A DNA stretch of 64,000 nucleotides from Candidatus Levyibacteriota bacterium. Its GTDB lineage: Bacteria > Patescibacteriota > Microgenomatia > Levybacterales > UBA12049. The stretch is taken from positions 342,780-406,779 of the forward strand of contig JBDRBE010000004.1 in NCBI GenBank assembly GCA_043823085.1. Direction: 5' to 3'. The notes under the pieces were generated by a model. The model was not told where the DNA came from. It saw nothing but the letters and a program-made list of their open reading frames with translations, and did not search any database. This document shows, piece after piece, positions 1 to 64,000 of this stretch. The position numbers were made by a program, and so were the translations under genes. Within the stretch, counting starts at the first letter, position 1. Every line of letters begins with the position of its first letter.

Positions 1-151
1 TGAACGATATTAACAACAAGTGATACCAAAAAGAATGAACTCAATGCCAAATGACTAATACTCCCCTCCTCCATCTTAATTTTTCTAAAAATGTAAGTAA
101 AAATGCCAAAAAAAATGGCAAAAATTGCCGAAACAATTAATAAGCCATTTA

Positions 152-373
152 TCAAAAACCAAAAAGGGAGCACGAAAATAAAGGAAAGACTAAAAAAATC
201 CAGCAATCGCAAAGTTTGAATTTTTGATCTTTTTGACATGATAAAAAAATACAAAAAAGCAGCCGCAACTCCCCCAAAGAGAGAAAGTCCGGGATGATAA
301 GGAAATAAAGCAAAAATAAACGGGTTAAAAAATTTTGGATCAAAATGAAAAACGACATAAAAAATCCTGGCAA
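152..373 (-). CDS. hypothetical hydrophobic ORF. It is possibly part of a membrane protein at the window edge.
   Basis: 73-aa highly hydrophobic ORF. The surrounding minus-strand sequence is hydrophobic-codon rich. No homology assignment. Confidence 0.15.
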   Translation of the reverse strand: MPGFFMSFFILIQNFLTRLFLLYFLIIPDFLSLGELRLLFCIFLSCQKDQKFKLCDCWIFLVFPLFSCSLFGF

Positions 374-534
374 AAAATAGTCCGATAATTATTGCTACAA
401 ATGCCAAATCATAAACTTTGTCCATCGAAATGTTTTTTCTGATAAGTACAAAGTCGTCATGGGCAAAGATGTAAAGACAAATCAAAAAAAGCAAAAAACA
501 GAACGCAAAAAGAAAAAATGAAAATTGCATAAAT

Positions 535-1806
535 TTACCGTCTGGCCATCAACACTCTTAACCCGCTAAAAGCGATTAAACTGATTCCAATTCCTGTCAA
601 AACGCGCCCCACTCCAAAAATGTCAGAAAGTTCTCCAACAATAATAACCGGCAAAAAAGAAGAAATCCCAACCAGAGAATTTAATACTCCATAAATCTTT
701 CCCCTAATTTCATCAGAAGTTTTTTCCTGCAAGAGCGTGTTTGACGGCACAAAAATCAAAGCGTTGGCAAATCCCAAAACAAAAGCCAAAAAAACCATGA
801 TATGAAGGATGTTAATAGTAAAAATATGCGGCAAATAATCATTTATTGTCTGAACAATTTCTCTTGAGGTAACTTTTGATCCATAAGGTAAAAAAAGAAT
901 CGATAATCCTCCGAGCATTACTCCGATATTGGCCATTTTTTCCCTTGAAAAATCATGAAAAAAATTAGCAATAATAATTGCGCCAACTACCATTCCAAGG
1001 GCCGCCGGCGTAACCAAAACTAATGGAAACTCCTCAACGTTAATTCCTAAAACCTGATGAGCAAATCCCGGCCCGACCACGGCAAAAAGTAAAATCAAAA
1101 CTTGCGAAAGAGTCAAAAGAAAAAGAGAATGATAAATCTCTTTAGTTTTTGCGATAAGACTAAAAGAGCTTCTTAATTCTCTGCCAAAATCGAGTTTTAA
1201 ACTCATCGCTTCCTCTTTTACTTTTTTGATTTTAGGAGCTTTAAGAAACGATATCGCAAATGCGGCTATAAAAAAAAGAACGGCAAGCACTATAAAAACG
1301 TTCCTTGAACCAAAAAAAATTAAAAAAGGTCCGGAAAGTGCATAAGCGACTAAAATTGAACCATATATCCCCATGCCAAAAAGCGCATTTGCCGAAAGAA
1401 GAAGTTTTTTTTTCACAACTAAGGGAATCATTGGGGTTTCTGCCGGAATAAAAAATTGCGTCACAATCGACATTGCAAAAGATAAAAGATAAATGAAGAA
1501 AAGATTGGAATGCAAAAAAGCAAGAATTATTAAAAGCATTGCCCGAACAATATTTGTGATAAAAAGAACATTTCTTTTATTCCATCTGTCAACATAAACT
1601 CCCGCCAATATTCCAAAAATGACAGCAGGTAAAGTAAATGAAAGAACAATCCCCGAAACAGCTGTATTTGAATTAGAAATTTTAAAGGCCACGATGATGA
1701 GAATAAAATTCATCATGTTAAAGCCTACTTGAGAAAAGACTTCGGCAATCCAAAGAAGAGAAAATCTTTTATTAAAAAGGGCGCAAAGAAGATGATTGTT
1801 CTTCAT
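535..1806 (-). CDS. MFS family transporter
   Basis: 423 aa, about 12 predicted TM segments. N-terminal MFS-like motifs (GxLaD-RwgrR-like: VYVDRWNKRN). Confidence 0.65.
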   Translation of the reverse strand: MKNNHLLCALFNKRFSLLWIAEVFSQVGFNMMNFILIIVAFKISNSNTAVSGIVLSFTLPAVIFGILAGVYVDRWNKRNVLFITNIVRAMLLIILAFLHSNLFFIYLLSFAMSIVTQFFIPAETPMIPLVVKKKLLLSANALFGMGIYGSILVAYALSGPFLIFFGSRNVFIVLAVLFFIAAFAISFLKAPKIKKVKEEAMSLKLDFGRELRSSFSLIAKTKEIYHSLFLLTLSQVLILLFAVVGPGFAHQVLGINVEEFPLVLVTPAALGMVVGAIIIANFFHDFSREKMANIGVMLGGLSILFLPYGSKVTSREIVQTINDYLPHIFTINILHIMVFLAFVLGFANALIFVPSNTLLQEKTSDEIRGKIYGVLNSLVGISSFLPVIIVGELSDIFGVGRVLTGIGISLIAFSGLRVLMARR

Positions 1807-1811
1807 TATTC

Positions 1812-2366
1812 TTAAACTCTTTCGCTATACTCTCCGGTTCTTGTATCAATTCTAACTTTATCGCCTATTTTTATAAAAAGAGGGACTCTGGTTTTCAATC
1901 CGTTTTCTAAAATCGCGTCTTTATAAATATTAGTTGCCGAATTTCCTCTAATTGACGGCCCGGTGTCTGAAACCGTAAAATCCATTTTTGGCGCAAGGCT
2001 TATCGATAATGGCTCATTTTCCAAAAAACTAATAGAACAACTTTCCCCTTCTTTTAAAAATTTATGCTCGGGGATTTTATTAAGCGCAATTACTATTTGC
2101 TCAAAGGTTTGAGGATTCATAAAATAAACCGATTCGTCATCTTTATATAAATATTGATAATCCTTTTTGACCAAAAACACCTCGCTGACTTTAGCGCCGT
2201 TGATAAAACTTTTTTCAGTAGTCGAGCTACTTTTTAAATTTCTAACTTTAACCTTAATATTGGCGCTTCCCCGCCCCATTTTTATATGCTCGTAGGAAAG
2301 CACCTGAAAAATTTGTCCCTGATCTTCAAAAATAGTACCGCTTCTTAAATCTGTAACTGATAACAC
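1812..2366 (-). CDS. efp: translation elongation factor P
   Basis: Protein matches EF-P architecture (GTIFEDQGQIFQVLSYEHIKMGRGSANIKVKVRNL ...). The ORF track has a spurious N-terminal extension; the likely start is near 2366. Confidence 0.8.
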   Translation of the reverse strand: MLSVTDLRSGTIFEDQGQIFQVLSYEHIKMGRGSANIKVKVRNLKSSSTTEKSFINGAKVSEVFLVKKDYQYLYKDDESVYFMNPQTFEQIVIALNKIPEHKFLKEGESCSISFLENEPLSISLAPKMDFTVSDTGPSIRGNSATNIYKDAILENGLKTRVPLFIKIGDKVRIDTRTGEYSERV

Positions 2367-2521
2367 AATTGTACAAAATGGCGAGAGAATAAGATTTTCG
2401 CAAGTCGCGAATAATGAATACAATCATCAACTAATCACAGACGACCTAGTAGTCTAAACATCAATAACTAGCACATTGAACCGCGACAAGAAAATTCTAT
2501 TCTCGAGCCAAACAATTCTAC

Positions 2522-4030
2522 TTAAAGGCTTTTCAAATAATTAAGCATTAATCTCACTCCAAACCCCGTCCCCCCTTTTGGCCCTAATTCAAAACTTTTT
2601 TCAGCATACGCCGGTCCGGCAATATCCAAATGCACCCATGGCTTGCTATCCACAAATTCTTCCAAAAACAATCCGCCTGTTATTGCTACACCATATCGAG
2701 AGCTTGAAGTATTTGAAACGTCAGCCACTTCGCTTTTATTTAATTCTTTGTACTCTTTAACAAGCGGTAGTTCCCAAACTTTCTCACCCGTTTCTTTTGC
2801 AACTTTTAGTAATTTTGATTTTAGTTCTTCATTGTTGCCCATAAGACCGGCATATTCTGTTCCAAGAGCAACCATACATGCACCGGTTAAAGTTGCCAAA
2901 TCAATAATTTCGGTTGCTCCTTTTTTAACCGCATAAGAAAGACTGTCTGCCAAAGTAAGCCTGCCTTCTGCATCAGTATGAAGAACCTCGATTGTTGTTC
3001 CATTCATTGCTTTTAAAACGTCTCCTGGAGCAAGAGATTTTCCGGAAATCAAATTAGGCGTTGCGGCAATTAAACCCATAATGCACATCTGCGGTTTAAT
3101 TTCGGAAATCACCGAAAAGACCGAAAGAACTACTGCCGCTCCGGCCATATCCATTTTCATATCAAACATTGACTCGCCTCTTTTAATTGACAGTCCTCCG
3201 CTGTCAAAAGTAATTCCTTTGCCGACAATGGCCAGTTTTTGTTTTTTGTGAGAAAGACCTTTTGGACAATATTCAAGATGAATAAATTTTGGCGGAGTTT
3301 CCGCTCCTTTTGCAACACCCAAAAATGCACCCATACCTATTTTTTCAAGCTCCAATCTGTCATAAACAGTGCATTTTAGGTCTTTATTTTTCTTTGACAA
3401 ATCCTGCGCCAATTGAGCAAGAAATGTCGGATCTACAACGGCTGACGGTTCATTAACTAAATCGCGGCAAAGCTTTGTGGCATTTGAAAAAATCTCTGCC
3501 GTTCTTACTCCCTCTTTTATTTTTAGCGCCATATTTTTATTACTCTCCGAAAATATTATTAAACTCAATTCTTTTACATCTTCATCCTTTTTCTTATATT
3601 TGTTGAATTGATAAACGCCAAGCAAAAACCCCTCACTAGTCACTTGTGATTGAACTTCTGCTCCAATTTTAAAATCTTTTTCTTCAAGTATTAGAAGTGC
3701 AACGGATGAAAGTTTTTTGCTGTTTGATTTTGCAAATCCGGAAATTACTTTTCGAAGAATATTTTGATTAAACTCCTCTTTTTTACCAAACCCTAAAACA
3801 AAAACTTTAGGGGCAAGAATTTTATCGCAGGTGTGAATGATTACGAGCTCTCCTTCTTTTGCCTTAAAATTTTCCTGTTTAACAAAATCCGAAATCTGGT
3901 TTTTTAAGACTTTATCAAGCATTAAAAATCCTTGACTTGGCAAAATCCCCTCTTTTTGCTCAAAGGCAAAAAGCAGAATTGCGTCTGCCGAAATATTATC
4001 TAGAGAATTAGATGAAACCTCAAAATCCAT
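2522..4030 (-). CDS. pepA: leucyl aminopeptidase (M17 family)
   Basis: 502 aa. Carries the M17 signature NTDAEGRLTLAD and a conserved C-terminal catalytic domain. Confidence 0.85.
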   Translation of the reverse strand: MDFEVSSNSLDNISADAILLFAFEQKEGILPSQGFLMLDKVLKNQISDFVKQENFKAKEGELVIIHTCDKILAPKVFVLGFGKKEEFNQNILRKVISGFAKSNSKKLSSVALLILEEKDFKIGAEVQSQVTSEGFLLGVYQFNKYKKKDEDVKELSLIIFSESNKNMALKIKEGVRTAEIFSNATKLCRDLVNEPSAVVDPTFLAQLAQDLSKKNKDLKCTVYDRLELEKIGMGAFLGVAKGAETPPKFIHLEYCPKGLSHKKQKLAIVGKGITFDSGGLSIKRGESMFDMKMDMAGAAVVLSVFSVISEIKPQMCIMGLIAATPNLISGKSLAPGDVLKAMNGTTIEVLHTDAEGRLTLADSLSYAVKKGATEIIDLATLTGACMVALGTEYAGLMGNNEELKSKLLKVAKETGEKVWELPLVKEYKELNKSEVADVSNTSSSRYGVAITGGLFLEEFVDSKPWVHLDIAGPAYAEKSFELGPKGGTGFGVRLMLNYLKSL

Positions 4031-4081
4031 ATATCTTCCTATTCTATCATCTTGCCCTCAAAAATCAAGGGATACTAAATT

Positions 4082-4110
4082 AGCTTCGCAAGGCGACGCC
4101 TTGCGAAGCT
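4082..4110. repeat. 29-bp near-perfect palindrome AGCTTCGCAAGGCGACGCCTTGCGAAGCT. A second copy is inside folA at 62503-62531.
   Basis: Seen directly in the sequence. Intergenic, between the pepA start and tRNA-Leu. Confidence 0.6.
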
Positions 4111-4179
4111 AAAATTTGAATAGTGCCATCGAAGCCAATTAAAGTTAAAGCTTGTTATGTTATAATTATTCCAGTCTTA

Positions 4180-4265
4180 AGGGCAAGTGGCGGAACGGTA
4201 TACGCGTGAGTCTCAAAAACTCATGAGCTGAAAGGTTCATGTGGGTTCGAATCCCTCCTTGCCCA
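4180..4265 (+). tRNA. tRNA-Leu(CAA), type II with a long variable arm
   Basis: Acceptor GGGCAAG/CTTGCCC. D-arm GTGGCGGAACGGTATACGC is like bacterial tRNA-Leu. Anticodon stem TGAGT/ACTCA with loop CTCAAAA gives anticodon CAA. T-loop TTCGAAT. Discriminator A, with no encoded CCA. Confidence 0.8.
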
Positions 4266-4302
4266 CAAAAGAAAGGGTTGAATTTATTCAATATTTTCTA
4301 CA

Positions 4303-5160
4303 ATGATCTGGCTTTTATTTGCATTTTTAACAGCCCTTTTTGAGTCCTTAAAGGATATCTTAAGCAAACACAATCTCAAAAAGATTGACGAATATTCCGC
4401 TTCTTTGGCTTTCCGTTTATCTTTTGTTTTTCTCCTGCCATATTTATTATTTTCGAAAATCCCAACCCTCAATAATCTTTTTTTTATCGCTTTAATTTTT
4501 GCTGTTCCAATAAATATTGCAACCGCAATTCTTTATATGAAAGCGTTAAAGAATTCAGATGTATCATTGAGCATCCCCCTTACAGCTTTTACGCCTTTGT
4601 TTCTTTTAATCACTTCCCCTTTGATTATTCACGAATTTCCTTCTTTTTTAGGCCTTTTGGGGGTGCTTTTAATAGTTTTTGGTTCATATCTTCTAAACCT
4701 CCAAGAAAGACATAAAGGATTTTTTGTTCCTTTTAAGGCCTTACTTAAAGAGAAAGGCCCTCGCTTTATGCTCCTTGTCGCTTTTTTGTGGAGTATCGGT
4801 TCAAACTTCGATAAAATCGGAGTTTTAAATTCCTCCCCTATTTTTTGGGTCATTGCCGTAAATTTCTGCTCAACTTTAATTTTAATTCCAATTGTTTTCA
4901 AAAGAAATAAAAATGCTGCAATAACTCTTCCCAAAAACTTAAGTCTTCTCACAATAAGTCTTGCTAGCGCTTTAAGTTTGGCTTTCCAAATGACTGCAAT
5001 ATCCCTGGCTCTTGTCTCTTATGTTATTTCTATAAAAAGAACAAGTATCCTAATAACCATTATTTTAGGAGCGCTAGTATTTAGAGAAAAAGGCTTGAAA
5101 GAAAGATTAATTGGAGGCATAATAATGATTGCAGGCATCATTTTAATCGCATTTTCATAA
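4303..5160 (+). CDS. EamA/DMT family transporter
   Basis: 285 aa with about 10 TM helices and two EamA-like halves. Confidence 0.65.
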   Translation: MIWLLFAFLTALFESLKDILSKHNLKKIDEYSASLAFRLSFVFLLPYLLFSKIPTLNNLFFIALIFAVPINIATAILYMKALKNSDVSLSIPLTAFTPLFLLITSPLIIHEFPSFLGLLGVLLIVFGSYLLNLQERHKGFFVPFKALLKEKGPRFMLLVAFLWSIGSNFDKIGVLNSSPIFWVIAVNFCSTLILIPIVFKRNKNAAITLPKNLSLLTISLASALSLAFQMTAISLALVSYVISIKRTSILITIILGALVFREKGLKERLIGGIIMIAGIILIAFS

Positions 5161-5289
5161 GGTGACCAAGCTAGTTCACCTTAGAGGTGGTCTAGATAGG
5201 CCACCTCGCTCCTACTCCATCCCCTGCATTATTAAAATTTCTGTTGAAAGCAACAAAAAATATTTCGATTGGCTAAAAGGTCAAATTTC

Positions 5290-5649
5290 TTAAATAATCT
5301 TTTTTCCTGTTTCCAAATCGACAACTTCACTAATTCCAACCAGTATTGCGGATTTTGGGAGAGGCGGGTTGCTTTTGGAAATCGCAAGATTTAAATATTT
5401 CCCCGATGAATAAACTGATGCTGTACCATCAATTCTGAAATAATGCTTGTCCTCATTTGCTACTATTGAAACTTTGTTGTTCTCTTTAATATTTTCCAGG
5501 GTTTTCTTCATCAAACACGCCCCAATTAATATTTTATTATCAATAATGCCAAGGGAAAGTACAGCGATAGCTCGTGACCTTCCGTCTTTTGAACTGGTTG
5601 CCAGAACAATCGCCTGTCTTTCTTTTAGCGCCTTTTTCCAAAAATCCAT
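5290..5649 (-). CDS. pyridoxamine 5'-phosphate oxidase-like (FMN-binding split barrel) protein, putative
   Basis: 119-aa protein with a PNPOx-like N-terminal pattern (LATSSKDGRSRAIAV). Weak assignment. Confidence 0.35.
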   Translation of the reverse strand: MDFWKKALKERQAIVLATSSKDGRSRAIAVLSLGIIDNKILIGACLMKKTLENIKENNKVSIVANEDKHYFRIDGTASVYSSGKYLNLAISKSNPPLPKSAILVGISEVVDLETGKKII

Positions 5650-5653
5650 AAAT

Positions 5654-5872
5654 TTACACTCCTACTTTGGCAGAAATAGCAGCTAGTTTTTCTTCTATTC
5701 TTGCAAGCGACGCCAAGATCTTTTCATGCGGGTCCCCTCCTGGAACCGGCCCTCCCATTGGAGGCGGTGGCGGTGGAGGCGGCCCGCCTAGTCCTGGCGA
5801 GACTGGCATCCCTCCCGGTGGAGGCGGAACAAGTCCCGGTCCTCCTAGTCCTTGATTTATTTGATCATCCAT
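5654..5872 (-). CDS. small Pro/Gly-rich protein (PPPPPPPP tract) with a C-terminal helical tail
   Basis: 72 aa. GGGGGTG RBS 7 nt upstream of the ATG. GC-rich low-complexity coding in an AT-rich genome. The start of the next gene follows 5 bp downstream, so an operon is likely. Confidence 0.5.
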   Translation of the reverse strand: MDDQINQGLGGPGLVPPPPGGMPVSPGLGGPPPPPPPPMGGPVPGGDPHEKILASLARIEEKLAAISAKVGV

Positions 5873-5880
5873 TATTTATC

Positions 5881-6003
5881 ACCCCCTAACCATTTAGAAT
5901 TTTTGAAGTTGGATATCTTTGACATATTTGATCTTGAATATTTGAATAATTGACATCTTTATATCTAGAATTCAAGAAAATCACACTTCTAATCTCAAGA
6001 ATT
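5881..6003. repeat. partial copy of the palindromic intergenic element family (TCAAGA/GATATC/TCTAGA words, ..AATCACACTTCTAATCTCAAGAATTCTAAT terminus)
   Basis: Shares terminus and word composition with the elements at 42151, 43544, 48677 and 62074. Lacks the CAGCTG core. Confidence 0.45.
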
Positions 6004-7323
6004 CTAATCACTCTCTCTCTTTTTTTCGACACTATAAAATCTTATTCTATCTCCCCTAAAAAGTAAATCGATTTCGCCTGTTGGTCCGTTTCGATGCTTG
6101 GCAATTAAAAGTTTCATCGGCATTGTTTTTCCGTATTCTTCTTCGGTTCTATACAAAAACATCACCACGTCCGCGTCTTGTTCAATAGCTCCACTTTCCC
6201 GAAGATCCGCAAGCTGCGGTTTCCTCTCTCCCCTGTGCTCAACAGCACGCGAAAGTTGGGAAACTGCCAGAACCGGAACTTTAAGTTCTCTTGCCAAATT
6301 TTTTAAAGATTGGGAAACAATTGAAACTTCCTGAACCCGGTTGTCATAACGTCTCCCCGGATCTGCCAACTGTAAATAGTCAACGATAATCAATTTTATT
6401 TTATGCTCTAGCTGAAGTCTTCTTGCTTTAGAACGCATATCCGAAACAGAAAGTCCCGGCGTATCGTCAATAAAAATTGGCGCATCTGCAAGCTGTCCCA
6501 TGGCTTCTGACAAATTGCTAAAATCGCTTTCTGAAAGTTTTCCGGTTTTTAATCTCCAGGAATCAACATCTGCCTGATTAACCAAAAGTCTATCCACAAC
6601 TTCCTCCTTGCTCATTTCAAGGGAAAAAAATCCAACCGGAATTTTCTCATTAACGCCTATAAATTGTGCGATATTTACTGCCAGCGCTGTTTTTCCCTGT
6701 CCGGGACGAGCCGCCAAAATTATCAAATTTGACTCCTGAAGTCCGGAAAGCATATTATCTAAATCCATGAAACCTGTTTTTATACCGCGGAACCCCGCTC
6801 CCTTTTTATGCAGTTCATCAATTCTGTCAAAACTCTCGGCTAAAGCCTCACGAATTGGAATAAACCCTTTTGAAATTTGCCATTGAGAAAGAGAAAAAAT
6901 TGATGACTCGGCTTTATTGAGAATATCTTTTACTTCCTCTTCGCTGAAACCAAGTTCCGAAATTTCGTTGCCTGCCTTTATTAATGACCTTTTTAGAGAT
7001 GCTTCTTTTATAAGAAGAGCGTAGTGTTCAACATTTGCCGCGGTCGGAACTTTATTAATAAGATCGCTGATAAAAGACGCTTCGATTTTTTTGTCCATTT
7101 TTTCTTTTTTGAGTCTTGAGGTTAATGTAAGAATATCGATTGGTTTTTTATCTTCATATAAAGTTAGCATCACATTGTAAATAATGGCGTTTATGTCGTT
7201 ATAAAAATCTTTTGGAGAAATAATTTCGGAAACAATACTTATTGCATCTTTATCAATAAGAATTGCGCCCAAAACGCTTTCTTCTGCCTCGTCATTATGT
7301 GGAAGGATGCGTGAAACTACCAT
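6004..7323 (-). CDS. dnaB: replicative DNA helicase DnaB
   Basis: 439 aa. N-terminal DnaB domain (LPHNDEAEESVLGAIL). Walker A GARPGQGKT. RecA-like C-terminal domain. Confidence 0.9.
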   Translation of the reverse strand: MVVSRILPHNDEAEESVLGAILIDKDAISIVSEIISPKDFYNDINAIIYNVMLTLYEDKKPIDILTLTSRLKKEKMDKKIEASFISDLINKVPTAANVEHYALLIKEASLKRSLIKAGNEISELGFSEEEVKDILNKAESSIFSLSQWQISKGFIPIREALAESFDRIDELHKKGAGFRGIKTGFMDLDNMLSGLQESNLIILAARPGQGKTALAVNIAQFIGVNEKIPVGFFSLEMSKEEVVDRLLVNQADVDSWRLKTGKLSESDFSNLSEAMGQLADAPIFIDDTPGLSVSDMRSKARRLQLEHKIKLIIVDYLQLADPGRRYDNRVQEVSIVSQSLKNLARELKVPVLAVSQLSRAVEHRGERKPQLADLRESGAIEQDADVVMFLYRTEEEYGKTMPMKLLIAKHRNGPTGEIDLLFRGDRIRFYSVEKKRESD

Positions 7324-7324
7324 A

Positions 7325-7400
7325 ATACTAGTTTATTAGCGTCTAGCGGCTAGCGTTTAGTTTAACTATACGCTATACACTATTAACTAGACGCTAGTAA
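7325..7400. repeat. ACGCTA/TAGACGCTAG word-repeat block
   Basis: Sequence ttagcgtctagcggctagcgtttag..aactatacgctatacactattaactagacgctag. Same word family as 31980-32010, 32302-32360 and inside dnaX at 45001-45070. Confidence 0.5.
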
Positions 7401-7898
7401 TACTTTTTCCAACTCCGCCGGTAAGCTTTCTTTTTTTACAACGTATTTGGAAACTGATTTTAACGAACTGTCAAGACCTGAATCTGCTTTAAGTTTATTT
7501 TCCTCACCGTAAAAAATAGCAACTTTCGGTTCAATATTGGTAAGAATCGACGGGTCAAACTTTTGGTCAACATGAATTATCGCAATATCATACCCTTTTG
7601 TTTCTGCTTTAATTTTTTCCAATTCCGATGATTTTCCCAAAATTAAACTTATTCCGTCTACAAAAAGATCATAGGTGTGATTAAGCGAAGAAACCTTGAC
7701 GCCGGAGAACTCATACTCCCCCGCTCCATTTATTAAAATCCGTGAACCTTCAACCTTAGACGAATCAAATTCGCAATCTTTTAGAAGTAAAACGGCATCG
7801 CTTGGTGTTTTTGTCTTTAACATTGAAGGGTCAACAAGAAGCGACGAATTTTTTCCTTTTATTCTTAAACAATTTTCTCCGACAAGTTGTATTTCCAT
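7383..7898 (-). CDS. hypothetical protein. It may have a degenerate metallo-beta-lactamase-fold-like N-terminus.
   Basis: 171-aa ORF. N-terminus MEIQLVGENCLRIKGKNSSLLVDP resembles short MBL-fold proteins, but the His motifs are absent. Confidence 0.3.
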   Translation of the reverse strand: MEIQLVGENCLRIKGKNSSLLVDPSMLKTKTPSDAVLLLKDCEFDSSKVEGSRILINGAGEYEFSGVKVSSLNHTYDLFVDGISLILGKSSELEKIKAETKGYDIAIIHVDQKFDPSILTNIEPKVAIFYGEENKLKADSGLDSSLKSVSKYVVKKESLPAELEKVLLASS

Positions 7899-7973
7899 AG
7901 AAACATCCTATCACAGGCAATTTTTCTTGACAAGAGGATTTTTTTGAATTATCATATGGTTTATTAAAACGAG

Positions 7974-8399
7974 ATGAAAACCGAAAGAATTGTCATATCT
8001 TTTATTGCCGTTGCCATTGGCATACTTTTTGCGGGAATTGTTTTTTATTTTTACCAGACAACCAAAGTCGTACCGGCATCACAAACAAAAACCATTACTG
8101 TTACTTCTCCTTCGCCAACTTCAAGTCCATCAATATCTTTATCGGTTGATAATCCAAAAGACGAAGCAGTTTCCGACACAAAAATAATTTCAGTTTCAGG
8201 GAAAACTACAACAGATGCTGTGATAGCAATCATTACAAACTCACAAAATCAAGTTGTAACACCCGCTTCCAATGGTAATTTTTCCGCCAATATCACTCTG
8301 GATGACAGACAAAATGAGATAGAAATAACTGCTATCGCTGCAAATGGAGAAGAAACAAGAATTGTAAGGACTGTTACATATTCAACAGAAAATTTTTAA
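7974..8399 (+). CDS. hypothetical membrane-anchored protein
   Basis: 141 aa. N-terminal TM helix, then a Ser/Thr-rich linker and a beta-rich domain. Confidence 0.4.
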   Translation: MKTERIVISFIAVAIGILFAGIVFYFYQTTKVVPASQTKTITVTSPSPTSSPSISLSVDNPKDEAVSDTKIISVSGKTTTDAVIAIITNSQNQVVTPASNGNFSANITLDDRQNEIEITAIAANGEETRIVRTVTYSTENF

Positions 8400-8402
8400 G
8401 AT

Positions 8403-9170
8403 ATGAAAAATAAAAAAATCATTATTTTGTTGTTTGTTGTTTGTTGTCTGTTGTTTGTTGTCGCCGTACCGCAGGCAACGGCCAAACCAACTCCAACGCC
8501 AACAATTAGTAAAAGCGAACAGCAGTTAAATGAAATAAAAGACAGAATCGCATCGAGAGTTGCCGAATTAAAGCTTGTCGAAAAAAGAGGAATAATCGGA
8601 ACAGTTACTGATACTTCCGATACGCAAATCACAATTTCCGATTTGGCAACAAATACAAGATTTATTGACGTTGACGAAATAACGAAATTCTCATCACCTG
8701 GCGCAAAAACGACTTTTGGCATTTCCGATCTTACCAAAGGAGAAAAATTGGGAATTTTAGGTTTATATAACAAGCAGTCACGAAGAATTTTGGCAAGATT
8801 TGTAAATGTTTTGAATCCTCAAAAAATTATCTATGGCGCAGTTGAATCGATAGACGCACAAAATTTCACTGTTAAAATTATTACCGAAAAAAAAGAATCG
8901 ATTGACGTTGACGTTGAAAAAACAACTAAAACTTCTTCCTACACAAAAGACAGCGGACTTGTTAAATCCGGATTTTCAAAAATATTAGTTGAACAAAGAA
9001 TAATTGTTAGGGGAATTTCGGATATTAAAAACCCAAGTCACGTTTTTGCCTCGCAAATTATTATTTTCCCGGACATTCCTAAAAATCCAAAAATTGTTTT
9101 ATCGCAAATTTCCCCAACTCTCACAGAAACAATTACACCTTCCCTTCAACCGGAAGCGGTAAAAAATTAA
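8403..9170 (+). CDS. hypothetical secreted protein
   Basis: 255 aa. Signal peptide (MKNKKIIILLFVVCCLLFVVAVPQATA) followed by a PTPTPT linker. Immediately downstream of the previous ORF. Confidence 0.45.
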   Translation: MKNKKIIILLFVVCCLLFVVAVPQATAKPTPTPTISKSEQQLNEIKDRIASRVAELKLVEKRGIIGTVTDTSDTQITISDLATNTRFIDVDEITKFSSPGAKTTFGISDLTKGEKLGILGLYNKQSRRILARFVNVLNPQKIIYGAVESIDAQNFTVKIITEKKESIDVDVEKTTKTSSYTKDSGLVKSGFSKILVEQRIIVRGISDIKNPSHVFASQIIIFPDIPKNPKIVLSQISPTLTETITPSLQPEAVKN

Positions 9171-9233
9171 CGCCAATCACAAAATAGCTAATAGCTTATG
9201 GCTAATAGCTAATGGTTAAAACCTCTTATATCA

Positions 9234-9980
9234 ATGATAAAAACCAAATCTGAGATTAAAAAAATTGAAAGGGCTTGCCAAGTTACCGATGAAACCTTTG
9301 ACCATATATTGAAAAAGATTAAGGTTGGAATTTCCGAAAGACAAGTTTCACTGGAAATTCAAAGATTCATCAAAAAATTTGGCGCCAAACTTTCTTTTCG
9401 GCCGATTATTGCTTTTGGAAAAAATTCCGCCAACCCTCATCATAAACCAAACAACACTATATTGAAAAATGGCGATTTTATAAAACTCGATTTTGGCGCA
9501 AAAGTCGACGATTACTGCTCCGACATGACCCGAACTGTTTTTATGGGAAAAGCAAGCCGCAGGCAAAAAAAAATTTATCAAACAGTCCTTGCTGCCCAAA
9601 AAAAAGCCATTAACTATCTTGAGTGGAGTCATTCTGAGCAGAGCGAAGAATCTCGAATGTCAGCGAGATCCCTCGGCCTTCGGCCTCAGGATAACATTCG
9701 GGGAAAAGATGTCGATAAGGCGGCAAGAGATTATGTTATTTCCAAAGGCTATCCCTCCTTCCCCCACGGCTTAGGTCATGGCATTGGAAAAAAAGTCCAT
9801 CAAAAACCAAAGCTTTCTCCAAAATCAAAACATTTTTTAAAACCCGGCATGGTGTTTTCCGTTGAGCCCGGAATATACCTAAGAAGCTTTGGTGGAGTTC
9901 GAATCGAAGACACGGTTGTTTTAGAAAAAACGGGCCTTCGCATCTTGACCAAAAGCACAAAAAGAATAATTGAACTTTAA
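9234..9980 (+). CDS. M24 family metallopeptidase (Xaa-Pro/methionine aminopeptidase-like) carrying an in-frame repeat insertion
   Basis: M24 C-terminal pita-bread motifs (DFGAKVDDYCSDMTRT, HGLGHGIG, VEPGIY, EDTVVL). A foreign 70-odd-nt segment, 9625-9697, is translated as HSEQSEESRMSARSLGLRPQDN. Confidence 0.7.
   Translation: MIKTKSEIKKIERACQVTDETFDHILKKIKVGISERQVSLEIQRFIKKFGAKLSFRPIIAFGKNSANPHHKPNNTILKNGDFIKLDFGAKVDDYCSDMTRTVFMGKASRRQKKIYQTVLAAQKKAINYLEWSHSEQSEESRMSARSLGLRPQDNIRGKDVDKAARDYVISKGYPSFPHGLGHGIGKKVHQKPKLSPKSKHFLKPGMVFSVEPGIYLRSFGGVRIEDTVVLEKTGLRILTKSTKRIIEL
9625..9697. repeat. GTCATTCTGAG..CTCAGGATAAC hairpin-type small element inserted in-frame in the M24 peptidase gene
   Basis: Sequence gtcattctgagcagagcgaagaatctcgaatgtcagcgagatccctcggccttcggcctcaggataac. 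Imperfect terminal inverted repeats and an internal GGCCTTCGGCC hairpin. GC-rich relative to the gene. Related GTCATTCTGA/GTCATGCTGAA words occur at 51078 and 56864. Confidence 0.5.
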
Positions 9981-9987
9981 TTCCCCG

Positions 9988-10016
9988 TTGACATTTAGCG
10001 AATTGAACCCTATATT
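9988..10016 (+). promoter_or_regulatory. sigma70-type promoter TTGACA-N17-TATATT placed 6 nt before the ATG of the 10023 gene (leaderless-type)
   Basis: Sequence ttgacatttagcgaattgaaccctatatt, then aaaatt, then ATG. Confidence 0.5.
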
Positions 10017-10022
10017 AAAATT

Positions 10023-10481
10023 ATGAATGCTGATATTAGTATCGCTGAAAGAAAACCTCCATCTCCAGAAACCCCGAGGTTAAACATGACCTTTATTTCC
10101 CTTAAATACCCAGGCGGCAAGGGAGATGAACAAAAAGCGCTCAATGATTTTGAAAACTTTCTCAACCCCAAAAGAAGCGGTTGTTATGACAAAGCGCAAG
10201 GACGTATAGATCTATATCGTGAACGCGGATTTAGCATTACTGATTATGGTAAACTTCAGGGCGAATGGGAGAAAGGTGTTCCAGACGATCTTAAAAGAAC
10301 TCTGGGTAAAATCGATCCTGAAACTGTTGAATGGATAAAAAACACAAGAGGAGATTACATTGTTCGACAACACAAAATTTTAGAAAACGAAATTACCACA
10401 ACCGAATCGTTTATTAGCGAAGACAAAATTAAAATCGTAAATGCCCAGAGTCCAGGTATTCAACCCCCTACAACCCGCTAA
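10023..10481 (+). CDS. hypothetical protein
   Basis: 152-aa ORF with a strong upstream promoter. No recognisable domain. Confidence 0.4.
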   Translation: MNADISIAERKPPSPETPRLNMTFISLKYPGGKGDEQKALNDFENFLNPKRSGCYDKAQGRIDLYRERGFSITDYGKLQGEWEKGVPDDLKRTLGKIDPETVEWIKNTRGDYIVRQHKILENEITTTESFISEDKIKIVNAQSPGIQPPTTR

Positions 10482-10511
10482 ACTGTAAAATCCCCGCAAA
10501 ATGTACTATAA

Positions 10512-11135
10512 TTGCCGTATAAATATATGACAGTAATTGAAGCCTTAGGAACAAGAAGGGCAGCTGAACCAAAAGGATCAAAACTAAGAAACAGTGCAGA
10601 ACTAGAAACTGATAAATTAATTAACAACACTATCAGCACTGTATTATTATGTCTGCCTCATCGAAGAAGATTGCAAACAATTGCAAGAGATGGACGAGTT
10701 ATACCTGTTAGGGTTGGCGATGTAGAATGGAAATTTAAAGTTGAGGCTGGTGATAAACCTCTTGTTTTAATGACAACCACTAACCCTAAAACAAATGAGA
10801 TTTGTACATATGGAATAGCCACAGACCCAGAAATTAAAAAAATAACAGGGGTTTTTAGAGAGGTCGGTGAACAAAAGTTGGCTCTTGGAATTTCTCCCAT
10901 TGATTTGAAAAGTGCTATGAAAGAATTGAGAAGAAATGAACGCGGAAGGGCATTGCGTTCATTTTGGCGTACTCATTCTATTGAAACAACCTCCCAACAT
11001 CTTGGTATTCCCGTATCAAGGGTTAAGGCTCATATCGAAGCTTATAAAAAATATCTAGCTCGTCCAAAAATACCAAAACACATTATTACCACTACATCTG
11101 CTCATTCTCCTAAAAAATCCCCCACCCGGGTATAG
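10512..11135 (+). CDS. hypothetical protein with a C-terminal sigma-70 region-4-like HTH
   Basis: The segment LRSFWRTHSIETTSQHLGIPVSRVKAHIEAYKKYL resembles sigma region 4 / LuxR-type HTH. Confidence 0.35.
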   Translation: MPYKYMTVIEALGTRRAAEPKGSKLRNSAELETDKLINNTISTVLLCLPHRRRLQTIARDGRVIPVRVGDVEWKFKVEAGDKPLVLMTTTNPKTNEICTYGIATDPEIKKITGVFREVGEQKLALGISPIDLKSAMKELRRNERGRALRSFWRTHSIETTSQHLGIPVSRVKAHIEAYKKYLARPKIPKHIITTTSAHSPKKSPTRV

Positions 11136-11148
11136 CTCACCCGAAAAT

Positions 11149-11177
11149 TTGACAAGGAAAGTTTCTGTGGTATAAAC
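11149..11177 (+). promoter_or_regulatory. promoter TTGACA-N16-TGgTATAAA upstream of the RAYT gene. A near-identical copy sits at 11904-11931.
   Basis: ttgacaaggaaagtttctgtggtataaa compared with ttgacaaggaaaacttttgtggtatgat. Confidence 0.45.
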
Positions 11178-11184
11178 AACTATC

Positions 11185-11203
11185 ACACCCCCGAGGTGTA
11201 ACA
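11185..11203. repeat. REP-like hairpin (ACACCCCCGAGGTGTAACA), upstream flank of the RAYT gene
   Basis: Inverted repeat stem with a CCCGAGG loop. Same family as 11881-11902 and 33841-33877. Confidence 0.55.
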
Positions 11204-11212
11204 AGTACCATA

Positions 11213-11878
11213 ATGTGCTATTATTTAATTATGCCTTATCGAACAACTCCACTTGTTAATAACGGTCTTTATCATATATATAACCGTGGCGTGGAAAAAA
11301 GACAAATCTTTATGAAAGACCGAGATTATCAAAGATTTCTCCAAACTCTCTACTATTATCAGTTTAGCGGTCCTAAAGCTCGTTTTTCTACGCATAAGAA
11401 ATTCAAAAATAAAAATTTTGATAAAAATCCTAAAATCGTGGAAATTATCTGTTACTGTTTAATGCCAAACCATTTTCATTTATTACTGAAACAATTAAAG
11501 GATAATGGCATTCAGGAATTTTTGAGTAAAGTAGCAAATAGTTATGCAAAATATTTCAATACTAAGTACAAACGAGTTGGTCCACTTTTACAAGGTCAAT
11601 TCAAAGCGGTAACTGTAGAAACCGATGAACAATTAGTCCATTTATCAAGATACATACACCTAAATCCATTCACAGCTGAAATTACAAAAGATTGGGAGAA
11701 CTTTCCCTACTCTTCCATTCAAGAGTTTATTGAGGATACAACTTCCAAAATTTGCGCCATTGAACAAATTTTAAATTTATTTACAAATCAAGCAGGATAT
11801 AGATCGTTTATTTCCGATAACCAATCATACGCTTTGGAACTTAGTAAAATCCAACATCTTTTAATAGACGAAGAATAA
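11213..11878 (+). mobile_element. REP-associated tyrosine transposase (RAYT; IS200/IS605 TnpA-like Y1 HUH transposase)
   Basis: HUH motif in CYCLMPNHFHLLL. Conserved YHIYNRG, SYAKYFN, RVGPLLQGQFKA and the catalytic Tyr region RYIHLNP. Flanked on both sides by REP hairpins. Confidence 0.75.
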
Positions 11879-11880
11879 TT

Positions 11881-11902
11881 GTTACACTCCCGAGGTGTAA
11901 CA
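11881..11902. repeat. REP-like hairpin GTTACAC-TCCCGAG-GTGTAAC, downstream flank of the RAYT gene
   Basis: Perfect 7-bp stem. Followed by a duplicated TTGACA..TATGAT promoter. Confidence 0.6.
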
Positions 11903-11926
11903 GTTGACAAGGAAAACTTTTGTGGT

Positions 11927-12400
11927 ATGATACCTAGCATGCCATTTGCTCCTGTAGAAATAGCAACCATAAACCTTGCTAACGAGCTCCGTGAAGGAGA
12001 TAAATTGCGTGATGCAAAAAAAATAAGAGATGAACATGATAGCGCATGGAAGACTCTTGGCGGAAAATTTGGAATCGCTGTTACCGACGAACAAATGGTT
12101 AATGTATTAAAAGCAACGCTCAACATGTTGCGATTTGGTTTAGAACGAGGACTTGGTAGCCCTCCTTCCGAAAAAACTATCGAAGAATTAGAAAAGGCGC
12201 AGGATCTTAGTACCACAAAAGGAAGACAAGCTGCAAATGCGTTTTTTGAACGATTAGCAGGAATTTATGCATATAAAAAATATCCTCCTCTTGACCCAAT
12301 TGAGAACGAAAGAAAATGCATAGCATGTGAAATCGCAGCAATTTCTTTACGCAAACCTAGAGAATTTGACAAACCGCCTGTTTTAAAGTATACTCCTTAA
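11927..12400 (+). CDS. hypothetical protein
   Basis: The ORF track begins inside the REP/promoter. The likely start is MIPSMPF at 11927, after the duplicated promoter. Confidence 0.4.
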   Translation: MIPSMPFAPVEIATINLANELREGDKLRDAKKIRDEHDSAWKTLGGKFGIAVTDEQMVNVLKATLNMLRFGLERGLGSPPSEKTIEELEKAQDLSTTKGRQAANAFFERLAGIYAYKKYPPLDPIENERKCIACEIAAISLRKPREFDKPPVLKYTP

Positions 12401-12590
12401 TACAATTAAATATAAATGCGCTTGACCGAAGTCACGATTCGGGAGCAGAAGGCCAAAATGCCTTACGGAAAAGTTTCAGCCGTATAAAAAGAAACATTCG
12501 GTGTCGCCAAGTTACAACACTGAGCTTGTCGAAGTGCGGAGCCGGACCAAGAGCCTTAGAGAAAAAAGCTTTAAGGAAATAAGGATGGGA

Positions 12591-12610
12591 CCGCGGGAAG
12601 CGGTTTTTTG
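12591..12610 (+). terminator. intrinsic terminator candidate (CCGCGGGAAGCGG plus T6)
   Basis: GC stem, GGAA loop and a U-tract. Confidence 0.45.
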
Positions 12611-12623
12611 TTGAAAAAAACTA

Positions 12624-12683
12624 CCTCTCGTTCCTTGTTCACTATTTTTGTAGTGGATAACGAACGGGAGGTTTTTTGTTGTT
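12624..12683 (+). terminator. strong intrinsic terminator: long hairpin CCTCTCGTTCC..GGAACGAACGGGAGG plus TTTTTTGTTGTTT
   Basis: About 12-bp near-perfect stem followed by a T-rich tract. Tandem with the previous terminator. Confidence 0.55.
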
Positions 12684-12798
12684 TATTTAACGAACTTTTG
12701 TGAGTTTAGAAAACAACAAACCCTTCCGAAGCGAGCATTCGTTTGCGTGGACGTAGCCCACGAAACGAATTCAAGCGAAGGAGGGTAAATTGAAAAAT

Positions 12799-12919
12799 GG
12801 TGGCTGTAGCTTAAATGGTTAGACCTGCCCGCCATCGGCTTTTGCCGAAGGCATATGCGCAGGCGGGGCATTAGGTCGTGGGCTTAAAAGTTGCGGGTTC
12901 AAATCCCCTCAGCCACCCA
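12799..12919 (+). tRNA. tRNA-like gene with a roughly 45-nt insertion in the anticodon/variable region (candidate intron-containing or aberrant tRNA)
   Basis: Acceptor GTGGCTG/CAGCCAC with discriminator C. Canonical U8 A9. D-arm TAGCTTAAATGGTTAGAC like elongator tRNAs. T-arm GCGGG-TTCAAAT-CCCCT. Total about 120 nt. The helix TGCCC/GGGCA encloses a 35-nt segment containing the CGGCTTTTGCCG hairpin. No clean U33 anticodon loop could be assigned. Confidence 0.4.
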
Positions 12920-12940
12920 AGGGAAAGGAAATAAATAATT

Positions 12941-13195
12941 ATGGAAAGAGAATATAGTCAAAAATATTTACAAATCAACCGGGGTAAAAGCATCATTTTT
13001 GATGCGGAAGAATTACCATTTTTTAGAGTCGCGTCTGATCTTTCCGATCTTGGACGTAATTCTCGTGTGGAAAAAGACTTTCGAGATCGCTATTCGAATA
13101 TTGACTTTGCCTTAGGATGCACTGTCGACGGAGCTGTTCTTATTCAAGACATCCTTCCGGAATATTCTGGAAGGTGGCTTCATCGAAAGAACTAA
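12941..13195 (+). CDS. hypothetical protein
   Basis: 84-aa ORF with an AAGGAAA RBS. Confidence 0.35.
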   Translation: MEREYSQKYLQINRGKSIIFDAEELPFFRVASDLSDLGRNSRVEKDFRDRYSNIDFALGCTVDGAVLIQDILPEYSGRWLHRKN

Positions 13196-13235
13196 TCAAA
13201 GACTAAGAGAATTAAATGATATTTCAAAAATTACT

Positions 13236-13841
13236 TTGCAGGTTGTTGATGGAGCTGTTTTATCTAGAACTTTAATTGATCTTTGCATGAAAGACGAAGA
13301 GCTAAAATCAAAAAAACCTTTGCTTGTTTTTCCTGGAGAAGGAGCAAGAGTAGTTGGCAAATATCTTAAGAAAATGAAGCCTAAACTTACTGCGAATAAT
13401 GAAGTTTTTTTACCAACTCGAAGAACCATGGTTAAATCAGGAGTATTTAATCTTTCCGTTGACTACTCTAGTTTACCAAACACTTTAGATACCAATACTG
13501 TTTTAATTATTGACGACGTAGTCGCAACCGGACAAACAGCAGAAGAGGTTGCCTCAACATTAAAAATGCGTTTTCCGGGAATTCGATGCATTCTTGCCTC
13601 TTGGCTTTTTGTGTGGCCTTCGACAAACGAAAACAAAAAATCCCCCTCGGGCGTTAATGGAATTGATAAAATAATCACCAGTATTATTCTCAAGGGCAAT
13701 TACACTGCTCGCCCACCGATAAACAGCATTTCATGTTTTATGCGAAACGAACAACGATATCGAGATGTTAAAAAAAACTTTACAGATAAATATATTGGCG
13801 ATAAAAATGCGTTCCAAGAGATTATGGAAGAATTGAAATAA
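13236..13841 (+). CDS. phosphoribosyltransferase-domain protein (type I PRTase fold)
   Basis: PRPP-binding motif VLIIDDVVATGQTAEE. Start uncertain (TTG at 13236 or an internal ATG). Confidence 0.5.
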   Translation: MQVVDGAVLSRTLIDLCMKDEELKSKKPLLVFPGEGARVVGKYLKKMKPKLTANNEVFLPTRRTMVKSGVFNLSVDYSSLPNTLDTNTVLIIDDVVATGQTAEEVASTLKMRFPGIRCILASWLFVWPSTNENKKSPSGVNGIDKIITSIILKGNYTARPPINSISCFMRNEQRYRDVKKNFTDKYIGDKNAFQEIMEELK

Positions 13842-13845
13842 GCAT

Positions 13846-14757
13846 ATGAATAAAGATAAAGAAACAGAAAAACTTAAATTATCAGAAATCCTAGGAATAC
13901 CAAAAAAAGGAATTATTTTTTGTGATTTAGATGGGGTATTTTTTGATGAAGAAAATAACTTTGCTTCTCCCAATCCATCAGATTTAGCTATTTTAGATGA
14001 AGCAAAAAACGCCGGTTTTTGGATTGTTTTAAATTCTGATACTGGAGTCTCTGCTCTTGCATCTTTTGGTCAACAACTAGGATGTACTCCGTTAGTTATT
14101 GGAGAAAACGGAGCGGTAATTTATGCACCTAATCAAAGAATAAAAGAATTTTTATCATCAGATAAACAATTCTTTGATCAATACAGAAAAGAAGTTGTGG
14201 AAAATCTTATAGACCCAGAAAATACTATCATTCTTGGAGATGCAACATCATTGATAAAAAATCAGCAAAGACTAGAAATTCCAGGGTCTATGTTATATGT
14301 TGTAAATACAGCAAGAGATTGCAGTTTTGGCGTATATACAAGAAGATTCGATGAAAATGGAATTTTAGTAGTCGATGACAAGAGAACAAAACAAACTGAA
14401 GAATTATTAAAAAATCTTCTTTCAAAAAATGGCAGAGAAAAGGATTTATCTTGCAAAAGATATCCTGTGTTAGGAAGTTGTCTTGTCAAAAATCCAAGGA
14501 TTAAAAAAACATTAGGAGTTAAATATATCATTGGTCAGATGCCAAAAGGTTTATCATATTTTATGATAGGTGATACAATAAATGATGCTATTATGTATGG
14601 ACTTGAAGACAAAGTTCGGACATGCGCTGTTGGTAATGCAACCGAAGAATTAAAAGATATGGTTTCTCAAAACGGTGGGATTATTGCACCAAATCAATTT
14701 GGTTTAGCAAAAGGCGTAACTTTTATAATAGCTAACATTTTGGGAGGAGGAAAATAA
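13846..14757 (+). CDS. HAD superfamily hydrolase (Cof-type phosphatase-like)
   Basis: HAD motif I FCDLDGVFF and motif IV GDTINDAIM. Confidence 0.6.
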   Translation: MNKDKETEKLKLSEILGIPKKGIIFCDLDGVFFDEENNFASPNPSDLAILDEAKNAGFWIVLNSDTGVSALASFGQQLGCTPLVIGENGAVIYAPNQRIKEFLSSDKQFFDQYRKEVVENLIDPENTIILGDATSLIKNQQRLEIPGSMLYVVNTARDCSFGVYTRRFDENGILVVDDKRTKQTEELLKNLLSKNGREKDLSCKRYPVLGSCLVKNPRIKKTLGVKYIIGQMPKGLSYFMIGDTINDAIMYGLEDKVRTCAVGNATEELKDMVSQNGGIIAPNQFGLAKGVTFIIANILGGGK

Positions 14758-15548
14758 TGAGACAACCGCACCTTCTTTGTGATAAAAAAGATATTTCTGA
14801 AATTGTCTTACTTACTGGAGATCCAGGAAGATCTGAATATATTGCAAAAAAATATCTTGAAAAACCAAAACTGATTGCACAAAACAGAGAGTTCACAACT
14901 TATACTGGTTTTTATAAGGGTGTAAAAATAACAACAACGTCAACTGGTATTGGAAGTCCTTCTACGGCAATCGCCGTTGAGGAATTAATAAATATTGGAG
15001 CAAAAATTTTAATAAGAGTTGGAACATGCGGCGGTGCTCTAAAAAAAGAAATAAAAGCTGGTTCAATAATCATTCCAACTGCAGCGATTAGGGAAGAAGG
15101 AACAACAAAAGAGTATTTACCGCCGGAATTTCCAGCAGTTGCTGATTATAAAGTTGTGGAAACACTTATTGAAAGTGCAAAAAAATTAGACTATAGATTC
15201 TTTATTGGAATAAATAGAACACATGATGCATTTTATGGACAATCGCAAAATATTAAAAGATGGGGATCTATTTATTTAAATCCTAGAATGAAAAATTGGG
15301 AATATCCATTAATCAGTTCCGAAATGGAATGTGCTCCTCTCTTTTTGATTGGAACATTACGAGGAGTTAGAACTGGGGCTGTTTTGTCAGTAAATGCAGA
15401 CCCAGAGCCATTAAAAGAAATAATCTTGGGAAGATTTAAATTTGATATTCCGCAAACTAAAATTCAAACTGACGAGGCAGAAAAAAGTATAGACAGAGCG
15501 ATATTGGTTGCAGTTGAAGCTTCATTATTATTAAAGAAAATGCTATGA
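14757..15548 (+). CDS. nucleoside phosphorylase (PNP/UDP family 1, DeoD/MTAP-like)
   Basis: Motifs GDPGR, TSTGIGSPSTAIAVEEL, RVGTCGG and a conserved C-terminal EMECA motif. Start overlaps the upstream stop (ATGA). Confidence 0.7.
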   Translation: MRQPHLLCDKKDISEIVLLTGDPGRSEYIAKKYLEKPKLIAQNREFTTYTGFYKGVKITTTSTGIGSPSTAIAVEELINIGAKILIRVGTCGGALKKEIKAGSIIIPTAAIREEGTTKEYLPPEFPAVADYKVVETLIESAKKLDYRFFIGINRTHDAFYGQSQNIKRWGSIYLNPRMKNWEYPLISSEMECAPLFLIGTLRGVRTGAVLSVNADPEPLKEIILGRFKFDIPQTKIQTDEAEKSIDRAILVAVEASLLLKKML

Positions 15549-16786
15549 TGAAAAATATGATTGAACCAAAAATTTTAAAGGGCTTTCGGGATTTTTTGCC
15601 GAAAGTTGCCAAAAAGAGACAATTTGTTATTAACGCCTTAAAAGAGGTGTTCCAGTTGTATGGCTTTGAGCCGCTTGAAACACCGGCGCTTGAATACGAA
15701 GAAGTTTTGCTTGGAAAATACGGCGAGGAGGGCGACAAACTAATGTATCGCTTTACTGATAATGGGAAAAGAAAAGTTGCTCTTCGCTACGACCAAACCG
15801 TTCCCCTTGCCCGCGTTGTTGCACAATATCAAAGTGAACTTCCGATACCTTTCAAAAGATATCAAATTCAGCCGGTTTGGCGCGCAGAGAACACACAAAA
15901 AGGAAGATTTCGAGAATTTTTGCAGTGCGACATCGACACTGTCGGTTCCTCCTCTTCCCTCTCGGATGCAGAAATAATTTCCTGCACATTAGATTCTTTA
16001 AAAAAACTAGGATTTAAAAAATCACAAATTTGGGTAAACGATAGAACAATTTTTGATACTCTTGGACTGAAAAAAGAGGAAGTTATCATTTTAGATAAAT
16101 TAGATAAAATTGGGAAAGAAGAAGTTATTGCCCAGTGGGAAAAAAATGGAAGAAAAAATGCCAAAGAATTATTCGATAGTCTAAAAAATAGTGAACCGAC
16201 ACAAAAACTTAATGAGATATTTTTGATACTCCAAAAGCAAGGATATAAAAGTGGCGAAGATTTTGTTTTTGTACCTTATTTAGCAAGAGGATTAGATTAT
16301 TATACAAGCATAATTTTTGAATCAAAAATTCTCGATCAAACAAGTATATCTTTGCTATCGCTGGCTGGAGGTGGAAGATATGATAATCTTATTGGAATGT
16401 TCTCTGGTAAAAAGGTGCCGGCTGTAGGTGTTTCTTTTGGTTTTGACAGAATAATTGAGGCAATGGATGAATTAAAACTTTTCCCCGATGATTTGTTAAC
16501 TACTAACATTTTAATAACAGTTTTTTCACCGGATTTATTGGAACAATCTATTAAAATAGTTTCAGAATTACGCTCAGAAAATATCAATACCGAACTCTGG
16601 TTAGATCCGGAAATCAAACTTGATAAACAATTAAAATACGCGGATCAAAAAGAAATCCCTTTTGCAATTATTATCGGCCCGGATGAAGCGGCAAAAAACG
16701 TTATCACTCTCCGCAACATGAAAACCAGGGATCAAAAGGAAATTTCCCAAGAAGAGCTCATAAATGTTTTAGCGAGAAGTCTTTAG
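15545..16786 (+). CDS. hisS: histidyl-tRNA synthetase
   Basis: Class II motifs (FRDFLP, RYDQTVPLAR, REFLQCDID, GGGRYD) and an anticodon-binding C-terminal domain. Confidence 0.9.
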   Translation: MMKNMIEPKILKGFRDFLPKVAKKRQFVINALKEVFQLYGFEPLETPALEYEEVLLGKYGEEGDKLMYRFTDNGKRKVALRYDQTVPLARVVAQYQSELPIPFKRYQIQPVWRAENTQKGRFREFLQCDIDTVGSSSSLSDAEIISCTLDSLKKLGFKKSQIWVNDRTIFDTLGLKKEEVIILDKLDKIGKEEVIAQWEKNGRKNAKELFDSLKNSEPTQKLNEIFLILQKQGYKSGEDFVFVPYLARGLDYYTSIIFESKILDQTSISLLSLAGGGRYDNLIGMFSGKKVPAVGVSFGFDRIIEAMDELKLFPDDLLTTNILITVFSPDLLEQSIKIVSELRSENINTELWLDPEIKLDKQLKYADQKEIPFAIIIGPDEAAKNVITLRNMKTRDQKEISQEELINVLARSL

Positions 16787-17461
16787 TTCCTCAAGAACCA
16801 TTACTACATTTTTCACCATTATTTTGGCTGGAAGAACAAACACGCCAATCCCATTCTCGATAGCCGATATCCTTTTTCTTTGTCTGTCAAAAATTTTCGG
16901 ATCAACTTGTCCATAAACATATTCAACCTCGCTCATTTTAATTTCTGGTTCTCCACCGTAAATCTTACTCATTTTCAAACATAAACACACTGCGTAAACT
17001 ATTTCCAGAAAACGTTTATCTGGCCATCTTTTCCGTATAGGCTTAGCACCGTTTTCTTCAAGCACTAAATCTACCTCTGGTTCGTTTGAATTTCTAATAA
17101 TTAGTCTTGCCTTAGCACCAAGAGCGATCTCTCTTTTTTTTATTTCTGTTAACGGTCTACCACAACGTGACTCCCTCATTTTTATAACCGTTTCTGCAGG
17201 AAGAATTATCCCAGTCCTGGTTCCAGACGAACCCATACTGCTTCTACTTAGATGCCTTCTTTTTTCTTCTGACGAAAGAGTTACTCCAGTCTTTTTCCTC
17301 CAACGATATAGTACTTTTGTCACTGCTTGACGACTGGCGTCTATTTCTTTAGCAATTTCTTTTACGGTTTTATCCGTATAAAAAAAGGGCTCAACAAGCT
17401 TTGTTAATTCATTCCGTCGCCATTTATGAAAACCCGAACCCAGTTCTTTGCTTGATACCAT
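16769..17461 (-). CDS. hypothetical protein with an N-terminal HTH, possibly transposase/recombination related
   Basis: N-terminal segment [25 protein letters not shown] resembles transposase-type HTH. The rest is unassigned. Converges on and overlaps the hisS 3' end by 18 bp. Confidence 0.3.
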
Positions 17462-17481
17462 AAAAATTTTATTAAAGAGCC

Positions 17482-17510
17482 TTGTAACTGGCTCAAAAAT
17501 AGGCTATAAT
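17482..17510 (+). promoter_or_regulatory. promoter TTGTAA-N17-TATAAT placed 6 nt before the rpmE ATG (leaderless-type)
   Basis: Seen directly in the sequence. Confidence 0.5.
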
Positions 17511-17516
17511 TATAGC

Positions 17517-17816
17517 ATGAAAGCGGATATTCATCCAAAATACTTTGAAAATGCGCAAGTTGTTTGCGCCTGCGGAAATAAATTTACTATTGGTTCAACC
17601 CAAGAAGTAATTCACGTGGAGCTTTGCAATAAATGCCATCCTTTTTACACCGGCGAGCAAAGATTTGTAGATGCGGCGTCCCGAATTCAAAGATTCAAGC
17701 AAAAAGAAGAAGTTTCGCAAAAATACAAAGTTATAAAGGCTAAAAAGAAAGAAGTCGAAAAGCAAAAACAGCAAGAACCCAAGACTCTCCGAGAAATGCT
17801 TTTGGCAATGAAGTAG
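17517..17816 (+). CDS. rpmE: ribosomal protein L31 with a Lys-rich C-terminal extension
   Basis: MKADIHPKY..CxC..CHPFYTG zinc-ribbon L31 signature. Confidence 0.85.
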
Positions 17817-17825
17817 CCCCACAAA

Positions 17826-18698
17826 ATGGAAGATTACAGATTAGTACAACTTAACGAGCTTAATAAAAAAATCGAGGAAACAAAACTTCTTTTAAATGAC
17901 CCCGAGTTAGTTGAATTGGCAAAAAAGGAAATTAGTGAACTTGAAGAGCAAAAAAAATCACTTGAAGAAAGTCTCAATAAAGAACCTGAGGGAGAATCTT
18001 TTGACACCCGTAACGTAATTTTAGAAGTAAAGGGCGCAACAGGCGGACAGGAAGCAAAACTCTGGGGCGAAGAATTACTGCGAATGTATTCCCGCTTTGC
18101 GCAAAAAAAAGGATTTGATATTGAATCTTTTGACGAAAAGGTTCTTAAAATAAGCGGTTCTCAAAAAGCCCAAAATCCTTTTGGAGTTTTTAAATTTGAA
18201 GCAGGAGTCCACCGAGTCCAAAGAATTCCGGAAACTGAAAAACGCGGAAGAATTCACACGTCAACTGCAACAATTTCCATACTTCCAGAACTTGAAGATA
18301 TTGATTTACATATTAATCCCGAAGACATTGAATTTGAAGCGTATAGATCTGGCGGACACGGCGGACAAAATGTCAACAAAGTTTCAACTGCTGTAAGATT
18401 AAAACACAAACCAACCGGCATCGTTGTTACTTGCCAAACGCAAAGATTTCAAGCTCAAAACAGAGAACTGGCAATGGAATTACTCCGTGCCAAACTTTGG
18501 GAAATAGAAATTGAAAAACAAAACAAAGAAATCTCATCGCTAAAATCAACACAAGTTGGCCGCGGAATGCGGGCTGAAAAAATCAGAACCTATAATTTCC
18601 CGCAAAACCGCCTGACAGACCATAGGATTAATAAATCGTGGCACAACTTAGAAGAAATACTAGAAGGAAATTTGGATGAGGTAGTCAATAGTTTTTAA
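17826..18698 (+). CDS. prfA: peptide chain release factor 1
   Basis: GGQ motif [10 protein letters not shown]. Tripeptide PET (the PxT class) and no SPF, which points to RF1 rather than RF2. Confidence 0.8.
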
Positions 18699-18753
18699 TT
18701 TAAATGTTTTGAACATTAAAAATTGATTGGAAATTGAAAATTGAAAATTTGGT

Positions 18754-20433
18754 TTAAGAAAGGTAGTTGAGATCTTTTGTTTTTAATTTTTCTATAGAAT
18801 CCAGTTTATCCTCTTTTAGAATTTTTGCAATATGTCTTCCGCCTGACAAATGCGGTAGGACAACATAATCTGCTCCCGCCTGATAAAGTTTCTTTGCCTC
18901 ATCTAAATCCTGTGAGACCACAATAACCTTTGCCTTTTTATTATTAGCTTTAAGTGCCTGCAAAAGAAGAAGATTATCCTCCGGATCTGTAATCGTTGAT
19001 ATTACAAGTTTTGCAGAAACCAATTGAGCAACTTCCTGAATCTCTAAATCCGTAATATCGCCAAAAAAACTGTCAATGCTTTCATTCCCTAATTTATTAA
19101 TAATGTCCGGATCAAAATCAATCACCACCACCTGATCTCCAAAATCTTTTAGCTCATCTAAAATGCTCTGTCCCATCCGGTGAGCCCCAACCAAAACAAC
19201 ATGATCCTTAAAGATTTTACGCTCTCCTATCTGTTCTTCATGCGCATCTTTTCTTTCGAAAATACTAAGATACCGATTCAACCACTGGTATAGAATATTA
19301 TTTCCTAAAATCATATAGCTTGAAAAAATAAAGGTAATAATACCAACCATTGTAACTAACGCCACTATTTCGTTTGGTATATGACCTAATTTATTTCCCA
19401 TAAAAACAACAATCAAACTAAATTCAGAAATTTGCGCAACAGTCAGTCCCGCAAAAAACGATGTTCTTTTGCGATACCGCAAAAGCCCCATTATGATCAT
19501 CACAATGATAGGATTTCCAATAAGCACAAAGCTTGCTAAGATAAGTGCCGGTAGCCAAATAGCGCCAATGTCTGAAAAAAGCATATTCATACCAAGGAGT
19601 ACAAAAAAAATGGTAATGAAAAAATCTCTCAAAGCTTTTACCCGCGCGGCAATTTGAAAGTTCTCACTGGAGTTGGCAAGTGCAAGTCCGGCCAAAAATC
19701 CTCCGATCTCAATCGAAAACCCAAACGGTGCAGAACTAACCAATGCAGTGACAAAAAATGCCCAAGCAATACTAAACAAAAATAAAGTTTCCGGAAATTT
19801 TGCAATTAGATCGGTAAACCTTGGAAAAATTTTTCGGCTTAGATAAATAATCGTCACAAATAATAACAAACCTTTCAGCAGAATCAAACCAAAATCAAAA
19901 AGTGAAATTGATACTCCATTTGTCTGGCTAAAACCGGAAAGAATCATAAGAATTAGAATTGCCACAAAATCCTGAACCAGTAAAAATCCAATCGATATCT
20001 TTCCATACAAACTGTTTAGGTCTTTTTTGTCTGAAAGAAGTTTGACGATGATAATCGTGCTTGAAAAAGTAAGTGCAACAGCAATATATAAGGCGGGAAG
20101 GGAAGAAAATCCAAGCAAAAGCGCAATTGTATATCCAATTATCGAGGTAAAGATAATCTGCGTAATCCCGGTAATAATGGCGATCTTTCCGACAGAGCGA
20201 AGCTCGTTGAATTTAAGTTCTAAACCAACCATAAACAAAAGAAATGTAATTCCCAGCTCAGCCAAAACGCGAAATATCTCTTGATTCCCAAACTGGAGTT
20301 GTCCAAAAGGACCTACAATAATACCGGTGAGAATGTAAGCTAGAATTGTTGGTTGCTTGAGAAGCCGAAAAACTACCGAAAGCAAAGAAGCCAAACAAAT
20401 AATAATGGTTATCTCAAAAAAAATACCGCCCAC
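18754..20433 (-). CDS. CPA2 family cation:proton antiporter with a C-terminal TrkA-N (RCK) domain (KefB-like)
   Basis: 559 aa. An N-terminal transmembrane region of about 13 TM helices and a Rossmann-like C-terminus (VVLVGAHRMGQSI..VVVID). Confidence 0.75.
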   Translation of the reverse strand: MGGIFFEITIIICLASLLSVVFRLLKQPTILAYILTGIIVGPFGQLQFGNQEIFRVLAELGITFLLFMVGLELKFNELRSVGKIAIITGITQIIFTSIIGYTIALLLGFSSLPALYIAVALTFSSTIIIVKLLSDKKDLNSLYGKISIGFLLVQDFVAILILMILSGFSQTNGVSISLFDFGLILLKGLLLFVTIIYLSRKIFPRFTDLIAKFPETLFLFSIAWAFFVTALVSSAPFGFSIEIGGFLAGLALANSSENFQIAARVKALRDFFITIFFVLLGMNMLFSDIGAIWLPALILASFVLIGNPIIVMIIMGLLRYRKRTSFFAGLTVAQISEFSLIVVFMGNKLGHIPNEIVALVTMVGIITFIFSSYMILGNNILYQWLNRYLSIFERKDAHEEQIGERKIFKDHVVLVGAHRMGQSILDELKDFGDQVVVIDFDPDIINKLGNESIDSFFGDITDLEIQEVAQLVSAKLVISTITDPEDNLLLLQALKANNKKAKVIVVSQDLDEAKKLYQAGADYVVLPHLSGGRHIAKILKEDKLDSIEKLKTKDLNYLS

Positions 20434-20475
20434 ATATTAAGACTAACATTTTTTATTAACTTATTTCAACAAGGA

Positions 20476-21630
20476 TTACTGGTTTGGGGCGGATTCGAAG
20501 GTTACCTTAACTTCTATTGTTTTTTCGTCTCTCCAAAGAGTAATTGTCGAACTATCCCCAACTTTCTTTTTTGCAATAACTGCAGAAATTTCAGTTGTCC
20601 CGGCAATTCTTTGATTATCGATTTTAGTAATAATGTCAGTACTTTTTATTCCGCCCTTATCTGCCGGTGAATTTGCAATAACTTTTTGCACATATGCTCC
20701 CTCAGGTAAATTATTCATCACTGCCAAATCGCGGCTAATCATTTTATACGTTACACCAAGATAAGGCCTGTTGAATTGACCGGTTTTATTAAAATTATCA
20801 AGAGAATCTTTAACTACATTTATCGGAAGAGCAAAACCAATATTTTGTCCATTACTTGCAACCGCAGTATTTATACCAATAACTTGAGCGCTGGAATTAA
20901 GAAGAGGCCCGCCGGAATTTCCCGGATTTATTGCCGCATTTGTTTGGATTACATTATCAAGCTTTTCAACATAGCCTTGAAATTGATCTCCTGCAGTAAT
21001 TCCCCTGCCAAGTCCCGAAATTACTCCGGTTGTCACAGTATTTCTAAATTCTCCAAGCGCTGTTCCTATGGCAATTGCAAACTGTCCAACCTGAAGACGC
21101 GAAGAATCCCCCATTGTAATGGGCTTTAAATCTGCGCCGGGATTTTGGGACGGATCAATTTTTAAAATTGCTATATCATTTAACGGATCGCGGTAAATTT
21201 TTTGAACATCATATTTTTTATCATTGCTTGTAATAATCTGATATTTTCCACCGATATCTGAAACAACATGTTTATTAGTTACTACCAGCCCATCCGAAGT
21301 CACAATAAAACCTGAGCCGATATTTTGCGGCTGGGGCGTTTGCTGTTGGTTTTGATCAGGAATCCCAAAAATCGAAAACGGTCCAAAGTCAAAAAAGGAA
21401 GAAGAAGCAACAAGTGAAATTTCTTCCGAAACTGTTACAACCGACGGTCCAACTTTCTTTACCGCGTCTATCACAACCGATTCTTCCGTTACAACTTTTA
21501 CTTTTTCACTTTGAAGAGCCAATGGCTGATTTTTTAGAATGTTTAGGACCGAAGTTCCGTATTTATCTGCGGCATTAAAAACTATAAGCGCAATGACTAA
21601 TATTAAAACTAAAATAATAAGTTTTCTCAT
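20476..21630 (-). CDS. htrA: HtrA/DegP-type serine protease (S1C) with a PDZ domain
   Basis: Catalytic motifs HVV, DIAILK, GNSGGPLLN. C-terminal PDZ domain. N-terminal signal anchor. Confidence 0.85.
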   Translation of the reverse strand: MRKLIILVLILVIALIVFNAADKYGTSVLNILKNQPLALQSEKVKVVTEESVVIDAVKKVGPSVVTVSEEISLVASSSFFDFGPFSIFGIPDQNQQQTPQPQNIGSGFIVTSDGLVVTNKHVVSDIGGKYQIITSNDKKYDVQKIYRDPLNDIAILKIDPSQNPGADLKPITMGDSSRLQVGQFAIAIGTALGEFRNTVTTGVISGLGRGITAGDQFQGYVEKLDNVIQTNAAINPGNSGGPLLNSSAQVIGINTAVASNGQNIGFALPINVVKDSLDNFNKTGQFNRPYLGVTYKMISRDLAVMNNLPEGAYVQKVIANSPADKGGIKSTDIITKIDNQRIAGTTEISAVIAKKKVGDSSTITLWRDEKTIEVKVTFESAPNQ

Positions 21631-21650
21631 AGTTAACGCTTTTAGAAAGC

Positions 21651-21805
21651 GCGGGAAGGCACAAAATTTTCGCAGTTCGCATTTCGAGCTAACAACTTTT
21701 GATACGAATTTTTAAAACCCCCAGAGTATTATTTTGCTTTGAATTAAATCAAAACTGTTGCGAGCTGCGGAACAAGAAAACTTTTGTGCCGACCTCAGCG
21801 CGACA
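21651..21805. mobile_element. MITE-like element with terminal inverted repeats GGCACAAAATTTTCGCAGTTCGCA / TGCGAGCTGCGGAACAAGAAAACTTTTGTGCCGAC
   Basis: Terminal inverted repeats are reverse complements of each other. Full copies at 36031-36190 and 48401-48525. Solo arms at 2380-2412, 45935-45990 and 58291-58340. Confidence 0.6.
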
Positions 21806-21808
21806 TCA

Positions 21809-23065
21809 CTATTTTATCAATTCCAAAACTGCCTTTTCAAGCTGTGTATCATGCGTTATATCTTTTTCGTCCGCAGAAACTGCGATATCCGGCGTCAATC
21901 CTTTTCCGTTAACCCAAGTTCCATTTGGCGTCAGCCATTTGGCAATTGTTACATGGAGTCCGGCCCCGTTTCCCAAATCTTCTGCCTGCTGAATTGTTCC
22001 CTTGCCAAACGAAGTTTCTCCAATTAATTTTGCCCGTTTGTAATCAGACATTGCTCCCGCGACAATTTCCGACGCCGAAGCGCTTCCTTTATTTATCAAA
22101 ACCGCCAATGGAACATTTGTCAAAAGTCCTTTTCTTGAAACTGCAAAAGGAGTTTTATTATCATTTCCTTTATCCTGAATTACAACTGTTCCGCTTTTTA
22201 TAAATTCCGAAGCAATAAATGTTGCATCAGTCAAATACCCTCCCGGATTATTTCGTAAATCCAAAATCACTCCTTTAATACTTTTGTCCTCATTCAATTT
22301 AAGCGATAAATTATTCGCCAGAGACAGCCATTCCTGGTTTGTATTATCGCCAAATTGCGACAATCGAATGTAAGCTATCTTACTTTCGGCAAATTTTTGG
22401 TCAAGCTTAATTCCGGCAATTTCGGAAACTTTTTTAATCCACATCGTCACGCTTTTTACAACAATTACATCTCTTGTTATTTTAATATCAACCGCCTTTT
22501 CGGAATTTTTATGTAAAATTGATAAAACAACCTGCGTACCTTTTGGTCCTCTTATTTTTTCTACAGCTTGAGAAAGAGTCCAACCGGCTGTTTGTTTGCC
22601 ATCAACTTTAAGAATTGCATCTCCAGCTTTTATCCCCGAATTTTGGGCAGGGGTACCGTCAAGGGGCGAAATCACAATTATTTGCTTATCTTTTAATCCA
22701 AGCTCCGCGCCAATTCCTTGAAATTGTCCTGACAAACCCTCCTTAAAATCAGAGTTTTGAACCGGCGGTAAAAAAACAGTATAAGGATCACCAATGCTTG
22801 AAACCATACCCGAGATAGCACCGTTAAGAAGTTTTTTTGGATCAATTATTGTTTTATCGTAATATAAAGTATTTAATTTATCGAAAACTGACCAGAAAAG
22901 TGTAAAATCAACCGAGGAATCTGCGGTGGGCGGCTCGCGGTTTATAACCGTAACCTTTGGTTTAAAATTTTTCCACTCAAGAGAAACTTTGGAAACGCCA
23001 ATATAATAACCTAAAAAAGCGGATATTAAAGCAATGACAACAATTTGCAGAAATTTTGGCTTCAT
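21809..23065 (-). CDS. ctpA: carboxyl-terminal processing protease (S41, CtpA-like) with a PDZ domain
   Basis: S41 motifs (GVILDLRNNPGGYL, GSASASEIVAG, catalytic Ser/Lys). N-terminal signal anchor. Confidence 0.85.
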   Translation of the reverse strand: MKPKFLQIVVIALISAFLGYYIGVSKVSLEWKNFKPKVTVINREPPTADSSVDFTLFWSVFDKLNTLYYDKTIIDPKKLLNGAISGMVSSIGDPYTVFLPPVQNSDFKEGLSGQFQGIGAELGLKDKQIIVISPLDGTPAQNSGIKAGDAILKVDGKQTAGWTLSQAVEKIRGPKGTQVVLSILHKNSEKAVDIKITRDVIVVKSVTMWIKKVSEIAGIKLDQKFAESKIAYIRLSQFGDNTNQEWLSLANNLSLKLNEDKSIKGVILDLRNNPGGYLTDATFIASEFIKSGTVVIQDKGNDNKTPFAVSRKGLLTNVPLAVLINKGSASASEIVAGAMSDYKRAKLIGETSFGKGTIQQAEDLGNGAGLHVTIAKWLTPNGTWVNGKGLTPDIAVSADEKDITHDTQLEKAVLELIK

Positions 23066-23074
23066 TAAAAGAAT

Positions 23075-23305
23075 TTATCTGTTTGCGATAAATGGCAAAA
23101 GCGCAAGGAATCTTGCGTGTTTAATGGTAAAAGTTAGAACCCTTTGATGTTTTGAACAAAGTCCGTTTCGGCTTCTTGGCACAATCTTTCCTCTCTCGGT
23201 TAGATACCTGCGCAAAGTTTCAATTTCGCCATAAAAAGGCTCTTTTTTTTCCTTACAGAAATAACAATTTTTTGGTACAACTATTTTTTTTTGTAATCGT
23301 CTCAT
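23075..23305 (-). CDS. rpsR: ribosomal protein S18
   Basis: Motifs CYFCKE..IETLRRYLTERGKIVPRSRNGLCSKHQRVLTFTIKHARFLALLP. The ORF track has a spurious N-terminal extension; the likely start is MRRLQKK. Confidence 0.8.
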   Translation of the reverse strand: MRRLQKKIVVPKNCYFCKEKKEPFYGEIETLRRYLTERGKIVPRSRNGLCSKHQRVLTFTIKHARFLALLPFIANR

Positions 23306-23306
23306 G

Positions 23307-23795
23307 TTAGAAAGGAATATCGTCTGGAGACACCTCTTCTTCCGGCTCTGCAGATTCAACCTTGGCTTTTTCTTCTTTTTTAGCGCTGACTTTTTTAGAC
23401 TCTTTCTTTTCTTCCGCTGGTTCTTTTGAAACTTCACTGCTTCTTGCCTCTTCTCCTACTCTTTTGGAGTCAAGCAGAAGCATATCGTCAATAACTACTT
23501 CCGTAATAGTTTTTTGCGTACCGTCCTGTGCTTGCCAGGATCTTGTCGAAAGCCTTCCCTCAACATAAACTTTTCGCCCCTTTACTAAAAATTGACTGCA
23601 AATCTCTGCTAATTTATTCCAGGAAACAATTCTGTGAAATTCCGTGTCTTCTTTTTTTTCGCCGGTATCTGTCGTCCAACTTCTATTGGTTGCAATACCG
23701 AAAGAACAAACTGCTGTTCCGTTTGCCGTATAGCGCAACTCCGGATCGCGGGTCATATTCCCAATCAACTGTACTCTATTTAAACTTCGTGCCAT
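23307..23795 (-). CDS. ssb: single-stranded DNA-binding protein
   Basis: OB-fold N-terminus MARSLNRVQLIGNMTRDPELRYT. Acidic tail ending DDIPF. The upstream extension is translated repeat sequence. Confidence 0.85.
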   Translation of the reverse strand: MARSLNRVQLIGNMTRDPELRYTANGTAVCSFGIATNRSWTTDTGEKKEDTEFHRIVSWNKLAEICSQFLVKGRKVYVEGRLSTRSWQAQDGTQKTITEVVIDDMLLLDSKRVGEEARSSEVSKEPAEEKKESKKVSAKKEEKAKVESAEPEEEVSPDDIPF

Positions 23796-23955
23796 ATCCT
23801 TTTGGATTTCTTGACGTTGGATATTCTTGATATTCTTGACCTTGACGTTTTTGACTTTTTGATATCTTGAAATCAAGAATTCAATTCTTCAATTCGTCAG
23901 CTGACGAATCAAGATCAAAAATATCGCACTTCCAACTTCTAGATATCTAATTTCA
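23796..23955. repeat. palindromic intergenic element (TTCGTCAGCTGACGAA core flanked by TTGAAGTCTTGATATCTTGA words)
   Basis: Family copy between rpsF and ssb. Confidence 0.6.
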
Positions 23956-24231
23956 CTATTTTTTCCTAATCAATAACGACCTTAAAACTCCTTCTTGATT
24001 CAAAATTTTCTTTTCAAAATCCTGCGGGATTGAATCTCCTTCTAGCGATAAGTGATAATAAAATCCGCTTTTTTCTCTTTTTATCGGATAGCTCAAAACT
24101 TTCTCGCCCCATTCTTCTTCCTTTGTAACTTTTATTTTCCCAAGCCAGGATTTTATTGTTTCAAGTAGTTTTTTTCGGGCGTTTTCGGCCATTGAACTGT
24201 TAAAAATCACGGCTAAATTGTATGTTCGCAT
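23956..24231 (-). CDS. rpsF: ribosomal protein S6
   Basis: MRTYNLAVIF..YYHLSLEG. Operon order rpsF-ssb-rpsR is canonical. Confidence 0.85.
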   Translation of the reverse strand: MRTYNLAVIFNSSMAENARKKLLETIKSWLGKIKVTKEEEWGEKVLSYPIKREKSGFYYHLSLEGDSIPQDFEKKILNQEGVLRSLLIRKK

Positions 24232-24267
24232 AGTTTTTTAATACTATCATATTCAAAAACGAAAAAG

Positions 24268-24343
24268 CAAGCCCCGTATAAGCGCTCCTTCGACGCGAGG
24301 ATGTAAACCTCGAGAGAAGGTAAGCTTTGTACGGGGCAAGCAC
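24268..24343 (-). promoter_or_regulatory. candidate structured 5' leader of the rpsF operon (possible S6:S18 autoregulatory leader)
   Basis: GC-rich nested helix GCAAGCCCCGTA..TACGGGGCAAGC enclosing CTCGAGG/CCTCGAG hairpins. Lies in the rpsF 5' UTR, roughly 60 nt upstream of the ATG. Confidence 0.3.
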
Positions 24344-24460
24344 TATTGCAGACTGTATTGCAAACTGTTATTGACAAACATACCTATACCTTTATACACT
24401 GTAAACAAGAAAGAAATTGCCCCCTTAAAAATTAAGGGGATGTTTTTGGTGAATTAACAT

Positions 24461-25705
24461 ATGAGGCGTTTCTCAAGAGCTCAAATTTTAGCTATTATTA
24501 CCACCATTATCATTGTTGGAGCTATTCCTCTCACCGTCTTTCTCGCCCGCCAACAGCAGGAAATAAGACAAAGAGCCTCCGGAAGAGAAAATGCACACTG
24601 CAACACTGGTGATACTAATTTTCCAGGCGGATATGATTATGTTGCCGGCGGACTTGATACTTATGTCCTTGCTTCTAATGGCGCTTGCAACGAAACAGGC
24701 GCAATTCCAGGAGTCCTTGTGCATGCCGAAGCCCTTCATAATGGTCCATGCGATAGAAACAATGAAGCAAATGATTTTCCTGGTTGTACAACTAGAGAGT
24801 TCATTCCACGGACGGAAATTGATGGGGAAGGATGCGGAATGAGTGGGAATGGCAGAACTGATATACATGGAGAAACCTATCTTTTTCCTCTTAATTGCGG
24901 GCACAATAATTTTCGAATCTCCGTTATAATTTCCCCAGATTATAAATTTACAGGATGGAATATTAACGGCGGGACATGTAGCACCACTGAATTAAGTCAG
25001 GCAGAAATAGAAGTACTAAATGGCGGCGATAAAATTTTGAGAATTTTTTATCAGCCGCCGACTGCACCAACTCCAACTCCTCCAACAGCAACTGCCACCG
25101 TCACTCCTCCAACAGCAACTGCCACCCCAACAAAAACCCCTACTCCAACGCCGACTGGAGTCCTCCCAACAGCGACTCCAACGAAAACTCCTACTCCTCC
25201 AACAACTGCAACTGTGACGCCGCCGGTTTATCCAACTCCCGAACCTTTCTATGTCTCTTTCGTCTGTAACAATTGTCAAGCAGCCCAAGTTCCGACTGCA
25301 ACGCCAACGCCTACAATAGCTGTAACTTCGCCCTCTTACTATCCACCGCTACCTCCAGCTACAGCTTGGCCGAGTGCCACACGTGTTCCAACAGTAACTC
25401 GTACTCCAACGCCAACACCGACGCGCACGCCAACACCGACGCCAACTCGTGGTCCAACGCCAACACCGACGCGCACGCCAACACCCGGCCCGACCGGCAC
25501 GCCAAGGCCGTCTTACTTTGTTGTAATTACAACAAAACCAACAATAGTTATAACAAGTAAAGTTGGCGGCCCAACTCAAGCTGCTCAAGGAGGAAGTCCT
25601 GCGCCAACTCTGCCGCCGACAGGAAGCATTAGTACACCTGTTGCCATAGGAATTGGCGGAATTATCTCTGTTATAATAGGAAGTATTATTTTCTTATTGT
25701 TATAA
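24461..25705 (+). CDS. cell-surface protein with an LPXTG-type sorting signal (LPPTGS plus a hydrophobic tail), a Cys-rich domain and a long Thr/Pro linker
   Basis: N-terminal signal anchor. PTATPTPTPPTATATV repeats. C-terminus TLPPTGSISTPVAIGIGGIISVIIGSIIFLLL. Confidence 0.6.
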   Translation: MRRFSRAQILAIITTIIIVGAIPLTVFLARQQQEIRQRASGRENAHCNTGDTNFPGGYDYVAGGLDTYVLASNGACNETGAIPGVLVHAEALHNGPCDRNNEANDFPGCTTREFIPRTEIDGEGCGMSGNGRTDIHGETYLFPLNCGHNNFRISVIISPDYKFTGWNINGGTCSTTELSQAEIEVLNGGDKILRIFYQPPTAPTPTPPTATATVTPPTATATPTKTPTPTPTGVLPTATPTKTPTPPTTATVTPPVYPTPEPFYVSFVCNNCQAAQVPTATPTPTIAVTSPSYYPPLPPATAWPSATRVPTVTRTPTPTPTRTPTPTPTRGPTPTPTRTPTPGPTGTPRPSYFVVITTKPTIVITSKVGGPTQAAQGGSPAPTLPPTGSISTPVAIGIGGIISVIIGSIIFLLL

Positions 25706-25711
25706 ACAAGT

Positions 25712-26482
25712 TTGAAAGCTCGCTTGAAAACTTTGTTTTCAAGCTTCGCTTATAAAATTATGAAATTACGATCAAAAAAAGGTATTTTTTCAATTTTTAT
25801 TCTTCTGCTTTTAATTGGCGGCGTGGCGCTAACGGTTTATCAAGCAAGAAAACCCCAGGAAATTCGCCAAAGAGCTCAAGAAGCCCAACCATGCACAAAA
25901 GGAACGGTCGTTTGCCAATGGAACCCCCAAACTCTCCCCTCCGGCATTACTTCCTCCCAGCTGCTATATAAGTTAGAAATTTTTGATACTGGCGATGATA
26001 AAATTATTGCGTATCAGGATAATAATGTTAGCTATAGCACCACCTCAATAACAAAATCCTACCCTGTAAATTCCTATCCATTCTACGCGGATCATAAATA
26101 TGCCTGCCGGATAACACCAAGATTTGTCATCTCTGGTCAGACCATCCTCGGAAATCCACAAACATCGACCCCTCCACAAGCTATCTGTTCTTCGCAAGCC
26201 GCCACGGCAACCCCGGTTCCCGTAATTGGTGCTCCAACCGTCACTCCCGTGGCCGTCGCGACCGGCACGCCAGTACCAGGAAGTGGACAATGCTATGCAG
26301 ACTGTACCACTAACAAAGCTTCATGTTCCTCCCCCTACAAATGTCTTTCTTTTTGCCCAAATGGCAAGTTTTATGGTCCCAACTCTAGCAATTATTGTAG
26401 TTCTGACGTTTTCACATATAAATGCGCCAATGATGGCTGTCCAGACTTCCCCACCTGCGACTGCGGTGGATCCCAAGACTAA
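25712..26482 (+). CDS. secreted Cys-rich protein, N-terminal paralog of the preceding gene
   Basis: Shares the anchor motif TV(Y/F)xAR..QEIRQRA with the 24461 protein. Multiple Cys. No LPXTG. Confidence 0.5.
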   Translation: MKARLKTLFSSFAYKIMKLRSKKGIFSIFILLLLIGGVALTVYQARKPQEIRQRAQEAQPCTKGTVVCQWNPQTLPSGITSSQLLYKLEIFDTGDDKIIAYQDNNVSYSTTSITKSYPVNSYPFYADHKYACRITPRFVISGQTILGNPQTSTPPQAICSSQAATATPVPVIGAPTVTPVAVATGTPVPGSGQCYADCTTNKASCSSPYKCLSFCPNGKFYGPNSSNYCSSDVFTYKCANDGCPDFPTCDCGGSQD

Positions 26483-26598
26483 ATAAAAATCTTCCTTATC
26501 CTCTTGAATCTTTGACTATGGCGGAAGTGATTAGATCCTCTCAAATCTTGCATTTTCCGCCGAATTTTCGTATCATTATAGGTCAATAAATAGCTCAT

Positions 26599-27237
26599 AT
26601 GATGCTTTCAGAAGTCCTTACAAAAAATGATCATTTACCAGGAACGAAATCTCACAAAGTTGTTACTATATATGAAATGAAACCTCCTAAAACAACAGAT
26701 TGCTCTTTTTTACCTCAAGAACCAGATGAGTATCCCGAAGAAACCAGAAAAAAAATAGTATTTTATACCATGGCCATAAACAAAGTCTTGGATGACCCTG
26801 CCGGAAAACCGCTTCAGCAGGAACAAAAAAATGAATATAAAATGGCGCTGCTTACCTACTGTTTCCATTTAGGTTTAGGCAACCATTCAACATATTCAAT
26901 AACTAGTGATACTGACGATACAGCAAGGGTACTTAATATTGCAAACCTAGAATGTCGGAGACTTTTAGGATCATTGAGAACCCCTCGCCTAGAAAAAGCC
27001 GTAGATGATCTAGAAGGAATAATTATTCCAATTGATACATTTCGGAAAAGAATTGATCACAAGGTTAAATCATTTAAAAAGAATGGGCAAATGCTATCCG
27101 CTGAAGAAATAGCAGAAATCCTCAATATAAGTCTTGATGAGGCAGAAAGAGCTTTTAAGAGAATGAAAAAAAGATCAGAAGGCAGAGGTGGTCGTCACTC
27201 AATTGGAAAACCAAAAGCAACTATCCCCCAATTTTAA
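26599..27237 (+). CDS. hypothetical protein with a C-terminal sigma region-4-like HTH
   Basis: HTH segment MLSAEEIAEILNISLDEAERAFKRMKK. Confidence 0.35.
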   Translation: MMLSEVLTKNDHLPGTKSHKVVTIYEMKPPKTTDCSFLPQEPDEYPEETRKKIVFYTMAINKVLDDPAGKPLQQEQKNEYKMALLTYCFHLGLGNHSTYSITSDTDDTARVLNIANLECRRLLGSLRTPRLEKAVDDLEGIIIPIDTFRKRIDHKVKSFKKNGQMLSAEEIAEILNISLDEAERAFKRMKKRSEGRGGRHSIGKPKATIPQF

Positions 27238-27301
27238 TCCCTGCTACCCCTAGGGGGTTATCATATTGCAATTTTGACTAAAATATTGTATACTATAAGT
27301 T

Positions 27302-27904
27302 ATGGTTACAGAACTAGCTCCCAAATGTTTGCCAGTAGAAGAACAAATTGCAAGGATAAGGAAAGATTACAAGTTGCCTAGATTGACAGTAACTAATAAT
27401 ACTCTGGAAATTATTGCTAGACTTGTTGTAGCTATTGATAAATTGCCCCATATGTTATCACCAGGAGAGAAACGGGCTCTACTTGTGACAGGCTACTATA
27501 CTCGTGCCGATGATTATCCGGACAATTATTGTCCTTCCGTAGAAGAAGTTGGAAAAACTTTAGGAGTTAATGAGGAAAAAGTTTGGGATTATTTTAAATC
27601 AACGGTCGATAGTAAAACCCTAGGACCAATACTAGAGAATCTTTCGAACGCCGGTAAAACTTATCACCTTAACGGTGATCTTAGAGGTATTGATGCAAGA
27701 GTTTTTGAGATCGTAAAAAATAATCCTCTATTAGGCGTTAAAGAATTAACAAGTCGCTTAAGAGTAAATAAGACAAATTTTGCTAAACTTGAAACAATAA
27801 TACGTTCTCTGAAAAGAATAAAAGAACACCTTGATTGTCACGGGCAAAATTATGATGATCTCCCAATCTTAAACTCAACTACATCCCCGTCTTTTACGAT
27901 ATAA
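27302..27904 (+). CDS. hypothetical protein with a sigma region-4-like HTH
   Basis: HTH segment LSPGEKRALLVTGYY..PSVEEVGKTLGVNEEKV. 3' end overlaps the converging ychF. Confidence 0.35.
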   Translation: MVTELAPKCLPVEEQIARIRKDYKLPRLTVTNNTLEIIARLVVAIDKLPHMLSPGEKRALLVTGYYTRADDYPDNYCPSVEEVGKTLGVNEEKVWDYFKSTVDSKTLGPILENLSNAGKTYHLNGDLRGIDARVFEIVKNNPLLGVKELTSRLRVNKTNFAKLETIIRSLKRIKEHLDCHGQNYDDLPILNSTTSPSFTI

Positions 27905-28932
27905 TCCCTGCCTTCCATTCTTGCTTTTCCCAATTCTCTCGCTCTCTTCCAGCCGCCTGACTGAACAAAATCATCAAAAAAAACAGCTTCGGCTTTAATA
28001 AAGTTTGCAATAAAATCCGTGTGAATCACTCCCGCCGCCTCAACAGCTTTCATCCCCTTTTGAATAGTCCAGGCTCTAACTTCCTTTTCGCCGGCTGTCA
28101 AGAAAGAAATTAAATTAAGAGTTTCATAGGCCTTTTTAACTAACCTCTCAAGCCCTTGCTCTTTTAGTCCTAACTCCAAAAGATATTCTTTTTGTTCACT
28201 TTCGGATAACTCCGATAATTCCTGTTCTATTTTTGCGCTGATTGCAATTGTGTCTTCTCCGAAATTATTTTTTAAATCACTCTCGTCAACATTGGCAACA
28301 TAAATTATCGGTTTAAAAGTTAAAAGCGCTAAATCTTTGACCAATATTTTTTCTTCGTCATTTAACTTACACTCTCTTGCAAGCTTTCCCTCATCCAATG
28401 TTTTTTTTAATTTTCCAATTGCACTAAATCTGATTATTTCATCTTTGGATGCGATTTTTTTGGGTCCTTGCTGTTTTTCCAGTGTTTGTAAATCAGCCAA
28501 CATAAGTTCTGTATTTACAATTGATTTATCCGATTCCGGATTTGGTTCGCCGCCAACATGAATTACATCTTTGTCTTTAAAATGCCTGACAACTTCACAA
28601 ATTGCATCAACTTCACGTATATGTGATAAAAATTTATTTCCCAAACCCTGCCCTTTGGCCGCTCCTTTCACCAAACCGGCAATATCGACGAACCGAACGG
28701 TAGCCGGTACAACCGGCGGACGTGAGGTCCTGAGCGAAGTCGAAGGATTTCCCGCGACAATATCTGCTAGCACCTCTAACCTTTTATCCGGCACCGGAAC
28801 AATTCCAACATTTGGTTCAATTGTCGCAAAAGGAAAATTCGCTACAAACGCAGCCTGCTTTTTCAACAAAGCATTGAACAATGTACTTTTTCCAACATTC
28901 GGCAACCCAACAATCCCAATTGCTAAAGCCAT
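27850..28932 (-). CDS. ychF: ribosome-binding ATPase YchF (Obg family GTPase)
   Basis: G1 motif GIVGLPNVGKST. YchF-type TGS C-terminal domain (VRAWTIQKG..GDVVEF). Confidence 0.85.
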   Translation of the reverse strand: MALAIGIVGLPNVGKSTLFNALLKKQAAFVANFPFATIEPNVGIVPVPDKRLEVLADIVAGNPSTSLRTSRPPVVPATVRFVDIAGLVKGAAKGQGLGNKFLSHIREVDAICEVVRHFKDKDVIHVGGEPNPESDKSIVNTELMLADLQTLEKQQGPKKIASKDEIIRFSAIGKLKKTLDEGKLARECKLNDEEKILVKDLALLTFKPIIYVANVDESDLKNNFGEDTIAISAKIEQELSELSESEQKEYLLELGLKEQGLERLVKKAYETLNLISFLTAGEKEVRAWTIQKGMKAVEAAGVIHTDFIANFIKAEAVFFDDFVQSGGWKRARELGKARMEGRDYIVKDGDVVEFKIGRSS

Positions 28933-29169
28933 TTTATAATTTTATCACAAATTATAAATATAAAAAAACTATCCCATAATATTGCTTTTTCTACTTTTTC
29001 GTGGGATAAAAGCGCAAAGGAATACCTTTCTCTCTACAATAAACTTATTGAACCTACGCCTTAAATCTCTTTGATATAGCAGATAAAATATCCCAAAAAC
29101 AACTTTTTCTACAAACAAAAAACTAATTAATTTAAGAAAGCTATTCGGTTCCAAAATCTTCCCCCCTTT

Positions 29170-31026
29170 TTAATTTCCTCCCGAACAATCTTTCGGACAA
29201 TTTTCTTTGGTTTCACCATTAATCGACTCGCAAATAGTATCACCGCATTTACTGGTTCCTTGTTTATTTTCTCCACCGGTCACCGGACTTGTTTTCTGGC
29301 CTAATAAACCTAAAATGAAATTAATAACCTGCTGTAACAAACCGGTTTGTCCTTTCCCTGAAAGCTGGTTTTCTATGCCGCTTGCTCCATTGTTCATTTC
29401 TTTCATCGCTTCACTCATTGGTTTTGGCTCAATAATCTTATCGCAGGAAAAAACTTTTGTCCTGTTTGGAGATAAAATCTCTTCAAAAAAGTAGGGGGAA
29501 CCGCCAGTTCCGACCGCAATATATTTACCATTTGCAGAAACAGCCACTTCTTCCACAAATTCTTTAAACTCTACAGGCGTATCTTTTTTTCCGCCAGCTG
29601 GCGGATTGGGATCCAATATGTGAACTTTGCTATCGGTGCTTCCCAAGGCAATTATGCTGCCGTCATCGGAAATATCAGCCGAACCTATGGTAGTATTTAA
29701 ATGCCAGTCTGAAATTGATTTACCATTTTTATTCAAAAGATAAACATCGCCTATAGTATTGGCTACCACAATTGAGTTTCCGTCAGATGTCATACCCATT
29801 GCCCTGGCAGCTTTGGAAGCAGAACCTGTAAATTTCCACAAGGGCGTAGAGGAGTTTCTAGAAAATGCTACTACCATTGAAGAATCAGGACCGCCGTCGG
29901 TAGAAAAACTGGCAAAACTTCCGTCTTTGGTAATCCTGGCTCGCTGAACTGGCGAATCATAAGTCAATCTGCCGGAAATCATTACCGGCTTATTGGAATC
30001 CTTACTGAAAATGTAGGCTTGGCGGTCCGGGCAGCCGGTTGAACCAACCACAAAACTACCGTCTTGGGAAAATGCAATATCATGAAAATTACCGGAAGAA
30101 TGATACTGCCACAATGGCTTTGAGGAATCTGCTTTCCATATAATTAACAAGTTGCTGTTTTGTTCATTTTCCGAACCGGCTGTGGCCGCTCCAACATATT
30201 GTCCGTCTTTAGAAATTGCTACATTATAGGCATTGCCTACATTGGACATCCAGACAGGCTGTTTACTGGATTTATTAAAAAATAAAACAGTGTCACCAAT
30301 TGAGGCAAAAATCTTTGAACCGTCAGAAGAAATTGCCGCCCCGCCTTTAACATCTCCGCCAATCATTCCTCCAGCACCTTGCTCGTAAACCCATAAAGGC
30401 TTACTGGATTTAGAAGTATCAAACAACAAAACTTTTCGGGAGGTTTTCGCAGCCAGGTATTTTCCATCATTAGATAAAGCTACTCCGCCAACCCATTCAT
30501 CACCCAACGGATATTCCAGAATCTTCTTGCCGGAACTGTCCATTACCGCTATCTCGTTATGTAGAAAATCTGATTCAAAAAGCACCGGCCCGTTGCCGGG
30601 AGAATCAATTATTCCTTCCCGAGTCTTGCCTAAACCGTTAGAGGCTTCAAAGAAGAAAAAGTTGCTGCCGATTTTATTGGGAACAAATTTATAAATGTAG
30701 CGGACGCCCTTTTTATAATCATTATTATTTGGATCTTCTTTTTGAGGTGTAATCCAACTGCCGTTAAAATACATTTTTACATATTCCGGCGGCCTGCCCT
30801 CTTTATCTTTGTAAGTTGTGTGATAAGTATATCTCTGACAGGGCGGCCCCCACATAGGATAAACCCCGCCATTTTCTAAAATTGGATCATTGGGAGTTTG
30901 AGGAAGTTTTGGAATCATCTGGCCCGGACCGGGCGGAGGCTTACTTTCTGCCAAAGTTTTAGGTAAACCAAAAAAGTGGCTGATTAAAAATAAAACCAGA
31001 CCAATCAGAAGAATTCTTTTCATCAT
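29170..31026 (-). CDS. secreted beta-propeller repeat protein (PQQ/WD40-like) with a Cys-rich C-terminal tail
   Basis: Likely start MMKRILLIGLVLFLIS (signal peptide). Repeated beta-propeller blades. C-terminus CGDTICESINGETKENCPKDCSGG. The upstream extension in the ORF track is spurious. Confidence 0.5.
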   Translation of the reverse strand: MMKRILLIGLVLFLISHFFGLPKTLAESKPPPGPGQMIPKLPQTPNDPILENGGVYPMWGPPCQRYTYHTTYKDKEGRPPEYVKMYFNGSWITPQKEDPNNNDYKKGVRYIYKFVPNKIGSNFFFFEASNGLGKTREGIIDSPGNGPVLFESDFLHNEIAVMDSSGKKILEYPLGDEWVGGVALSNDGKYLAAKTSRKVLLFDTSKSSKPLWVYEQGAGGMIGGDVKGGAAISSDGSKIFASIGDTVLFFNKSSKQPVWMSNVGNAYNVAISKDGQYVGAATAGSENEQNSNLLIIWKADSSKPLWQYHSSGNFHDIAFSQDGSFVVGSTGCPDRQAYIFSKDSNKPVMISGRLTYDSPVQRARITKDGSFASFSTDGGPDSSMVVAFSRNSSTPLWKFTGSASKAARAMGMTSDGNSIVVANTIGDVYLLNKNGKSISDWHLNTTIGSADISDDGSIIALGSTDSKVHILDPNPPAGGKKDTPVEFKEFVEEVAVSANGKYIAVGTGGSPYFFEEILSPNRTKVFSCDKIIEPKPMSEAMKEMNNGASGIENQLSGKGQTGLLQQVINFILGLLGQKTSPVTGGENKQGTSKCGDTICESINGETKENCPKDCSGGN

Positions 31027-31147
31027 CAACTGTAGCCTAATAAAACAGTATGTTATTGAGAAATTTTTGTCAAGAGCTAAAGGTTGAGTCTGGTGCAAAA
31101 ATCTTCTCCTTGACTTTGTTGTTTTAAAAACAGTACGATATAAACCT

Positions 31148-31708
31148 ATGGCAAAAGCTGATAAAAAAATCGAAGACCCGAATTTGTGTCCCAAGTGCGG
31201 CTCAACACTTGCCGAAATAACCGTCACCAAAACCGGACGAAAACTGCAAAGATGCGCTAAAGGCTCCTGGGATCCCGAGACTAGAAAAAATGTCGGATGC
31301 GATTATGTCAAATGGTTTGAAATTGAGCCGCAAGAACTGGATGAAATATGTCCCAAATGCGGCAGTAAATTAGTGTTGGCAGTTACCCGTTTTGGAAAGA
31401 AAATGAAAAAGTGTTCGAAAGGCTCTTGGGATAAAGAAGCCAAAAAAGCTGTCGGATGCGATTATATCGAATGGATCAATGGAACGACAGAACCATTAGA
31501 TGAAGAATGTCCGGACTGCCAAGAAAAATTGGTTTTGTTTACAACTGTAAACGGTAAAAAAATGAAAAAATGTTCAACCGCAGGATGGGACAAAATTGAG
31601 CGCAAAGCAACCGGCTGCCCGTATGTTTACTGGCTCAAGCCCAGTGAATATCCCCAAAATATTGATAGCGGCGGTGAAGAATATCTTCCCCCAGAACCGG
31701 AAGAGTAA
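31148..31708 (+). CDS. protein made of three tandem topoisomerase-I-type C4 zinc ribbons
   Basis: Three repeats of CPKCGS..(K)CSKGSWD..VGCDY(I/V)(K/E)W. Confidence 0.55.
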   Translation: MAKADKKIEDPNLCPKCGSTLAEITVTKTGRKLQRCAKGSWDPETRKNVGCDYVKWFEIEPQELDEICPKCGSKLVLAVTRFGKKMKKCSKGSWDKEAKKAVGCDYIEWINGTTEPLDEECPDCQEKLVLFTTVNGKKMKKCSTAGWDKIERKATGCPYVYWLKPSEYPQNIDSGGEEYLPPEPEE

Positions 31709-31766
31709 TTCCATATTTTTCATCTTGACAAAATGCTGGATTTATTTTATAAATATCTTTTATAAT

Positions 31767-31979
31767 ATGGGAAGGAAAGAATTTCGTCCGTTAAATGGAT
31801 TAAATCCCCGAGGAGTTCATTCTGGAAATGGCGGGAAAGAAACATTTTCATTATCACCAAGACAAGAAAGAATCAAGCTTAAAGAAAGCGTGAGAGCATG
31901 GACAGAAGGTGGCGAAGGAACGTATTATGAATCATTAGGCAAAAAAGCTGTTGAAACAGGCGCGCTCAAACACCCCTAA
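31767..31979 (+). CDS. small hypothetical protein (70 aa)
   Basis: Preceded by TTGACA..TATAAT. Followed by the perfect hairpin GTCAAACG-N9-CGTTTGAC plus a T-tract at 32012-32045. Confidence 0.3.
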   Translation: MGRKEFRPLNGLNPRGVHSGNGGKETFSLSPRQERIKLKESVRAWTEGGEGTYYESLGKKAVETGALKHP

Positions 31980-32088
31980 ACTATACGCTATCCCCTATTT
32001 CCCTATACGCCACAGTCAAACGTGGCTGTCGCGTTTGACGCGACGCTATTTTTTGCATATTTTTACAATTGTGCTAAAATCAAGGCGT

Positions 32089-32301
32089 ATGACAAGTGCA
32101 TTAGCAGAAACTCGTGAATTCCCTAGGAAACGTGTTATTCATGATAATCAAAAAACGGCTACAGTCGTCATAAATCTGGATGGTACTAATGAGGGCCATC
32201 GCGGTTTTGTTGATCCGAACAAATTAAGAAGAGAACTCAGACTATATCGGGGACTGGGACCAAGATTTCACGGCCATCACCCTCATCATCACCGCCATTA
32301 A
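32089..32301 (+). CDS. small hypothetical His-rich protein (70 aa, ends HGHHPHHHRH)
   Basis: Own promoter TTGCAT..TGCTAAAAT. The downstream sequence repeats that of the previous small ORF. Confidence 0.3.
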   Translation: MTSALAETREFPRKRVIHDNQKTATVVINLDGTNEGHRGFVDPNKLRRELRLYRGLGPRFHGHHPHHHRH

Positions 32302-32486
32302 ACTATCCCCATTTCCTATCCCCCCTAAACGCTAGACGCTATTAACTATACGCTAATTTCATTGTTCGTCCGAAAACACCGAATAAAACTTCCCTTCGGC
32401 CAATTTTTTGGCATGCCTTGACTGTTTAATAATTATAGGCTAAAATAGCATTTGTAATTTAAGAAAACTTATAATAGTTTTTACTC

Positions 32487-33308
32487 ATGGTTACACATAT
32501 GACGCACGCTGAAACAGAACCAAAACAAGCTGTCGCTACAGATATAAAACCATTATTGTGGGAGCAATACCCAATGAGCCCTTTATCTAGCGAAGAACAA
32601 GCTCTATTCCAAGGCTTGACGTGGATAAACACAGAAGTTAGAAAAATGGAATACCCGCAACCCAAGTTTGGAATAAGTGAAATAGTAGTTGGTGAACCCA
32701 CGCAAGTTGTTATGATAACTCAAGGCGAAAAAGGTAATTTGGTCAAAAGAATCATTCCAGAAAAAGATAGAACAGTGGTTGGTTTGGGAGCTGGTCCATC
32801 TGTTCCCGAGCGCAGTGTATACTCTAACGATAGTTTTGTTAATTTCGGACCAGCCGATAATAACAGTGTTAAAAGACATGTGGTTTTTCAGAAAGGAACT
32901 GACATTAATAGTAAAACAATACAAAAAGCTATAGCTCTAACTGAAATGTTACAGACTGCAATACAACAAGATCAAGCTTCTCGAAAAATTAAACAAGCAG
33001 AAAGAGATCTCATAGAAAATCTTGGGCTCTCCGACATGGACCCAGTCATAACTGAAGCCCTTACGCAAAGTTTATTTAGCAAACTTCAGGAGGCAGCAAT
33101 TGAGTCTGGGCTTATTAAGACATCGAGAAGTGAACTGCCACAGAAGATACGTAACTTAGCAGATGAAATAGAAAAAGCCGGGATTAAATGCATTGAGTTT
33201 TGGATTGATGGAAGTGTTTATTGGCCAGATGGTATTCGAAAATCGTGGATGCCAGAAACTGATGAATATGCATGGAGCGTGTGGGGCAAACCAAGAAGCA
33301 TAATTTAG
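32487..33308 (+). CDS. hypothetical protein
   Basis: 273 aa. Promoter TTGACT-N17-TAAAAT at about 32420-32450. Confidence 0.4.
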   Translation: MVTHMTHAETEPKQAVATDIKPLLWEQYPMSPLSSEEQALFQGLTWINTEVRKMEYPQPKFGISEIVVGEPTQVVMITQGEKGNLVKRIIPEKDRTVVGLGAGPSVPERSVYSNDSFVNFGPADNNSVKRHVVFQKGTDINSKTIQKAIALTEMLQTAIQQDQASRKIKQAERDLIENLGLSDMDPVITEALTQSLFSKLQEAAIESGLIKTSRSELPQKIRNLADEIEKAGIKCIEFWIDGSVYWPDGIRKSWMPETDEYAWSVWGKPRSII

Positions 33309-33372
33309 GAATCAAAAATTCTGAGAAGCAGCTTAGCTTATTTTCCTGAAAGATCCTAAATCTTTTCTATCT

Positions 33373-33795
33373 CTAATAGCCAAAAGATATTTCCCCTTCT
33401 GCTCTAATTTCGCCGTTTACTGACGCGCGAACATGACCTTTCCCATAATTTGACCGCATTTTGCCAAGCTCTGCTTCCAATATTACTTCCTCTCTCCTTT
33501 CAATCGGTTGACCAAATTTAAAATTGTTCACTCCTGTCAACACAGCTAATTTACCTTTATTTTCCGGTAATCCCAAAATTGCAACAGCACCAGCCTCTGA
33601 TAAAGCTTCTATTATTAAAGGTTGCGGAAAAGTTTTACGAGTCCCAAGTACCGGGTCATTTGTCCAGTCAGTCATTATTCCAACCGCCCACTCGCCAGGT
33701 TGAACAGTAATCGATTCAACAAAAAATGTCGGCGGTCTATGGGGAATAATTCCCATTACTTGTTCTCTTGTAAGACTTCTAAATTTTTCCGACAT
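33373..33795 (-). CDS. FabZ/FabA-like hot-dog fold dehydratase
   Basis: Motif IPHRPPTFFVESI ... G.M.E...Q resembles the FabZ N-terminus LPHRYPFLLVD. Hot-dog fold length. Confidence 0.5.
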   Translation of the reverse strand: MSEKFRSLTREQVMGIIPHRPPTFFVESITVQPGEWAVGIMTDWTNDPVLGTRKTFPQPLIIEALSEAGAVAILGLPENKGKLAVLTGVNNFKFGQPIERREEVILEAELGKMRSNYGKGHVRASVNGEIRAEGEISFGY

Positions 33796-33840
33796 AAATT
33801 CTTCTTGCGCAAAATTACGCTGCAGCTGAAATCGGCGCAT

Positions 33841-33877
33841 TTGTTACACCTCTTGTTACACCTCGGGGGTGTAACAA
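33841..33877. repeat. REP-like hairpin TTGTTACACC-TCGGGGG-GTGTAACAA, with a partial extra half-copy
   Basis: Inverted orientation relative to the copies flanking the RAYT gene. Intergenic, between the fabZ-like gene and cysS. Confidence 0.6.
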
Positions 33878-33881
33878 AATT

Positions 33882-35321
33882 TTAGAGCTTTTTTACTTCC
33901 GAACCACTTTCGGTGTCCGTAACTTCCCAGCCGAGTTTTTTAATTCTCTGGCGAAGACCGTCCGCCAAATGAAATCTTTTTTGATATCGTAACTCTTCCC
34001 TTTCTTTAACCATTTTCATAATTTCCTCTGGGACTTTCTCTTGTTGAACATTGTTTTTCGTTTGAACTGATTTAAGGTTCAATCCAAGCACTTCATCCAT
34101 TTTATATAGGCTATTTGCTTTCGCAGACTTTGGCGCATTTGAGCGAATCATGTCCCAAACAGCAGCCATTGCTTTTGGCATATTTAAATCATCGTTTATC
34201 GCCTCCAAAAACTTCTGCTCGAACTCTGAACAGATAATTTTTGATTCTTCTAATTCATGCTTGTCCGCCGAAGCCTTGGCGAAGGCGGAATTCATAATTC
34301 CTAATTCTTTCCGCAAGTTTTCCAGCGCATTTTGCGCCGCTTCCAAGGCTTCCCAAGTAAAATTCATTTTTTGTTTGTAGTGAACAGTCATTGCCAAATA
34401 TCGAAAAGAAAGAGGATCAAATTTACGCTTTTCAATTTCCGATAAAACATAAACATTTCCTTTTGACCGTGACATTTTTTCATTATCAACAAGTAAATAT
34501 CCTCCGTGTACCCAATAATTAACAAACTTTTGTCCGGTCGCCCCTTCAGATTGCGCAATTTCATCTTCGTGATGAGGAAAAATTAAATCCTCTCCGCCTG
34601 TATGAACATCGATCGTAATCCCCAATTCATTAATCGCCATCACGCTACATTCAATATGCCAGCCGGGAAAACCCTCTCCCCACGGACTTTCCCATTTCAT
34701 AAGTCTCGCACCTTCCGCTTTTTTCCAAAGCGCAAAATCAATACTGTCTTTTTTATCTGTTTCAACAGAAACGCGGACTGCTTTTAATAAATTATCCATT
34801 TTGTCCAAAGTGTTTCCAGAAAGTTTTCCATAATCCTTGAATTTTTTAACGTCAAAATAAACTGTGCCATCAACCTCGTATGCCAAACCTTTTTTGAGAA
34901 GAACTTTTATAATTTCAATCATTTCTTTAACATTTTCCGAGGCTTTAGGAAATTTGTTGGCCTTTTTAATATTGAGTTTTTCTTCGTCTTCTAAATATAG
35001 CTCCGTGTAGTGCTCTGAAATTTCCTGCGGAGTTTTACCTTCTTTTAGCGCCTCTTCTATTATCGGATCGATTTGATTATCTTGATTTTCCCCGGGCCGC
35101 CTCATGTGTCCGACATCGGTAATATTTTTAACGTGCTTTACTTTGTAGTCATTATATTCCAAAGTCCGGCGCAAAAAATCAGCTGTTAAATATGTACGCA
35201 TATTGCCGATATGAACCTCCCGATAAACTGTGGGCCCGCAAGTATACATGCCGACATTGGGCGGATTGATGGACACAAACTCCTCGATTTTTCTTGAAAG
35301 TGTGTTATAAATTCTTAACAT
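33882..35321 (-). CDS. cysS: cysteinyl-tRNA synthetase
   Basis: HIGN motif. KMSRSKGN (KMSKS) motif. Zinc-binding CGPTVY. Confidence 0.9.
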   Translation of the reverse strand: MLRIYNTLSRKIEEFVSINPPNVGMYTCGPTVYREVHIGNMRTYLTADFLRRTLEYNDYKVKHVKNITDVGHMRRPGENQDNQIDPIIEEALKEGKTPQEISEHYTELYLEDEEKLNIKKANKFPKASENVKEMIEIIKVLLKKGLAYEVDGTVYFDVKKFKDYGKLSGNTLDKMDNLLKAVRVSVETDKKDSIDFALWKKAEGARLMKWESPWGEGFPGWHIECSVMAINELGITIDVHTGGEDLIFPHHEDEIAQSEGATGQKFVNYWVHGGYLLVDNEKMSRSKGNVYVLSEIEKRKFDPLSFRYLAMTVHYKQKMNFTWEALEAAQNALENLRKELGIMNSAFAKASADKHELEESKIICSEFEQKFLEAINDDLNMPKAMAAVWDMIRSNAPKSAKANSLYKMDEVLGLNLKSVQTKNNVQQEKVPEEIMKMVKEREELRYQKRFHLADGLRQRIKKLGWEVTDTESGSEVKKL

Positions 35322-35439
35322 AGTCTAAATTTTCAATTTTAAATTTTCAATTTCAAATCAAATCTGAATGTTTTAATTATTAAATTTTAAATCATTAAAA
35401 ATTCATTAAAAATTAAATATTTCGAATTTAAAATTTGGT

Positions 35440-36009
35440 TTATCCCGCTCCAATTGGAACTTCTACTCTTTGCTTTTTTTGCTTAACCAGTTCCGGCACA
35501 CCTTTGGCTTTTTTCTCTTTTTCTTCTTGCAATTCTTCCATTTTTTCCCTTTCCACTTTTTCGGCCGGCTTTTCTTCCGCCTGTCTTTGCGGGGTCGTTA
35601 ATTTATGATAATATTCACCATGCAATCTTTGTTTTAATGCTTCCTCTTTTTGCTTATCTTCAATCTCTTTTTGGGCGATTTGTTCTTTTGGTATTTCGGG
35701 TTTTTCCCCGCCGTATAAATGCTTGACTACGTCTTTTGTTTCCTGCGTTTGCTCAATTGGTTTTTGCGGAAGTTCGGATTTTCCTGGCGCGCTTTTTGGA
35801 CTGATCCCAACTGCCGTTTGAACAGCACCGCCGAATCCCTTTTGTCCCTGTTGCTTATTGCTTGCTACTTGTTTCTGTTGCGCTTGTGTTTTTTGTCCGG
35901 CCGCTTGGTATTTTTGTTTTCCTGTAATTTGACTACCAGCAGTTTTTATCGACTCAATCCCCTCTTCTTTTATTGTTTCCAGCGAACCACCGAGAATATT
36001 TTTTATCAT
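35440..36009 (-). CDS. hypothetical Lys/Gln/Glu-rich low-complexity protein
   Basis: 189-aa ORF. No domain recognised. Confidence 0.35.
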   Translation of the reverse strand: MIKNILGGSLETIKEEGIESIKTAGSQITGKQKYQAAGQKTQAQQKQVASNKQQGQKGFGGAVQTAVGISPKSAPGKSELPQKPIEQTQETKDVVKHLYGGEKPEIPKEQIAQKEIEDKQKEEALKQRLHGEYYHKLTTPQRQAEEKPAEKVEREKMEELQEEKEKKAKGVPELVKQKKQRVEVPIGAG

Positions 36010-36030
36010 ACTTTGTTTTATTTAGATTTT

Positions 36031-36190
36031 TGCGAGGAGGCATAAAATTTTCGCCGTTCGCATTTTGAGCTTAACATAAAAAGAACCGATTGAAAAGAGA
36101 CCTAATGAACAAATTAAGTAATTTTTAAAGAATGACTGTTGCGAACTGCGGAACAAGAAAACTTTTGTGCCGACTTCAGCAAAAATCTAG
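36031..36190. mobile_element. MITE-like element, second full copy (GGCATAAAATTTTCGCCGTTCGCATT ... GCGAACTGCGGAACAAGAAAACTTTTGTGCCGAC)
   Basis: Same terminal inverted repeats as 21651-21805. Confidence 0.6.
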
Positions 36191-36495
36191 CCCAGAACCC
36201 CTAACTTCTTTTTTGCACTTTTTGAAATTCTTTCCGGTGTCCACACAGGCTCCCAAACCAAGTCAACTTTAACCTTTTTCACTCCTTTTACTTCTTTTAT
36301 TCCCTCCTCCACCCAATCGCTAAAAGCAGTAGCAAGCGGACAGCCGGGAAAAGTTAGCGTCATTTTGACGTTAACATTGCCCGTTTTTTGCTCAATTTTA
36401 ACGCCGTAAATCAACCCCAAATCAACAATATTGATACCAAGCTCGGGGTCAATAACTTTCTTTAATTGCCTCCGAATTTGTTTCTCATTAATCAT
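36187..36495 (-). CDS. DUF59/MIP18-family Fe-S cluster assembly protein (SufT/PaaD-like)
   Basis: Segments MINEKQIRRQLKKVIDPELGINIVDLGLIY and TFPGCP are typical of the family. Confidence 0.6.
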   Translation of the reverse strand: MINEKQIRRQLKKVIDPELGINIVDLGLIYGVKIEQKTGNVNVKMTLTFPGCPLATAFSDWVEEGIKEVKGVKKVKVDLVWEPVWTPERISKSAKKKLGVLG

Positions 36496-36530
36496 TTGCT
36501 TGTTTATTCTAAATTCTTTTTACAACTCTT

Positions 36531-36558
36531 CACTTAAATGATATATATCATTTAAGTG
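36531..36558. promoter_or_regulatory. 28-bp perfect palindrome CACTTAAATGATATATATCATTTAAGTG immediately 3' of the TrpR-like gene
   Basis: Seen directly in the sequence. A sister palindrome is at 37006-37033. Confidence 0.5.
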
Positions 36559-36559
36559 G

Positions 36560-37003
36560 TCAGAAGGCTTTTCTGTTTTTCCATTTTCTTTCTTCATGCT
36601 TTCTTCGATAATACGACCATGTACTTCCTTTGGACGGAGGAATTTTTGCCAGCATGTCTTCCACCTTTTGCCAAAATTCGCTTATCTTTTCGTCACGAAG
36701 TATTTTTTCAACCGCCTTTTTATAGCCTTTACCTGAATATTTAAGACTAATGCTTACCGAGGCGATTGTTGGAGGAGTAACCCGCAAGATATTTCCTATT
36801 GAAGGATACCTATAACCCTTTTCCAGTAAAACAGCAATTGAGAGACGTTTTGCCAACATTATTTTCTCTACTGGTGAGAGAAATTCTTCTAGAAAATCGT
36901 CGATATCCTGCGAATCCTTAAGACTTGCTATTACACTTTTAAAAATCTCAAACATTCTCTTTTGGACATCTTTATGAATCGGATATTTTGAAACCTGCGC
37001 CAT
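36560..37003 (-). CDS. TrpR-like (YerC/YecD family) DNA-binding protein
   Basis: TrpR-fold HTH region LSPVEKIMLAKRLSIAVLLEKGYRYPSIGNILRVTPPTIASV. Confidence 0.65.
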   Translation of the reverse strand: MAQVSKYPIHKDVQKRMFEIFKSVIASLKDSQDIDDFLEEFLSPVEKIMLAKRLSIAVLLEKGYRYPSIGNILRVTPPTIASVSISLKYSGKGYKKAVEKILRDEKISEFWQKVEDMLAKIPPSKGSTWSYYRRKHEERKWKNRKAF

Positions 37004-37005
37004 AA

Positions 37006-37041
37006 CACTTTAATGATATATATCATTAAAGTGGTTGTCAA
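37006..37041 (-). promoter_or_regulatory. 28-bp perfect palindrome CACTTTAATGATATATATCATTAAAGTG overlapping the promoter TTGACA-N17-TATCAT-N9-ATG of the TrpR-like gene (putative operator)
   Basis: The palindrome spans the promoter spacer and -10 and ends 2 nt before the start codon. Confidence 0.5.
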
Positions 37042-37166
37042 GAATTATTTTTTGATTCAATAACTTCTACCCTACCCTTTTTACTAATCTCTTAATTACC
37101 ATTTGCTGATTACTTATTTACTGATTTTTATTGACAGCATATTGTGCTTGTGCTAATATCACCGAT

Positions 37167-38429
37167 ATGTATAGAGGTGAAAAACTACAAGGTGAAACAT
37201 TAAGAAATCACTGTTTATCAAAGATTCAAAATGCTCTAAGAGAAGTTTGGGCTTTGCCGGAAGGGCAGGCTTTAGACTCTTCGACTATAAATGTTCTCCC
37301 GCTTAACATAAAAGGAGACAACGAAACAACTGAGTTCCTACGAAACCACATTATGAACAAAGTTATTGGTAAAATAATATTTGTCTGCGATCCAAGTCAA
37401 AGAGGTACAGGAAAATCTGTTGAATTGTCAGCGGAAACTCTTCGCTCAGAGGGTCTTTTTAACTATTTAGAAGAAGAACGATTAATTATTGCTACTGACT
37501 TCTTTCAAGGAATAAGAAGAATTATTCTTCCGGGTCTTTGGCGAAATTTAGATGGCGGTTGCTTTAATTCTTCTCGCGATGATGAATTTAGTAGCATCCC
37601 ATTTGGTAACATTGGTAACACAAAAGAACAGATCCTGCTAGATCCTGATTCAGTTTTAATCATTGCGGTAAATTCCGAAAACGAATTATTTTTTAACGCA
37701 GCCGGCATGCCAGATGGTTGGCAGGAAGCATTTCCAAAACCGCAAGAAAACCCAACCGCTGCCGCCGCATCCTCCCCCCCAGACACTGCTGATTCTACCC
37801 CGGCCATACCTGATGTTACAACAGCTCTCAATTATTTAAAAGAGCAGGTAGAACTGTATCTAAATGGAAAACGAGTTGCCGCCGAACAACCTCCAGATTC
37901 TCTTGACCAAATTTTGGCCGGTTTTGAAACTTTTTCCAAATATAAAGGCCCGGTAAAAGAGCTTAGAGACAAAAATGCAAGACTAGGTGTTTTGGCTGGG
38001 CGCGGAACCGAGGTCAGAATAGTCTCAAGCGAAAATTCAACAATAATTACTCTCTATGATTTAATGATAGATGAATTATCTAATCGTGAATGGGCTTGTC
38101 GCTACCAGACTCCTACTTTACAACAAATTAAATATTGTTTTTGCGGCGATAGAGAACATGATAACAGACAAAGATTTGGCAGATTAGTTATCGAAATACA
38201 AACCTTACCGGATGGAACCAAAGTTATTGATCCTAGAATTGAAGAATTTAACAAACATAACACAAAATATGAGGTAATAGAAGCTAGACGACTAGTAGCG
38301 CATCTAAAGACAAATGAATTTCTCGAACCTTTACTCTCTGAGATCAAACCTCATGAAAGAAGTGCTATCGTGGTACCTCGTCCTCGCCCCAGAACTCCTC
38401 GCCGCCCCAGAACTCATTTCTGGGAGTAA
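37167..38429 (+). CDS. hypothetical protein, paralog A of a three-member family
   Basis: Own promoter TTGACA-N17-TAATAT-N7-ATG at 37131-37166. Shares the central motif LL..FxxAAGMPDGWQEAFPK, a P/T/A-rich linker and the C-terminal domain (RLGVLAG..ITLYDL..CF..R.G.LVIEIQT) with the ORFs at 38471 and 39771. Confidence 0.5.
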   Translation: MYRGEKLQGETLRNHCLSKIQNALREVWALPEGQALDSSTINVLPLNIKGDNETTEFLRNHIMNKVIGKIIFVCDPSQRGTGKSVELSAETLRSEGLFNYLEEERLIIATDFFQGIRRIILPGLWRNLDGGCFNSSRDDEFSSIPFGNIGNTKEQILLDPDSVLIIAVNSENELFFNAAGMPDGWQEAFPKPQENPTAAAASSPPDTADSTPAIPDVTTALNYLKEQVELYLNGKRVAAEQPPDSLDQILAGFETFSKYKGPVKELRDKNARLGVLAGRGTEVRIVSSENSTIITLYDLMIDELSNREWACRYQTPTLQQIKYCFCGDREHDNRQRFGRLVIEIQTLPDGTKVIDPRIEEFNKHNTKYEVIEARRLVAHLKTNEFLEPLLSEIKPHERSAIVVPRPRPRTPRRPRTHFWE

Positions 38430-38470
38430 CCTTGACTCCCCTCTCCCGCTTGTGTTAATATCGCCAGCAT

Positions 38471-39457
38471 ATGGCAAACCCAAGAGAGGAAGAAAAACCT
38501 GTTCAACCATCGCTGGTTTATCAAATGAAAGCCACAATTTCAGGCGGTTTGCAAAACCTTGAAATGCTACCAGTGGGAGAAATTGTAGACCCAAAATTCA
38601 TTTACTTTCCCATGCTCATTATAGACGAAGATGCTTCTGAAATTTTAGGAGACAAAAAAATTCCGCTTGTCGTAGTTAAATTTCCAAAAAGCAATTATCA
38701 AGGGGAACTATTTGATTTATCAACCGAACACAATATTTGGGAGGATGAAGAAAGACTTAGGCTATATTGTTATTCAAACTCTAATACTCTAGTCATAGAC
38801 TTACAGCTTCCCAAATTAGTCGACGATGATGGCTACCAGGCCTCTTTTGACAGAGATGACGTTTATGGTGAAAACCCCAATGTTATAATGATTCCGGGGA
38901 CAATCGGAGCACCAGAAGATATTTTACTAGTTGCCTTGGACGGCGAAAGAATAGGCTGCACGACCGTCTTCTTTCCAGAAAACTGGAGAAAAGCTGTAAA
39001 AAATGGAGGACTGGATGAAGAAACGCCAACAGCAGATGATTTCGCTCCGCTAAATTTTTTTGCAGGAATCACGGAAACTCCACCCACGTGTGCAAAAATG
39101 ATTGAACCGACTCGTGAAGAAACTCCTAAACCAAAAAAGTCGGAGACTCTCCGAGATTTTGTGGCAAGACTTCAAGACGGCGAAAGCTTTCCCTTATTTA
39201 ACGTTCCTGGAATAGTTGTCGAAGAAGGGACAAGAGTGGCAGTTTTGGGGAAAAATCCTGGAACTGATATTAGATTCGTAAACAATGATAATTTTGTCAG
39301 GCTTACATTTTACGATTTAAATTTAGAAACAGTTTGGGAATTATCAAAAAAAGATGCCTTAAAACCAGATGATCTTTTATCTTGTTTCGAAAGAAATAAC
39401 CAAAGACAAGGTCAACTGATTATAGAAATAAAAAAAACAGAGGAAGGTATCTCTTGA
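38471..39457 (+). CDS. hypothetical protein, paralog B
   Basis: Promoter TTGACT-N18-TAATAT-N9-ATG at 38432-38470. Motif FFPENWRKAVKNGG. C-terminus RVAVLGK..LTFYDL..CFERNNQRQGQLIIEIKKT. Confidence 0.5.
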   Translation: MANPREEEKPVQPSLVYQMKATISGGLQNLEMLPVGEIVDPKFIYFPMLIIDEDASEILGDKKIPLVVVKFPKSNYQGELFDLSTEHNIWEDEERLRLYCYSNSNTLVIDLQLPKLVDDDGYQASFDRDDVYGENPNVIMIPGTIGAPEDILLVALDGERIGCTTVFFPENWRKAVKNGGLDEETPTADDFAPLNFFAGITETPPTCAKMIEPTREETPKPKKSETLRDFVARLQDGESFPLFNVPGIVVEEGTRVAVLGKNPGTDIRFVNNDNFVRLTFYDLNLETVWELSKKDALKPDDLLSCFERNNQRQGQLIIEIKKTEEGIS

Positions 39458-39770
39458 AAAGATGTTATAAGAGAATTAAATGCGGCAACGATTTGGGAAG
39501 ATACATTTATTCCGGCATTAAATTTAACTGTCTGCACCCGCGAAGGCCTGACTAACCTTTTATCGAAAATGGCACCTCCTTCCCCACCAGATTATTGGGA
39601 ACAACGCGCTTTTGAAAAACAGGTTCAAAAGGATTTGGGAGAAATAAGACGTGAAGAAGAAGCAAGAGAACGGAGACGATTTAGACCTCCTCAAAGAGGA
39701 TACCGCAGACATTGGTAACAAACTAATCCACCTTGACGGCAAAAATAACTTGTGCTAATATCCCTTCCAT

Positions 39771-40955
39771 ATGATTCAACTAGCCGAAAGAGGGCTTGAT
39801 ACTGGGGTTTCCCAAGAACACAATCCTCAACAGATAAGGACAGAGTGCGTCAATCGCATAGAAAGCACCTTAAGGAGAATAGGCTCATTATCAAAAGAAC
39901 ACATAAAACCTTCCGATATTTCTGCGCCTCCCATAACTTACAGCAATTCATTAAAAGCTTTTGCTAATCTTAACTGCCCGGTATTGACAGAAACCGGCTT
40001 GATAATTATGCATCAACCCGCTAAAAAATCAAACAAAGACGGACAATCTGTCTGCTTAACAACAAGGATATTAGCAACGAAAGATTCGCCAACACGCGTA
40101 AGGGTTGATACTCAAGGTTTTCTCACTAAACGATATAATCTTACTCTGCCGCCTTTAGAGGCTAATCTATTGGCGTGGGAATTTCGCGTAAACAAAGCTG
40201 ATGAAAGCGGAGATTTCGAAGGGGATATGGACAATAATGCTCCTTTGGGCAAAAAAGATGGTCGTGAGCAAGTTTTATTAATTGTTATTAAACCTAAAGG
40301 CAAACATCTTCTTACATCTGTTTTAATGCCAAAAAATTGGCGTGAAGCATTCAATAAAAATGGACAGCTCATACCTCTTGAACCAAAAAAAGTAGAAGCC
40401 CCCGCCGTCCCCGCCTCTGCTGCAATTATTCACACAGAAACACCAACACCTACTACTGTATTTTCCGCGACATCGCCTACAGAGAGAGAAAAACCAAAAC
40501 TGATTTCCACTTTTACCCAACTCTTGGCCACGCTTGAACAATGTTCAAGAGAAACCGCTAAAAATAGAAACCGAAGAGCTGTGTTAGAGGGCCCAAATAC
40601 TAATGTATCAACTTCCAAAGATCCAAAAAACCCGGGAATGATTTGTACTTTTCATGGCCTCTCTCGAAATGATGCTTTACAACTCATCCGGAATACATAT
40701 CCAGACATAAATGACCTCATACATTGTTTTTCCAAAACTACGAATGTAAATGACAGCCTGGTTATTAAGTTTACAAAAGATCCAAGAGCAGACAATTTTG
40801 GAGTGACTTTTGCAATTAGGTCCCCGAGAAAGGCAAATAGCATACGAGCCAAAAATTCACGACAGATAGTTGGAAAAATCAGTCTTATCTTAGAAAGACA
40901 AGTTCTCTCTGACTTTCTTTCTCACCTAAAACCACCCAGCGGAGGGAAAAACTAA
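39771..40955 (+). CDS. hypothetical protein, paralog C
   Basis: Promoter TTGACG-N17-TAATAT-N9-ATG at 39733-39770. Motif LMPKNWREAFNKNG. C-terminal homology to A and B. Confidence 0.5.
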   Translation: MIQLAERGLDTGVSQEHNPQQIRTECVNRIESTLRRIGSLSKEHIKPSDISAPPITYSNSLKAFANLNCPVLTETGLIIMHQPAKKSNKDGQSVCLTTRILATKDSPTRVRVDTQGFLTKRYNLTLPPLEANLLAWEFRVNKADESGDFEGDMDNNAPLGKKDGREQVLLIVIKPKGKHLLTSVLMPKNWREAFNKNGQLIPLEPKKVEAPAVPASAAIIHTETPTPTTVFSATSPTEREKPKLISTFTQLLATLEQCSRETAKNRNRRAVLEGPNTNVSTSKDPKNPGMICTFHGLSRNDALQLIRNTYPDINDLIHCFSKTTNVNDSLVIKFTKDPRADNFGVTFAIRSPRKANSIRAKNSRQIVGKISLILERQVLSDFLSHLKPPSGGKN

Positions 40956-40957
40956 TT

Positions 40958-41521
40958 ATGGCAGCACCACAAGAAGCACCAAAAAAAAATTGTATTTCAG
41001 AAGGAATTTCTCCAGCAAGTCTTTTTTTAGCGGAAGTTACAAGTTCATTTGGAGGCCCGATTAATGCAAGGCAAATTTGTAACCCAGAACTAAAATGCAA
41101 TTCTGCTACCGATATAAGACTTTGTCGAACACACGGTGTCGGTCAATTACCTGAAATAATTGTAATCTCTTCCGATTTAAAAGAAATAAATGAATCAGAA
41201 AACAATTCCTTATCTGTTTTTGTTACGTATGTTAATGAGTTTTGTATTGATCTCTCGGGTTGTCTAGCTAAAAGAACTCCCTTAATTAAACTAGATCTTA
41301 TCGTAAGACGCGATGAAGTTTTTTTTCAATTAGCAAGAATTCGCGATACTTCTTGGATAAGAATTTTACCGGAGGGTAGAATCTGTTTTTCAAGCAAGGG
41401 AACGGTTTTAGGAATAAAAGAAGACTCTGGTAAATTTACAATTTCAGCAATTGATATTGATCCTTTATTGATTGAAGAGGTTTTTGACTACGATGGCAAA
41501 CTAGATCTTTCTGAAAATTAA
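40958..41521 (+). CDS. hypothetical Cys-containing protein, probably co-transcribed with paralog C
   Basis: Starts 3 nt after the stop of C. No recognisable domain. Confidence 0.4.
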   Translation: MAAPQEAPKKNCISEGISPASLFLAEVTSSFGGPINARQICNPELKCNSATDIRLCRTHGVGQLPEIIVISSDLKEINESENNSLSVFVTYVNEFCIDLSGCLAKRTPLIKLDLIVRRDEVFFQLARIRDTSWIRILPEGRICFSSKGTVLGIKEDSGKFTISAIDIDPLLIEEVFDYDGKLDLSEN

Positions 41522-42150
41522 TACTCACTCCTTCCTTCCATGGCGCGTTGGAGAGTTAATTCGTCGGCGTATTCAATATCTGAACCGGTGGGCAGTCCCC
41601 TGCCAATTCGTGTTATTGTTAATTGTTGATTGTTGATTGTTGATTGTTGGCGAAGTTGCTTCGCCAAGTACATCGCCGTCGCCTCCCCTTCCATGGTCGG
41701 ATTCGTCGCCAGTATTATCTCGCGGACTAATGCTGAACTCGAACGCGGAACCGCGCCGACTCGCTCTAGCAGTTGGTGAATATAAATTTCATCCGGGCCG
41801 ATATTGTTGAGCGGATCAATCCTCCCATGGAGGACATGATAAACGCCGTTATACCTGCCGTTTTTTTCCAGCGCCAAAACATCCAAGGGCTCTTCAACCA
41901 CACAAATAGTTGAATCATCTCTTTTCTCATCAGAACAAATATTACAGGGGTCTTGCTCCCCTATCATAAAACATTTCGAACATAAGACCGTATCTTTTTT
42001 CAAATTGATAATAGATGAAGAAAATCTATCCAGTTCACCTTGAGGAACATGCAGTAAATAAAATGTTAGCCTCTGCGCTGTTTTTGGCCCAATTCCCGGC
42101 AGTCTTTCAAAGGACTCAATCAAATTCGCAATTGCTTTTGGGACTCTCAT
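41518..42150 (-). CDS. recR: recombination protein RecR, carrying an in-frame heptamer-repeat insertion
   Basis: HhH segment GIGPKTAQRL. C4 zinc finger CSKCFMIGEQDPCNIC. Toprim domain. (ATTGTTG)x5 at 41615-41649 encodes QQSTINNQQLT. Confidence 0.85.
   Translation of the reverse strand: MRVPKAIANLIESFERLPGIGPKTAQRLTFYLLHVPQGELDRFSSSIINLKKDTVLCSKCFMIGEQDPCNICSDEKRDDSTICVVEEPLDVLALEKNGRYNGVYHVLHGRIDPLNNIGPDEIYIHQLLERVGAVPRSSSALVREIILATNPTMEGEATAMYLAKQLRQQSTINNQQLTITRIGRGLPTGSDIEYADELTLQRAMEGRSEY
41615..41649. repeat. ATTGTTG heptamer tandem repeat (x5) inside the recR coding sequence
   Basis: Seen directly in the sequence. The same repeat is inside proS at 49581-49615. Confidence 0.7.
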
Positions 42151-42295
42151 ATTGGAATTCTTGAAGTCAGATTTCCTTGACGTTTTTGATCTTGATTCGT
42201 CAGCTGACGAATTGAAGTCTTGAAGTCTTGATATCTAGAAATCAAATTATCAAGAAATCAAGTTCAAGAAAATCCCACTTCTATCTTCAATGATT
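42151..42295. repeat. palindromic intergenic element (CAGCTG core, TCAAGAAAATCCCACTTCT terminus)
   Basis: Between recR and prs. Confidence 0.6.
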
Positions 42296-43255
42296 CTATT
42301 TTTTTATTTCTTCGGCGATAATATCAGCGACTGTTAGAATTTGCAGTTTGGGAAATCTTTTTTCTCTTGGACAATAAACCGTATCTGTCACAAAAAATTT
42401 CTTCACTGCCGATTTTTGCAAAATTTTTGGCGCACTCTTTGAAAATACTGAATGCGTCACAAAAACATAAACTTCCTTTATCCCCAATTTTCGGAGAAGT
42501 TTTGTCGCGGTAATTATTGTTCCTCCAGATGAAATCATATCATCAACAATAAACGCCCTTTTAATTTGCTTTAAACTGATATTTTCCAAACCCTCAATTT
42601 TATCTGCTGTCACTTGTCCGGTTTCCAAATTTCTGCTTTTGACAATCGCGCCAAAAAACATATCATTTAACATTTGCGAAAGCAATTTTATCCGTCTTAA
42701 TCCTCCCATATCCGGTGAAATCAAAAGGCTCTGCGAATTATTCCATTTATTTTTTTTAATTGTTTTGGCAAAAAGAGAAAGCGCAGAAAGATGAATAATC
42801 GGCATATGAAAAAGCTCGGGAATTTTAATAGAGTGGAGGTCAAAACAGATAAGTTTATCCATCCCCATCGCTTCTAAAGTTTTGATAATAACTTCCAAAG
42901 ACACCGCCTCGCCTGTTCTAAAAAGATGATCCTGCCTTTGATAACCAAGATACGGAATAACAGCGGTAATTGATTTTGCGCCGCTTCTTCTTAGAGCATC
43001 GACAATAAAAAAAAGCTCCATGTAATTTTGGTCAACAGGCGTACAGCAACTTTGCAAAACAACGCATTTTTGGTCTAAAACTTTGTCAATAATTCGAACG
43101 CGTTTTTCGCCGTCCGGGAAGATATATATTTCCAGAGGTGTTGGACTTGTGCTTAATTTACCTGCGAGTTTTTTTCCAAGTGTCTTACTGGAACTACCGC
43201 TTATAATCTTCACAACAGTTATTGTACTATGTGTCGAAAAAAAATCAATAAGCAA
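42296..43255 (-). CDS. prs: ribose-phosphate pyrophosphokinase
   Basis: PRPP synthetase motifs (DLHS, VDDMISSGGTI). Confidence 0.9.
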   Translation of the reverse strand: MLIDFFSTHSTITVVKIISGSSSKTLGKKLAGKLSTSPTPLEIYIFPDGEKRVRIIDKVLDQKCVVLQSCCTPVDQNYMELFFIVDALRRSGAKSITAVIPYLGYQRQDHLFRTGEAVSLEVIIKTLEAMGMDKLICFDLHSIKIPELFHMPIIHLSALSLFAKTIKKNKWNNSQSLLISPDMGGLRRIKLLSQMLNDMFFGAIVKSRNLETGQVTADKIEGLENISLKQIKRAFIVDDMISSGGTIITATKLLRKLGIKEVYVFVTHSVFSKSAPKILQKSAVKKFFVTDTVYCPREKRFPKLQILTVADIIAEEIKK

Positions 43256-43543
43256 TTAACGCCCAAGTAGTCCTCCGAGTCCTCCGCCCATTTGGGAAAG
43301 TTTACGTGCTGCCACTTCTTGGGACTTTTTAATGGCTTCGTTAACCGCCTCTTTAATATCGTTATCGGACTTTCCATTTGACGATAATTCTTTTATTTTT
43401 TGATCGCCGCTTATTACGACATTAACGCCATTTTTTTCAACCGTAACTTCTTCTCCTTGAAGCTGTTTTTGAATTTCCATGGCCTGATCGCGCATTTTCT
43501 TTAAATCGCCTAATTGTTGAAATGGATTCATCATAAAAATCAC
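43256..43543 (-). CDS. ybaB: nucleoid-associated protein YbaB/EbfC
   Basis: 95 aa. Matches the family (QQLGDLKKMRDQAMEIQKQLQ). The canonical dnaX-ybaB-recR order is partly kept. Confidence 0.8.
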   Translation of the reverse strand: MIFMMNPFQQLGDLKKMRDQAMEIQKQLQGEEVTVEKNGVNVVISGDQKIKELSSNGKSDNDIKEAVNEAIKKSQEVAARKLSQMGGGLGGLLGR

Positions 43544-43704
43544 CCCCTACTGTTTAGATTTCTTGACGTGAGATATTTTTGATATTCTTGATCTTGATTC
43601 GTCAGCTGACGAATTGAAGTCTTGAAATCTTGATATCTTGAGTTCAAGAAATCAAAAATTCAAGTTCAAGAAAATCCCACTTCTCACTTCAAAAATTCTA
43701 ATTA
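43544..43704. repeat. palindromic intergenic element, the fullest copy (TTGACGTGAGATA ... TTCGTCAGCTGACGAA ... GTTCAAGAAAATCCCACTTCTCACTTCAA)
   Basis: Between ybaB and dnaX. Confidence 0.6.
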
Positions 43705-45249
43705 CTATTTCTGTTTTAGTGAAATTGAAACGTCGATTGGGCTTCCTATAATTTGTTTACAAACCTTTTCTATAATATCACGAGTTTTTCTTTCTTCCAA
43801 GCGCTCTTTATGAAACTTATATCCGGCTTCTATGGCAAGATTTTTCCCGTCAAAACTTTTTAAAGTACATCCTCTTAGAACTCCTGCCACCGAATGATTG
43901 TAGGGCTTGACCAAATCAATAAGCTGTTTTAGGACATTTTTTTCGTCAAATATTCCGGGTTGATTAATCGCAGGATTCGATAACACTTCTTCTTTCTCCA
44001 CCTTTTTGTCGCGGAAAGACGCAGAACCGGACGCCAAACTACGCTGACTTTGAACATCTTGGTTTTGATTATTAGTTTCGCGTTTTTCTGCATTTTGTTC
44101 CGCATTCTTCTGCGCCTGTATTCCCCACTCCACAATTGCAATTTCAAGCGGCAATTGCGGCAGGACCGCATATTTTATTTCTCCATACGCCTTTGCCAAA
44201 ATTTCAATCAAAGACTTAATTTCATTAAGTTCTAAATTATAAGTTACAAGTCCTAAGTTATTTTCTACACCGACTTTTGATAATAAATTTAAATGCAGTT
44301 GGGAAATCATTTCTGATATAAAATATTTAACATCTATCCCCTCTTTTGTAATTCTTGATACCAATTCTAAGCTTTTTTTAGTGTCTTTTTTAGAAAGATA
44401 GTCCAACATCTTTGATACTTGATACTTGATACTTGATACTTGATATTTCTCCTCCACCAATTCTTTGGTAATCTTTTTTTTATTGGACATTAAAACAAGT
44501 TCTTCTAAGATTTTTACACCGTCGCGAAAACTGCCGTCGGACAATGAGGCAATATATTTTAGTTCTTCTTTTTCTATTGGAATATTTTCCTCTTTGGCAA
44601 TCCGCGAGAATGAACGCAGAAGTTCTTCTTGGGTCGCTCTCTTAAAAGAAATATGAAAACAACGCGAAAGGATAGTCGCCGGAACTTTTTGCGGTTCCGT
44701 GGTACAAAGAATAAAAACAGCATGACTCGGCGGCTCTTCTAAAGTTTTTAAAAGCGCATTAAAAGCTTCTGTGGTCAACATGTGAACTTCATCAATAATG
44801 TAAACTTTTTTAGAAGCCAGAGCAGGCGAAAGCCGTATTTTCTCACGCAAATCTCTTATCTCATCAATCCCTCTATTTGATGCTCCGTCTATTTCCAAAA
44901 CATCTAAATTTGTGCCATTAGTAATAGATTTACATTGCAAGCATTTATTACAAGGCTCAATACTAGCATCTAGCGTATACCTGCCTGCCGGCAAGGCAGG
45001 GCGTTTAGCGTTTAGTTTTTTTTCTTTTGAACTAGACACTAATTTATTAGACGCTAGACGCTCGCAATTGAGGATTTTTGCGACAATTCTGGCGGTTGAA
45101 GTTTTTCCAAGTCCTTTAGGTCCGGTAAAAAGAAAAGCGTGTTGTTCTGATTTTTGATCGCCGGAAAAAACAGCGGTTAATTTTTCTCTAATTTCTTGAC
45201 TATCAAGATCTTTAATTTTTTGCGGCCGATATTTTCGATAATAAACCAT
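43705..45249 (-). CDS. dnaX: DNA polymerase III subunit gamma/tau, carrying two in-frame repeat insertions
   Basis: AAA+ Walker A GPKGLGKTS and sensor motifs. (CTTGATA)x5 at 44410-44447 encodes SIKYQVSSIKYQVS. An ACGCTA-word block at 45001-45070 lies inside the Zn module, between NCE and EPCNKCLQC. Confidence 0.85.
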   Translation of the reverse strand: MVYYRKYRPQKIKDLDSQEIREKLTAVFSGDQKSEQHAFLFTGPKGLGKTSTARIVAKILNCERLASNKLVSSSKEKKLNAKRPALPAGRYTLDASIEPCNKCLQCKSITNGTNLDVLEIDGASNRGIDEIRDLREKIRLSPALASKKVYIIDEVHMLTTEAFNALLKTLEEPPSHAVFILCTTEPQKVPATILSRCFHISFKRATQEELLRSFSRIAKEENIPIEKEELKYIASLSDGSFRDGVKILEELVLMSNKKKITKELVEEKYQVSSIKYQVSKMLDYLSKKDTKKSLELVSRITKEGIDVKYFISEMISQLHLNLLSKVGVENNLGLVTYNLELNEIKSLIEILAKAYGEIKYAVLPQLPLEIAIVEWGIQAQKNAEQNAEKRETNNQNQDVQSQRSLASGSASFRDKKVEKEEVLSNPAINQPGIFDEKNVLKQLIDLVKPYNHSVAGVLRGCTLKSFDGKNLAIEAGYKFHKERLEERKTRDIIEKVCKQIIGSPIDVSISLKQK

Positions 45250-45325
45250 AAACTAAAAATTTCTAAGTTCTAATTTCTAATTGACCTAAATAATTTAGAA
45301 ATTAGGTTAATTAGGTTAATTTTTA

Positions 45326-45715
45326 TTATTCCTCATGATGTATTCCTAATAAATGTAATAGGCCATGTTGCACCAATTCGTCGATTTTTTCGTCAACAAG
45401 GACCTCTTCGAGTGCCGCTTCTTGGATAACTTTTGGATAAGAAACTACAACGTCGCCCAATCGAAGTGTGTCTGTTGGCAAAACCCCTGCTTCTCCCTCG
45501 TTTAGAGAAAAAGACAACACATTGGTCGCCATATCTTTTCCTTTATATTTTTTATTGAGGCTTCTCATTTTTCGGTTTCCAACAATTGCGACCGAAACCT
45601 CTGCCGGCCCAACAACTCCCTGCTCTTTTAATAAAGTTTTTACAGCAGTTGTAATGCGTTTGCGGTTGACCTGATATCTTGATTCAACGAAAATTAAAAT
45701 CTTAAAATTGTCCAT
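45326..45715 (-). CDS. ybeY: rRNA maturation endoribonuclease YbeY
   Basis: Metal-binding motif HGLLHLLGIHHEE. Confidence 0.75.
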   Translation of the reverse strand: MDNFKILIFVESRYQVNRKRITTAVKTLLKEQGVVGPAEVSVAIVGNRKMRSLNKKYKGKDMATNVLSFSLNEGEAGVLPTDTLRLGDVVVSYPKVIQEAALEEVLVDEKIDELVQHGLLHLLGIHHEE

Positions 45716-45893
45716 AAGCCCTTTTTGCCGCTCTTCTGGCATCTTCTTTTTTCTGCTTTCGGGCTAAAGATGGTTTAAGATAAAATCCTCGTCTTTTTGC
45801 TTCCTGCAAAATTCCTTCTGCCATTACTTTTCTGGAGAATTTACGAATAAGTCCTTCGTCGCTATCTCCAGGCATTTTTTTAACAATTACCAT
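45702..45893 (-). CDS. rpsU: ribosomal protein S21
   Basis: N-terminus MVIVKKMPGDSDEGLIRKFSRKV. Basic C-terminus. Likely start at 45893. Confidence 0.7.
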   Translation of the reverse strand: MVIVKKMPGDSDEGLIRKFSRKVMAEGILQEAKRRGFYLKPSLARKQKKEDARRAAKRAYGQF

Positions 45894-46183
45894 AATAAAA
45901 AACACCCCCTCCGAAAATACTACCAATCTTCAATATCTCAATAAAGGCGAGGAAACAAATTTTCGCAAGTTGCGAAGAATCATCAAAGACTTTCAAGGTT
46001 ATATGAGATACTAATAACGCAACCAATATCCAATAATCTAAAAAGAACCGGCGACAAGAAAATTTTGTTTCCGAGCCGTTTAAATTTCTCTATATATGAC
46101 CTGTGCTAGATGTCTCGTTCTATTCTACTCCAAGAAGTCAGCGGTGTAAATAGCCCGAAGTATTTTCTTTTAATGTGAGACAG

Positions 46184-46390
46184 TCAGTCTTTTAAAGGCG
46201 GCCGCATTCCAAGAGAGATATGCGGTCGTTTCTTGCGATAGTATACCAGATAATTCTCAACCTCTTTGGTTAAAACAGGTAATTCTTTTAATTTATATTT
46301 TGTCCAACCTAAACATTCCTTTCTCAAGCTCCTGTTAAAACTCTCAATAAGTATCTGCCGGAAAGGTCTTGAAAAGCCATAACCGTTCAA
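46184..46390 (-). pseudogene. C-terminal remnant of a DDE (rve) transposase, IS3/IS481-like
   Basis: ESFNRSLRKEC...YYRKKRPHISLG matches the conserved end of the integrase core domain. Only about 65 aa remain. Confidence 0.55.
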
Positions 46391-46504
46391 TAAAACCTTT
46401 CTAATTAAAAGTATATCAGAAAATTTTCGACGAAAAATTCAAAGGACCAAAGACTCAAAGAAACTAAAATCCAAAAACGAAGTGTCAAAAAATTCAAGAA
46501 CTAA

Positions 46505-47125
46505 TTACTTGCGAGGAGAAACGACAAACCCAACTCCAAGATCCCACCGGTCATCAAGGTCAGCATAAAGAGCACCCAACCACAACCCGTCCTCGTAGCG
46601 TACAACATACAAGACATCCGGACCGCCGCTCGAGTCAGTAACGGGTTCCATGACTCCAACCAAAGGTTTTCCTGTTTCAACATGGATATTGCCTTTTACT
46701 GCTTCTATTGCAATTTTTAACATTGCTTCCGCAGAAACCTTGTCTCCAAACTCTTCTGCTTTTCCCCAAACTTGCTTGGTTGTTGGATAATCACTACGTA
46801 TTCCCATGGTGCGGGCATCCATGACTACGGGATTTAGGGGTTCTTGGGGAGCAGTAGACCCTCTTTGAAGAATATATCTTCCCCAAATTCCGAGCCTTAG
46901 CCCTTCTGTGGAATCTGCCAATTTTTCCATATCTCCATTACTCATACCTGCCGTTTCAATTTCGGGGAGACGAATTGCTCCTTCAGGAAAAGGAGAAACT
47001 TTTAAAAGCCTCTCTAAACCTCTTTGTCTTGCAATTTTTGCCAATCCAAAAAGCCCTTTAGAAATATCTTCATTGCCAAAACGGCCATTAAATTCTTTAG
47101 CTAATTTTTCTAAATCTGCTGCCAT
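46505..47125 (-). CDS. hypothetical protein in a GC-rich (about 50%) islet
   Basis: 206-aa ORF. Markedly higher GC than its surroundings. Adjacent to the transposase remnant. Confidence 0.4.
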   Translation of the reverse strand: MAADLEKLAKEFNGRFGNEDISKGLFGLAKIARQRGLERLLKVSPFPEGAIRLPEIETAGMSNGDMEKLADSTEGLRLGIWGRYILQRGSTAPQEPLNPVVMDARTMGIRSDYPTTKQVWGKAEEFGDKVSAEAMLKIAIEAVKGNIHVETGKPLVGVMEPVTDSSGGPDVLYVVRYEDGLWLGALYADLDDRWDLGVGFVVSPRK

Positions 47126-47145
47126 TGAAAGTAGATGTTATCATA

Positions 47146-47511
47146 CTATGAGTTGATTGTCAATACCTCGGCGATTTTGGTAAAGTCTTTGGTGGCAAAT
47201 TTTGGCGGTTTTTTGTAATGAGGAGTTAAATGGACATGAGCGTGAGGCACATCAATTCCAATAACTCCCATCTGTATCCAATCTGCTCCTAATTTTTCCT
47301 TTAATAAAAGCGCAATTTCCTTAACCTTTTGGAAATACTCGGAGTAATTTTCCACCTCCCAAACCCACTCGTAATGTTTTTTTGGAATCACCAGCGTATG
47401 TCCGACGCCAAACGGATTAATGTCTAAAAAAGCAAGAAAATCCTTATCCTCATAGACCTTATAGCTTGGCAATTCACTTTTGACAATTTTACAAAAAACA
47501 CAACCTGTCAT
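47146..47511 (-). CDS. HIT family (histidine triad) hydrolase
   Basis: Segment GCVFCKI and the HxHxH motif PHAHVHLTPH. Confidence 0.75.
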   Translation of the reverse strand: MTGCVFCKIVKSELPSYKVYEDKDFLAFLDINPFGVGHTLVIPKKHYEWVWEVENYSEYFQKVKEIALLLKEKLGADWIQMGVIGIDVPHAHVHLTPHYKKPPKFATKDFTKIAEVLTINS

Positions 47512-47608
47512 TGCTTCATTGCTGCATTGCTCCATTGTTATCTTTAGCAATGGAACAATTGAACAATCCAACAATGTTCTTTTAAAACGACTGTGCCTTT
47601 TAATTCTA

Positions 47609-48676
47609 TTATATTTTTTCTAAAACTTGAATAATCTGTTTTAAAGTTAATCTTGATGCTCTCATTTTTGGGTTTTTGGCACTGCCGTTTAGAAGCATTT
47701 TCTTTGATACGTGCAAAAACCACGATGCTTGCGGATCCATTTTTTTGAATTTTTCATAAACCAAAGTCAGATCTGCTCCTTTTTCTCCGCTGACACTGGG
47801 CCGCGCTTTTATCCTTACATATCCTTTTCTCGGATCGCGTCTTACAACTATTGCATACCCCATTTTTTGCGCCAATTTTATAACCGAGTCATTAACTGTC
47901 TCAACACCCAAACCTTTCCCCCATCTTGTCTTAAACTCAATTCCTTTCTCGGCGATTTCTTTTTCGGCCCAAACTCTGTTTTCAAAATCATGTAAAATTG
48001 CATCAAGGCACTGCGAAATAAAATCAACATAAAAATTATCATCATTTGGCTTTTCAAGTTTCAACCCGTCTAAAATTCCTAAAATTGCAAAATCATGATA
48101 AAAAGCCGTAGGATTTTCCCACAAAGCTTCTCTAAAATGATCAATATCTGTCACAACCTTTACAATTCTACCTATGGCTTCGCTCTTGTCTTTCATTCTC
48201 TCGCTCTCCGAACTTTGAACTTTGCCCTGAACTTGTCGGATGGATGAATTTTGAACTTTCTTGATGTAGTCCCAAACCAAACTGGATGCGCTGATGCTTT
48301 CATCGGAAGTTAAATGATGGTCCAAAGGTCCAAGTCCAGTATCAACATGAATCATTTCGTTGTCATCAATCTTCTCGATAGCATCTAAAGAAGAATTTTT
48401 GCCGCGGGGAGGCACAAAATTTTCGCTGTTCGCATCTTGTCGAGCGCCAATGCGTTGATGAACGCCTTGAGACTCATCGCGAGACAACTGCGGAACAAGA
48501 AAATTTTCGTGCCGACCTAAGCGGCTCAAACCCTCTTTTCCTCTCACTCGCAACCTTTCTCCCGATAAAACAAATCTCACTTCTGCATTTTCCCATCCTG
48601 CTAAAAATCTTTTTGTCAACCAAACCGAGCAAATCGCATCTAAATCAGGAGAAGTATGGGTAACAACAATTTTCAT
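47609..48676 (-). CDS. DHH family phosphoesterase (NrnA-like) carrying an in-frame MITE insertion
   Basis: DHH motif I HTSPDLDAICS and the DHH motif in VDTGLGPLDHH. A 125-nt MITE copy at 48401-48525 is translated between them. A GAACTTTG-repeat insert lies at about 48181-48260. Confidence 0.6.
   Translation of the reverse strand: MKIVVTHTSPDLDAICSVWLTKRFLAGWENAEVRFVLSGERLRVRGKEGLSRLGRHENFLVPQLSRDESQGVHQRIGARQDANSENFVPPRGKNSSLDAIEKIDDNEMIHVDTGLGPLDHHLTSDESISASSLVWDYIKKVQNSSIRQVQGKVQSSESERMKDKSEAIGRIVKVVTDIDHFREALWENPTAFYHDFAILGILDGLKLEKPNDDNFYVDFISQCLDAILHDFENRVWAEKEIAEKGIEFKTRWGKGLGVETVNDSVIKLAQKMGYAIVVRRDPRKGYVRIKARPSVSGEKGADLTLVYEKFKKMDPQASWFLHVSKKMLLNGSAKNPKMRASRLTLKQIIQVLEKI
48401..48525. 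mobile_element. MITE-like element copy inside the DHH phosphoesterase reading frame
   Basis: GGCACAAAATTTTCGCTGTTCGCAT ... CTGCGGAACAAGAAAATTTTCGTGCCGAC. 125 nt, which is about 42 codons with no stop. Confidence 0.6.
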
Positions 48677-48897
48677 ATACTGTAAGTATACAAAAAATTC
48701 AAACTCTTGACAAACTTTTAAAAATGTTACAATATATTATTATACCGAATTTTTGAGGTGGGAAGTGGGATTTTCTTGAACTTGATTTCTTGATAATTTG
48801 ATTTCTAGATATCAAGATTTCAAGACTTCAATTCGTCAGCTGACGAATCAAGATCGAAGACGTCAAGGATATCTAACTTCAAGAATTCCAAATAATT
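48677..48897. repeat. palindromic intergenic element plus overlapping divergent promoters
   Basis: GGTGGGAAGTGGGATTTTCTTGAACTTGA ... TTCGTCAGCTGACGAA. TTGACA on the plus strand at 48706. On the minus strand, TTGTCA-N17-TATACT-N6-ATG serves the DHH gene. Confidence 0.55.
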
Positions 48898-49371
48898 ATG
48901 GACCCGAAAACTGCCCAATTAGATCCTAAACTGAAAGAAGCCTACGAACGCGTTATGGGCACAGCCGTTCCCAAAACGCAAACTCCCCAAGCTCCTCAAA
49001 CTCCCCAACCTCTAACGCCAGTGAAGGAGGCCTCCATTCCTACGGCTAATACCAAAGGAGTTATCATACCCCCTGTCCAAAATCCTTCAGTTGCGCCCGT
49101 TGCTCCAAATACTCCAACACCAGGAATTATTACTAATTCGGGAATAACAACTCCTTCTGTTAAAACTCCGGTTTCTCCATCTATAAATAAAGGAACAAGT
49201 TTTAGCGCAACTGCTGGCAAAGGGGGGTCAGGAGGATTTCCCAGAATTTTAATTTTTCTTTTTCTGCTGATCTTTTTTGTAGGATACGGTATATTTTGGA
49301 TTAAATTCTTTAAACTCTCTGTCCCTTATCTTTCCGACCTTGTCATCCCCGGCCTTGGCAAAGTCTTTTAA
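48898..49371 (+). CDS. hypothetical Pro/Thr-rich protein with a C-terminal TM anchor
   Basis: 157 aa. PQTPQ repeats. C-terminus FPRILIFLFLLIFFVGYGIFWI. Confidence 0.4.
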   Translation: MDPKTAQLDPKLKEAYERVMGTAVPKTQTPQAPQTPQPLTPVKEASIPTANTKGVIIPPVQNPSVAPVAPNTPTPGIITNSGITTPSVKTPVSPSINKGTSFSATAGKGGSGGFPRILIFLFLLIFFVGYGIFWIKFFKLSVPYLSDLVIPGLGKVF

Positions 49372-51079
49372 TTACTTCGTCTATTGTTAACATTTCTGTT
49401 TCGCTTTTAGCTCTTTCTTTGCATTCAATTTTATCACCGGTTTTGCCTGAAATTACTAAACGTATTGGACAACCGATTAAATCGCAGTCGGCGAATTTTT
49501 CCCCTGCCGAAATATCTCTATCGTCATAAAAAACCTCAATCCCCGCATCTTGCAATTTTTCATAAATTTCATCCGCCATTTTGTTGATTGTTGATTGTTG
49601 ATTGTTGATTGTTACGAGGTGTACCAAGTATGGTGCAACCGCTTCCGGCCACTTAATCCCTTTATCATCAGAGTGAACTTCAACAACCGCCGCCATTGTC
49701 CTTGCAATTCCAATTCCATAACAACCCATGTAATATGGTTTTTCTTTTCCGTTTTCGTCTGTAAAAGTGGCGCCTTTCATTTTTGAAGAATAGTGAAATC
49801 CAAGCTGAAAAATATTTCCAACCTCAATCCCCCGTTTTTCTATCAGTTTTTGACCGTTTGGCGCGGCGTATCCTGCTTTTGCAAGCTTGAACTCATAAAA
49901 CTTTTCAGGCTTGGGCAAGTCCCTGCCAAAATTTACATTAATATTGTGAATATTGGTTTTATTCGAACCCATTTCAAAATTCTTTCTTCCTCTCATTGAC
50001 TCATCCATAAAAATTCTGACATCTTTTGGTAAATTCAAAAGCCCGGCATATCCCACTTCTGCTCCTGTTATTTTTCTGACAGTCTCGGCCGACGCAAGCT
50101 TTAAAGAATAAACTTTGGCAACATGCGAGAGCTTAGTTTCATTTATCTCAAAATCTCCTCTGACTGCCGCGGCAATAACTTTTCCATTCTCGTCTTCAAA
50201 GAGAAGTGTTTTTGTGGTTTGTTCAACCGGAATATCAAGAAACTTCGCCAGCTCAAAAACTCCAATAATCCCTTTGCCCTCAACTTCTTCCATCGGCCTC
50301 TCTTCTTCACCGCTTTCTATTTGGTTTAATGAAAGTTTTGCAACGTCTTCATGGACACAATAACTTCCATCCTCTGTTGTCAAATACCTGCTTTCTCCGC
50401 TTTCATGTTCCACCACAAATTCATGACAATATTCCCCCCCGATATAACCGTTATCCGATTCAACAATAATAGTTTTCAACCCCAAACGCTCAAAAATTTT
50501 AGTGTAAGTTTTTTTCATTTTTTCATACTCTTTTTTGAAATCTTCCTCTGTTGTATGAAAAGAATATCCGTCTTTCATCACAAATTCTTTAACTCGCAAA
50601 AGCCCCCCCCGCGGCCGCAGTTCATCCCGAAACTTGGTAGAAAATTGGTAGAGATTAAAAGGCAAATCTTTGTAGCTTATCTGAAATTTACGAACTAAAT
50701 CAACCAGCATTTCCTCTGCTGTCCCACCCAAAACAAATTCCATTTCGTTTCTGTCTTTAACTTTTACAAGTTCAAAACCAACCGAATTTGTGCGGTTTGT
50801 TTCTTTCCATAAAGCAACCGGATGAAGAATTGGTGCTGTGATTTCCTGCGCACCTGCTTTATCCATTTCAACTTTTATAATATCTTGAATTTTCTGGTGG
50901 ACTTTTTGGCCAAGCGGTAAAAAATAATAACGCCCTGCTGTACTTTCGCGGATAAATCCTGCCTTATAAAGAAGTTTATGGGAAGTAATAACCGCATCCT
51001 TTGGCGCTTCCCGAATTGTTCTTCCAAACAGTTTTGAATATCTCATAACAAAAGTATAGCACAAATCCGCGATTGTCAT
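49343..51079 (-). CDS. proS: prolyl-tRNA synthetase (bacterial type), carrying an in-frame heptamer-repeat insertion
   Basis: Class II motifs and an anticodon-binding C-terminus. (TTGTTGA)x4 at 49581-49615 encodes TINNQQSTIN in the linker. Confidence 0.9.
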   Translation of the reverse strand: MTIADLCYTFVMRYSKLFGRTIREAPKDAVITSHKLLYKAGFIRESTAGRYYFLPLGQKVHQKIQDIIKVEMDKAGAQEITAPILHPVALWKETNRTNSVGFELVKVKDRNEMEFVLGGTAEEMLVDLVRKFQISYKDLPFNLYQFSTKFRDELRPRGGLLRVKEFVMKDGYSFHTTEEDFKKEYEKMKKTYTKIFERLGLKTIIVESDNGYIGGEYCHEFVVEHESGESRYLTTEDGSYCVHEDVAKLSLNQIESGEEERPMEEVEGKGIIGVFELAKFLDIPVEQTTKTLLFEDENGKVIAAAVRGDFEINETKLSHVAKVYSLKLASAETVRKITGAEVGYAGLLNLPKDVRIFMDESMRGRKNFEMGSNKTNIHNINVNFGRDLPKPEKFYEFKLAKAGYAAPNGQKLIEKRGIEVGNIFQLGFHYSSKMKGATFTDENGKEKPYYMGCYGIGIARTMAAVVEVHSDDKGIKWPEAVAPYLVHLVTINNQQSTINKMADEIYEKLQDAGIEVFYDDRDISAGEKFADCDLIGCPIRLVISGKTGDKIECKERAKSETEMLTIDEVIKRLCQGRG

Positions 51080-51146
51080 TCTGACCTAAACCATCTTATA
51101 GTCCATCTTGACTTCCAGCCCGAAAGGACTATAATAACGGTTAGAT

Positions 51147-52595
51147 ATGACTACTAGCGAACTTGGGCCTCGTTATGAAGCAGATCCTTCAATGTCGCGG
51201 GCAGAAAGAGTTCTTGCCGACGCGCGATCTATTTTAAAAGAACGGAGGGGTTTTAGTAATACTGCTCATTTAGAATGTCTTTACGGTCATAAGTTGCCAA
51301 CTGGAATTTTGCAAAAATGTCCAGAGTGTCCAGATGATGTTTTTCCTGCCAGCCGCTTATCTGTCAAGTATGACTTTCCCGAAAAATTAAATCCAAATGA
51401 GTTAAAAGCCCGTTGGGAATTTAGAAAATTATCACAAAACCCTACTGATACAAGTGGCGTTTGGCGCTTTAGAGAACTTTCTCCTTTCTGCGACGATGCA
51501 GAGAAAGTTGTTACATTGGGCGAGGGAAATACACGTCTGCTAGATGCTCCAACATGTGCGATGTATGTAGGCTATGATAAGGAACATTGCGATAATCTAA
51601 AATTCAAACACCAAGGTGATAATCCTACAAGATCGTTTAAAGACCCAGGCATGACCGCCGGCATAACATATGCGAATATGTTAGACATGGTTGGAATTAT
51701 TGTTGCTTCCACGGGAAATACATCAGCATCAGCCGCAGCTTATGCCAGAAAAGCAGGTATGACTCCCTTTGTTCTTGTGCCAAAAGGCGAAGTCTCAAAA
51801 GCTAAATTGGCTCAAGTCTTAGACTATGGAGCTCATGTTGCTCTTGTCAACGGAGATTTTGACAAATCAATGGCGCTTGTTGAAGAAGTAGCCCCAAAAC
51901 TAGGCATCATGGTTGTTAATTCATCTAATCCTTTCCGCATGGAAGGACAAAAAACAATCGCACCTGAATTGTTGGAACAATTAAATTGGGAAATTCCAGA
52001 TGTAATTGTTGTTCCCGGGGGAAATCTTGGAAATGTGTCATCTCTCTATAAAGGTCTTCGAGAATTAAAAGAACTAGGCTTTATTGATAAATTACCTAGA
52101 CTAGTTGTTGTACAGGTAGAGGGCGCAAATCCGTTGTTTAAGGCATTTGCAGAAAAACATCCTGACGAACTTATCCCAGTCAAAGCAGATACTCTGCTTA
52201 CTGCTGTCCGGATTGGTAATCCTGTTCGTTTCAAATACGCGGTCGAGGCAATAGAAGAAACAGGCGGGTGTGTCGTTGAGGTTTCGGAGCAAGAAGCAGC
52301 TTGGGGCAAAGAAGAAATAGGCATAGCCGGAATTGGATGCGAACCAGCCTCAGCGCTTACTCTGGCAGGTACAAAGAAACTACTTGAACAAGGAAAAATT
52401 ACACAGGAAGAAAAAGCTGTTTTAGTTCTTACAGGAGACGTTCTAAAAGATCCAAACTATTCAGCTAATTTTCATGCAGGCGAATTAAGTTTTCATGACC
52501 AACTTATTTTGCCAAAACGCGAGAATAAGCTAACTGAAATTTCTAATGAGTACGAAATGAAAAGATGGATTAGCACTTGTACAAAAAACACTTAG
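51147..52595 (+). CDS. thrC: threonine synthase family PLP-dependent enzyme with an N-terminal extension
   Basis: PLP-Lys motif NPTRSFKDPGMT and the glycine-rich loop. About 100-aa N-terminal extension containing CPECPDD. Confidence 0.65.
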   Translation: MTTSELGPRYEADPSMSRAERVLADARSILKERRGFSNTAHLECLYGHKLPTGILQKCPECPDDVFPASRLSVKYDFPEKLNPNELKARWEFRKLSQNPTDTSGVWRFRELSPFCDDAEKVVTLGEGNTRLLDAPTCAMYVGYDKEHCDNLKFKHQGDNPTRSFKDPGMTAGITYANMLDMVGIIVASTGNTSASAAAYARKAGMTPFVLVPKGEVSKAKLAQVLDYGAHVALVNGDFDKSMALVEEVAPKLGIMVVNSSNPFRMEGQKTIAPELLEQLNWEIPDVIVVPGGNLGNVSSLYKGLRELKELGFIDKLPRLVVVQVEGANPLFKAFAEKHPDELIPVKADTLLTAVRIGNPVRFKYAVEAIEETGGCVVEVSEQEAAWGKEEIGIAGIGCEPASALTLAGTKKLLEQGKITQEEKAVLVLTGDVLKDPNYSANFHAGELSFHDQLILPKRENKLTEISNEYEMKRWISTCTKNT

Positions 52596-52604
52596 TTATT
52601 GTTT

Positions 52605-53606
52605 TTACTTCTTCTTCACCGGATGTCTTCCAAATTGCCAGCGCATGGCGGCAACCACTTTGTTACGAAATCCGTTTGGTGATATTTCTTTATCTTTATC
52701 TGAATTATCGCGAACGCAAACTGATGCGTTAAGGACTGGCGTCTCAACACCCATTTTCTTTGCCATTTCAACAGTCCAGTGCCCCTCCCCTTTTGTTTTT
52801 CCAGAACCTCCGCCTGAACCAATGACCGATGAAATATCCGAAAGGTTTTGGTCTTTTTTTAATTCATTTAAAGTCCAGCCAACTAAACGCGATTCTATTA
52901 TTGAACCGTTATTGTAAATTCGAAAGACTTCGCTAAGGTCATATTTAAACGGAGCATATTTTAAAATCGCCGCGCCTTCGCCAATTGCCTCCATCATGCC
53001 ATATTCAATTCCGTTGTGAATTGTCTTGGCAAAATGTCCAGCTCCAATTGGCCCCAAATGCGCGTAGCCGTCTTTTCTGGCAGCAGATTTTAGAATCGGC
53101 TCAATTCTTTTGAAGTCTTCTTTTTGCCCTCCGACCATAATACATGCGCCATTTCTTGCTCCTTCTATTCCTCCGCTTATTCCGCAGTCCATATAATGAA
53201 TTTGTTTTTTTGCTAAAGTTTTTGCACGCCGCAAAGTATGTGTGTAAAGCGAATTTCCTCCGTCAATTATCAAATCGCCAGAGGATAATTTATCCATCAA
53301 CTCGTTTAAAACCGCATCAACGGCCTCTCCAGCGCTAACCATCAGCCAGATTATTCGTGGGGTCTTTAAAGTTTTAACTAATTCTTCTAAGGTTTTTGTT
53401 GTTGTTAAATTCCCACCATTTGAATTATGAATTATGAATTTTGAATTATGAATTTTTTTATTTTTCCATAATTCCTGATTCCTAATTCTTAATTCTTCTA
53501 TCGATTCTTTTGATCGATTCCACGCCACAATTTCCATCCCCTCTTCCAAAAGATGCAAAACCATTGCCTTTCCCATTTTGCCCAAACCAATAAATCCAAT
53601 CTTCAT
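52605..53606 (-). CDS. gnd: 6-phosphogluconate dehydrogenase-like NAD(P)-binding protein (short form), carrying an in-frame repeat insertion
   Basis: N-terminus MKIGFIGLGKMGKAM is a Rossmann fold. C-terminal 6PGDH domain. AATTCATAATTCA-type repeats at 53421-53500 encode RIRNQELWKNKKIHNSKFIIHNSNGG. Confidence 0.65.
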   Translation of the reverse strand: MKIGFIGLGKMGKAMVLHLLEEGMEIVAWNRSKESIEELRIRNQELWKNKKIHNSKFIIHNSNGGNLTTTKTLEELVKTLKTPRIIWLMVSAGEAVDAVLNELMDKLSSGDLIIDGGNSLYTHTLRRAKTLAKKQIHYMDCGISGGIEGARNGACIMVGGQKEDFKRIEPILKSAARKDGYAHLGPIGAGHFAKTIHNGIEYGMMEAIGEGAAILKYAPFKYDLSEVFRIYNNGSIIESRLVGWTLNELKKDQNLSDISSVIGSGGGSGKTKGEGHWTVEMAKKMGVETPVLNASVCVRDNSDKDKEISPNGFRNKVVAAMRWQFGRHPVKKK

Positions 53607-53666
53607 AATAGAAATTCTTACATTTATAAATAAGAGAGTCAAGTCCTAAATTATTTAAACAAATAA

Positions 53667-53703
53667 ACAAAATACTACAGTGCTATGTAGTGCTAAAGTT
53701 TAG
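53667..53703. promoter_or_regulatory. 37-bp repeat ACAAAATACTACAGTGCTATGTAGTGCTAAAGTTTAG, 3' copy, overlapping the stop of the TrpR-like gene
   Basis: 34 of 37 identical to the copy at 54250-54286. Contains CTACA..TGTAG and TAGCGCTA-like dyads. Confidence 0.5.
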
Positions 53704-54238
53704 AACGCAAAAGTTTTTCAATACGCCTATGGAGCTCGTTTTTTTCGTCCAGCTTCTTTAACACATTGCTTATTTTGTCTTTCTGTTTTTGACTCGCACT
53801 TTCTATTACTTTTTCCAAAAGAAGCTCCGGCCAAAAATACAAAGCATGTCTTCTTTTAAATTTATCCCAATCTGAAATATCTGCCCAACTTTTTCCCTTC
53901 TCTATTTCTTGTTTAGGAAGTTTTTTTATTATATTCCTAAAACCATCTCCTCTTTCTGAAAGCCAAACAGCTATCTTCGCAATAGTGGCATAACTTACAT
54001 GCAATTGCCGATTCACTTTTTGATAAGTCAATCCTTTTATCAAAAGTTTTGCTATTCTTAATCTTTTAGATAAAATTTGAACTTCTTTCTTTGTCAATAA
54101 ATCTTGAAGAAATAAAGCAGCCTCGCCGATATTTCCTGTATAAACTAATGCATTAAGTAAATCAAAAAATAAGTCTCTCTGTTCATTTTTTGAAAGCTTT
54201 TCAATTCTTCTTGGTTTTTCAAAAAATGTTTTATTCAT
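53693..54238 (-). CDS. TrpR-like (YerC/YecD family) DNA-binding protein, second paralog
   Basis: HTH region TYQKVNRQLHVSYATIAKIAVWL. Family similarity to the 36560 protein. Confidence 0.6.
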   Translation of the reverse strand: MNKTFFEKPRRIEKLSKNEQRDLFFDLLNALVYTGNIGEAALFLQDLLTKKEVQILSKRLRIAKLLIKGLTYQKVNRQLHVSYATIAKIAVWLSERGDGFRNIIKKLPKQEIEKGKSWADISDWDKFKRRHALYFWPELLLEKVIESASQKQKDKISNVLKKLDEKNELHRRIEKLLRSKL

Positions 54239-54249
54239 AAAATGAACTA

Positions 54250-54286
54250 ACAAAATACTACAGTGCTATGTAGCGCTAAAGTATAG
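54250..54286. promoter_or_regulatory. 37-bp repeat, 5' copy, just upstream of the TrpR-like start (putative operator with a TATACT -10)
   Basis: In gene orientation, TATACT is followed directly by the TAGCGCTA palindrome and the CTACA-N6-TGTAG dyad. Confidence 0.5.
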
Positions 54287-54352
54287 ACGTAATTAGCCTA
54301 ACATATTAATTATGGAAGAATCAATAAGAAGAATTCGCAAGATAATTGGAGA

Positions 54353-54679
54353 TTATTTGATTACGCTTCCCTCCGGAACTTCTTTGTCGGGAGATAAAAG
54401 AACGCATTTACCATCAACATCAACTGCCATAAGCATCCCCTGACTTTCCAATCCTTTTATAACTTTTTGTTCCATATTCATAATAAAAGTAGATTCTTTT
54501 CCAATTAAAGTTTCAGGCTTATAAAACTCCGCAATGCCAGAAATTACTTGTCTTTTTTCAGCACCGAAGTCAACTTCAAGTTTTAATAATTTATCAGCAC
54601 CTGCTACCTTTTCCGCCGCCAAAACTTTCCCAATTCTTATTTCTAATTTCTCAAAATCTTTAAAACCTACTGTATCCAT
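54353..54679 (-). CDS. tRNA-binding domain protein (CsaA/Trbp111/EMAPII-like)
   Basis: MDTVGFKDFEKLEIRIGKV..KLEVDFG matches the tRNA-binding OB fold. Confidence 0.65.
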   Translation of the reverse strand: MDTVGFKDFEKLEIRIGKVLAAEKVAGADKLLKLEVDFGAEKRQVISGIAEFYKPETLIGKESTFIMNMEQKVIKGLESQGMLMAVDVDGKCVLLSPDKEVPEGSVIK

Positions 54680-56115
54680 TTTCTCCCATCCTTCTGGATT
54701 AATTCATTTGCCTCTTTTGGTCCCCACGTCCCTGATTCATAATTCATAATTCCTGATTCCCGTCTCTTCCATCCTTCCAGAATTTTAGTGATAAACTCCC
54801 ACGAACTGTCAAGCTCGTCAGAGCGGTTAAAAAGCATCTGGTCACCAACAAAAATGTCCAAAAGAACTTTTTCGTATGCATTTGTACCTTTTGTATGAAA
54901 TTCGTCTTCGTAATTAAAATTCATATTTACTGTTCCCAACGACACTTTTGAACCCGGCTTTTTTGCGATAACGCGAAGACTAATTCCTTCATTCGGTTGA
55001 ATTCTGATAGTCAAAACATTTCCGGTCTCTGGACAACCATATTCTTTAAATAAAACATGGCAAGTTTGAATAAAAACTATAGAAATTTCCACAGTGCTTT
55101 TTGGCATTTTCTTCCCTACTCTTGCATAAAACGGCACATTTTTAAATCTTTCCGAGTCAACATATAATTTCATTGCAACAAAGGTTTCGGTATTTGATTT
55201 CGGATCAACATCCTTTTCTTTTAGATAGCCTTCATATTGTCCTCTTGCCACAAACTTATCAACCTCATTAGATTCTATGGAGCGGATTGCTTTAATTGCA
55301 TTTGCCCTAACATCACGCATATCGTCTCTTGTAAAGCTTCTTGGCTGTTCCATGGCAACTGCCGCTACCATTTGCATAATGTGATTTTGACCCATGTCCC
55401 TTAACGTCCCAACTCCGTCAAAAAACTTTCCTCTTCTTTCTATTCCCTTTTCTTCTGCAAGTGTGATTTGCACATGATCAATAAAATTTTTGTTCCAGAC
55501 CGGTTCAAAAATTCCGTTGGCAAATCTAAAAGCAATCATGTTCTGCACCGTCTCTTTTCCTAAATAATGATCAACCCTAAAAATCTGTCTTTCTTCAAAG
55601 ATCTCCGAAAGCCTTTTATCAAGCGCTCTCGCAGTCTCTAGGTCTTTACCAAAGGGTTTTTCAATAATAATTTTTGTCCACTTATTGCTTCCCTGTCCGC
55701 ACCCTTCGGAAAGTTTTGAATGATTAAGATGCTCTAAAATTTCCGGATAATTGGCTGGCGGCGTTGCCAAATAAAAAAGGCGCGTAACACAAGCGCCAAT
55801 TTCTTTATCAAATCCTTCCAGTTTTTTAATTAATTCTTCGTAATCTTCCTTTTCCTCAAATTTTCCTTGTTGGTAAAAAATATTTTTTGAAAACGCGTCC
55901 CAATCACTCTGACGATATGTATTATTAGAGTGTAAAAATTCTTTTAGAAGACTATGAAACTCGCTGTTTGTGAACTCTCTTCTTGCAAAACCAATGAGAT
56001 AAAATTTTTCCGGTAATTTTTTTTCTTGAAAGAGTTTAAAAAGAGAAGGAAGAAGTTTAGTCCGCATCAAATCCCCTGTTGCCCCAAAAATAATCATTGC
56101 AAATGGAGAATTCAT
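54667..56115 (-). CDS. zwf: glucose-6-phosphate 1-dehydrogenase
   Basis: NADP-binding GATGDL. Active-site segment DHYLGKE. Motif EKPFG. Small in-frame insert IMNYES from AATTATGAATTATGAAT near the C-terminus. Confidence 0.85.
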   Translation of the reverse strand: MNSPFAMIIFGATGDLMRTKLLPSLFKLFQEKKLPEKFYLIGFARREFTNSEFHSLLKEFLHSNNTYRQSDWDAFSKNIFYQQGKFEEKEDYEELIKKLEGFDKEIGACVTRLFYLATPPANYPEILEHLNHSKLSEGCGQGSNKWTKIIIEKPFGKDLETARALDKRLSEIFEERQIFRVDHYLGKETVQNMIAFRFANGIFEPVWNKNFIDHVQITLAEEKGIERRGKFFDGVGTLRDMGQNHIMQMVAAVAMEQPRSFTRDDMRDVRANAIKAIRSIESNEVDKFVARGQYEGYLKEKDVDPKSNTETFVAMKLYVDSERFKNVPFYARVGKKMPKSTVEISIVFIQTCHVLFKEYGCPETGNVLTIRIQPNEGISLRVIAKKPGSKVSLGTVNMNFNYEDEFHTKGTNAYEKVLLDIFVGDQMLFNRSDELDSSWEFITKILEGWKRRESGIMNYESGTWGPKEANELIQKDGRKWIQ

Positions 56116-56125
56116 TAAAATTATT

Positions 56126-56860
56126 CTACACCTTTTGGTCGGTTATTAAAAGCGTTTTTTTGGAGATTTCGGGCTTCAAATAAAAACGGGATGGAATTTC
56201 TTCAAGAGAACCTTGTTTGAACATCAAGCTCAACGCATTTTTCTTTGAAGAACCAAATACAAAAATAATCAAAAAATCAAACATTTCCATTGCTTTAAAA
56301 GTTAAAGTAATCCTTTTTCCAAACCCGGTTTGGAAAGTATTTCCGTCATCAAAACATGAAACAAATAAATTTTCCTGATCTTTTCCAAAAAGAGGATTTA
56401 CGAAATTATCTTTGTTTGGCGCAATCCCCGCAGTGTGACCATCATTCCCCATTCCAAAAATCCCTACACTCTTTGGAAATTTGGAAAGCAGTAAGCGGAC
56501 AGTTTCGTCATAATCTTTGACAGTTTTTTCAAAATCTTTATTCTCTAAAATTGGATAAAACCTAACGTTTGAACTTTGGAGATAAGAAACAAAACCTGTT
56601 TCTCTAATCATTTTTTCATTGCTGTCGGGATGATTTATTTCTCCATAACGTTCATCAACCAAAGCAACTGCGCCTGGTTTTAAAATTTTTTCTCTTGCAA
56701 TTTCTTCGTATAAAGCTTTTGGGGTTGAACCGCCGGACAGAAAAAGAACAGTTTTTTTATCAATAACTCCATAAAGAATTTCTTTGGCAGATTGCAGTTC
56801 TTGTTGGATATTATCTGCGGTTAAAATAGAAACGCCTTCTTTTTTCGCAAATTCATCCAT
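56126..56860 (-). CDS. pgl: 6-phosphogluconolactonase
   Basis: GlcN6P deaminase/6PGL fold (LSGGSTP motif). Confidence 0.7.
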   Translation of the reverse strand: MDEFAKKEGVSILTADNIQQELQSAKEILYGVIDKKTVLFLSGGSTPKALYEEIAREKILKPGAVALVDERYGEINHPDSNEKMIRETGFVSYLQSSNVRFYPILENKDFEKTVKDYDETVRLLLSKFPKSVGIFGMGNDGHTAGIAPNKDNFVNPLFGKDQENLFVSCFDDGNTFQTGFGKRITLTFKAMEMFDFLIIFVFGSSKKNALSLMFKQGSLEEIPSRFYLKPEISKKTLLITDQKV

Positions 56861-56960
56861 ATTCTCTCCATGTCATGCTGAACTTGTTTCAGCATCTCGA
56901 TTTATTCACTGTGCAATGAGATTCCGAAATAAATTCGGAATGACACTACATGATTTTTTT
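56861..56960. repeat. hairpin-rich intergenic block (GCTGAA-CTTG-TTTCAGC; ATTCCGAA-ATAA-ATTCGGAAT) flanked by GTCATGCTGAA..GAATGACAC
   Basis: Two perfect hairpins between pgl and rseP. The flanking motif is related to the 9625 element. Confidence 0.45.
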
Positions 56961-56962
56961 AA

Positions 56963-58192
56963 TTATGGACCAAAAATATTTTTGCCGGAAATTAATCTGG
57001 TTAAATCATGAAAAGTTATTAAGGCAATTAAAGTCAAAAGTAATGCCATACCAATCGCGTGAGAGTAGCTTTCGAATTTGGCCGGAACTCTTCGCCGAGT
57101 TGCTACTTCTATCAGAATAAAAAACAATCTTCCACCGTCCAAAGCCGGAATTGGCAAGATATTAAAAAAAGCAAGCGAAATCGACAATATTCCGGCGAGA
57201 TTTAGAACCTGTAAAATTTTTTCTTTAAGATCGGGTATTTTAACAATATTTCCAACCAAAGAGTATATTCCTACCGGACCGGCAACGCTTTGGGAAATAG
57301 GCTCGGCGGTTTTTTCTTTTATCGAAATACCAATTAGCTGTCCCATGATGTTGAAATTGTAAGCCAGAAGATTTAATGGATGAGTAAATCCGGAAAATAT
57401 TTTTTGAGGAACAGTTTTATAATCTAAAACTACCATTGAAACCGGAAAAAAACTAATTCCGATTGCTCCCTCGTTTTTGGGAGGATTTATTCTTGGTGTA
57501 ATTTTTGCAAAATAATTTTTATTATTTTTTGCATCCTGCCATGCAACTGTAATTTCTTTTCCTTTATTTTTACTAATAATTTCGGCAAAATAATTCACAT
57601 CATTAACTTTTTGTCCATTTATAGAAAGAATCTTTGAAAAAGATTTAATTCCCGCAATTTCTGCCGGCGAGTTTTTGGCAACATCGGCAATAATTATATC
57701 CGAAGAGTTAGTTTGAGAAACGGCAAAAAATTTATGATCGCCCAAAAGCGGGAGCTGGGTTTTAAAATCGGAAATAAATAAAAATGCGTAGAAAATAACT
57801 GCGGCAAGAACTGTATTCATAAAAACGCCGGCCACTACAATCACCGCTCTTTGTCCGACCGGTCTTGCAAAAAACGCACGGTCTTTATTCTTAATTCTTA
57901 ATTCCTGATTTTTAATTCCCGGCCTGCCGCTACCGGCCTCATCCTCGCCATAAAGTTTTACAAATCCGCCAATCGGCAGCCAATTAATTGAATAAATAGT
58001 CTCGCCCTTTTTTATGCCAAACGCTCTTGGAGGAAGTCCAAACCCAAATTCTTCAACTTTTATCCCTAATTTTTTTGCTACAAAAAAATGCCCAAACTCG
58101 TGAATCAACACTAAAATCGAGAGAATAACCAAAAAAACAACGGCCGTAATTATCATAAATTTTGACTTATATATCGCGGGGAGCCTTTTCAT
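56963..58192 (-). CDS. rseP: RseP-type site-2 protease (M50) with a PDZ domain
   Basis: HEFGH zinc motif in TM1. PDZ domain. LDGG motif. In-frame insert IKNQELRIKNKD from the TAATTCTTAATTCCTGATT repeat at 57886-57921. Confidence 0.8.
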   Translation of the reverse strand: MKRLPAIYKSKFMIITAVVFLVILSILVLIHEFGHFFVAKKLGIKVEEFGFGLPPRAFGIKKGETIYSINWLPIGGFVKLYGEDEAGSGRPGIKNQELRIKNKDRAFFARPVGQRAVIVVAGVFMNTVLAAVIFYAFLFISDFKTQLPLLGDHKFFAVSQTNSSDIIIADVAKNSPAEIAGIKSFSKILSINGQKVNDVNYFAEIISKNKGKEITVAWQDAKNNKNYFAKITPRINPPKNEGAIGISFFPVSMVVLDYKTVPQKIFSGFTHPLNLLAYNFNIMGQLIGISIKEKTAEPISQSVAGPVGIYSLVGNIVKIPDLKEKILQVLNLAGILSISLAFFNILPIPALDGGRLFFILIEVATRRRVPAKFESYSHAIGMALLLTLIALITFHDLTRLISGKNIFGP

Positions 58193-58340
58193 GAGGTGAC
58201 GTCTTCACTAGAGTCGCCGAAGGCGACCGTATCCCGAGTCCCGCCGATGAGGCGGGACGGAGGGACGCTTGCGTTTGAAGACTCGCCGAACTGGAAAGGC
58301 GACCTAAGCGATATTCCCTGAACAAGAAAACTTTTATACC
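58193..58340 (-). promoter_or_regulatory. GC-rich structured 5' leader upstream of rseP, with promoter TGGTATAAAAG
   Basis: In gene orientation: GTCCCGCC-TCATC-GGCGGGAC (8-bp stem) and GTCGCC-TTCG-GCGAC (UUCG tetraloop). Preceded by a solo MITE arm and a TATAAA -10. Confidence 0.3.
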
Positions 58341-58350
58341 AAAGTAAAAA

Positions 58351-58914
58351 TTATATCTGCATTAACTCTTCTTCTTTTTTCTTTCCCAAATTTTCAATTT
58401 CTAAAATTACCGAATCGATTTCTCTTTGAACTTCTTTTTCCAAACGAAGCTGTTCGTCTTCGGAAATTGTTTTATCGTTATAATGTTTTTTTATTTCATT
58501 CATTGCTTCATGCCGCACTTGACGCGCCTGAATTTTTCCGCCTTCCAATTTTTGTTTCATCAAATGAATCAGCTGTTGACGCCTTTCCTCTGATAATGCC
58601 GGTATGGAAATTCTAATCACTACTCCATCAATCACAGGAGTCAGTCCGACATTTGCTTCCTGAATTCCTTTTTGGATTTCACCAATTATTGAATTGTCAA
58701 AAGGGGTAATAACTAGAGTTTGATTATCCGAAGCAGCAATTGTGGCAAGTTCTAAAACTTTTAATTTTTGCGCTCCTCCGTAAGCGTTAATAGAAATATG
58801 TTCAACCAACGATGGCGCGGCGCGGCCGGTTCTAACCGTCGCCAAATCATTTTTCAAAATCTCCAAAACTTTCTGAATTCTCTGTTTCGTTTCTGCTGTA
58901 AAATCCGGATTCAT
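58351..58914 (-). CDS. frr: ribosome recycling factor
   Basis: 187 aa. Canonical RRF sequence. Confidence 0.9.
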   Translation of the reverse strand: MNPDFTAETKQRIQKVLEILKNDLATVRTGRAAPSLVEHISINAYGGAQKLKVLELATIAASDNQTLVITPFDNSIIGEIQKGIQEANVGLTPVIDGVVIRISIPALSEERRQQLIHLMKQKLEGGKIQARQVRHEAMNEIKKHYNDKTISEDEQLRLEKEVQREIDSVILEIENLGKKKEEELMQI

Positions 58915-58920
58915 AAACTA

Positions 58921-59379
58921 TTACCCTATTTCAAATCTCTGGAATTTCTTAACGACGATATTTTCGCCAAGTTTTCCGATAACGCTTTTTATTAAATCAT
59001 TAATTGTCATTGAACTATCGCGAATATACTCTTGTTTTAATAAGCTTGCAACGTCTTTTGGATTCATGGCGCAAATTTGCATGGCAATTTCGTGAGCTAA
59101 ATTTTTAAATTCTTGTGTTCTTGCAACAAAATCCGTTTCACAAAGTATTGAAATTAAAGCGCCGACTCGGCCATTTTGGTGAATGTAGGCTTCAACAAGT
59201 CCTTGTGAAGTCTCACGCTCTGCTTTTTTCTCGGCTTTTTCTATTCCTCTTTTTTTAAGCCAGGCAAGCGCTTTTTTATAATCGCCCGCTGATTCTTCCA
59301 ATGCAATTCTGCAATCGGAAACTGAAGCTTGTGTTTCATTTCGCAGTTTTTTTAAGTCTTGAAGATTTATGCTTACCAT
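58921..59379 (-). CDS. tsf: elongation factor Ts (short form)
   Basis: UBA-like N-terminus LKKLRNETQASVSDCRIALEESAGDYKKALAWLKKRG plus the dimerisation domain. The upstream extension in the ORF track is spurious. Confidence 0.8.
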   Translation of the reverse strand: MVSINLQDLKKLRNETQASVSDCRIALEESAGDYKKALAWLKKRGIEKAEKKAERETSQGLVEAYIHQNGRVGALISILCETDFVARTQEFKNLAHEIAMQICAMNPKDVASLLKQEYIRDSSMTINDLIKSVIGKLGENIVVKKFQRFEIG

Positions 59380-59380
59380 T

Positions 59381-60187
59381 TTACTTCTCCTTACTGGGTT
59401 TTGTTTTTGGTTTTGTTGTCGCCGCCCGTTTAGTTTTAGTTTCCTTTGACGATACGGGTTTGGAAACCTCAACCTTTGCCGATTTTCTTCCCTCAACCCA
59501 CGCTTCTATTATATATGAAATTATTAATTTCAAACTGCCGACCGCATCATCGTTTGCCGGAACAGCATAATCAATTAAGTATGGATCTGCATTGGTATCG
59601 GTTATGCCAACTGTTGGAATACTCATTCTTTTTGCTTCGCGAACTGCTAAATCTTCAAGATGCGAATCAATGATAAACAAGGCGTCGGGAAGTTTTTTCA
59701 TTTCCAAAACTCCGCCGTAAAAACCTTCAAGTTGTAGTTTTTCTTTTTCCCATAGTCCAACTTCCCTTTTGGTATATTTTGCTCTTTCTTCTTCATTTTT
59801 TAACCGTTCTCCTAAATCTTTTAATTTCCTATAATTTTTGGCCATTTCCGAATAATTGGTTAAAGTTCCGCCCATCCAGCGATTGGCAACCCAAAATAAT
59901 CCATCGGCAAAACCTTCTATTTTTGCTTTTTCAATTGCTTCTTTTAGAATCCCTTGCGCTTGCCTTTTTGTTCCAACCACCAAAAAACTTGATCCTTCTT
60001 TTTTGGCAACTGATTTTACAAATGCGGCGGCATTGTCTAAACCCTCCTTGGTTTTTGCTAAATCTATAATGTGGATATTATCGCGAGCTTCAAAAATATA
60101 ATCGCGGGCCTTTGGGTTTGAACGAGTTACCTGATGCCCGAAATGGCATCCTGCTTCCAATAATTCTTCAAGTGTAATTTCTCTCAT
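59381..60187 (-). CDS. rpsB: ribosomal protein S2 with a Lys-rich C-terminal extension
   Basis: MREITLEELLEAGCHFGHQVTRSNP. GGAGG RBS. Confidence 0.9.
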   Translation of the reverse strand: MREITLEELLEAGCHFGHQVTRSNPKARDYIFEARDNIHIIDLAKTKEGLDNAAAFVKSVAKKEGSSFLVVGTKRQAQGILKEAIEKAKIEGFADGLFWVANRWMGGTLTNYSEMAKNYRKLKDLGERLKNEEERAKYTKREVGLWEKEKLQLEGFYGGVLEMKKLPDALFIIDSHLEDLAVREAKRMSIPTVGITDTNADPYLIDYAVPANDDAVGSLKLIISYIIEAWVEGRKSAKVEVSKPVSSKETKTKRAATTKPKTKPSKEK

Positions 60188-60208
60188 ACCGTTTCCTTTT
60201 ACCTCCAC

Positions 60209-60714
60209 TTACAATTAATCTTATTCAGGAAACATAAAGTAAGTGTGTGAATTAAATTCATGATAGCAGAAAAAGAAAAAAAATACAATCCCAAACTTAT
60301 CTTACGCCGCCTTGCGGCCATTCCCTGTCCGGCAAATATTGGCGCGGAAAAGAAGAGGATAAAAGAAATGCAAGTCTCTTTTATACTGCTCACTATATCT
60401 TTTTAATTCTTCTGGTAATGCATCCACGCCACAATGCCAGATAAATCTCGCACACATTTGAAGATCTGTCGGTAGCTTTACCAACGTTCCTTGTCGATCA
60501 ACCCCAGCTCTTCTTGTTCGCTCAAAAACAACATTACTATCTGTCTCTAGTTGACGGTGTACTCTTGGACCACCTAAATCATGCTCTGATAATGCTTAAA
60601 ACCGCTTTCCTTGTCTGTTTCTTAAAAATCTTCTAAGGGCCTCTGGTCGACGACATACTTCTATCATATAATTTATAATTGAATAATATCACTAAATCCC
60701 ATTTTTGCAAGAGG
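60209..60714. pseudogene. about 500-bp non-coding stretch with broken reading frames, a possible decayed gene
   Basis: Minus-strand frames read MIEVCRRPEALRRFLRNRQGKRF, then a stop, then ALSEHDLGGPRVHRQLETDSNVVFERTRRAGVDRQG.. No intact ORF longer than 64 aa. Composition differs from the neighbouring intergenic DNA. Confidence 0.2.
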
Positions 60715-62073
60715 TTATGCTACGGGGAATTTGGAGCAAAGGCTTTTGACTTCTTTATTGATTAAAATTAATTTTTTATTTTTAATAACATTTGTTCTAA
60801 ATTCTTTCCAAAACTGTCCTCTTTCTTCTTTGTTTTGCGGAATCTGCGAGTTTCCTACCTCTTGACAAATTTCATTTATCCATTTGGCGATTTTTACCAT
60901 TTCTCTCTCCTTCATCCCCCGCGTAGTTATGGCAGGTGTTCCCAAACGAATTCCCGAAGGGTAAAACGGAGGCATCGGGTCATTTGGAACAGCGTTTTTA
61001 TTAACAACTATTCCCGCAATTTCTAAAGCCAAAGCCGCAGCCGCACCATTAACATTTTTATTTTTTAAATCTATTAAAAGCAAATGATTTTCTGTTGTAC
61101 CGCTTATTAAATTAAATCCATATCTTGTAAGTTCATCTGCCAGCGTTTTTGCATTTTTAACAATCTGCGCGCCGTATCTTTTGAAAGATGTTAAACTTGC
61201 TTCATAAAGAGCAACGGCAATTGCGGCAGTTTGATTGTCATGCGGGCCTCCCTGCAATCCTGGAAAAACCGCTTTATTAATTTTTTCTCCAAGCTCGGGA
61301 TCTTTTTTTAGTCCTTTATCTGTAACCATTATCATCGCTCCTCTTGGACCTCTCAAAGTTTTATGTGTTGTCGTCATAACTATATGGGCATATGGGATAG
61401 GACTTGGATGAACGCCGGCAACAATAAGACCGGTAATATGGGAAATATCGGCAAGCAAATATGCTCCGACTTTATCGGCAATTTGTCCGAATCTTTTAAA
61501 ATTGATGATTCTAGGATAAGCTGTATAACCGCAGACAATAATTTTTGGCTTTTCTTTAACTGCCAATTTTTCAAGTTCATCATAATCCAACAAACCATCT
61601 TTACCAAGCTGATACTGAACTGTCTTAAAATATTTTCCCGAAAAAGAGACCGGCGCACCGTGAGTTAAATGCCCACCGAATGCCAGAGAAAGCCCCATAA
61701 TTTTATCCTTTAAAGGCTCTAAAAGCGCAAAGTAAATCGCTGTGTTGGCCGGAGAACCGGAATATGGCTGAACGTTTACATATGGAACGCCGAAAAGTTT
61801 TTTAGCCCTTTCTTGAGCCAAAATTTCTACTTCGTCGGCAAACTTTTGTCCTTGATAATAACGTTTTTTTGGATACCCTTCGGAATATTTATAGTTTAAA
61901 ACGCTACCCAATGCCTGAAGCATTGCTTTGCTTAAATGATTGTTCGATGGAATCATTTCTAATGTATTTTGAACTCGTTTTTCCTCGTCTTTGATAAGCT
62001 TGTAAATTTTGGGGTCGGTTTTTTGCAATGCTTTCACAAAATAGATAATACTAATAATTTTAAAAATAATCAA
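60715..62073 (-). CDS. glyA: serine hydroxymethyltransferase
   Basis: PLP motif VMTTTHKTLRGPRG and the overall SHMT sequence. Confidence 0.9.
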   Translation of the reverse strand: MIIFKIISIIYFVKALQKTDPKIYKLIKDEEKRVQNTLEMIPSNNHLSKAMLQALGSVLNYKYSEGYPKKRYYQGQKFADEVEILAQERAKKLFGVPYVNVQPYSGSPANTAIYFALLEPLKDKIMGLSLAFGGHLTHGAPVSFSGKYFKTVQYQLGKDGLLDYDELEKLAVKEKPKIIVCGYTAYPRIINFKRFGQIADKVGAYLLADISHITGLIVAGVHPSPIPYAHIVMTTTHKTLRGPRGAMIMVTDKGLKKDPELGEKINKAVFPGLQGGPHDNQTAAIAVALYEASLTSFKRYGAQIVKNAKTLADELTRYGFNLISGTTENHLLLIDLKNKNVNGAAAALALEIAGIVVNKNAVPNDPMPPFYPSGIRLGTPAITTRGMKEREMVKIAKWINEICQEVGNSQIPQNKEERGQFWKEFRTNVIKNKKLILINKEVKSLCSKFPVA

Positions 62074-62213
62074 GGGCTAGTTTTTAGAATCTTTGATGTG
62101 AGAAGTGGGATTTTCTTGAACTTGACCGTTTTGATATCTAGATATCTAGAATTCAAGAAATCGAAGATTCAAGATCAAAAATGTCAAAAATATCTCACGT
62201 CAAAAATTCTAGT
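62074..62213. repeat. palindromic intergenic element, a copy lacking the CAGCTG core
   Basis: Termini TAGAATCTTTGATGTGAGAAGTGGGATTTTCTTGAACTTGA and ATATCTCACGTCAAAAATTCTAG. Aligns with the reverse complement of the 43544 copy. Confidence 0.55.
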
Positions 62214-62744
62214 TCATCTCTCCAATTCCAAAAACTTATATTTATGTCCTTCCCACTTTCCTTCTTTTTCAAAAACTATTTTTTTGAATATTGATTCGTA
62301 TTCCGGGAAAAAAGTGTCGGCGTCTTTAACAGCATCTACAATTGTTAAATATAATTTATCCGTTAAACCAATCGCCTGCTGATAAATCTGTCCCCCCCCG
62401 ATAATAAATATTTCTTTTTTATTGTCATGCCAAACTTGTTTCGGCATCTCACGAGATTCTGAAGCCATTTTCAACGCTTCATCCAAAGAACTCGTAATTT
62501 TTAGCTTCGCAAGGCGTCGCCTTGCGAAGCTAGAATCTCGCGAAATAACTATGTTCGTCCTATTGGGAAGAGGATGGCCAATCGACTCGAAGGTTTTTCG
62601 CCCCATTATAATAGTATGGCCACATGTTTTTTCGCGAAACCGCTTCATATCTTCGGGGATTTGCCACAACAATTTATTATCGTTCCCAATTCCTCTGTCT
62701 TTTGAAATCGCTACGATGATGCTGATTTTTGAATTATGAATCAT
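62214..62744 (-). CDS. folA: dihydrofolate reductase, carrying an in-frame palindrome insertion
   Basis: DHFR motifs (IVAISKDRGIG, LLW, MGRKTFESIG). The 29-bp palindrome at 62503-62531 encodes SSFARRRLAKLKI. Confidence 0.8.
   Translation of the reverse strand: MIHNSKISIIVAISKDRGIGNDNKLLWQIPEDMKRFREKTCGHTIIMGRKTFESIGHPLPNRTNIVISRDSSFARRRLAKLKITSSLDEALKMASESREMPKQVWHDNKKEIFIIGGGQIYQQAIGLTDKLYLTIVDAVKDADTFFPEYESIFKKIVFEKEGKWEGHKYKFLELER
62503..62531. repeat. 29-bp palindrome AGCTTCGCAAGGCGTCGCCTTGCGAAGCT inside folA. Sister copy at 4082-4110.
   Basis: Seen directly in the sequence. GC-rich in an AT-rich gene. Confidence 0.6.
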
Positions 62745-63229
62745 AAATTATGAATTTTTGAACTTTTAATCAAACCGTTTGAATCGCTAAAAAACTTAAT
62801 TGCATCCTCCACCGTTTGTTTAACATTTGCCAATAATTGATATTTATCTAAATCTGACGTTTTTACCCATTCCGGAATTGTTTCTTCCGATTCTTTTATT
62901 TCCCCTGAAAATTTTAAACAAAGAAAAACATGCCAGGAAAAATTTACAACTCCCTGTTTTCTTTTAATTGCCGCATAATAAATATTATTAGGATAATCAA
63001 CAAATGAAATTCCTGTTAACCCCGTTTCTTCTTTTAATTCTCTAATTGCCGTATCTTTTTCTGTTTCACTCTCATCAACTTTTCCGCCGGGCAAACCATA
63101 AATTCCTGTCAAATGTCCTGCTTTTTGGGTATGTCTTACAAGCAAAACTTTATCATCTTTGATAAGTAATGCCGCCGCTGATAAAACAATATTTTTAAGT
63201 TTTTGATTTTTCGTAGAAGCCTCCTGCAA
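62741..63229 (-). CDS. NUDIX hydrolase
   Basis: Nudix box GGKVDESETEKDTAIRELKEETGL. Confidence 0.7.
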   Translation of the reverse strand: MQEASTKNQKLKNIVLSAAALLIKDDKVLLVRHTQKAGHLTGIYGLPGGKVDESETEKDTAIRELKEETGLTGISFVDYPNNIYYAAIKRKQGVVNFSWHVFLCLKFSGEIKESEETIPEWVKTSDLDKYQLLANVKQTVEDAIKFFSDSNGLIKSSKIHNL

Positions 63230-64000
63230 CAGTTAATTCACCTTTTAAAACAGGATAAGGATCGTAATTTTCCAAAGTCACGTGTTCCACGCGAAAATCG
63301 TCAATTTCTTTTACGCCTTTATCGATTGTTACTTTTGGAAAAGGACGGGGTTTTCTTTTTAGTTGTTCTTTCACTTGTTCAATATGATTTTTATAAATAT
63401 GCGCATCGCCAAAAGTATGAACAAACTCTCCCGGCTTAGCTTTTAAAACTTGAGCAATTATTATTGCTAGTAAAGCATAACTTGCAATATTAAAAGGAAC
63501 TCCCAAAAATAAATCGGCACTTCGCTGATAAAGCTGTAAATAAACTTTTCCGCCTTTCAAACTAATTTGGTACATGTTGTGACAGATTGGAAAACGCGAG
63601 GCGTCTTTGTATTCTGCCATTTTGTAGAGATATTCCGGATTCCAGGAATTCACAATTGCATTACGGGCATATTTATCTTCCCGAAGTTCACCAATCGCCC
63701 ATTTTAACTGATCTATTGTTCTTTTTGTTCTTGTTGGCCATCTTCTCCATAATTCTCCATAAATTTTAGGAAGATTCCCCCACTTTTTTGCAAATTTATT
63801 ATCGTCTTTAATTTTTTGAATAAACTCCTCTTTTGCCATTTGTTGATTCGTTGTTTTATTGATTTGTTGATTGTAAATTTTGTACGGGTAATCGTCCCAG
63901 ATATGAACATTGTTATCAACAAGATATTTGATATTTGATTGCCCCGACATAAACCAATAAAGTTCATGCAAAACCCCTTTCCAGTAAACTTTTTTAGTGG
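63195..64000 (-). CDS. thyA: thymidylate synthase, N-terminus outside the window
   Basis: HELYWFMSG, RRWPTR..P and the C-terminal ThyA motifs. Contains a degenerate QQINKTTNQQ insert from TTGTTGATT-like repeats at 63841-63880. Confidence 0.85.
   Translation of the reverse strand, partial: TKKVYWKGVLHELYWFMSGQSNIKYLVDNNVHIWDDYPYKIYNQQINKTTNQQMAKEEFIQKIKDDNKFAKKWGNLPKIYGELWRRWPTRTKRTIDQLKWAIGELREDKYARNAIVNSWNPEYLYKMAEYKDASRFPICHNMYQISLKGGKVYLQLYQRSADLFLGVPFNIASYALLAIIIAQVLKAKPGEFVHTFGDAHIYKNHIEQVKEQLKRKPRPFPKVTIDKGVKEIDDFRVEHVTLENYDPYPVLKGELTVAGGFYEKSKT

Follow-up and report, generated by a model that had tools for sequence, protein, structure and literature searches.

How transcription is controlled in the CPR (Patescibacteria) is, to our knowledge, almost wholly undescribed, and these bacteria cannot be grown alone. 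A locus in a 64,000-nucleotide stretch of DNA from a Candidatus Levyibacteriota bacterium (the window) raises the question of whether a regulator, its binding site, and its targets can be matched in such an organism. In this locus, a gene encoding a TrpR-like protein, here called R, lies between two 28-bp palindromes and beside a divergent row of three paralogous genes, A, B, and C, and a smaller open reading frame, D. The preliminary description had joined all of these elements into one module of a regulator and a paralog family. The explanation that we consider probable, when its two parts are taken as a whole, is instead that R is a TrpR-family protein of the HisR/YerC type, specific to Levybacteria and Microgenomates (CPR), and that A to D form a lineage-restricted orphan cluster, unrelated to R, in a region between recR and R whose content varies.

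The regulator gene and its flanking palindromes

R (positions 36560 to 37003, minus strand) encodes a predicted HisR/YerC-like helix-turn-helix regulator of 147 residues. The Pfam Trp_repressor profile (PF01371) matched it over profile positions 5 to 86 of 88 with an E value of 1.6e-9 and a score of 38.1 bits, compared to a gathering cutoff of 27, which upholds the initial assignment of this gene as TrpR/YerC-like. In profile searches, R scored below the cutoff of the NCBIfam HisR/YerC-YecD model TIGR02531 (27.9 versus 42.2 bits) and had weak similarity to the TrpR model TIGR01321 (E value of 0.13). Residues 17 to 109 aligned with three solved members of the TrpR family, 3G1C, 3KOR, and 3FRW, of which 3G1C was the best match (E value of 7e-7). 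The recognition helix, PPTIAxVS, was kept among R orthologues; its counterpart in HisR is STATISRVN. R also carries a 17-residue N-terminal extension and a basic C-terminal extension of roughly 45 residues. We found 333 homologues of R, and those with a named source were from Levybacteria, Microgenomates, or Patescibacteria.

Both palindromes reported on either side of R were present and perfect over 28 bp, the upstream copy at positions 37006 to 37033 (CACTTTAATGATATATATCATTAAAGTG) and the downstream copy at positions 36531 to 36558 (CACTTAAATGATATATATCATTTAAGTG). Their consensus is CACTT(T/A)AATGATATATATCATT(A/T)AAGTG, and a search of the 64 kb allowing up to 3 mismatches returned these 2 copies and no third, versus 0 expected. 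The upstream copy was located exactly as claimed: it covers the spacer and the -10 element of the R promoter (37013 to 37041, minus strand; TTGACA-17-TATCAT with 11 of 12 matches, the ATG being 9 nt further on) and stops 2 nt short of the start codon (37001 to 37003). The downstream copy had been placed 3 nt past the R stop codon (36560 to 36562), but the actual distance is 1 nt. It lies 35 nt before the ATG of a DUF59/FeS_assembly_P gene, identified by a Pfam match (36187 to 36495, minus strand), which follows R in the same direction and is also adjacent to R at four other loci. The palindromes were considered as intrinsic terminators and rejected, since they have no GC-rich stem and no U-tract; the stem (-13 kcal/mol) is AT rich and is followed by the tail AAGAGUUGUAAAAAG. 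Neither copy was among the terminators predicted by an intrinsic-terminator scan, and no Rfam family matched the palindrome.

Judged from homology, position, and the conservation described below, the 28-bp palindrome is very probably the binding site, or operator, of R itself. R would bind the upstream copy, the candidate autoregulatory operator, and because this copy overlaps the promoter spacer and the -10 element, bound R would be an obstacle to RNA polymerase and thus a repressor of its own gene, the transcript of which would begin at or next to the ATG. The downstream copy would then be a second operator, with the codirectional DUF59 gene as its probable target. It would control transcription into that gene, whether through a promoter or by acting as a roadblock, possibly in cooperation with the upstream copy.

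Conservation of the palindromes and comparison to known regulators

The palindrome was found at both gene ends in 17 distinct R orthologues with 32 to 78% identity, a set that includes copies not picked by the search pattern. For the upstream copy, the distance to the start codon was -1 to 12 nt in 17 of these orthologues; the downstream copy was 0 to 53 nt past the stop codon in 15. Comparison of four species, the window included, showed TTGACA plus AC next to the palindrome without a gap in three, which places the -35 element at a fixed distance of 2 nt. This conservation argues for the functional tie between the palindromes and R that had been suggested initially. Of 67 exact-core sites collected from GTDB and JGI metagenome scans, 28 had an R homologue no more than 100 nt away. 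The preliminary description had raised the objection that the palindrome might be a generic terminator spread broadly through the genome. Related genomes do have copies at other places, yet the palindrome is not a terminator, and its strong link to TrpR-like genes remains. Since all of the sites outside the window were found by an exact pattern, the conservation of their core is partly a matter of ascertainment. The window contains a second TrpR paralogue (53693 to 54253), likewise flanked by two copies of a motif of its own, which differs from that of R and is a nonpalindromic direct repeat. R and its site offer a candidate regulator-operator pair, composed of a conserved protein and an exactly defined 28-bp sequence, and because the likely targets can be listed from sequence, the pair could be tested with purified protein alone.

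HisR, a repressor that responds to histidine as its corepressor, is the known regulator that most invites comparison. R and HisR belong to the same Pfam family and have similar recognition-helix patterns, and 3G1C is named as the HisR of Eubacterium eligens (PMC9413887). The HisR half-sites are cacTTTAnnnnnnTAAAgtg, and roughly half of genomes have a site ahead of hisR (PMC9413887). The outer arms of the R palindrome, CACTTTA...TAAAGTG, are identical to these half-sites, and R also has a site before its own gene, kept in the 17 orthologues. However, the HisR operator is 20 bp long (cacTTTA-N6-TAAAgtg), whereas the candidate R operator is 28 bp, with its arms N14 apart and the inner core AATGATATATATCATT also conserved. 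The inner core AATGAT...ATCATT was better kept than the HisR-like outer arms in those orthologues that diverge most. Given this and the N14 versus N6 spacing, the match to the HisR half-sites could be partly coincidental. The proteins differ as well, HisR being shorter than 110 residues and having neither of the two extensions of R. Unlike HisR, R has a second candidate operator past its stop codon and many intragenic sites, and while the HisR regulon is that of histidine biosynthesis and uptake, the putative targets of R are not a histidine regulon. TrpR of Escherichia coli resembles the proposal for R in its helix-turn-helix fold family, in promoter occlusion, and in self-regulation, but its operator sequence is different (TGTACTnGTnnACnAGTACA). 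An eight-base-pair spacer separates the TrpR half-sites (PMC9413887), which equals the difference between N14 and N6; tandem binding is not described in PMC9413887.

Palindromes away from the regulator gene

In related genomes, sites were found 4 to 26 nt before the ATG of genes encoding OMP decarboxylase (pyrF), a PMT-like protein, HisF, GatB, and a YbaK-NUDIX protein. Other sites were in frame inside Pfam-confirmed genes for a GT4 glycosyltransferase, an amine oxidase, CapA, MetRS, and TatD, where the palindrome encodes the peptide (H/N)(L/F)NDIYHLS. About a quarter to a third of all sites were intragenic and in frame, a share that is unusual for a simple repressor. Among the flanking genes, which also include that for DUF59, hisF was the sole histidine gene, and no metabolic theme common to the putative targets was found among the flanking and intragenic host genes. 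In GT4 orthologues, the site was 89 to 100% identical, versus only 55 to 83% for its flanks. Such in-frame copies in conserved genes reflect selection at the DNA level that overrides the freedom of the protein. The presence of the same element at other promoters and inside coding genes suggests a dispersed regulon of occlusion and roadblock sites. The cre sites of CcpA are also short palindromes that occur at promoters and within the coding regions of many unrelated genes and act in a roadblock-type manner. Compared to cre, the palindrome is much longer (28 bp), almost invariant, and present in few copies, and its candidate binding protein belongs to a different family. If the intragenic copies do act as roadblocks, they would provide a compact form of gene regulation in very small genomes.

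The distribution of these sites also bears on three other explanations of the palindrome. It could be a chromosome-level cis element, bound by R or by another protein, that serves nucleoid organization or segregation; parS, matS, and the Noc and SlmA sites are short palindromes that number few per genome, are often intragenic, and are conserved at the DNA level. The many in-frame sites kept across species in conserved genes, the heterogeneous functions of the targets, and the basic-tailed C-terminal extension of R, absent from HisR and TrpR, are in line with such a role. However, an 858-kb contig carried four exact sites, dispersed rather than clustered (at approximately 69, 276, 591, and 717 kb), and many sites lie precisely over a -10 element, 1 to 8 nt before a start codon, as fits transcription control. 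We regard this explanation as unlikely.

The palindrome has an 11-6-11 geometry (CACTTTAATGA-TATATA-TCATTAAAGTG), the same layout as that of dif/Xer sites, a likeness of geometry only. Its 28-bp length and AT-only 6-bp center would suit a recombination site, with the R gene as a cassette and the GT4 in-frame sites permitting segments to be shuffled, and the sites do flank a discrete gene and occupy an equal structural position in several GT4 genes. Against this, the orientation of R and its neighbors (RecR, DUF59, and CysS) were constant at every syntenic locus, no inverted or excised variant was found among the eight loci that retain a neighboring gene, and the window shows no adjacent recombinase gene. 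The upstream site is in a fixed register with the -35 element, the -10 element, and the ATG, and the GT4 genes with a site come from different organisms, as orthologues, rather than from one genome, as paralogues. Neither a single site per replicon nor modules of variable orientation or location, the traits of dif/Xer systems, were found; there are several dispersed sites per genome. The direct repeat that brackets the second TrpR paralogue is a better fit to duplication of a promoter or operator. Recombination is therefore a highly improbable role for the palindrome.

A small mobile or self-propagating repeat, similar to REP, MITE, or Rickettsia palindromic elements and only incidentally associated with R, would account for the in-frame copies in unrelated genes and for TatD, in which the peptide is a 7-residue net insertion compared to three solved homologues. 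In MetRS, however, the peptide aligned in register without an insertion, and 28 bp is not a multiple of 3. Copies were few (4 exact in 858 kb and 2 in the 64-kb window), rather than numerous and at lineage-specific insertion points as in REP, MITE, and Rickettsia palindromic elements, and orthologous positions were kept across diverged species. The link to R held in 17 of the 17 distinct orthologues examined. It is hard to believe that the palindrome is such a repeat. With the palindrome as the operator of R still the preferred reading, a broader proposal can be made tentatively, and we hold it to be possible but on balance doubtful. The palindrome and the TrpR-like protein would together make up a genome-wide cis/trans system, so far undescribed, of Levybacteria and related Microgenomates. 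The near-invariant element lies over leaderless promoters and also in frame within conserved housekeeping and cell envelope genes, in which it would act as a roadblock or a chromosome-level signal, and a new family of two-domain, basic-tailed proteins would be encoded alongside.

The A to D genes and their promoters

All four genes are on the plus strand. A (37167 to 38429) encodes a 420-residue protein that has a basic C terminus rich in Arg and Pro and belongs to an orphan two-domain family, C (39771 to 40955) encodes a 394-residue paralogue, and B (38471 to 39718) encodes a paralogue interrupted by an in-frame TGA at positions 39455 to 39457, its first open reading frame (38471 to 39457) being 328 residues long. 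Pairwise BLASTP comparisons gave E values of 3e-10, 3e-7, and 1e-9 at 23 to 26% identity, in agreement with the initial view that the three are homologous; on these alignments, they are true but distant paralogues and old tandem duplicates. The motifs that had been quoted as shared were present in A, B, and C, but only P-x-x-W is invariant over the wider family. The TGA of B, absent from the preliminary description, is a nonsense codon and was also present in a Logan assembly. Beyond it, the frame is open for another 86 codons, which retain homology to the C-terminal region and basic tail of the family; the alignments of B with A and C run beyond the TGA, and the tail DYWEQ...RRHW resembles KKKYWEQK of the relative P0005.

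A search of 1.84 billion representative proteins yielded 10 relatives besides A, B, and C, bringing the family to 13 members, and the closest relative of C elsewhere (P0004) is 37% identical. Profile searches and fold comparison matched A, B, and C to no family or fold, as expected from the earlier failure to recognize a domain in them. They appear to be a new and well-delimited orphan family with no relative detectable outside the lineage. An AF2 model of A (pLDDT of 64) had no fold match. That of the homologue P0007, together with homologue alignments, predicts two alpha+beta domains joined by a Pro/Thr/Ala-rich linker, and the basic C-terminal tail found in most members is modeled as a helix. 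Both domains were modeled with good confidence and were unmatched among known folds. As a guess, the family might bind nucleic acid or another polyanion.

The promoters of A (37131 to 37159, TTGACA-17-TG-n-TAATAT, 7 nt to the ATG), B (38432 to 38461, TTGACT-18-TG-n-TAATAT, 9 nt), and C (39733 to 39761, TTGACG-17-TG-n-TAATAT, 9 nt) had been described as a private type. The core CTTGTGCTAATATC had 4 window matches with up to 2 mismatches (versus 0.36 expected). The form TGTGNTANNAT, however, had 8 (versus 1.5 expected), all of them 6 to 9 nt before an ATG, and 5 of the 8 belong to genes unrelated to A, B, and C, which speaks for a general layout. From these counts, the three promoters are instances of a genome-wide sigma-70 extended -10 layout (TGTGnTAnnAT, 6 to 9 nt, ATG), one for each gene. 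Family members on other contigs keep TTGTGnTAAaAT-N7-9-ATG. A -10 element 6 to 9 nt before the ATG, with no Shine-Dalgarno sequence, was present at A, B, C, and R and at five or more further genes of the window. The spacing of 7 to 9 nt implies leaderless or near-leaderless mRNAs for A, B, and C, much as first proposed. The layout is that of leaderless extended -10 (TRTGnTAnAAT) sigma-70 units, with nothing specific to this locus. Leaderless extended -10 promoters appear to be the rule in this genome, which is useful for start codon annotation in these MAGs. Internal operon genes, unlike these, use Shine-Dalgarno sites. One of them is D (40958 to 41521; 187 residues), which begins 2 nt past C. 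It is preceded by the Shine-Dalgarno sequence GGAGGG instead of a promoter and so is probably cotranscribed with C and would be translated from the C transcript. Among the profile families searched, none matched D.

Relationship between R and the A to D genes

R and A are divergent neighbors approximately 130 bp apart, as would suit a single functional module in which R controls the paralogues. The syntenic loci point the other way. In five genomes with the order RecR-R-DUF59-CysS, the gap between recR and R was 0.4 to 1.1 kb, compared to 4.5 kb here, and it held other DNA and no relative of A, B, or C. A palindrome search of positions 37034 to 41521, which include the A, B, and C promoters, found no operator copy. 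R homologues are common (333 matches) compared to the 13 members of the A/B/C family, and no TrpR-like gene was present on seven family-bearing contigs, albeit short ones. The module originally put forward is therefore not supported, and we consider joint function of R and A to D very unlikely. The GC and GC3 contents of A to D resemble those of the rest of the window. At one other locus, the homologue P0009 is near CysS and a low-complexity 189-residue gene, a neighborhood matching that of the window, so the neighborhood may not be entirely accidental. R may act at the A promoter from about 100 bp away, e.g., by looping.

Genomic setting of R and its bracketing palindromes

The window originates from a Candidatus Levyibacteriota (CPR/Microgenomates) MAG, has a G+C content of 37.7%, and contains long housekeeping open reading frames (ORFs) that are intact under table 11. 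Protein A matched NCBI locus tag ABH816_04140 exactly, which lies on a 431-kb contig, and the stretch was also present in a Logan assembly of SRR27458547. The local gene order is CysS (minus strand), a low-complexity 189-aa gene (minus), DUF59/FeS_assembly_P (minus), the TrpR-family regulator R (minus), the genes A, B, C, and D (plus), and RecR (minus). D and RecR are convergent and their stop codons overlap in TTAA (41518-41521), so no intergenic DNA separates the A to D block from RecR on that side. Two MAGs in GTDB, CAZDTO01 and CAYZZG01 (L005, L007, L008, and L011), are titled 'uncultured Gammaproteobacteria bacterium'; they carry Levybacteria-type R, DUF59, RecR, and CysS proteins with 65-77% identity to those of the window, together with the palindrome, and their Gammaproteobacteria label is probably wrong.

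Both of the 28-bp perfect palindromes that had been reported around R were present, at 36531-36558 downstream and at 37006-37033 upstream of the gene, and no further matches occurred in the 64 kb even when 3 mismatches were allowed (0 expected). The downstream copy begins 1 nt after the R stop codon rather than 3 nt past it, as had been stated. In the window, and in two of the three species compared with it, 2 nt separate the palindrome from a TTGACA -35 element, and a TATCAT sequence within the palindrome is spaced 17 nt from this -35 element. With this register, the spacer and the -10 element both lie within the putative operator, and the R transcript is expected to start at or beside the ATG. 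A terminator was ruled out by the AT-rich stem and the absence of a U-tract, and an Rfam search of 35500-42500 gave no match, so the palindrome is not a known RNA. The paired palindromes of orthologues were 473-527 bp apart, center to center; because gene length sets this distance, no conclusion on helical phasing was drawn from it.

Association of R with the palindrome across genomes

R (36560-37003, minus strand) matched the Pfam Trp_repressor profile above threshold and the YerC/YecD profile below threshold only, which agrees with its previous description as TrpR/YerC-like. The search for its family detected 333 members; the top 120 were 65-79% identical, and all those with a named source belonged to Levybacteria, Microgenomates, or Patescibacteria. 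A pattern scan in which each GTDB species was represented by one genome found the exact 28-mer in 4 other CPR MAGs, and a scan of JGI metagenomes provided 53 more loci with the 24-nt palindrome core. An R homologue was located within 100 nt of 28 of the 67 palindrome sites. For 17 distinct R orthologues, with identities down to 32%, a palindrome copy was positioned -1 to 12 nt before the start codon, and in 15 of these 17 a second copy followed the stop codon by 0-53 nt. Although the search pattern had not selected for the second copy of a locus, the element was kept there. In the most divergent orthologues, the best preserved part was the inner core, AATGAT-N4-ATCATT. The link between regulator and palindrome made in the preliminary description is supported and considerably extended. 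No paper on either the palindrome element or the R clade in CPR was found in the searchable literature, which is not proof of novelty.

A second TrpR-family paralogue was encoded in the window at 53693-54253 (minus strand; 186 aa; Pfam E value, 2.5e-15; 30% identical to R) and was flanked by two copies of a distinct 28-nt motif, GC(G/A)CTACATAGCACTGTAGTATTTTGTT (53666-54276). The copies are direct repeats that contain the inverted repeat CTACA-N6-TGTAG, with one at the start of the regulator gene and the other at its stop, where the next co-directional gene follows. The arrangement supports a cassette reading in which the same promoter/operator precedes the regulator and its downstream neighbor, and the similar bracketing of a second regulator supports that reading of the bracket around R.

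The closest solved relative of R was 3G1C, which is HisR of Eubacterium eligens (PMC9413887). YerC is HisR, a histidine-dependent repressor of the TrpR family, for which the consensus site in Firmicutes, Actinobacteria, and Synergistetes is cacTTTAnnnnnnTAAAgtg, often located upstream of hisR itself (PMC9413887). Both outer arms of the palindrome (CACTTTA and TAAAGTG) match the HisR half-sites exactly but are 14 nt apart, compared to 6 in the HisR site. R additionally has N- and C-terminal extensions, falls short of the TIGR02531 cutoff, and has putative targets that are not histidine genes. R therefore putatively acts like HisR and TrpR but is at most a candidate member of the HisR orthologous group. 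The 8-bp gap in arm spacing between the palindrome and the HisR site equals the TrpR half-site spacer of eight base pairs (PMC9413887), and one possibility is that each palindrome site would accommodate two dimers.

Palindromes at and within other genes

Outside the R loci, OMP decarboxylase, PMT-like, HisF, GatB, and YbaK-NUDIX genes carried the palindrome 4-26 nt upstream of their ATG. Unexpectedly, the palindrome also lay within long ORFs at about 18-22 of the 67 sites, where its in-frame reading is (H/N)(L/F)NDIYHLS (L012, L013, L014, L016, L021-L024, L039, L043, L045, L049, L054, L056, and L064). In these intragenic copies the variable W position, nucleotide 23, is T, by which a stop codon is avoided. 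The hosts are genuine genes (amine oxidase, PGA_cap, GT4 glycosyltransferase, MetRS, and TatD), most with a Pfam domain across the site. Further in-frame hosts are membrane proteins with no Pfam hit, and envelope and glycosylation genes are seemingly over-represented. The palindrome peptide is a 7-residue net insertion in TatD relative to solved homologues, and in MetRS it aligned in register with no insertion. Among 5 GT4 orthologues, the site was 89-100% identical and its flanks were 55-83% identical. Such conservation within diverged flanks argues for DNA-level selection on the intragenic palindromes, although the palindrome pattern itself served to collect these loci. The four exact sites on an 858-kb contig were dispersed, at about 69, 276, 591, and 717 kb, and parS-like clustering was rejected on that basis. 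The least secure part of our interpretation is that the intragenic palindromes are putative binding sites of a roadblock type or are otherwise regulatory.

The A to D genes

A, B, and C (37167, 38471, and 39771, plus strand) are paralogous, as had been proposed, and their relationship is real but distant, with 23-26% identity and E values of 1e-7 to 1e-10. When 1.84 billion representative proteins were searched exhaustively by profile, the family came to 13 members, including these three. The N-terminal domain terminates in LPxxWRxAxxNGRL; three members have this domain in duplicate, and one 215-aa protein consists of it alone. A Pro/Thr/Ala-rich linker connects it to the C-terminal domain, with ..ASCF..LVLEV.., after which come a disordered stretch and, for most members, a basic tail, KKKYWxxK.... 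The alignment of the 13 contains no conserved stretch of 7-10 columns. Profile searches of A to D against Pfam, NCBIfam, PHROGs, and PADLOC gave no match, consistent with the earlier failure to recognize a domain in A, B, or C. A word-indexed homologue search returned only A itself when queried with A and only two members when queried with the family alignment, probably with the index swamped by the lysine-rich tails; a Foldseek comparison with viral structures was likewise negative, as were scans of IMG/VR with C and D. Tandem pairs of family genes occur elsewhere (L004, 3345-3992 and 4254-6308; L067, 120-1238 and 1315-2955); the 215-aa protein with the N-terminal domain only is one of these genes, and in L067 a 546-aa neighbor is by eye apparently related at its N terminus. 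Short basic C-terminal tails, K/R-rich with Y/W (e.g., YYRRKHEERKWKNRKAF and KKKYWEQKAQRSK), were also seen on unrelated proteins of the lineage. They occur at about residues 125-147 of R, on the family homologues P0005-P0013, and at 35440-36009 of the window, and may be a clade-wide feature.

B contains an in-frame TGA (39455-39457), unnoted in the preliminary description and present in the independent Logan assembly as well. Beyond it, 86 open codons extend to 39718, still align with A and C, and include the basic tail of the family (DYWEQ...RRHW). An alternative genetic code was rejected, since five other long ORFs terminate at TGA and table 11 keeps long housekeeping ORFs intact. Possible readings of the TGA in B are a recent nonsense mutation, a site of read-through, and the mark of a split gene.

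The G+C and GC3 of A to D resemble those of the rest of the window, and recent horizontal acquisition was rejected on these grounds. Five genomes syntenic for RecR-R-DUF59-(CysS) have a RecR-to-R gap of 0.4-1.1 kb occupied by other small genes, compared to 4.5 kb here, and no operator-like site was found in 37034-41521. By these criteria, A to D form cargo within a slot of variable content and not a conserved partner of R, and the proposed regulator-paralogue module is not supported. The homologue P0009 also adjoins CysS, so some positional memory in the family is possible.

Promoters and translation starts

The three promoters of A, B, and C were present as originally described, but the idea of a private type is not supported: TGTGNTANNAT had 8 matches in the window versus 1.5 expected, each followed after 6-9 nt by an ATG that opens a long ORF, and unrelated genes account for five of the eight. 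The five extended -10 elements (TGTGnTAnnAT) beyond those of A, B, and C, each 6-9 nt before an ATG, lie at 7905-7915 (minus), 11214-11224 (plus), 11921-11931 (plus), 28939-28949 (minus), and 32070-32080 (plus). Family members on other contigs retain TTGTGnTAAaAT-N7-9-ATG. This fits strong canonical promoters at A, B, and C rather than a special class. Internal operon genes, such as D (40958-41521, plus strand), have Shine-Dalgarno sites instead. Judging from promoter positions, this genome apparently uses leaderless transcription units as a rule, and several longest-ORF starts under table 11 (e.g., 11213, 11879, and 31951) are probably too far upstream.

Follow-up and report, generated by a model that had tools for sequence, protein, structure and literature searches.

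The heptamer repeats inside recR, dnaX and proS of a Candidatus Levyibacteriota bacterium (CPR/Microgenomates) are members of a class of heptanucleotide arrays that spans the genome and the lineage, in coding as well as intergenic DNA, and are not particular to the four genes to which an earlier note had assigned them. We consider it probable (roughly 60%) that the arrays are slippage-driven heptanucleotide microsatellites, i.e., long simple sequence repeats (SSRs), that were filtered inside genes. Those in recR, dnaX and proS are probably tolerated passengers in housekeeping proteins, and neither adaptive switches nor functional motifs.

The window analyzed is a 64,000-nucleotide stretch of MAG sequence. 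Tandem arrays were called with Tandem Repeats Finder (TRF), giving unit, copies and % matches. The arrays reported in recR, dnaX and proS were real, with 4.7 to 5.7 copies and 93 to 100% matches, and the gene identities were confirmed.

41518..42150, minus strand: recR gene, 210 aa (NCBIfam TIGR00615 recR, E = 1.4e-70)
41611..41649, minus strand: recR heptamer array, TRF unit TGTTGAT (coding-strand CAATCAA), 5.7 copies, 93% matches
43705..45249, minus strand: dnaX gene, 514 aa (NCBIfam TIGR02397 dnaX_nterm, E = 2.1e-100)
44412..44445, minus strand: dnaX heptamer array, TRF unit TTGATAC (coding-strand GTATCAA), 4.9 copies, 100% matches
49343..51079, minus strand: proS gene (NCBIfam PRK09194 proline--tRNA ligase, E = 3e-191)
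49581..49613, minus strand: proS heptamer array, TRF unit TTGTTGA (coding-strand TCAACAA), 4.7 copies, 100% matches
63838..63872, minus strand: degenerate octamer tract in thyA, TRF period 8, 4.4 copies, 77% matches

The recR array (exact stretch, 41622-41649) encodes QQSTINNQQLTIT at aa 168-180, and the loop from the Toprim domain to the VTRIGRG strand was 6 aa longer than in structure 3VDP. An NCBI Candidatus Levyibacteriota MAG protein matched the window RecR at 100% identity. ProS (longest ORF, 578 aa; NCBI call, 567 aa) was 100% identical to protein P0146, and its array encodes VTINNQQSTINK at aa 489-500. As the earlier note had proposed, recR and proS carry the same repeat, with one necklace and one 7-aa peptide period. 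The proS copy, previously placed in an inter-domain linker, lies instead in the beta1-alpha1 loop within the anticodon-binding domain (Pfam HGTP_anticodon, 486-573), a region that aligned without gaps to P. aeruginosa ProRS. In DnaX, the array encodes YQVSSIKYQVSK, also given as (E)KYQVSSIKYQVSK, at aa 269-280 on the domain II/III junction; the peptide first reported, SIKYQVSSIKYQVS, was slightly off, since the residues preceding KYQVS are EE. Against solved RecR, ProRS and clamp-loader structures, the arrays aligned to loops or domain junctions. The thyA tract, which had been listed as a further heptamer case, reads CAAATCAA / TAAAACAA / CGAATCAA and encodes NQQINKTTNQQ; its A-rich unit is related, but the period is not 7.

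The window contained 12 period-7 rows (score >=40), whereas 30 dinucleotide-preserving shuffles gave 0.03 on average, and among periods 4 to 12, exact arrays of at least 3 copies were seen for period 7 only. The following arrays and repeat-derived tracts were found in addition to those above.

8426..8461, plus strand: heptamer array TTTGTTG x5.1, N-terminal in ORF 8403-9170
9183..9219, no strand: intergenic array AATAGCT x4.4 (or period 14), between ORF 8403-9170 and ORF 9234-9980
18726..18749, no strand: intergenic array ATTGAAA x3.4, between convergent ORFs
35326..35436, no strand: AT-rich composite intergenic tract, period 7, of TAAATTT and TTAAAAT types
44960..45062, minus strand: second repeat-derived insertion in dnaX (aa 63-97), decayed heptamer pairs
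45258..45282, no strand: intergenic array AATTTCT x3.6; its end lies 9 nt before the dnaX start codon
53421..53495, minus strand: two adjoining heptamer arrays in a gnd-like gene (52605-53642)
57882..57918, minus strand: heptamer array ATTAAGA x5.3, 76% matches, in rseP, encoding GIKNQELRIKNKD
62730..62756, minus strand: heptamer array AATTCAT x3.9, spanning the Nudix gene stop codon and the folA start codon

The array at 8426..8461 has a unit of the recR/proS family in the opposite orientation and encodes a hydrophobic peptide, ILLFVVCCLLFVV. In the gnd-like gene, AATTCAT x4.9 encodes KIHNSKFIIHNS and TTAGGAA x4.4 encodes ELRIRNQELWK, and the protein carries 5 to 23 extra aa at this site compared to orthologs. 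The array at 62730..62756 reads ...KIHNL* / MIHNSK... across the gene boundary. The second dnaX insertion adds ~30 aa relative to E. coli gamma and consists of GCGTCTA x2 and CTAAACG x2, between which lies a GC-rich palindrome of 21 nt (44980-45000); the same site in the related locus L007 holds an uninterrupted (CTAAACG)4.3.

We surveyed 1.27 Mb from 80 Microgenomates species plus the window, counting non-overlapping arrays with a score of >=40. Period 7 was by far the top tandem-repeat class, with 111 arrays, and its multiples 14 and 21 gave 70 and 13; the next commonest period was 12 (42 arrays), and all other periods gave at most 22. Composites like the one at 35326..35436 were also present in L026, L022 and L007. 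Approximately 30% of the arrays were intergenic, while intergenic DNA makes up only ~10% of the sequence. The typical size was ~32 nt (4.3 to 4.9 copies), and intergenic arrays also peaked near 30 to 32 nt. The units were diverse (77 necklaces in 133 arrays), with 45% A and 10% G on the coding strand and no runs of G. About half of the surveyed loci (~20 kb per related genome) had no period-7 arrays, indicating that the array-forming property is lineage-specific.

Comparison of orthologs agreed with the earlier view that these are repeats and not conserved peptides. The outcome that the earlier note had set as a refutation, equivalent peptides from unrelated codons in distant lineages, was not seen. 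An ordinary conserved or low-complexity protein segment, in which the DNA periodicity is incidental, could be suspected from the QSTINNQQ-like peptides of ~15 RecR relatives and the KYQVSSIK-like peptides of several DnaX orthologs. However, shared peptides used the same, undrifted codons, distant orthologs carried unrelated sequence or other heptamers at these positions, the perfect 28 to 34 nt periodicity was far above chance, and the same repeat class was plentiful in non-coding DNA. We regard this explanation as refuted by the codon-level comparison and its truth as extremely improbable.

The same sites recurred as array sites with different units. Depending on the species, the RecR loop held (CTCAAAA)n, (CTCCCAA)n, (AATCTCA)n or (CAATCAA)n, and the proS loop held (AAGTCAA)4.6 in a Chisholmbacteria genome and, in Daviesbacteria, other heptamers in decayed form; an orthologous dnaX array was found in L007, L014 and L004. 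ProS loops were 30 aa (15 proteins), 37 aa (70) or 44 to 45 aa (3) long, and removing exactly 3 units from the window ProS gave LVTINKMADEIYE, matching short-loop orthologs. These classes (30/37/44 aa) correspond to 21-nt steps and support the previously proposed rule of multiples of three, at the ProS site only. The rule did not hold for the arrays themselves, which are 33 to 39 nt long; RecR loop length classes lay 4 aa apart, not 7, and the dnaX array left the net length at this point equal to that of E. coli gamma and of 27 of 49 orthologs. The loop length was also unchanged in RecR from L029, L014, L024, L026 and L041, which carry recR arrays. Over the survey as a whole, array lengths were more quantized in CDS than in intergenic DNA, avoiding intermediate lengths (CDS versus intergenic, 16 versus 54 against 25 versus 25; Fisher p = 0.003).

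It had been suggested that such repeats act as contingency loci, i.e., that frequent 21-nt copy-number changes vary the RecR, DnaX and ProS loops and thereby provide adaptive protein diversity. The ProS loop classes would fit this, as would the finding that the loop was the sole highly variable segment within RecR clusters of at least 90% identity. However, recR copy number did not vary across four assemblies of one species that were 99.3 to 100% identical, and the window recR array was identical to that in an independent Logan assembly (L001). The exact protein P0071 was found on at least 24 contigs, and P0029 on 10. Close RecR relatives differed by 1, 8, 9, 14 or 17 aa or by whole-unit replacement, not in 7-aa steps. 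The arrays are moreover short (4 to 6 copies) and lie in intracellular housekeeping genes, where a one-unit change in dnaX or proS would be a null frameshift. In model bacteria, dnaX and proS are essential and recR is non-essential. We therefore consider contingency behavior very unlikely, the invariance having been seen among few near-identical strains.

Units were matched more often within than between genomes (odds ratio 3.3, p = 0.002; with one mismatch allowed, odds ratio 2.4, p = 6e-7). The window held three CAATCAA-family and three AATTCAT/ATTAAGA-family arrays, and L041 held seven of an AAAACTC family. Such sharing is compatible with the dispersed common seed envisaged in the earlier note or with a genome-specific unit preference. 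It could also arise if repeat blocks of ~20 to 35 nt were copied out of an existing array to new sites via templated insertion in break repair or ectopic conversion, which would explain both the shared units and the fixed size. Consistent with such copying, array size was similar in all contexts, and two array pairs had similar flanks: the array at 18726..18749 belongs to a 57-nt stretch that repeats 35335-35391 in inverted orientation (I6), and the one at 62730..62756 matches the gnd-like array over 45 nt with 82% identity (D8). Nevertheless, we find this route improbable, since a local 1.7-copy seed plus 3 units fully accounts for the proS array, the window recR and proS arrays lack clear common flanks, same-site units across species resemble point-mutation derivatives, which fits evolution in place, and genome-specific base or oligonucleotide composition could yield the sharing.

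Codons within the arrays were conserved far beyond flanking synonymous sites. In recR they were identical at 9 to 10 of 10 to 11 conserved residues in the array, compared to 43 to 59% elsewhere in the gene; in dnaX, 10 of 11 were identical inside and 45% outside, in proteins only 61% identical. This is more than expected for a neutral passenger and counts against the slippage reading unless homogenization is assumed: each unit change would then alter several residues simultaneously and be selected against. Alternatively, the ~32-nt arrays might be functional nucleic-acid elements whose DNA or RNA sequence is under selection, with coding copies accommodated in genes. They might, for example, offer periodic binding sites to an OB-fold protein of S1 or Csp type that binds single strands, or to a factor involved in the nucleoid or in replication. 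The typical 4.3 to 4.9 copies in both coding and intergenic DNA parallel the four-unit preference of GGGNATC repeats (PMC4692102), and many intergenic arrays adjoin start codons or -10-like boxes, as do the TAACTGA repeats of Beggiatoaceae (PMC4679880). Genome-specific unit families, and the dispersal of the I6 and D8 arrays along with their flanks, point the same way. However, the unit diversity, with units differing between species at one site, speaks against a sequence-specific partner, no candidate binding protein was identified, and around half of the related genomes were array-free in ~20 kb; proximity to start codons is expected regardless, given the short intergenic regions of these genomes. 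We regard such a function as unlikely, though less so than block copying or contingency behavior.

In the reading we favor, slipped-strand misalignment at short local seeds would generate the arrays and, together with intra-array conversion, keep their copies homogeneous, with selection acting only as a filter. This array-forming mutational property would be common to many Microgenomates genomes. Arrays would arise genome-wide, and within genes only a filtered subset would persist. As 7 is not divisible by 3, all three frames of a unit are translated, so that a coding unit would have to be free of stop codons in every coding-strand rotation. Indeed, of 20 near-perfect coding arrays, 17 were stop-free on the coding strand and 6 on the opposite one, and the stop-free share of random genomic heptamers was 63%. 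Net length changes would have to be multiples of 3 nt, making pure unit gain or loss viable only in 3-unit steps (21 nt, 7 aa), and the 7-aa-periodic, mostly hydrophilic peptide would have to sit in a loop that tolerates it. Probably the arrays of recR, dnaX and proS are survivors of these frame, stop and loop filters. Slippage events were not observed directly. The RecR loop classes 4 aa apart count against this reading, and the intergenic size peak near 30 to 32 nt is not predicted by plain one-unit slippage. Since many coding arrays lie in loops of unchanged length (dnaX, and recR in the five loci above), conversion or compensating indels, rather than simple expansion, would be needed there.

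Among known systems, the phase-variable contingency loci of Haemophilus and Neisseria (tetranucleotides) are likewise in-ORF SSRs with a unit that is not a multiple of 3. Their tracts, however, are long, belong to surface, LPS or restriction-modification genes and vary in copy number among near-identical strains, while the present arrays are short, lie in housekeeping genes and showed no polymorphism among near-identical strains. Rickettsia palindromic elements, selfish mobile palindromes of ~100 to 150 bp inserted in frame in protein-coding genes, also represent repetitive DNA tolerated in frame at surface-exposed positions of conserved proteins, whereas the heptamers are ~32-nt tandem arrays generated locally. 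The 20-nt GC-rich palindromes are a nearer analogue of these elements than the heptamer arrays. The cyanobacterial STRR heptamers of Calothrix, Nostoc and Anabaena form genome-dispersed families in which few units dominate per genome, as here, but belong to another phylum and are described as mostly intergenic; their units (CCCCAGT, TTGGTCA and CAACAGT) differ from ours.

The TAACTGA repeats of marine Beggiatoaceae (MacGregor 2015, PMC4679880) are heptamer direct repeats of 2 to 6 copies, often immediately upstream of start codons, like the present arrays. They consist of a single unit containing stop codons and are thereby nearly excluded from ORFs, in contrast to the many units here, of which the coding ones are stop-free. 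The GGGNATC repeats of Xanthomonas and Nostoc (Rehm et al. 2015, PMC4692102) are similarly genome-wide, over-represented in non-coding DNA, often <50 bp from ORF ends and preferentially of about four units. That preference was ascribed to G-quadruplex formation by the G-rich repeats (PMC4692102); our A/T-rich arrays cannot form G4, yet their copy-number preference is similar.

The class in which we place the arrays is that of the long SSRs of Mrazek, Guo and Shah (2007). As relayed in PMC4679880 and PMC4692102, heptanucleotides outnumber every other long SSR class in many bacteria, over-represented relative to other lengths, and the long SSRs are genome-wide, enriched in non-coding DNA and proposed to originate by polymerase slippage, features that the present tandem 7-nt arrays share. 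In that relayed account, they were described mainly from free-living bacteria and cyanobacteria whose genomes are large and often GC-rich, whereas here the genomes are small, AT-rich (~37% GC) and CPR, and many arrays lie in frame within housekeeping genes. Not covered by the 2007 description, as it is relayed there, are the 21-nt length quantization, the turnover of units at sites where arrays persist, and the heightened codon conservation. The arrays are a fresh example within this already known class of bacterial heptanucleotide SSRs.

TRF recovered period-7 arrays in three of the four genes for which the earlier note had reported heptamer arrays, recR, dnaX and proS, while the fourth, thyA, has a genuine tract of period 8 at 63838-63872, an octamer array that is degenerate (77% matches). 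The thyA ORF, which has a TTG start, matches ThyA profiles only from profile position ~56-61 on, and its true N-terminus is therefore not captured; it may lie outside the current ORF call, and the gene could extend toward or beyond the window end at 64000. The genes and coding arrays are as follows.

Genes and coding arrays in the window
41518-42150, minus strand: recR ORF
41611-41649, in the minus-strand gene recR: array, TRF unit TGTTGAT, 5.7 copies, 93% matches
43705-45249, minus strand: dnaX ORF
44412-44445, in the minus-strand gene dnaX: array, TRF unit TTGATAC, 4.9 copies, perfect
49343-51079, minus strand: proS ORF
49581-49613, in the minus-strand gene proS: array, TRF unit TTGTTGA, 4.7 copies, perfect
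63195-63971, minus strand: thyA ORF, N-terminus incomplete within the window
ORF 8403-9170, N-terminus: one further coding array
gnd-like gene: two further coding arrays
rseP: one further coding array

The arrays translate to ...LRQQSTINNQQLTITRIGRG in RecR, ...LVTINNQQSTINKMADE... in ProS and ...EEKYQVSSIKYQVSKML... in DnaX. As the earlier note had claimed, recR and proS carry the same repeat: both belong to a single necklace (the unit regardless of rotation), CAATCAA on the coding strand, and have an identical 7-residue peptide period. ORF 8403 carries a further array of this family. The four genes are not special, as further heptamer arrays are found in other window genes and in intergenic DNA, the latter in four regions of the window. 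In dnaX, a second, decayed array pair at aa 63-97 is split by a GC-rich palindrome. An AATTCAT array at 62730-62756 spans a gene junction, where it encodes the last residues (KIHNL) and stop of a Nudix hydrolase, and an overlapping ATGA gives the folA start, with first residues MIHNSK.

Twelve period-7 rows with a TRF score of ≥40 were found in the window compared to 0.03 per dinucleotide-preserving shuffle, which excludes chance as the source of the arrays, and among periods 4-12, exact arrays of at least three copies were seen for period 7 only. For both RecR and ProS, the window protein has a 100%-identical counterpart in a Candidatus Levyibacteriota MAG at NCBI (CPR/Patescibacteria, Microgenomates). 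The recR array is identical in L001, an independent Logan assembly; given that the arrays are in frame, were reproduced in an independent assembly and occur in dozens of unrelated MAGs, an assembly artefact was ruled out. Since an Rfam scan of the whole window gave one tRNA and nothing else, no array corresponds to a known RNA.

For comparison with relatives, recR with a 10-kb flank on each side was sampled from 80 species-representative Microgenomates genomes, giving 1.27 Mb together with the window; the window's own genome is represented by 64 kb of this total. Non-overlapping TRF arrays (score ≥40) numbered 111 for period 7, compared to 13 for period 8 and 17 for period 9; there were 70 for period 14, 42 for period 12 and 13 for period 21, with the remaining periods each at ≤22. 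About half of the loci were without any period-7 array and the others had 3-9 per 20 kb, and Levy-, Gottesman-, Chisholm-, Davies- and Woesebacteria all contributed. At a lower TRF threshold, 236 arrays were obtained, 71 of them intergenic and 35 at ORF edges, with ~90% of the DNA in ORFs. By this crude longest-ORF map, arrays were enriched in non-coding DNA (~30% intergenic vs ~10% of the DNA outside ORFs). Array lengths were bimodal, peaking at 30-34 nt (4.3-4.9 copies) and dipping at 20-26 nt, and the intergenic arrays likewise peaked at 30-32 nt.

Arrays at the same locus shared a necklace in 4.2% of pairs vs 1.3% between loci (p = 0.002), or 21% vs 10% when one mismatch was allowed (p = 6e-7). 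The window itself has two unit families, CAATCAA (recR, proS, ORF 8403) and AATTCAT/ATTAAGA (gnd-like, Nudix/folA, rseP). The dispersed shared seed proposed in the earlier note is thus partly borne out, and unit sharing within a genome could reflect such a seed or else genome-specific composition. That the arrays spread by copy-and-paste is improbable. Repeated transposon insertion leaving 7-bp target-site duplications was set aside, as it leaves the copy-number peak and the in-place arrays unexplained and no transposase lies near them.

The RecR loop that separates ...EATAMY from RIGRG is specified by heptamer arrays that differ from species to species: (CTCAAAA)n in the related loci L029 (perfect, 30 nt) and L015, (CTCCCAA)n in L011, (AATCTCA)n in L002 and L014, and (CAATCAA)n in the window's clade. 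The common RecR peptide LKTQNSKLKI is (CTCAAAA)n translated through three frames, and outgroup RecR loops are of equal length and encoded by non-repetitive DNA. Set against 3VDP, a Thermoanaerobacter RecR structure, the window RecR has 6 aa more in this loop. When RecR proteins were clustered at ≥90% identity, the loop alone was highly variable within a cluster, with array types swapping and palindrome-like inserts of 8-17 aa being gained. Two or three loop types (KNLKSQISNLK-, REQSTINNQQ- and QLKVxxSKxK-like) recur across separate clusters of this kind, as noted for the RecR proteins P0014, P0121 and P0122 of cluster 1 and for clusters 4 and 5, which suggests repeated convergence or recombinational loop exchange among Levybacteria.

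The dnaX (GTATCAA)n array has orthologs in L007 (one mismatch) and, decayed, in L014 and L004. The array region is equal in length to repeat-free orthologs and E. coli gamma, and the array, at aa 269-280, lies at what is the domain II/III junction in the latter. Programmed frameshifting was ruled out from sequence: the dnaX frameshift site consists of X XXY YYZ with a stimulatory structure after domain III, whereas here the unit is GTATCAA, without homopolymeric triplets or a slippery X XXY YYZ, and the position is wrong. The proS array falls within the anticodon-binding domain, in its beta1-alpha1 loop, a site that holds (AAGTCAA)4.6 in a Chisholmbacteria genome and decayed (GCGTGAA)-type arrays in Daviesbacteria. 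Among 120 relatives, this loop measured 30 aa (n = 15), 32 aa (n = 22), 37 aa (n = 70) or 44-45 aa (n = 3), and the window's 37 aa equal the 30 aa of P0148, a 74%-identical relative, plus 7 aa. Window proS minus three units gives LVTINKMADEIYE, and its L005 counterpart is LIGLNKKADEAYQ.

As 7 mod 3 = 1, translation of an array passes through each of the three frames. The argument of the earlier note that copies come in multiples of three holds at proS, where the 30- and 37-aa loops are three units apart, and fails for RecR, whose loop-length modes of 15 and 19 aa differ by 4 aa, not 7, as well as for array-bearing proteins in general, whose length differences from orthologs were broad, with mode 0 and without a general +7 aa peak. 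Together with the intergenic peak at 30-32 nt, this means that the 21-nt rule, clear at proS, is not universal; the length spectra rule out that every array is a +21-nt insertion anywhere but at proS, and the same intergenic peak rules out that the ~32-nt size is due to in-frame selection alone. Near-perfect coding arrays were stop-free in every rotation in 17/20 cases on the coding strand and 6/20 on the opposite strand, compared to 63% of random genomic heptamers. The coding-strand units are A-rich and G-poor (10% G), hence the Q/N/S/T/K/I-rich peptides. Arrays of 21-29 and 30-38 nt numbered 16 and 54 in CDSs, vs 25 and 25 in intergenic DNA (Fisher p = 0.003). Such avoidance of intermediate lengths by coding arrays would follow if changes in frame were viable only by three units, and intergenic arrays were quantized less sharply.

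Codon usage within the arrays was more conserved than around them. In five species of the QSTINNQQ clade, whose RecR proteins are 76-88% identical, 9-10 of 10-11 conserved array residues had identical codons, vs 43-59% outside the array; for dnaX of the window and L007 (61% identical overall), the values were 10/11 inside and 45% outside. These data refute the notion that the peptides are incidental protein low complexity, to which we give next to no weight. In homogenised units, one unit substitution would show in all three codon positions and several residues, or make a stop, and unit turnover would thereby be selected against harder than ordinary synonymous change. We infer that slippage or conversion keeping the units alike, plus selection on the unit, may produce the excess; direct selection on the nucleic acid would fit it too. 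That the arrays are functional elements at the nucleotide level, as the conservation inside them, the preference for ~4.5 units and the arrays adjoining start codons might indicate, is unlikely but credible. A bolder proposal, that arrays of ~4-5 units (~32 nt) are a distinct genomic element, actively homogenised and nucleotide-selected in Microgenomates, with a four-unit preference general to bacterial heptamer repeats and not due to G4, is rather doubtful. If true, a protein or replisome feature reading 7-nt modules, or a 21-bp (two helical turns) step, might underlie it, and coding arrays would be sites of co-evolution between element and protein loop.

Taken together, we favor, with a probability of about 0.6, the reading that the arrays are slippage-generated heptanucleotide microsatellites, homogenised and tolerated in genes past certain filters. 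Slippage would generate the arrays, misalignment and conversion would homogenise their units, and an array within a gene would be tolerated only if it passes the filters of frame, stop codons and loop.

The earlier note had also proposed that the arrays could act as contingency loci, and comparison gave this no support. Like contingency loci, the 7-nt arrays have a unit whose length is no multiple of 3, which makes slippage a frameshift. However, contingency loci vary in copy number among close strains, and no such variation was seen in a shallow comparison of a small set of assemblies. L086-L089, four assemblies of the P0071 species with 99.3-100% identity across 3.7-6.6 kb, share one 29-nt recR array, just as the window matches L001, and the exact proteins P0029 and P0071 were present on 10 and at least 24 contigs, respectively. 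A metagenome scan with one species' recR-array flanks and a variable gap gave a single match, of the same length, which is too little to be informative. Contingency loci also sit where the OFF state is viable, whereas the arrays are short tracts in housekeeping genes (recR, dnaX, proS, gnd-like, rseP, folA/Nudix), not in surface, restriction-modification or host-interaction genes, and dnaX and proS are essential in model bacteria. An adaptive contingency role is therefore quite improbable. The earlier observation is otherwise largely right, and the heptamer-array phenomenon is real and well defined.

Other repeats were noted alongside the arrays. A 20-nt GC-rich palindrome, CCTGCCTGCCGGCAGGCAGG, occurs 11 times (≤3 edits) in 1.3 Mb of diverse Microgenomates, in frame within window dnaX (peptide PALPAGR) and the L025 recR loop. 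Other short GC-rich palindromes lie in relatives' RecR loops (L085, CCCCGATTAAATCGGGG; L013, CGCCAGCTGGCG; L007, CCGTCAGCTGACGG), and window 29590-29605, within ORF 29170-31230, reads TCCGCCAGCTGGCGGA. An intergenic element of ~150 nt is dispersed through the window in at least six copies, 84-92% identical, every one just upstream of a gene and one directly upstream of recR. Within it are octamer-like repeats (TTGAAATC / CTTGATTT), a palindrome, TTCGTCAGCTGACGAA, and a motif, AAGTGGGAT; it had no Rfam match and could be a leader/promoter module or a MITE. An AT-rich, heptamer-periodic composite intergenic element, (AAATTTT)n ... CATTCAAATTT.ATTTCAAATT ... (AAAATTG)n, keeps its form in several Levybacteria, and a 56-nt direct repeat family with the core CTGCGGAACAAGAAAACTTTTGTGCCGAC has three copies of 71-89% identity.

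Copies of the other repeats (window unless a related locus is named)
44980-45000; L025 10531-10550 and 11428-11447; L044 1284-1303; L079 2624-2643; L085 3626-3645; L022 5006-5025: 20-nt palindrome
5893-6023, 23801-23966, 42152-42301, 43553-43703: ~150-nt element
48747-48892, 62078-62211: ~150-nt element, inverted
35326-35436, 18693-18749 (inverted 57-nt pair); L026 849-955 and 8787-8896; L022 11410-11483; L007 1637-1690: AT-rich composite element
21744-21799, 36125-36180, 48467-48522: 56-nt direct repeats

In this group, the heptamer arrays explain much of how RecR, ProS and DnaX vary in loop length, and annotators and phylogeneticists should be warned that these loops are repeat-driven. Even with a unit length that three does not divide, a repeat can persist in conserved housekeeping proteins, through three-frame reading, a 7-residue period and viable change only by 21 nt, and the excess codon conservation within arrays is a concrete, testable puzzle of concerted evolution within coding sequence.

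In the searchable literature, no description of heptanucleotide repeats or other SSRs from Patescibacteria or CPR came up. STRRs are a heptamer family of cyanobacteria, and their consensus units match none of CAATCAA, GTATCAA, AATTCAT and the others found here. According to Mrazek (2007), as reported in PMC4679880 and PMC4692102, in many bacteria no class of long SSR is as over-represented as heptanucleotide repeats, for which slippage was proposed as the origin. The head-to-tail 7-nt units beyond chance, the period-7 excess and the non-coding enrichment of that class are all found here. In GGGNATC repeats of Xanthomonas and Nostoc, a four-unit preference was put down to G-quadruplexes (PMC4692102), which take a G-tract per unit, whereas the window units have no GGG and only 10% G on the coding strand; TAACTGA repeats in Beggiatoaceae are another specific family (PMC4679880). 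The present arrays belong to the general heptanucleotide SSR class, outside the STRR, GGGNATC and TAACTGA families, and extend its known over-representation to small, AT-rich CPR genomes. New compared to these systems are the host group, the many arrays that lie in frame within conserved housekeeping proteins, arrays persisting at one site while their units turn over, the 21-nt classes of proS, the excess of conserved codons, and a ~4-5-unit preference in A/T-rich arrays incapable of G4, which casts doubt on the G-quadruplex explanation elsewhere.

Follow-up and report, generated by a model that had tools for sequence, protein, structure and literature searches.

A dispersed palindrome with heptamer-word arms lies in frame within the zinc-module loop of DnaX in a Candidatus Levyibacteriota bacterium

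The DNA analyzed here (the window) is a stretch of 64,000 nucleotides from Candidatus Levyibacteriota bacterium (assembly GCA_043823085.1, contig JBDRBE010000004.1) that encodes DnaX, the tau/gamma protein of DNA polymerase III, on its minus strand. The genes and repeat features relevant to this account are the following, in window coordinates.

6004 to 7323, minus strand: dnaB (Pfam).
7337 to 7397, no strand assigned: intergenic ACGCTA palindrome (DNA fold z = -2.9), overlapping the stop codon of an ORF at 7383 to 7898 (minus strand) and lying 14 nt upstream of the dnaB ATG.
31981 to 32010, plus strand: word block CTATACGC / CTATCCCC / CTATTTCC, directly 3' of the stop of a small ORF (31767 to 31979).
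32027 to 32055, plus strand: intrinsic-terminator-like hairpin of 8 pairs with a T run, between ACGC words after the same ORF.
32302 to 32360, plus strand: word block of TATCCCC words followed by AAACGCTAGACGCTATTAACTATACGCTAA, directly 3' of the stop of a second small ORF (32089 to 32301).
43705 to 45249, minus strand: dnaX, 514 amino acids (ORF list; Pfam DNA_pol3_delta2, 7.9e-39).
44407 to 44450, minus strand: second heptamer array of dnaX, (TTGATAC)x5 on the plus strand, translated as KYQVSSIKYQVSK (lag-7 scan).
44963 to 45063, minus strand: in-frame palindromic heptamer-word element encoding E63-S96 (ERLASNKLVSSSKEKKLNAKRPALPAGRYTLDAS), identified by folding and nhmmer; left arm at 45028-45063, A-rich loop at 45016-45027, right arm at 45001-45015 plus 44963-44979.
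44980 to 45000, minus strand: nested 21-nt GC-rich hairpin CCTGCCTTGCCGGCAGGCAGG (PALPAGR) that splits the right arm; it occurs once in the window.
45257 to 45284, no strand assigned: heptamer array of the word TTCTAAN, 8 nt upstream of the dnaX start codon (lag-7 scan).

The dnaX product matches a DNA polymerase III gamma/tau protein of a Candidatus Levyibacteriota MAG at 100% identity; the expected clamp-loader domains are present (Pfam), and the class is supported by Pfam and PDB matches. Judged by its sequence, the protein is a DnaX with an AAA+ domain and a domain I zinc module, for which zinc binding is predicted. The four cysteines of the module (Cys62, Cys100, Cys103, and Cys106) are all retained and, in an alignment, are invariant in 30 relatives; their spacing is Cys-x37-Cys-x2-Cys-x2-Cys, whereas the usual domain I module has Cys-x8-Cys-x2-Cys-x2-Cys. 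An initial reading of the window, made from sequence only, had assigned the module to domain III; alignment with E. coli gamma (1NJF) places it in domain I.

That alignment covers DnaX residues 2-64 and 97-248, so the insert is bracketed exactly. Cys62 and Cys100 are separated by 37 residues; E. coli gamma has 8 at this point, and 37 of 120 relatives have 8-10, so the excess is ~29 residues and not the ~35 first counted. Whether the loop is disordered had been raised as a question, and the AlphaFold2 model predicts that it is, with pLDDT below 50 at residues 70-93 and ~90 on either side; the ~29 extra residues are predicted to form a disordered excursion between confident flanks. On this structural prediction, the insert would sit where the DnaX fold tolerates it, in a Cys-Cys loop that leaves the four cysteines unchanged.

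At the nucleotide level the insert has a regular architecture, with a (TAGCGTN)n arm, an A-rich loop, and an (NACGCTA)n arm; on the coding strand these read GAGCGTCTAGCGTCTAATAAATTAGTGTCTAGTTCA (left arm), AAAGAAAAAAAA (loop), and CTAAACGCTAAACGC..TATACGCTAGATGCTAG (right arm). The element, of ~80 nt, is thus a pair of inverted word arrays rather than a simple repeat. The RNA of this block folds at -45.6 kcal/mol (z = -6.6), and none of 200 shuffled sequences was as stable; a CTCAAT/ATTGAG extension of the stem is confined to the window. The word block had been placed at 45001-45070, and although it is indeed there, its extent is 44963-45063. Translation of the insert predicts peptides such as LNAKRPALPAGR, and we infer that the element is read as part of the DnaX protein.

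It is exceedingly improbable that the insert is a misassembly, or that it is removed before or during translation (as an intron, as an intein, or by translational bypass). CPR genomes are known for intervening sequences in their rRNA genes, and this general knowledge gives the idea some footing. However, inserts are found at the same place in dozens of independent assemblies (NCBI, JGI, ENA, and Logan), and no intein or intron family was matched in Pfam or Rfam. Moreover, all inserts have lengths divisible by three and contain no stop codons, while five of the six frames of both checked elements contain stops; such a pattern is expected only if the inserts are read through. A frameshift like that producing E. 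coli gamma was considered and set aside on argument: runs of A do lie in the hairpin loop near codon 76, and the shifted product would be useless.

The words of the element are found elsewhere in the window. With at most one mismatch, TAGCGTNTAGCG occurs 7 times against 0.27 expected, a count reached in none of 100 shuffles, and all seven matches lie at 7337-7382, 32323-32341, and 44964-45063. ACGCTA/TAGCGT is counted 16 times, and clusters of ACGCTAN/TAGCGTN lie at 7337-7397, 31981-32010, 32302-32360, and 44963-45063 (dnaX). Much of the sequence-only reading holds up at this level: its word blocks at 7325-7400 and 32302-32360 and their echo at 31980-32010 have the sequence described and contain words that are not random, and the two small ORFs are each followed by a word block, the first also by the 8-pair hairpin with its T run. 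The proposal that the dnaX loop is made of the words of the intergenic blocks is borne out by a single family profile, made from copies of related genomes, which in an nhmmer search of the window matches both dnaX (45062..44964, E = 2e-18) and 7338-7397 (E = 1e-7, on both strands). That reading had not noted the inverted layout of the dnaX block, its nested GC hairpin, the second heptamer array of dnaX, or the other word families translated in genes of the window. The downstream blocks differ in structure; the DNA fold of 31975-32055 has z = -3.75, and 32302-32360 is a direct array only, whose 32325-32356 segment partially matches the right arm of the profile and which has no hairpin (DNA fold z = 0.35).

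Heptamer periodicity extends well beyond this word. A lag-7 scan found 22 arrays in the window against 2.2 expected; lag 8 is also in excess (13 versus 2.6), the codon-multiple lags 6 (10 arrays) and 9 (16 arrays) are more frequent than expected, and lags 4, 5, and 10 show background counts. Related loci contain 56 heptamer arrays per 100 kb, and other heptamer word families are translated within recR, proS, gnd, zwf, and rseP of the window. An Rfam scan of the window returned one tRNA and nothing else.

The profile has full-length matches in L001 and L148 (one each), in L003, L005, and the window (two each), and in L004, the syntenic locus of another Levybacterium (four). The four L004 copies lie within 21 kb (one in dnaX, two inside a DHH-like gene, and one at the end of that gene) and share the left end, an 8-nt left-arm spacer (GTAAATTA), the loop, and the right-arm words. 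Only one of the six reading frames of the family consensus is open (RLASSKLASSSKEEKLNARRYTLNA), and every coding copy uses that frame; an element of the ATTCATA family in gnd likewise has one open frame in six. The block in dnaX belongs to a dispersed family of palindromes with one open frame.

Five full-length copies are intergenic and, in this small sample, end 4-14 nt before an ATG (L004 8688; L005 8769; L003 10001; window 7323; L148 6000). The L003 copy (9924-9994) occupies the spacer upstream of dnaX, in place of the TTCTAAN array found there in the window. In the family alignment, 19 conserved pairs are nearly invariant with a single compensatory change, so covariation is uninformative. 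No target-site duplication flanks any of the 12 copies, and their right ends vary by whole words. Among 20 window ORFs searched for transposase domains, neither Y1_Tnp, the domain of RAYT transposases, nor any other tyrosine or IS200-type domain was found, the only match being an rve_3 fragment at 46184..46390.

It is unlikely that the palindrome instead grew in place, by heptamer slippage next to the native A-rich lysine codons of the loop plus template switching between arms, with its likeness to sequences elsewhere due to convergent words or later conversion. The native loop is A-rich (GAAAAAAAGACAAAAGG), as are the loops of the elements; same-word heptamers occur as simple direct repeats in many phyla, and among the long simple repeats of bacteria the heptamer is cited as the most frequent unit (Mrazek 2007, quoted in PMC4679880). 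Growth on the spot is also suggested by arrays that overlie native residues, at zwf (ESGIMNYESG) and at dnaX 44407-44450, where alignment with orthologs shows length to be unchanged; simple insertion does not explain these two arrays, and because of them in situ growth and a functional hairpin both stay in contention. Against it, copies at separate loci of one genome share their words, the GTAAATTA spacer, the loop, and the left end, which indicates that the whole unit was copied, and the short-loop forms of dnaX contain no seed hairpin or incipient inverted repeat from which an element could have grown.

The ACGCTA word by itself is not diagnostic of the element. A contig scan for three perfect ACGCTAN words recovered at least 120 stretches from many phyla; among the matches listed these are mostly plain direct arrays, and in only 9 of the 120 does an inverted partner lie within 120 nt. 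In viral contigs, the word array was found in 18 stretches and the nested 21-mer in 7, and these matches give no clear sign of a phage vector for the element.

In a set of 120 Levybacteria-like DnaX proteins, the loop is longer than 8-10 residues in 83, and the longer loops fall into at least seven peptide families, of which the ACGCTA family is the largest (24 members). The DNA was read at six insert-bearing loci, representing five families; at each the insert consists of inverted heptamer arrays around an A-rich loop, built from words that differ between families, and all the families examined fold as hairpins. On the DnaX tree the insert families are scattered and are mixed with short forms and with half-deleted elements, such as P0106 (left arm only) and P0056 (right arm only). 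Eight more distant lineages (33-42% identity) carry hairpin inserts of 23-34 residues at the same place yet made of other words, and the majority of distant DnaX relatives have no insert. A metagenome scan for DnaX relatives returned mostly distant ones among the matches listed.

Presence of an insert is associated with the heptamer-array content of the surrounding genome. With the insert masked, the flanks of dnaX genes with inserts of at least 20 amino acids contain 47 lag-7 arrays per 100 kb, compared with 11 where the loop is at most 12 amino acids (Mann-Whitney p = 4e-7; Spearman 0.64, not corrected for phylogeny). Ortholog alignments of recR, proS, gnd, rseP, and the DHH-like gene likewise show fixed loops that hold different families in different genomes. 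The idea that words are private to the dnaX insert of each genome was discarded, as the ACGCTA and ATTCATA families are shared by genomes whose dnaX holds another family. The zinc loop of DnaX is shown to be a hot spot, and an unusually clear one, that is associated with heptamer density.

Conservation of the element was compared codon by codon between the window and the L004 and L005 loci, whose DnaX proteins share ~62-65% of residues. Where the residue is identical, the codon is also identical at 83-95% of positions in the insert (18/19, 15/18, and 16/17; Fisher p = 5e-5, 6e-3, and 6e-5) compared with 45-48% in the rest of dnaX, so that conservation acts at the level of DNA rather than protein. 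Lineages with the RLASS..KLNAKRYTLDA peptide accordingly encode it with the same nucleotides, the alternative of unrelated nucleotides having been named in the sequence-only reading as the finding that would count against a repeat. Within the family, K/R and D/N differences between peptides map to the variable seventh base (N) of the word.

These data make it very unlikely that the added residues serve the clamp loader as a protein adaptation, for example by forming a new interaction surface, with the nucleotide repeats being incidental. The insert is in frame, hydrophilic, lysine-rich, and widespread in the clade, as such a feature might be. However, no peptide is conserved across families, variation within a family tracks the variable base of the word, and it is the synonymous sites that are conserved; in addition, disorder is predicted, and the loop is often absent or has partly been deleted (the P0106 left arm and the P0056 right arm).

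Stronger conservation of the words than of synonymous sites could also point to function, and the hairpin may be a cis-element of dnaX acting as RNA or single-stranded DNA (in translational pausing or mRNA processing at the codons of the zinc module, or as a structure sensed during replication) that selection would maintain at this site while its exact sequence is replaceable. Hairpin potential is the sole constant across at least seven unrelated word families and distant lineages; copies of ACGCTA also lie shortly before dnaB in the window and before dnaX in L003, and intragenic REPs are reported mainly in replication and repair genes (PMC3733652). We nevertheless consider such a role quite unlikely, given that the insert is missing from 37 of 120 close relatives and from the majority of distant ones, that short-loop forms of dnaX have no hairpin, that the same elements occupy loops of the unrelated gnd, proS, rseP, recR, and DHH-like genes, and that their presence follows the heptamer-array density of the genome.

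Our analysis instead favors, as the probable explanation, that the dnaX block is one in-frame copy of a dispersed ~80-nt palindrome with heptamer arms that is tolerated in the loop of the zinc module. In the best-supported view, it would be a selfish or neutral in-frame palindrome comparable to Rickettsia palindromic elements (RPEs) or intragenic REPs. A copy would have become fixed within the surface loop of 8-9 residues between the first two cysteine ligands, where insertion, or conversion with another copy as the donor, would have brought it. It would have survived through placement in the sole stop-free frame of six, which encodes a hydrophilic, lysine-rich peptide; the translated copy would be a disordered excursion of 29 residues that leaves the four cysteines in place. 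Tolerance would thus follow from the solvent exposure of the loop and the use of the only stop-free frame.

Under this explanation, the words may be kept by mutual correction between tandem words and between arms, through slippage, template switching from arm to arm, or conversion; alternatively, copies could be renewed from the genomic pool. Intergenic copies would fill intercistronic spacers, where they probably act as RNA hairpins or insulators, and copies within genes would be tolerated by-products. The tiny GC hairpin would have been nested into the dnaX copy later.

Palindromic repeats that lie in frame within genes are already well documented (PMC10969869, PMC3733652), and RPEs are the closest parallel (Ogata et al. 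2000 Science 290:347 and 2002 Genome Res 12:808, as outlined in PMC10969869). As RPEs are outlined there, both are dispersed palindromes found between genes and in frame within unrelated housekeeping genes, with one open frame, a hydrophilic peptide, fold-compatible positions, and several families per genome; in the present case the dispersed family has the potential to form a stable hairpin, and its in-frame copies, all in one frame, occupy two unrelated genes (dnaX, and the DHH-like gene at three sites). The element is shorter than RPEs, at ~80 nt versus the 100-150 nt given in that outline, its arms are tandem heptamer words, and its host is a CPR bacterium, not Rickettsia. It also differs in that a single loop holds different families in different lineages and in that the words are conserved above the synonymous-site level. 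The likeness is one of kind only; no sequence relation is expected, and membership in a Rickettsia family is not claimed.

Intragenic REPs of the GTAG- and CGTC-tagged superfamilies, for which most reports concern genes of replication and repair (Di Nocera et al. 2013, PMC3733652), offer a second comparison. They are small hairpin repeats that can lie in ORFs and encode 20-30 residues (PMC3733652), and their ends can supply the stops of neighboring ORFs; the copy at 7337-7397 similarly overlaps the stop of an upstream ORF. REPs, however, are GC-rich stem-loops of 20-40 bp with an unpaired GTAG or CGTC tag, and the GTAG type is tied to RAYT transposases; the main element, AT-rich, ~80 nt long, and heptamer-periodic, does not qualify as one. 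The nested CCTGCC..GGCAGG hairpin of 21 nt resembles a REP in size and GC composition but has no tag. Nor is the element a MITE; its arms are inverted, but none of the 12 copies has a duplication and no cognate IS was seen.

A third comparison is with the heptanucleotide repeats, among them the TAACTGA repeats of Beggiatoaceae, Cyanobacteria, and Bacteroidetes, which place stops in all three forward frames (PMC4679880). TAACTGA repeats, the cyanobacterial STRR sequences, and long simple sequence repeats share with our elements a stop-containing unit of 7 nt and the presence of several words per genome. Arrays of the TAACTGA type precede start codons by a few nucleotides, with no clear Shine-Dalgarno sequence, are patchy across phyla, and have reverse-orientation copies that are occasionally translated within ORFs; similarly, the window has a lag-7 excess, and intergenic copies of the family described here lie just upstream of start codons (five copies, a small sample). 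The TAACTGA-type arrays are direct, in contrast to the two inverted arrays, long hairpin, and conserved loop that make up one dispersed unit here, and the in-frame copies reported here lie in the middle of essential proteins and not at their ends. In the RNase P RNA gene of cyanobacteria, STRR heptamer arrays also reportedly occur within a helix (a finding attributed to Vioque in 1997), again as heptamers tolerated in an essential gene at a permissive, variable position; that gene specifies an RNA and not a protein, and its arrays are direct, not palindromic. A full-text literature search that included the word strings returned no description of these elements in CPR.

In-frame palindromic repeats have been described as a peculiarity of Rickettsia and as scattered intragenic REPs, and the same phenomenon now appears in a CPR lineage, where the arms, being heptamer arrays, connect elements of the RPE kind with bacterial heptanucleotide repeats, which are poorly understood. 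The main interest lies in the hot spot of the DnaX zinc loop and in the conservation of words above the synonymous-site level. One short loop of a universally conserved, essential protein, holding at least seven unrelated families, is a natural experiment that sets protein tolerance against DNA targeting, and because the words are more conserved than synonymous sites, a process at the DNA or RNA level becomes measurable. Such inserts also inflate and distort alignments of CPR proteins, and the recurrent peptides RLASS.., LNAKRYTL.., RNQESGI.., and PAGR.. should not be taken for motifs.

A bolder reading, which we regard as unlikely, is that the heptamer hairpins are actively renewed elements of Levybacteria, other CPR, and several other uncultivated phyla that overwrite the same landing pads repeatedly. 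These pads may be intercistronic spacers that adjoin start codons and, in essential proteins, permissive loops, the zinc module of DnaX being one. If renewal is active, the words would stay conserved even where divergence has saturated the synonymous sites, machinery specific for a sequence or a hairpin (a recombinase, a nuclease, or an RNA-binding regulator) would be implied, and the hairpins could have a role in the expression of replication genes, given their positions in frame in dnaX and in the dnaB and dnaX leaders.

The nested GC hairpin has a distribution of its own. It is missing from the dnaX copies of L004 and L005, where the alignment shows a gap. The same or a nearly identical 17-21-mer is found in 14 of 207 loci from several phyla, often within other heptamer arrays, and at one of these (L132) the 21-mer lies in frame in recR, where it is translated as PASPAGR.

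The dnaX gene carries a second array (44407-44450), a near-perfect (TTGATAC)x5 run encoding the peptide KYQVSSIKYQVSK. At this site DnaX does not differ in length from its orthologs, in which the corresponding peptide is a looser KYQ(I/V)SxIKxQ(I/V); the array is apparently a nucleotide homogenization without insertion. Heptamers of the ATTCATA/ATTCCTG and TTGTTGA families are also read in frame within housekeeping genes of the window:

In-frame heptamer words
53417-53499, gnd-like gene (52605..53642)
54729-54762, zwf
57880-57911, rseP-like gene
41612-41652, recR
49578-49616, proS
34286-34310

In the gnd-like gene, the copy forms a complete palindrome (RIRNQELWKNKKIHNSKFIIHNS), and its family also occurs in other Levybacteria, in the zinc loop of DnaX. 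Another repeat, 130-170 nt long, whose inverted ends (GGCACAAAATTTTCGC / GAAAACTTTTGTGCC) are conserved, is present both between and within genes; the copy in the DHH-like gene adds about 55 residues in frame (..LSRLGRHENFLVPQL..).

Copies of the 130-170-nt repeat
21640-21810, intergenic
36020-36190, intergenic
48393-48535, within the DHH-like gene (47609..48676)

The window's intergenic ACGCTA palindrome (7337-7397) lies directly upstream of dnaB (6004..7323), and another (9924-9994) lies directly upstream of dnaX in the comparison locus L003. Counting the in-frame dnaX copy, the family occurs at replication genes more often than would be guessed, in a sample too small to judge. Outside the window, the contig CAZPZA010000052.1 (locus L050; 38% GC) encodes the Levybacteria-type loop of a DnaX relative (P0004), ACGCTA words included; its label, that of an uncultured Gammaproteobacteria MAG, probably reflects mis-binning. 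Six ACGCTAN arrays are found on a single predicted viral contig (IMGVR_UViG_3300031651_000021; loci L212 and L219), several of them directly preceding a ribosome-binding site and ATG.

A repeat of about 150 nt, built of TCTTGA(A/T)N 8-mers and 84-92% identical across the three full copies in the window, occupies the prs-recR, dnaX-ybaB, and other intercistronic spacers end to end:

Copies of the TCTTGA(A/T)N repeat
42152-42301, full
43553-43703, full
48747-48892, full, inverted
5883-6012, 23791-23925, and 62078-62211, partial

Between the S21 and HIT genes, a gap of 578 nt holds an integrase fragment, a transposase remnant adjoining the dnaX neighborhood:

46184..46390, (-) strand, rve-type integrase fragment (rve_3, 2e-10)

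Immediately before the two small ORFs that are followed by word blocks, three units, each about 159 nt long, are arranged in tandem (31235-31594), with 67-75% identity across their 42-75-nt repeats; these units may be small paralogous ORFs. A 37-nt near-perfect palindrome, TAGCTTCGCAAGGCG(A/T)CGCCTTGCGAAGCTA (97% complementary), recurs at two distant sites:

4081-4117 and 62496-62532, 37-nt palindrome
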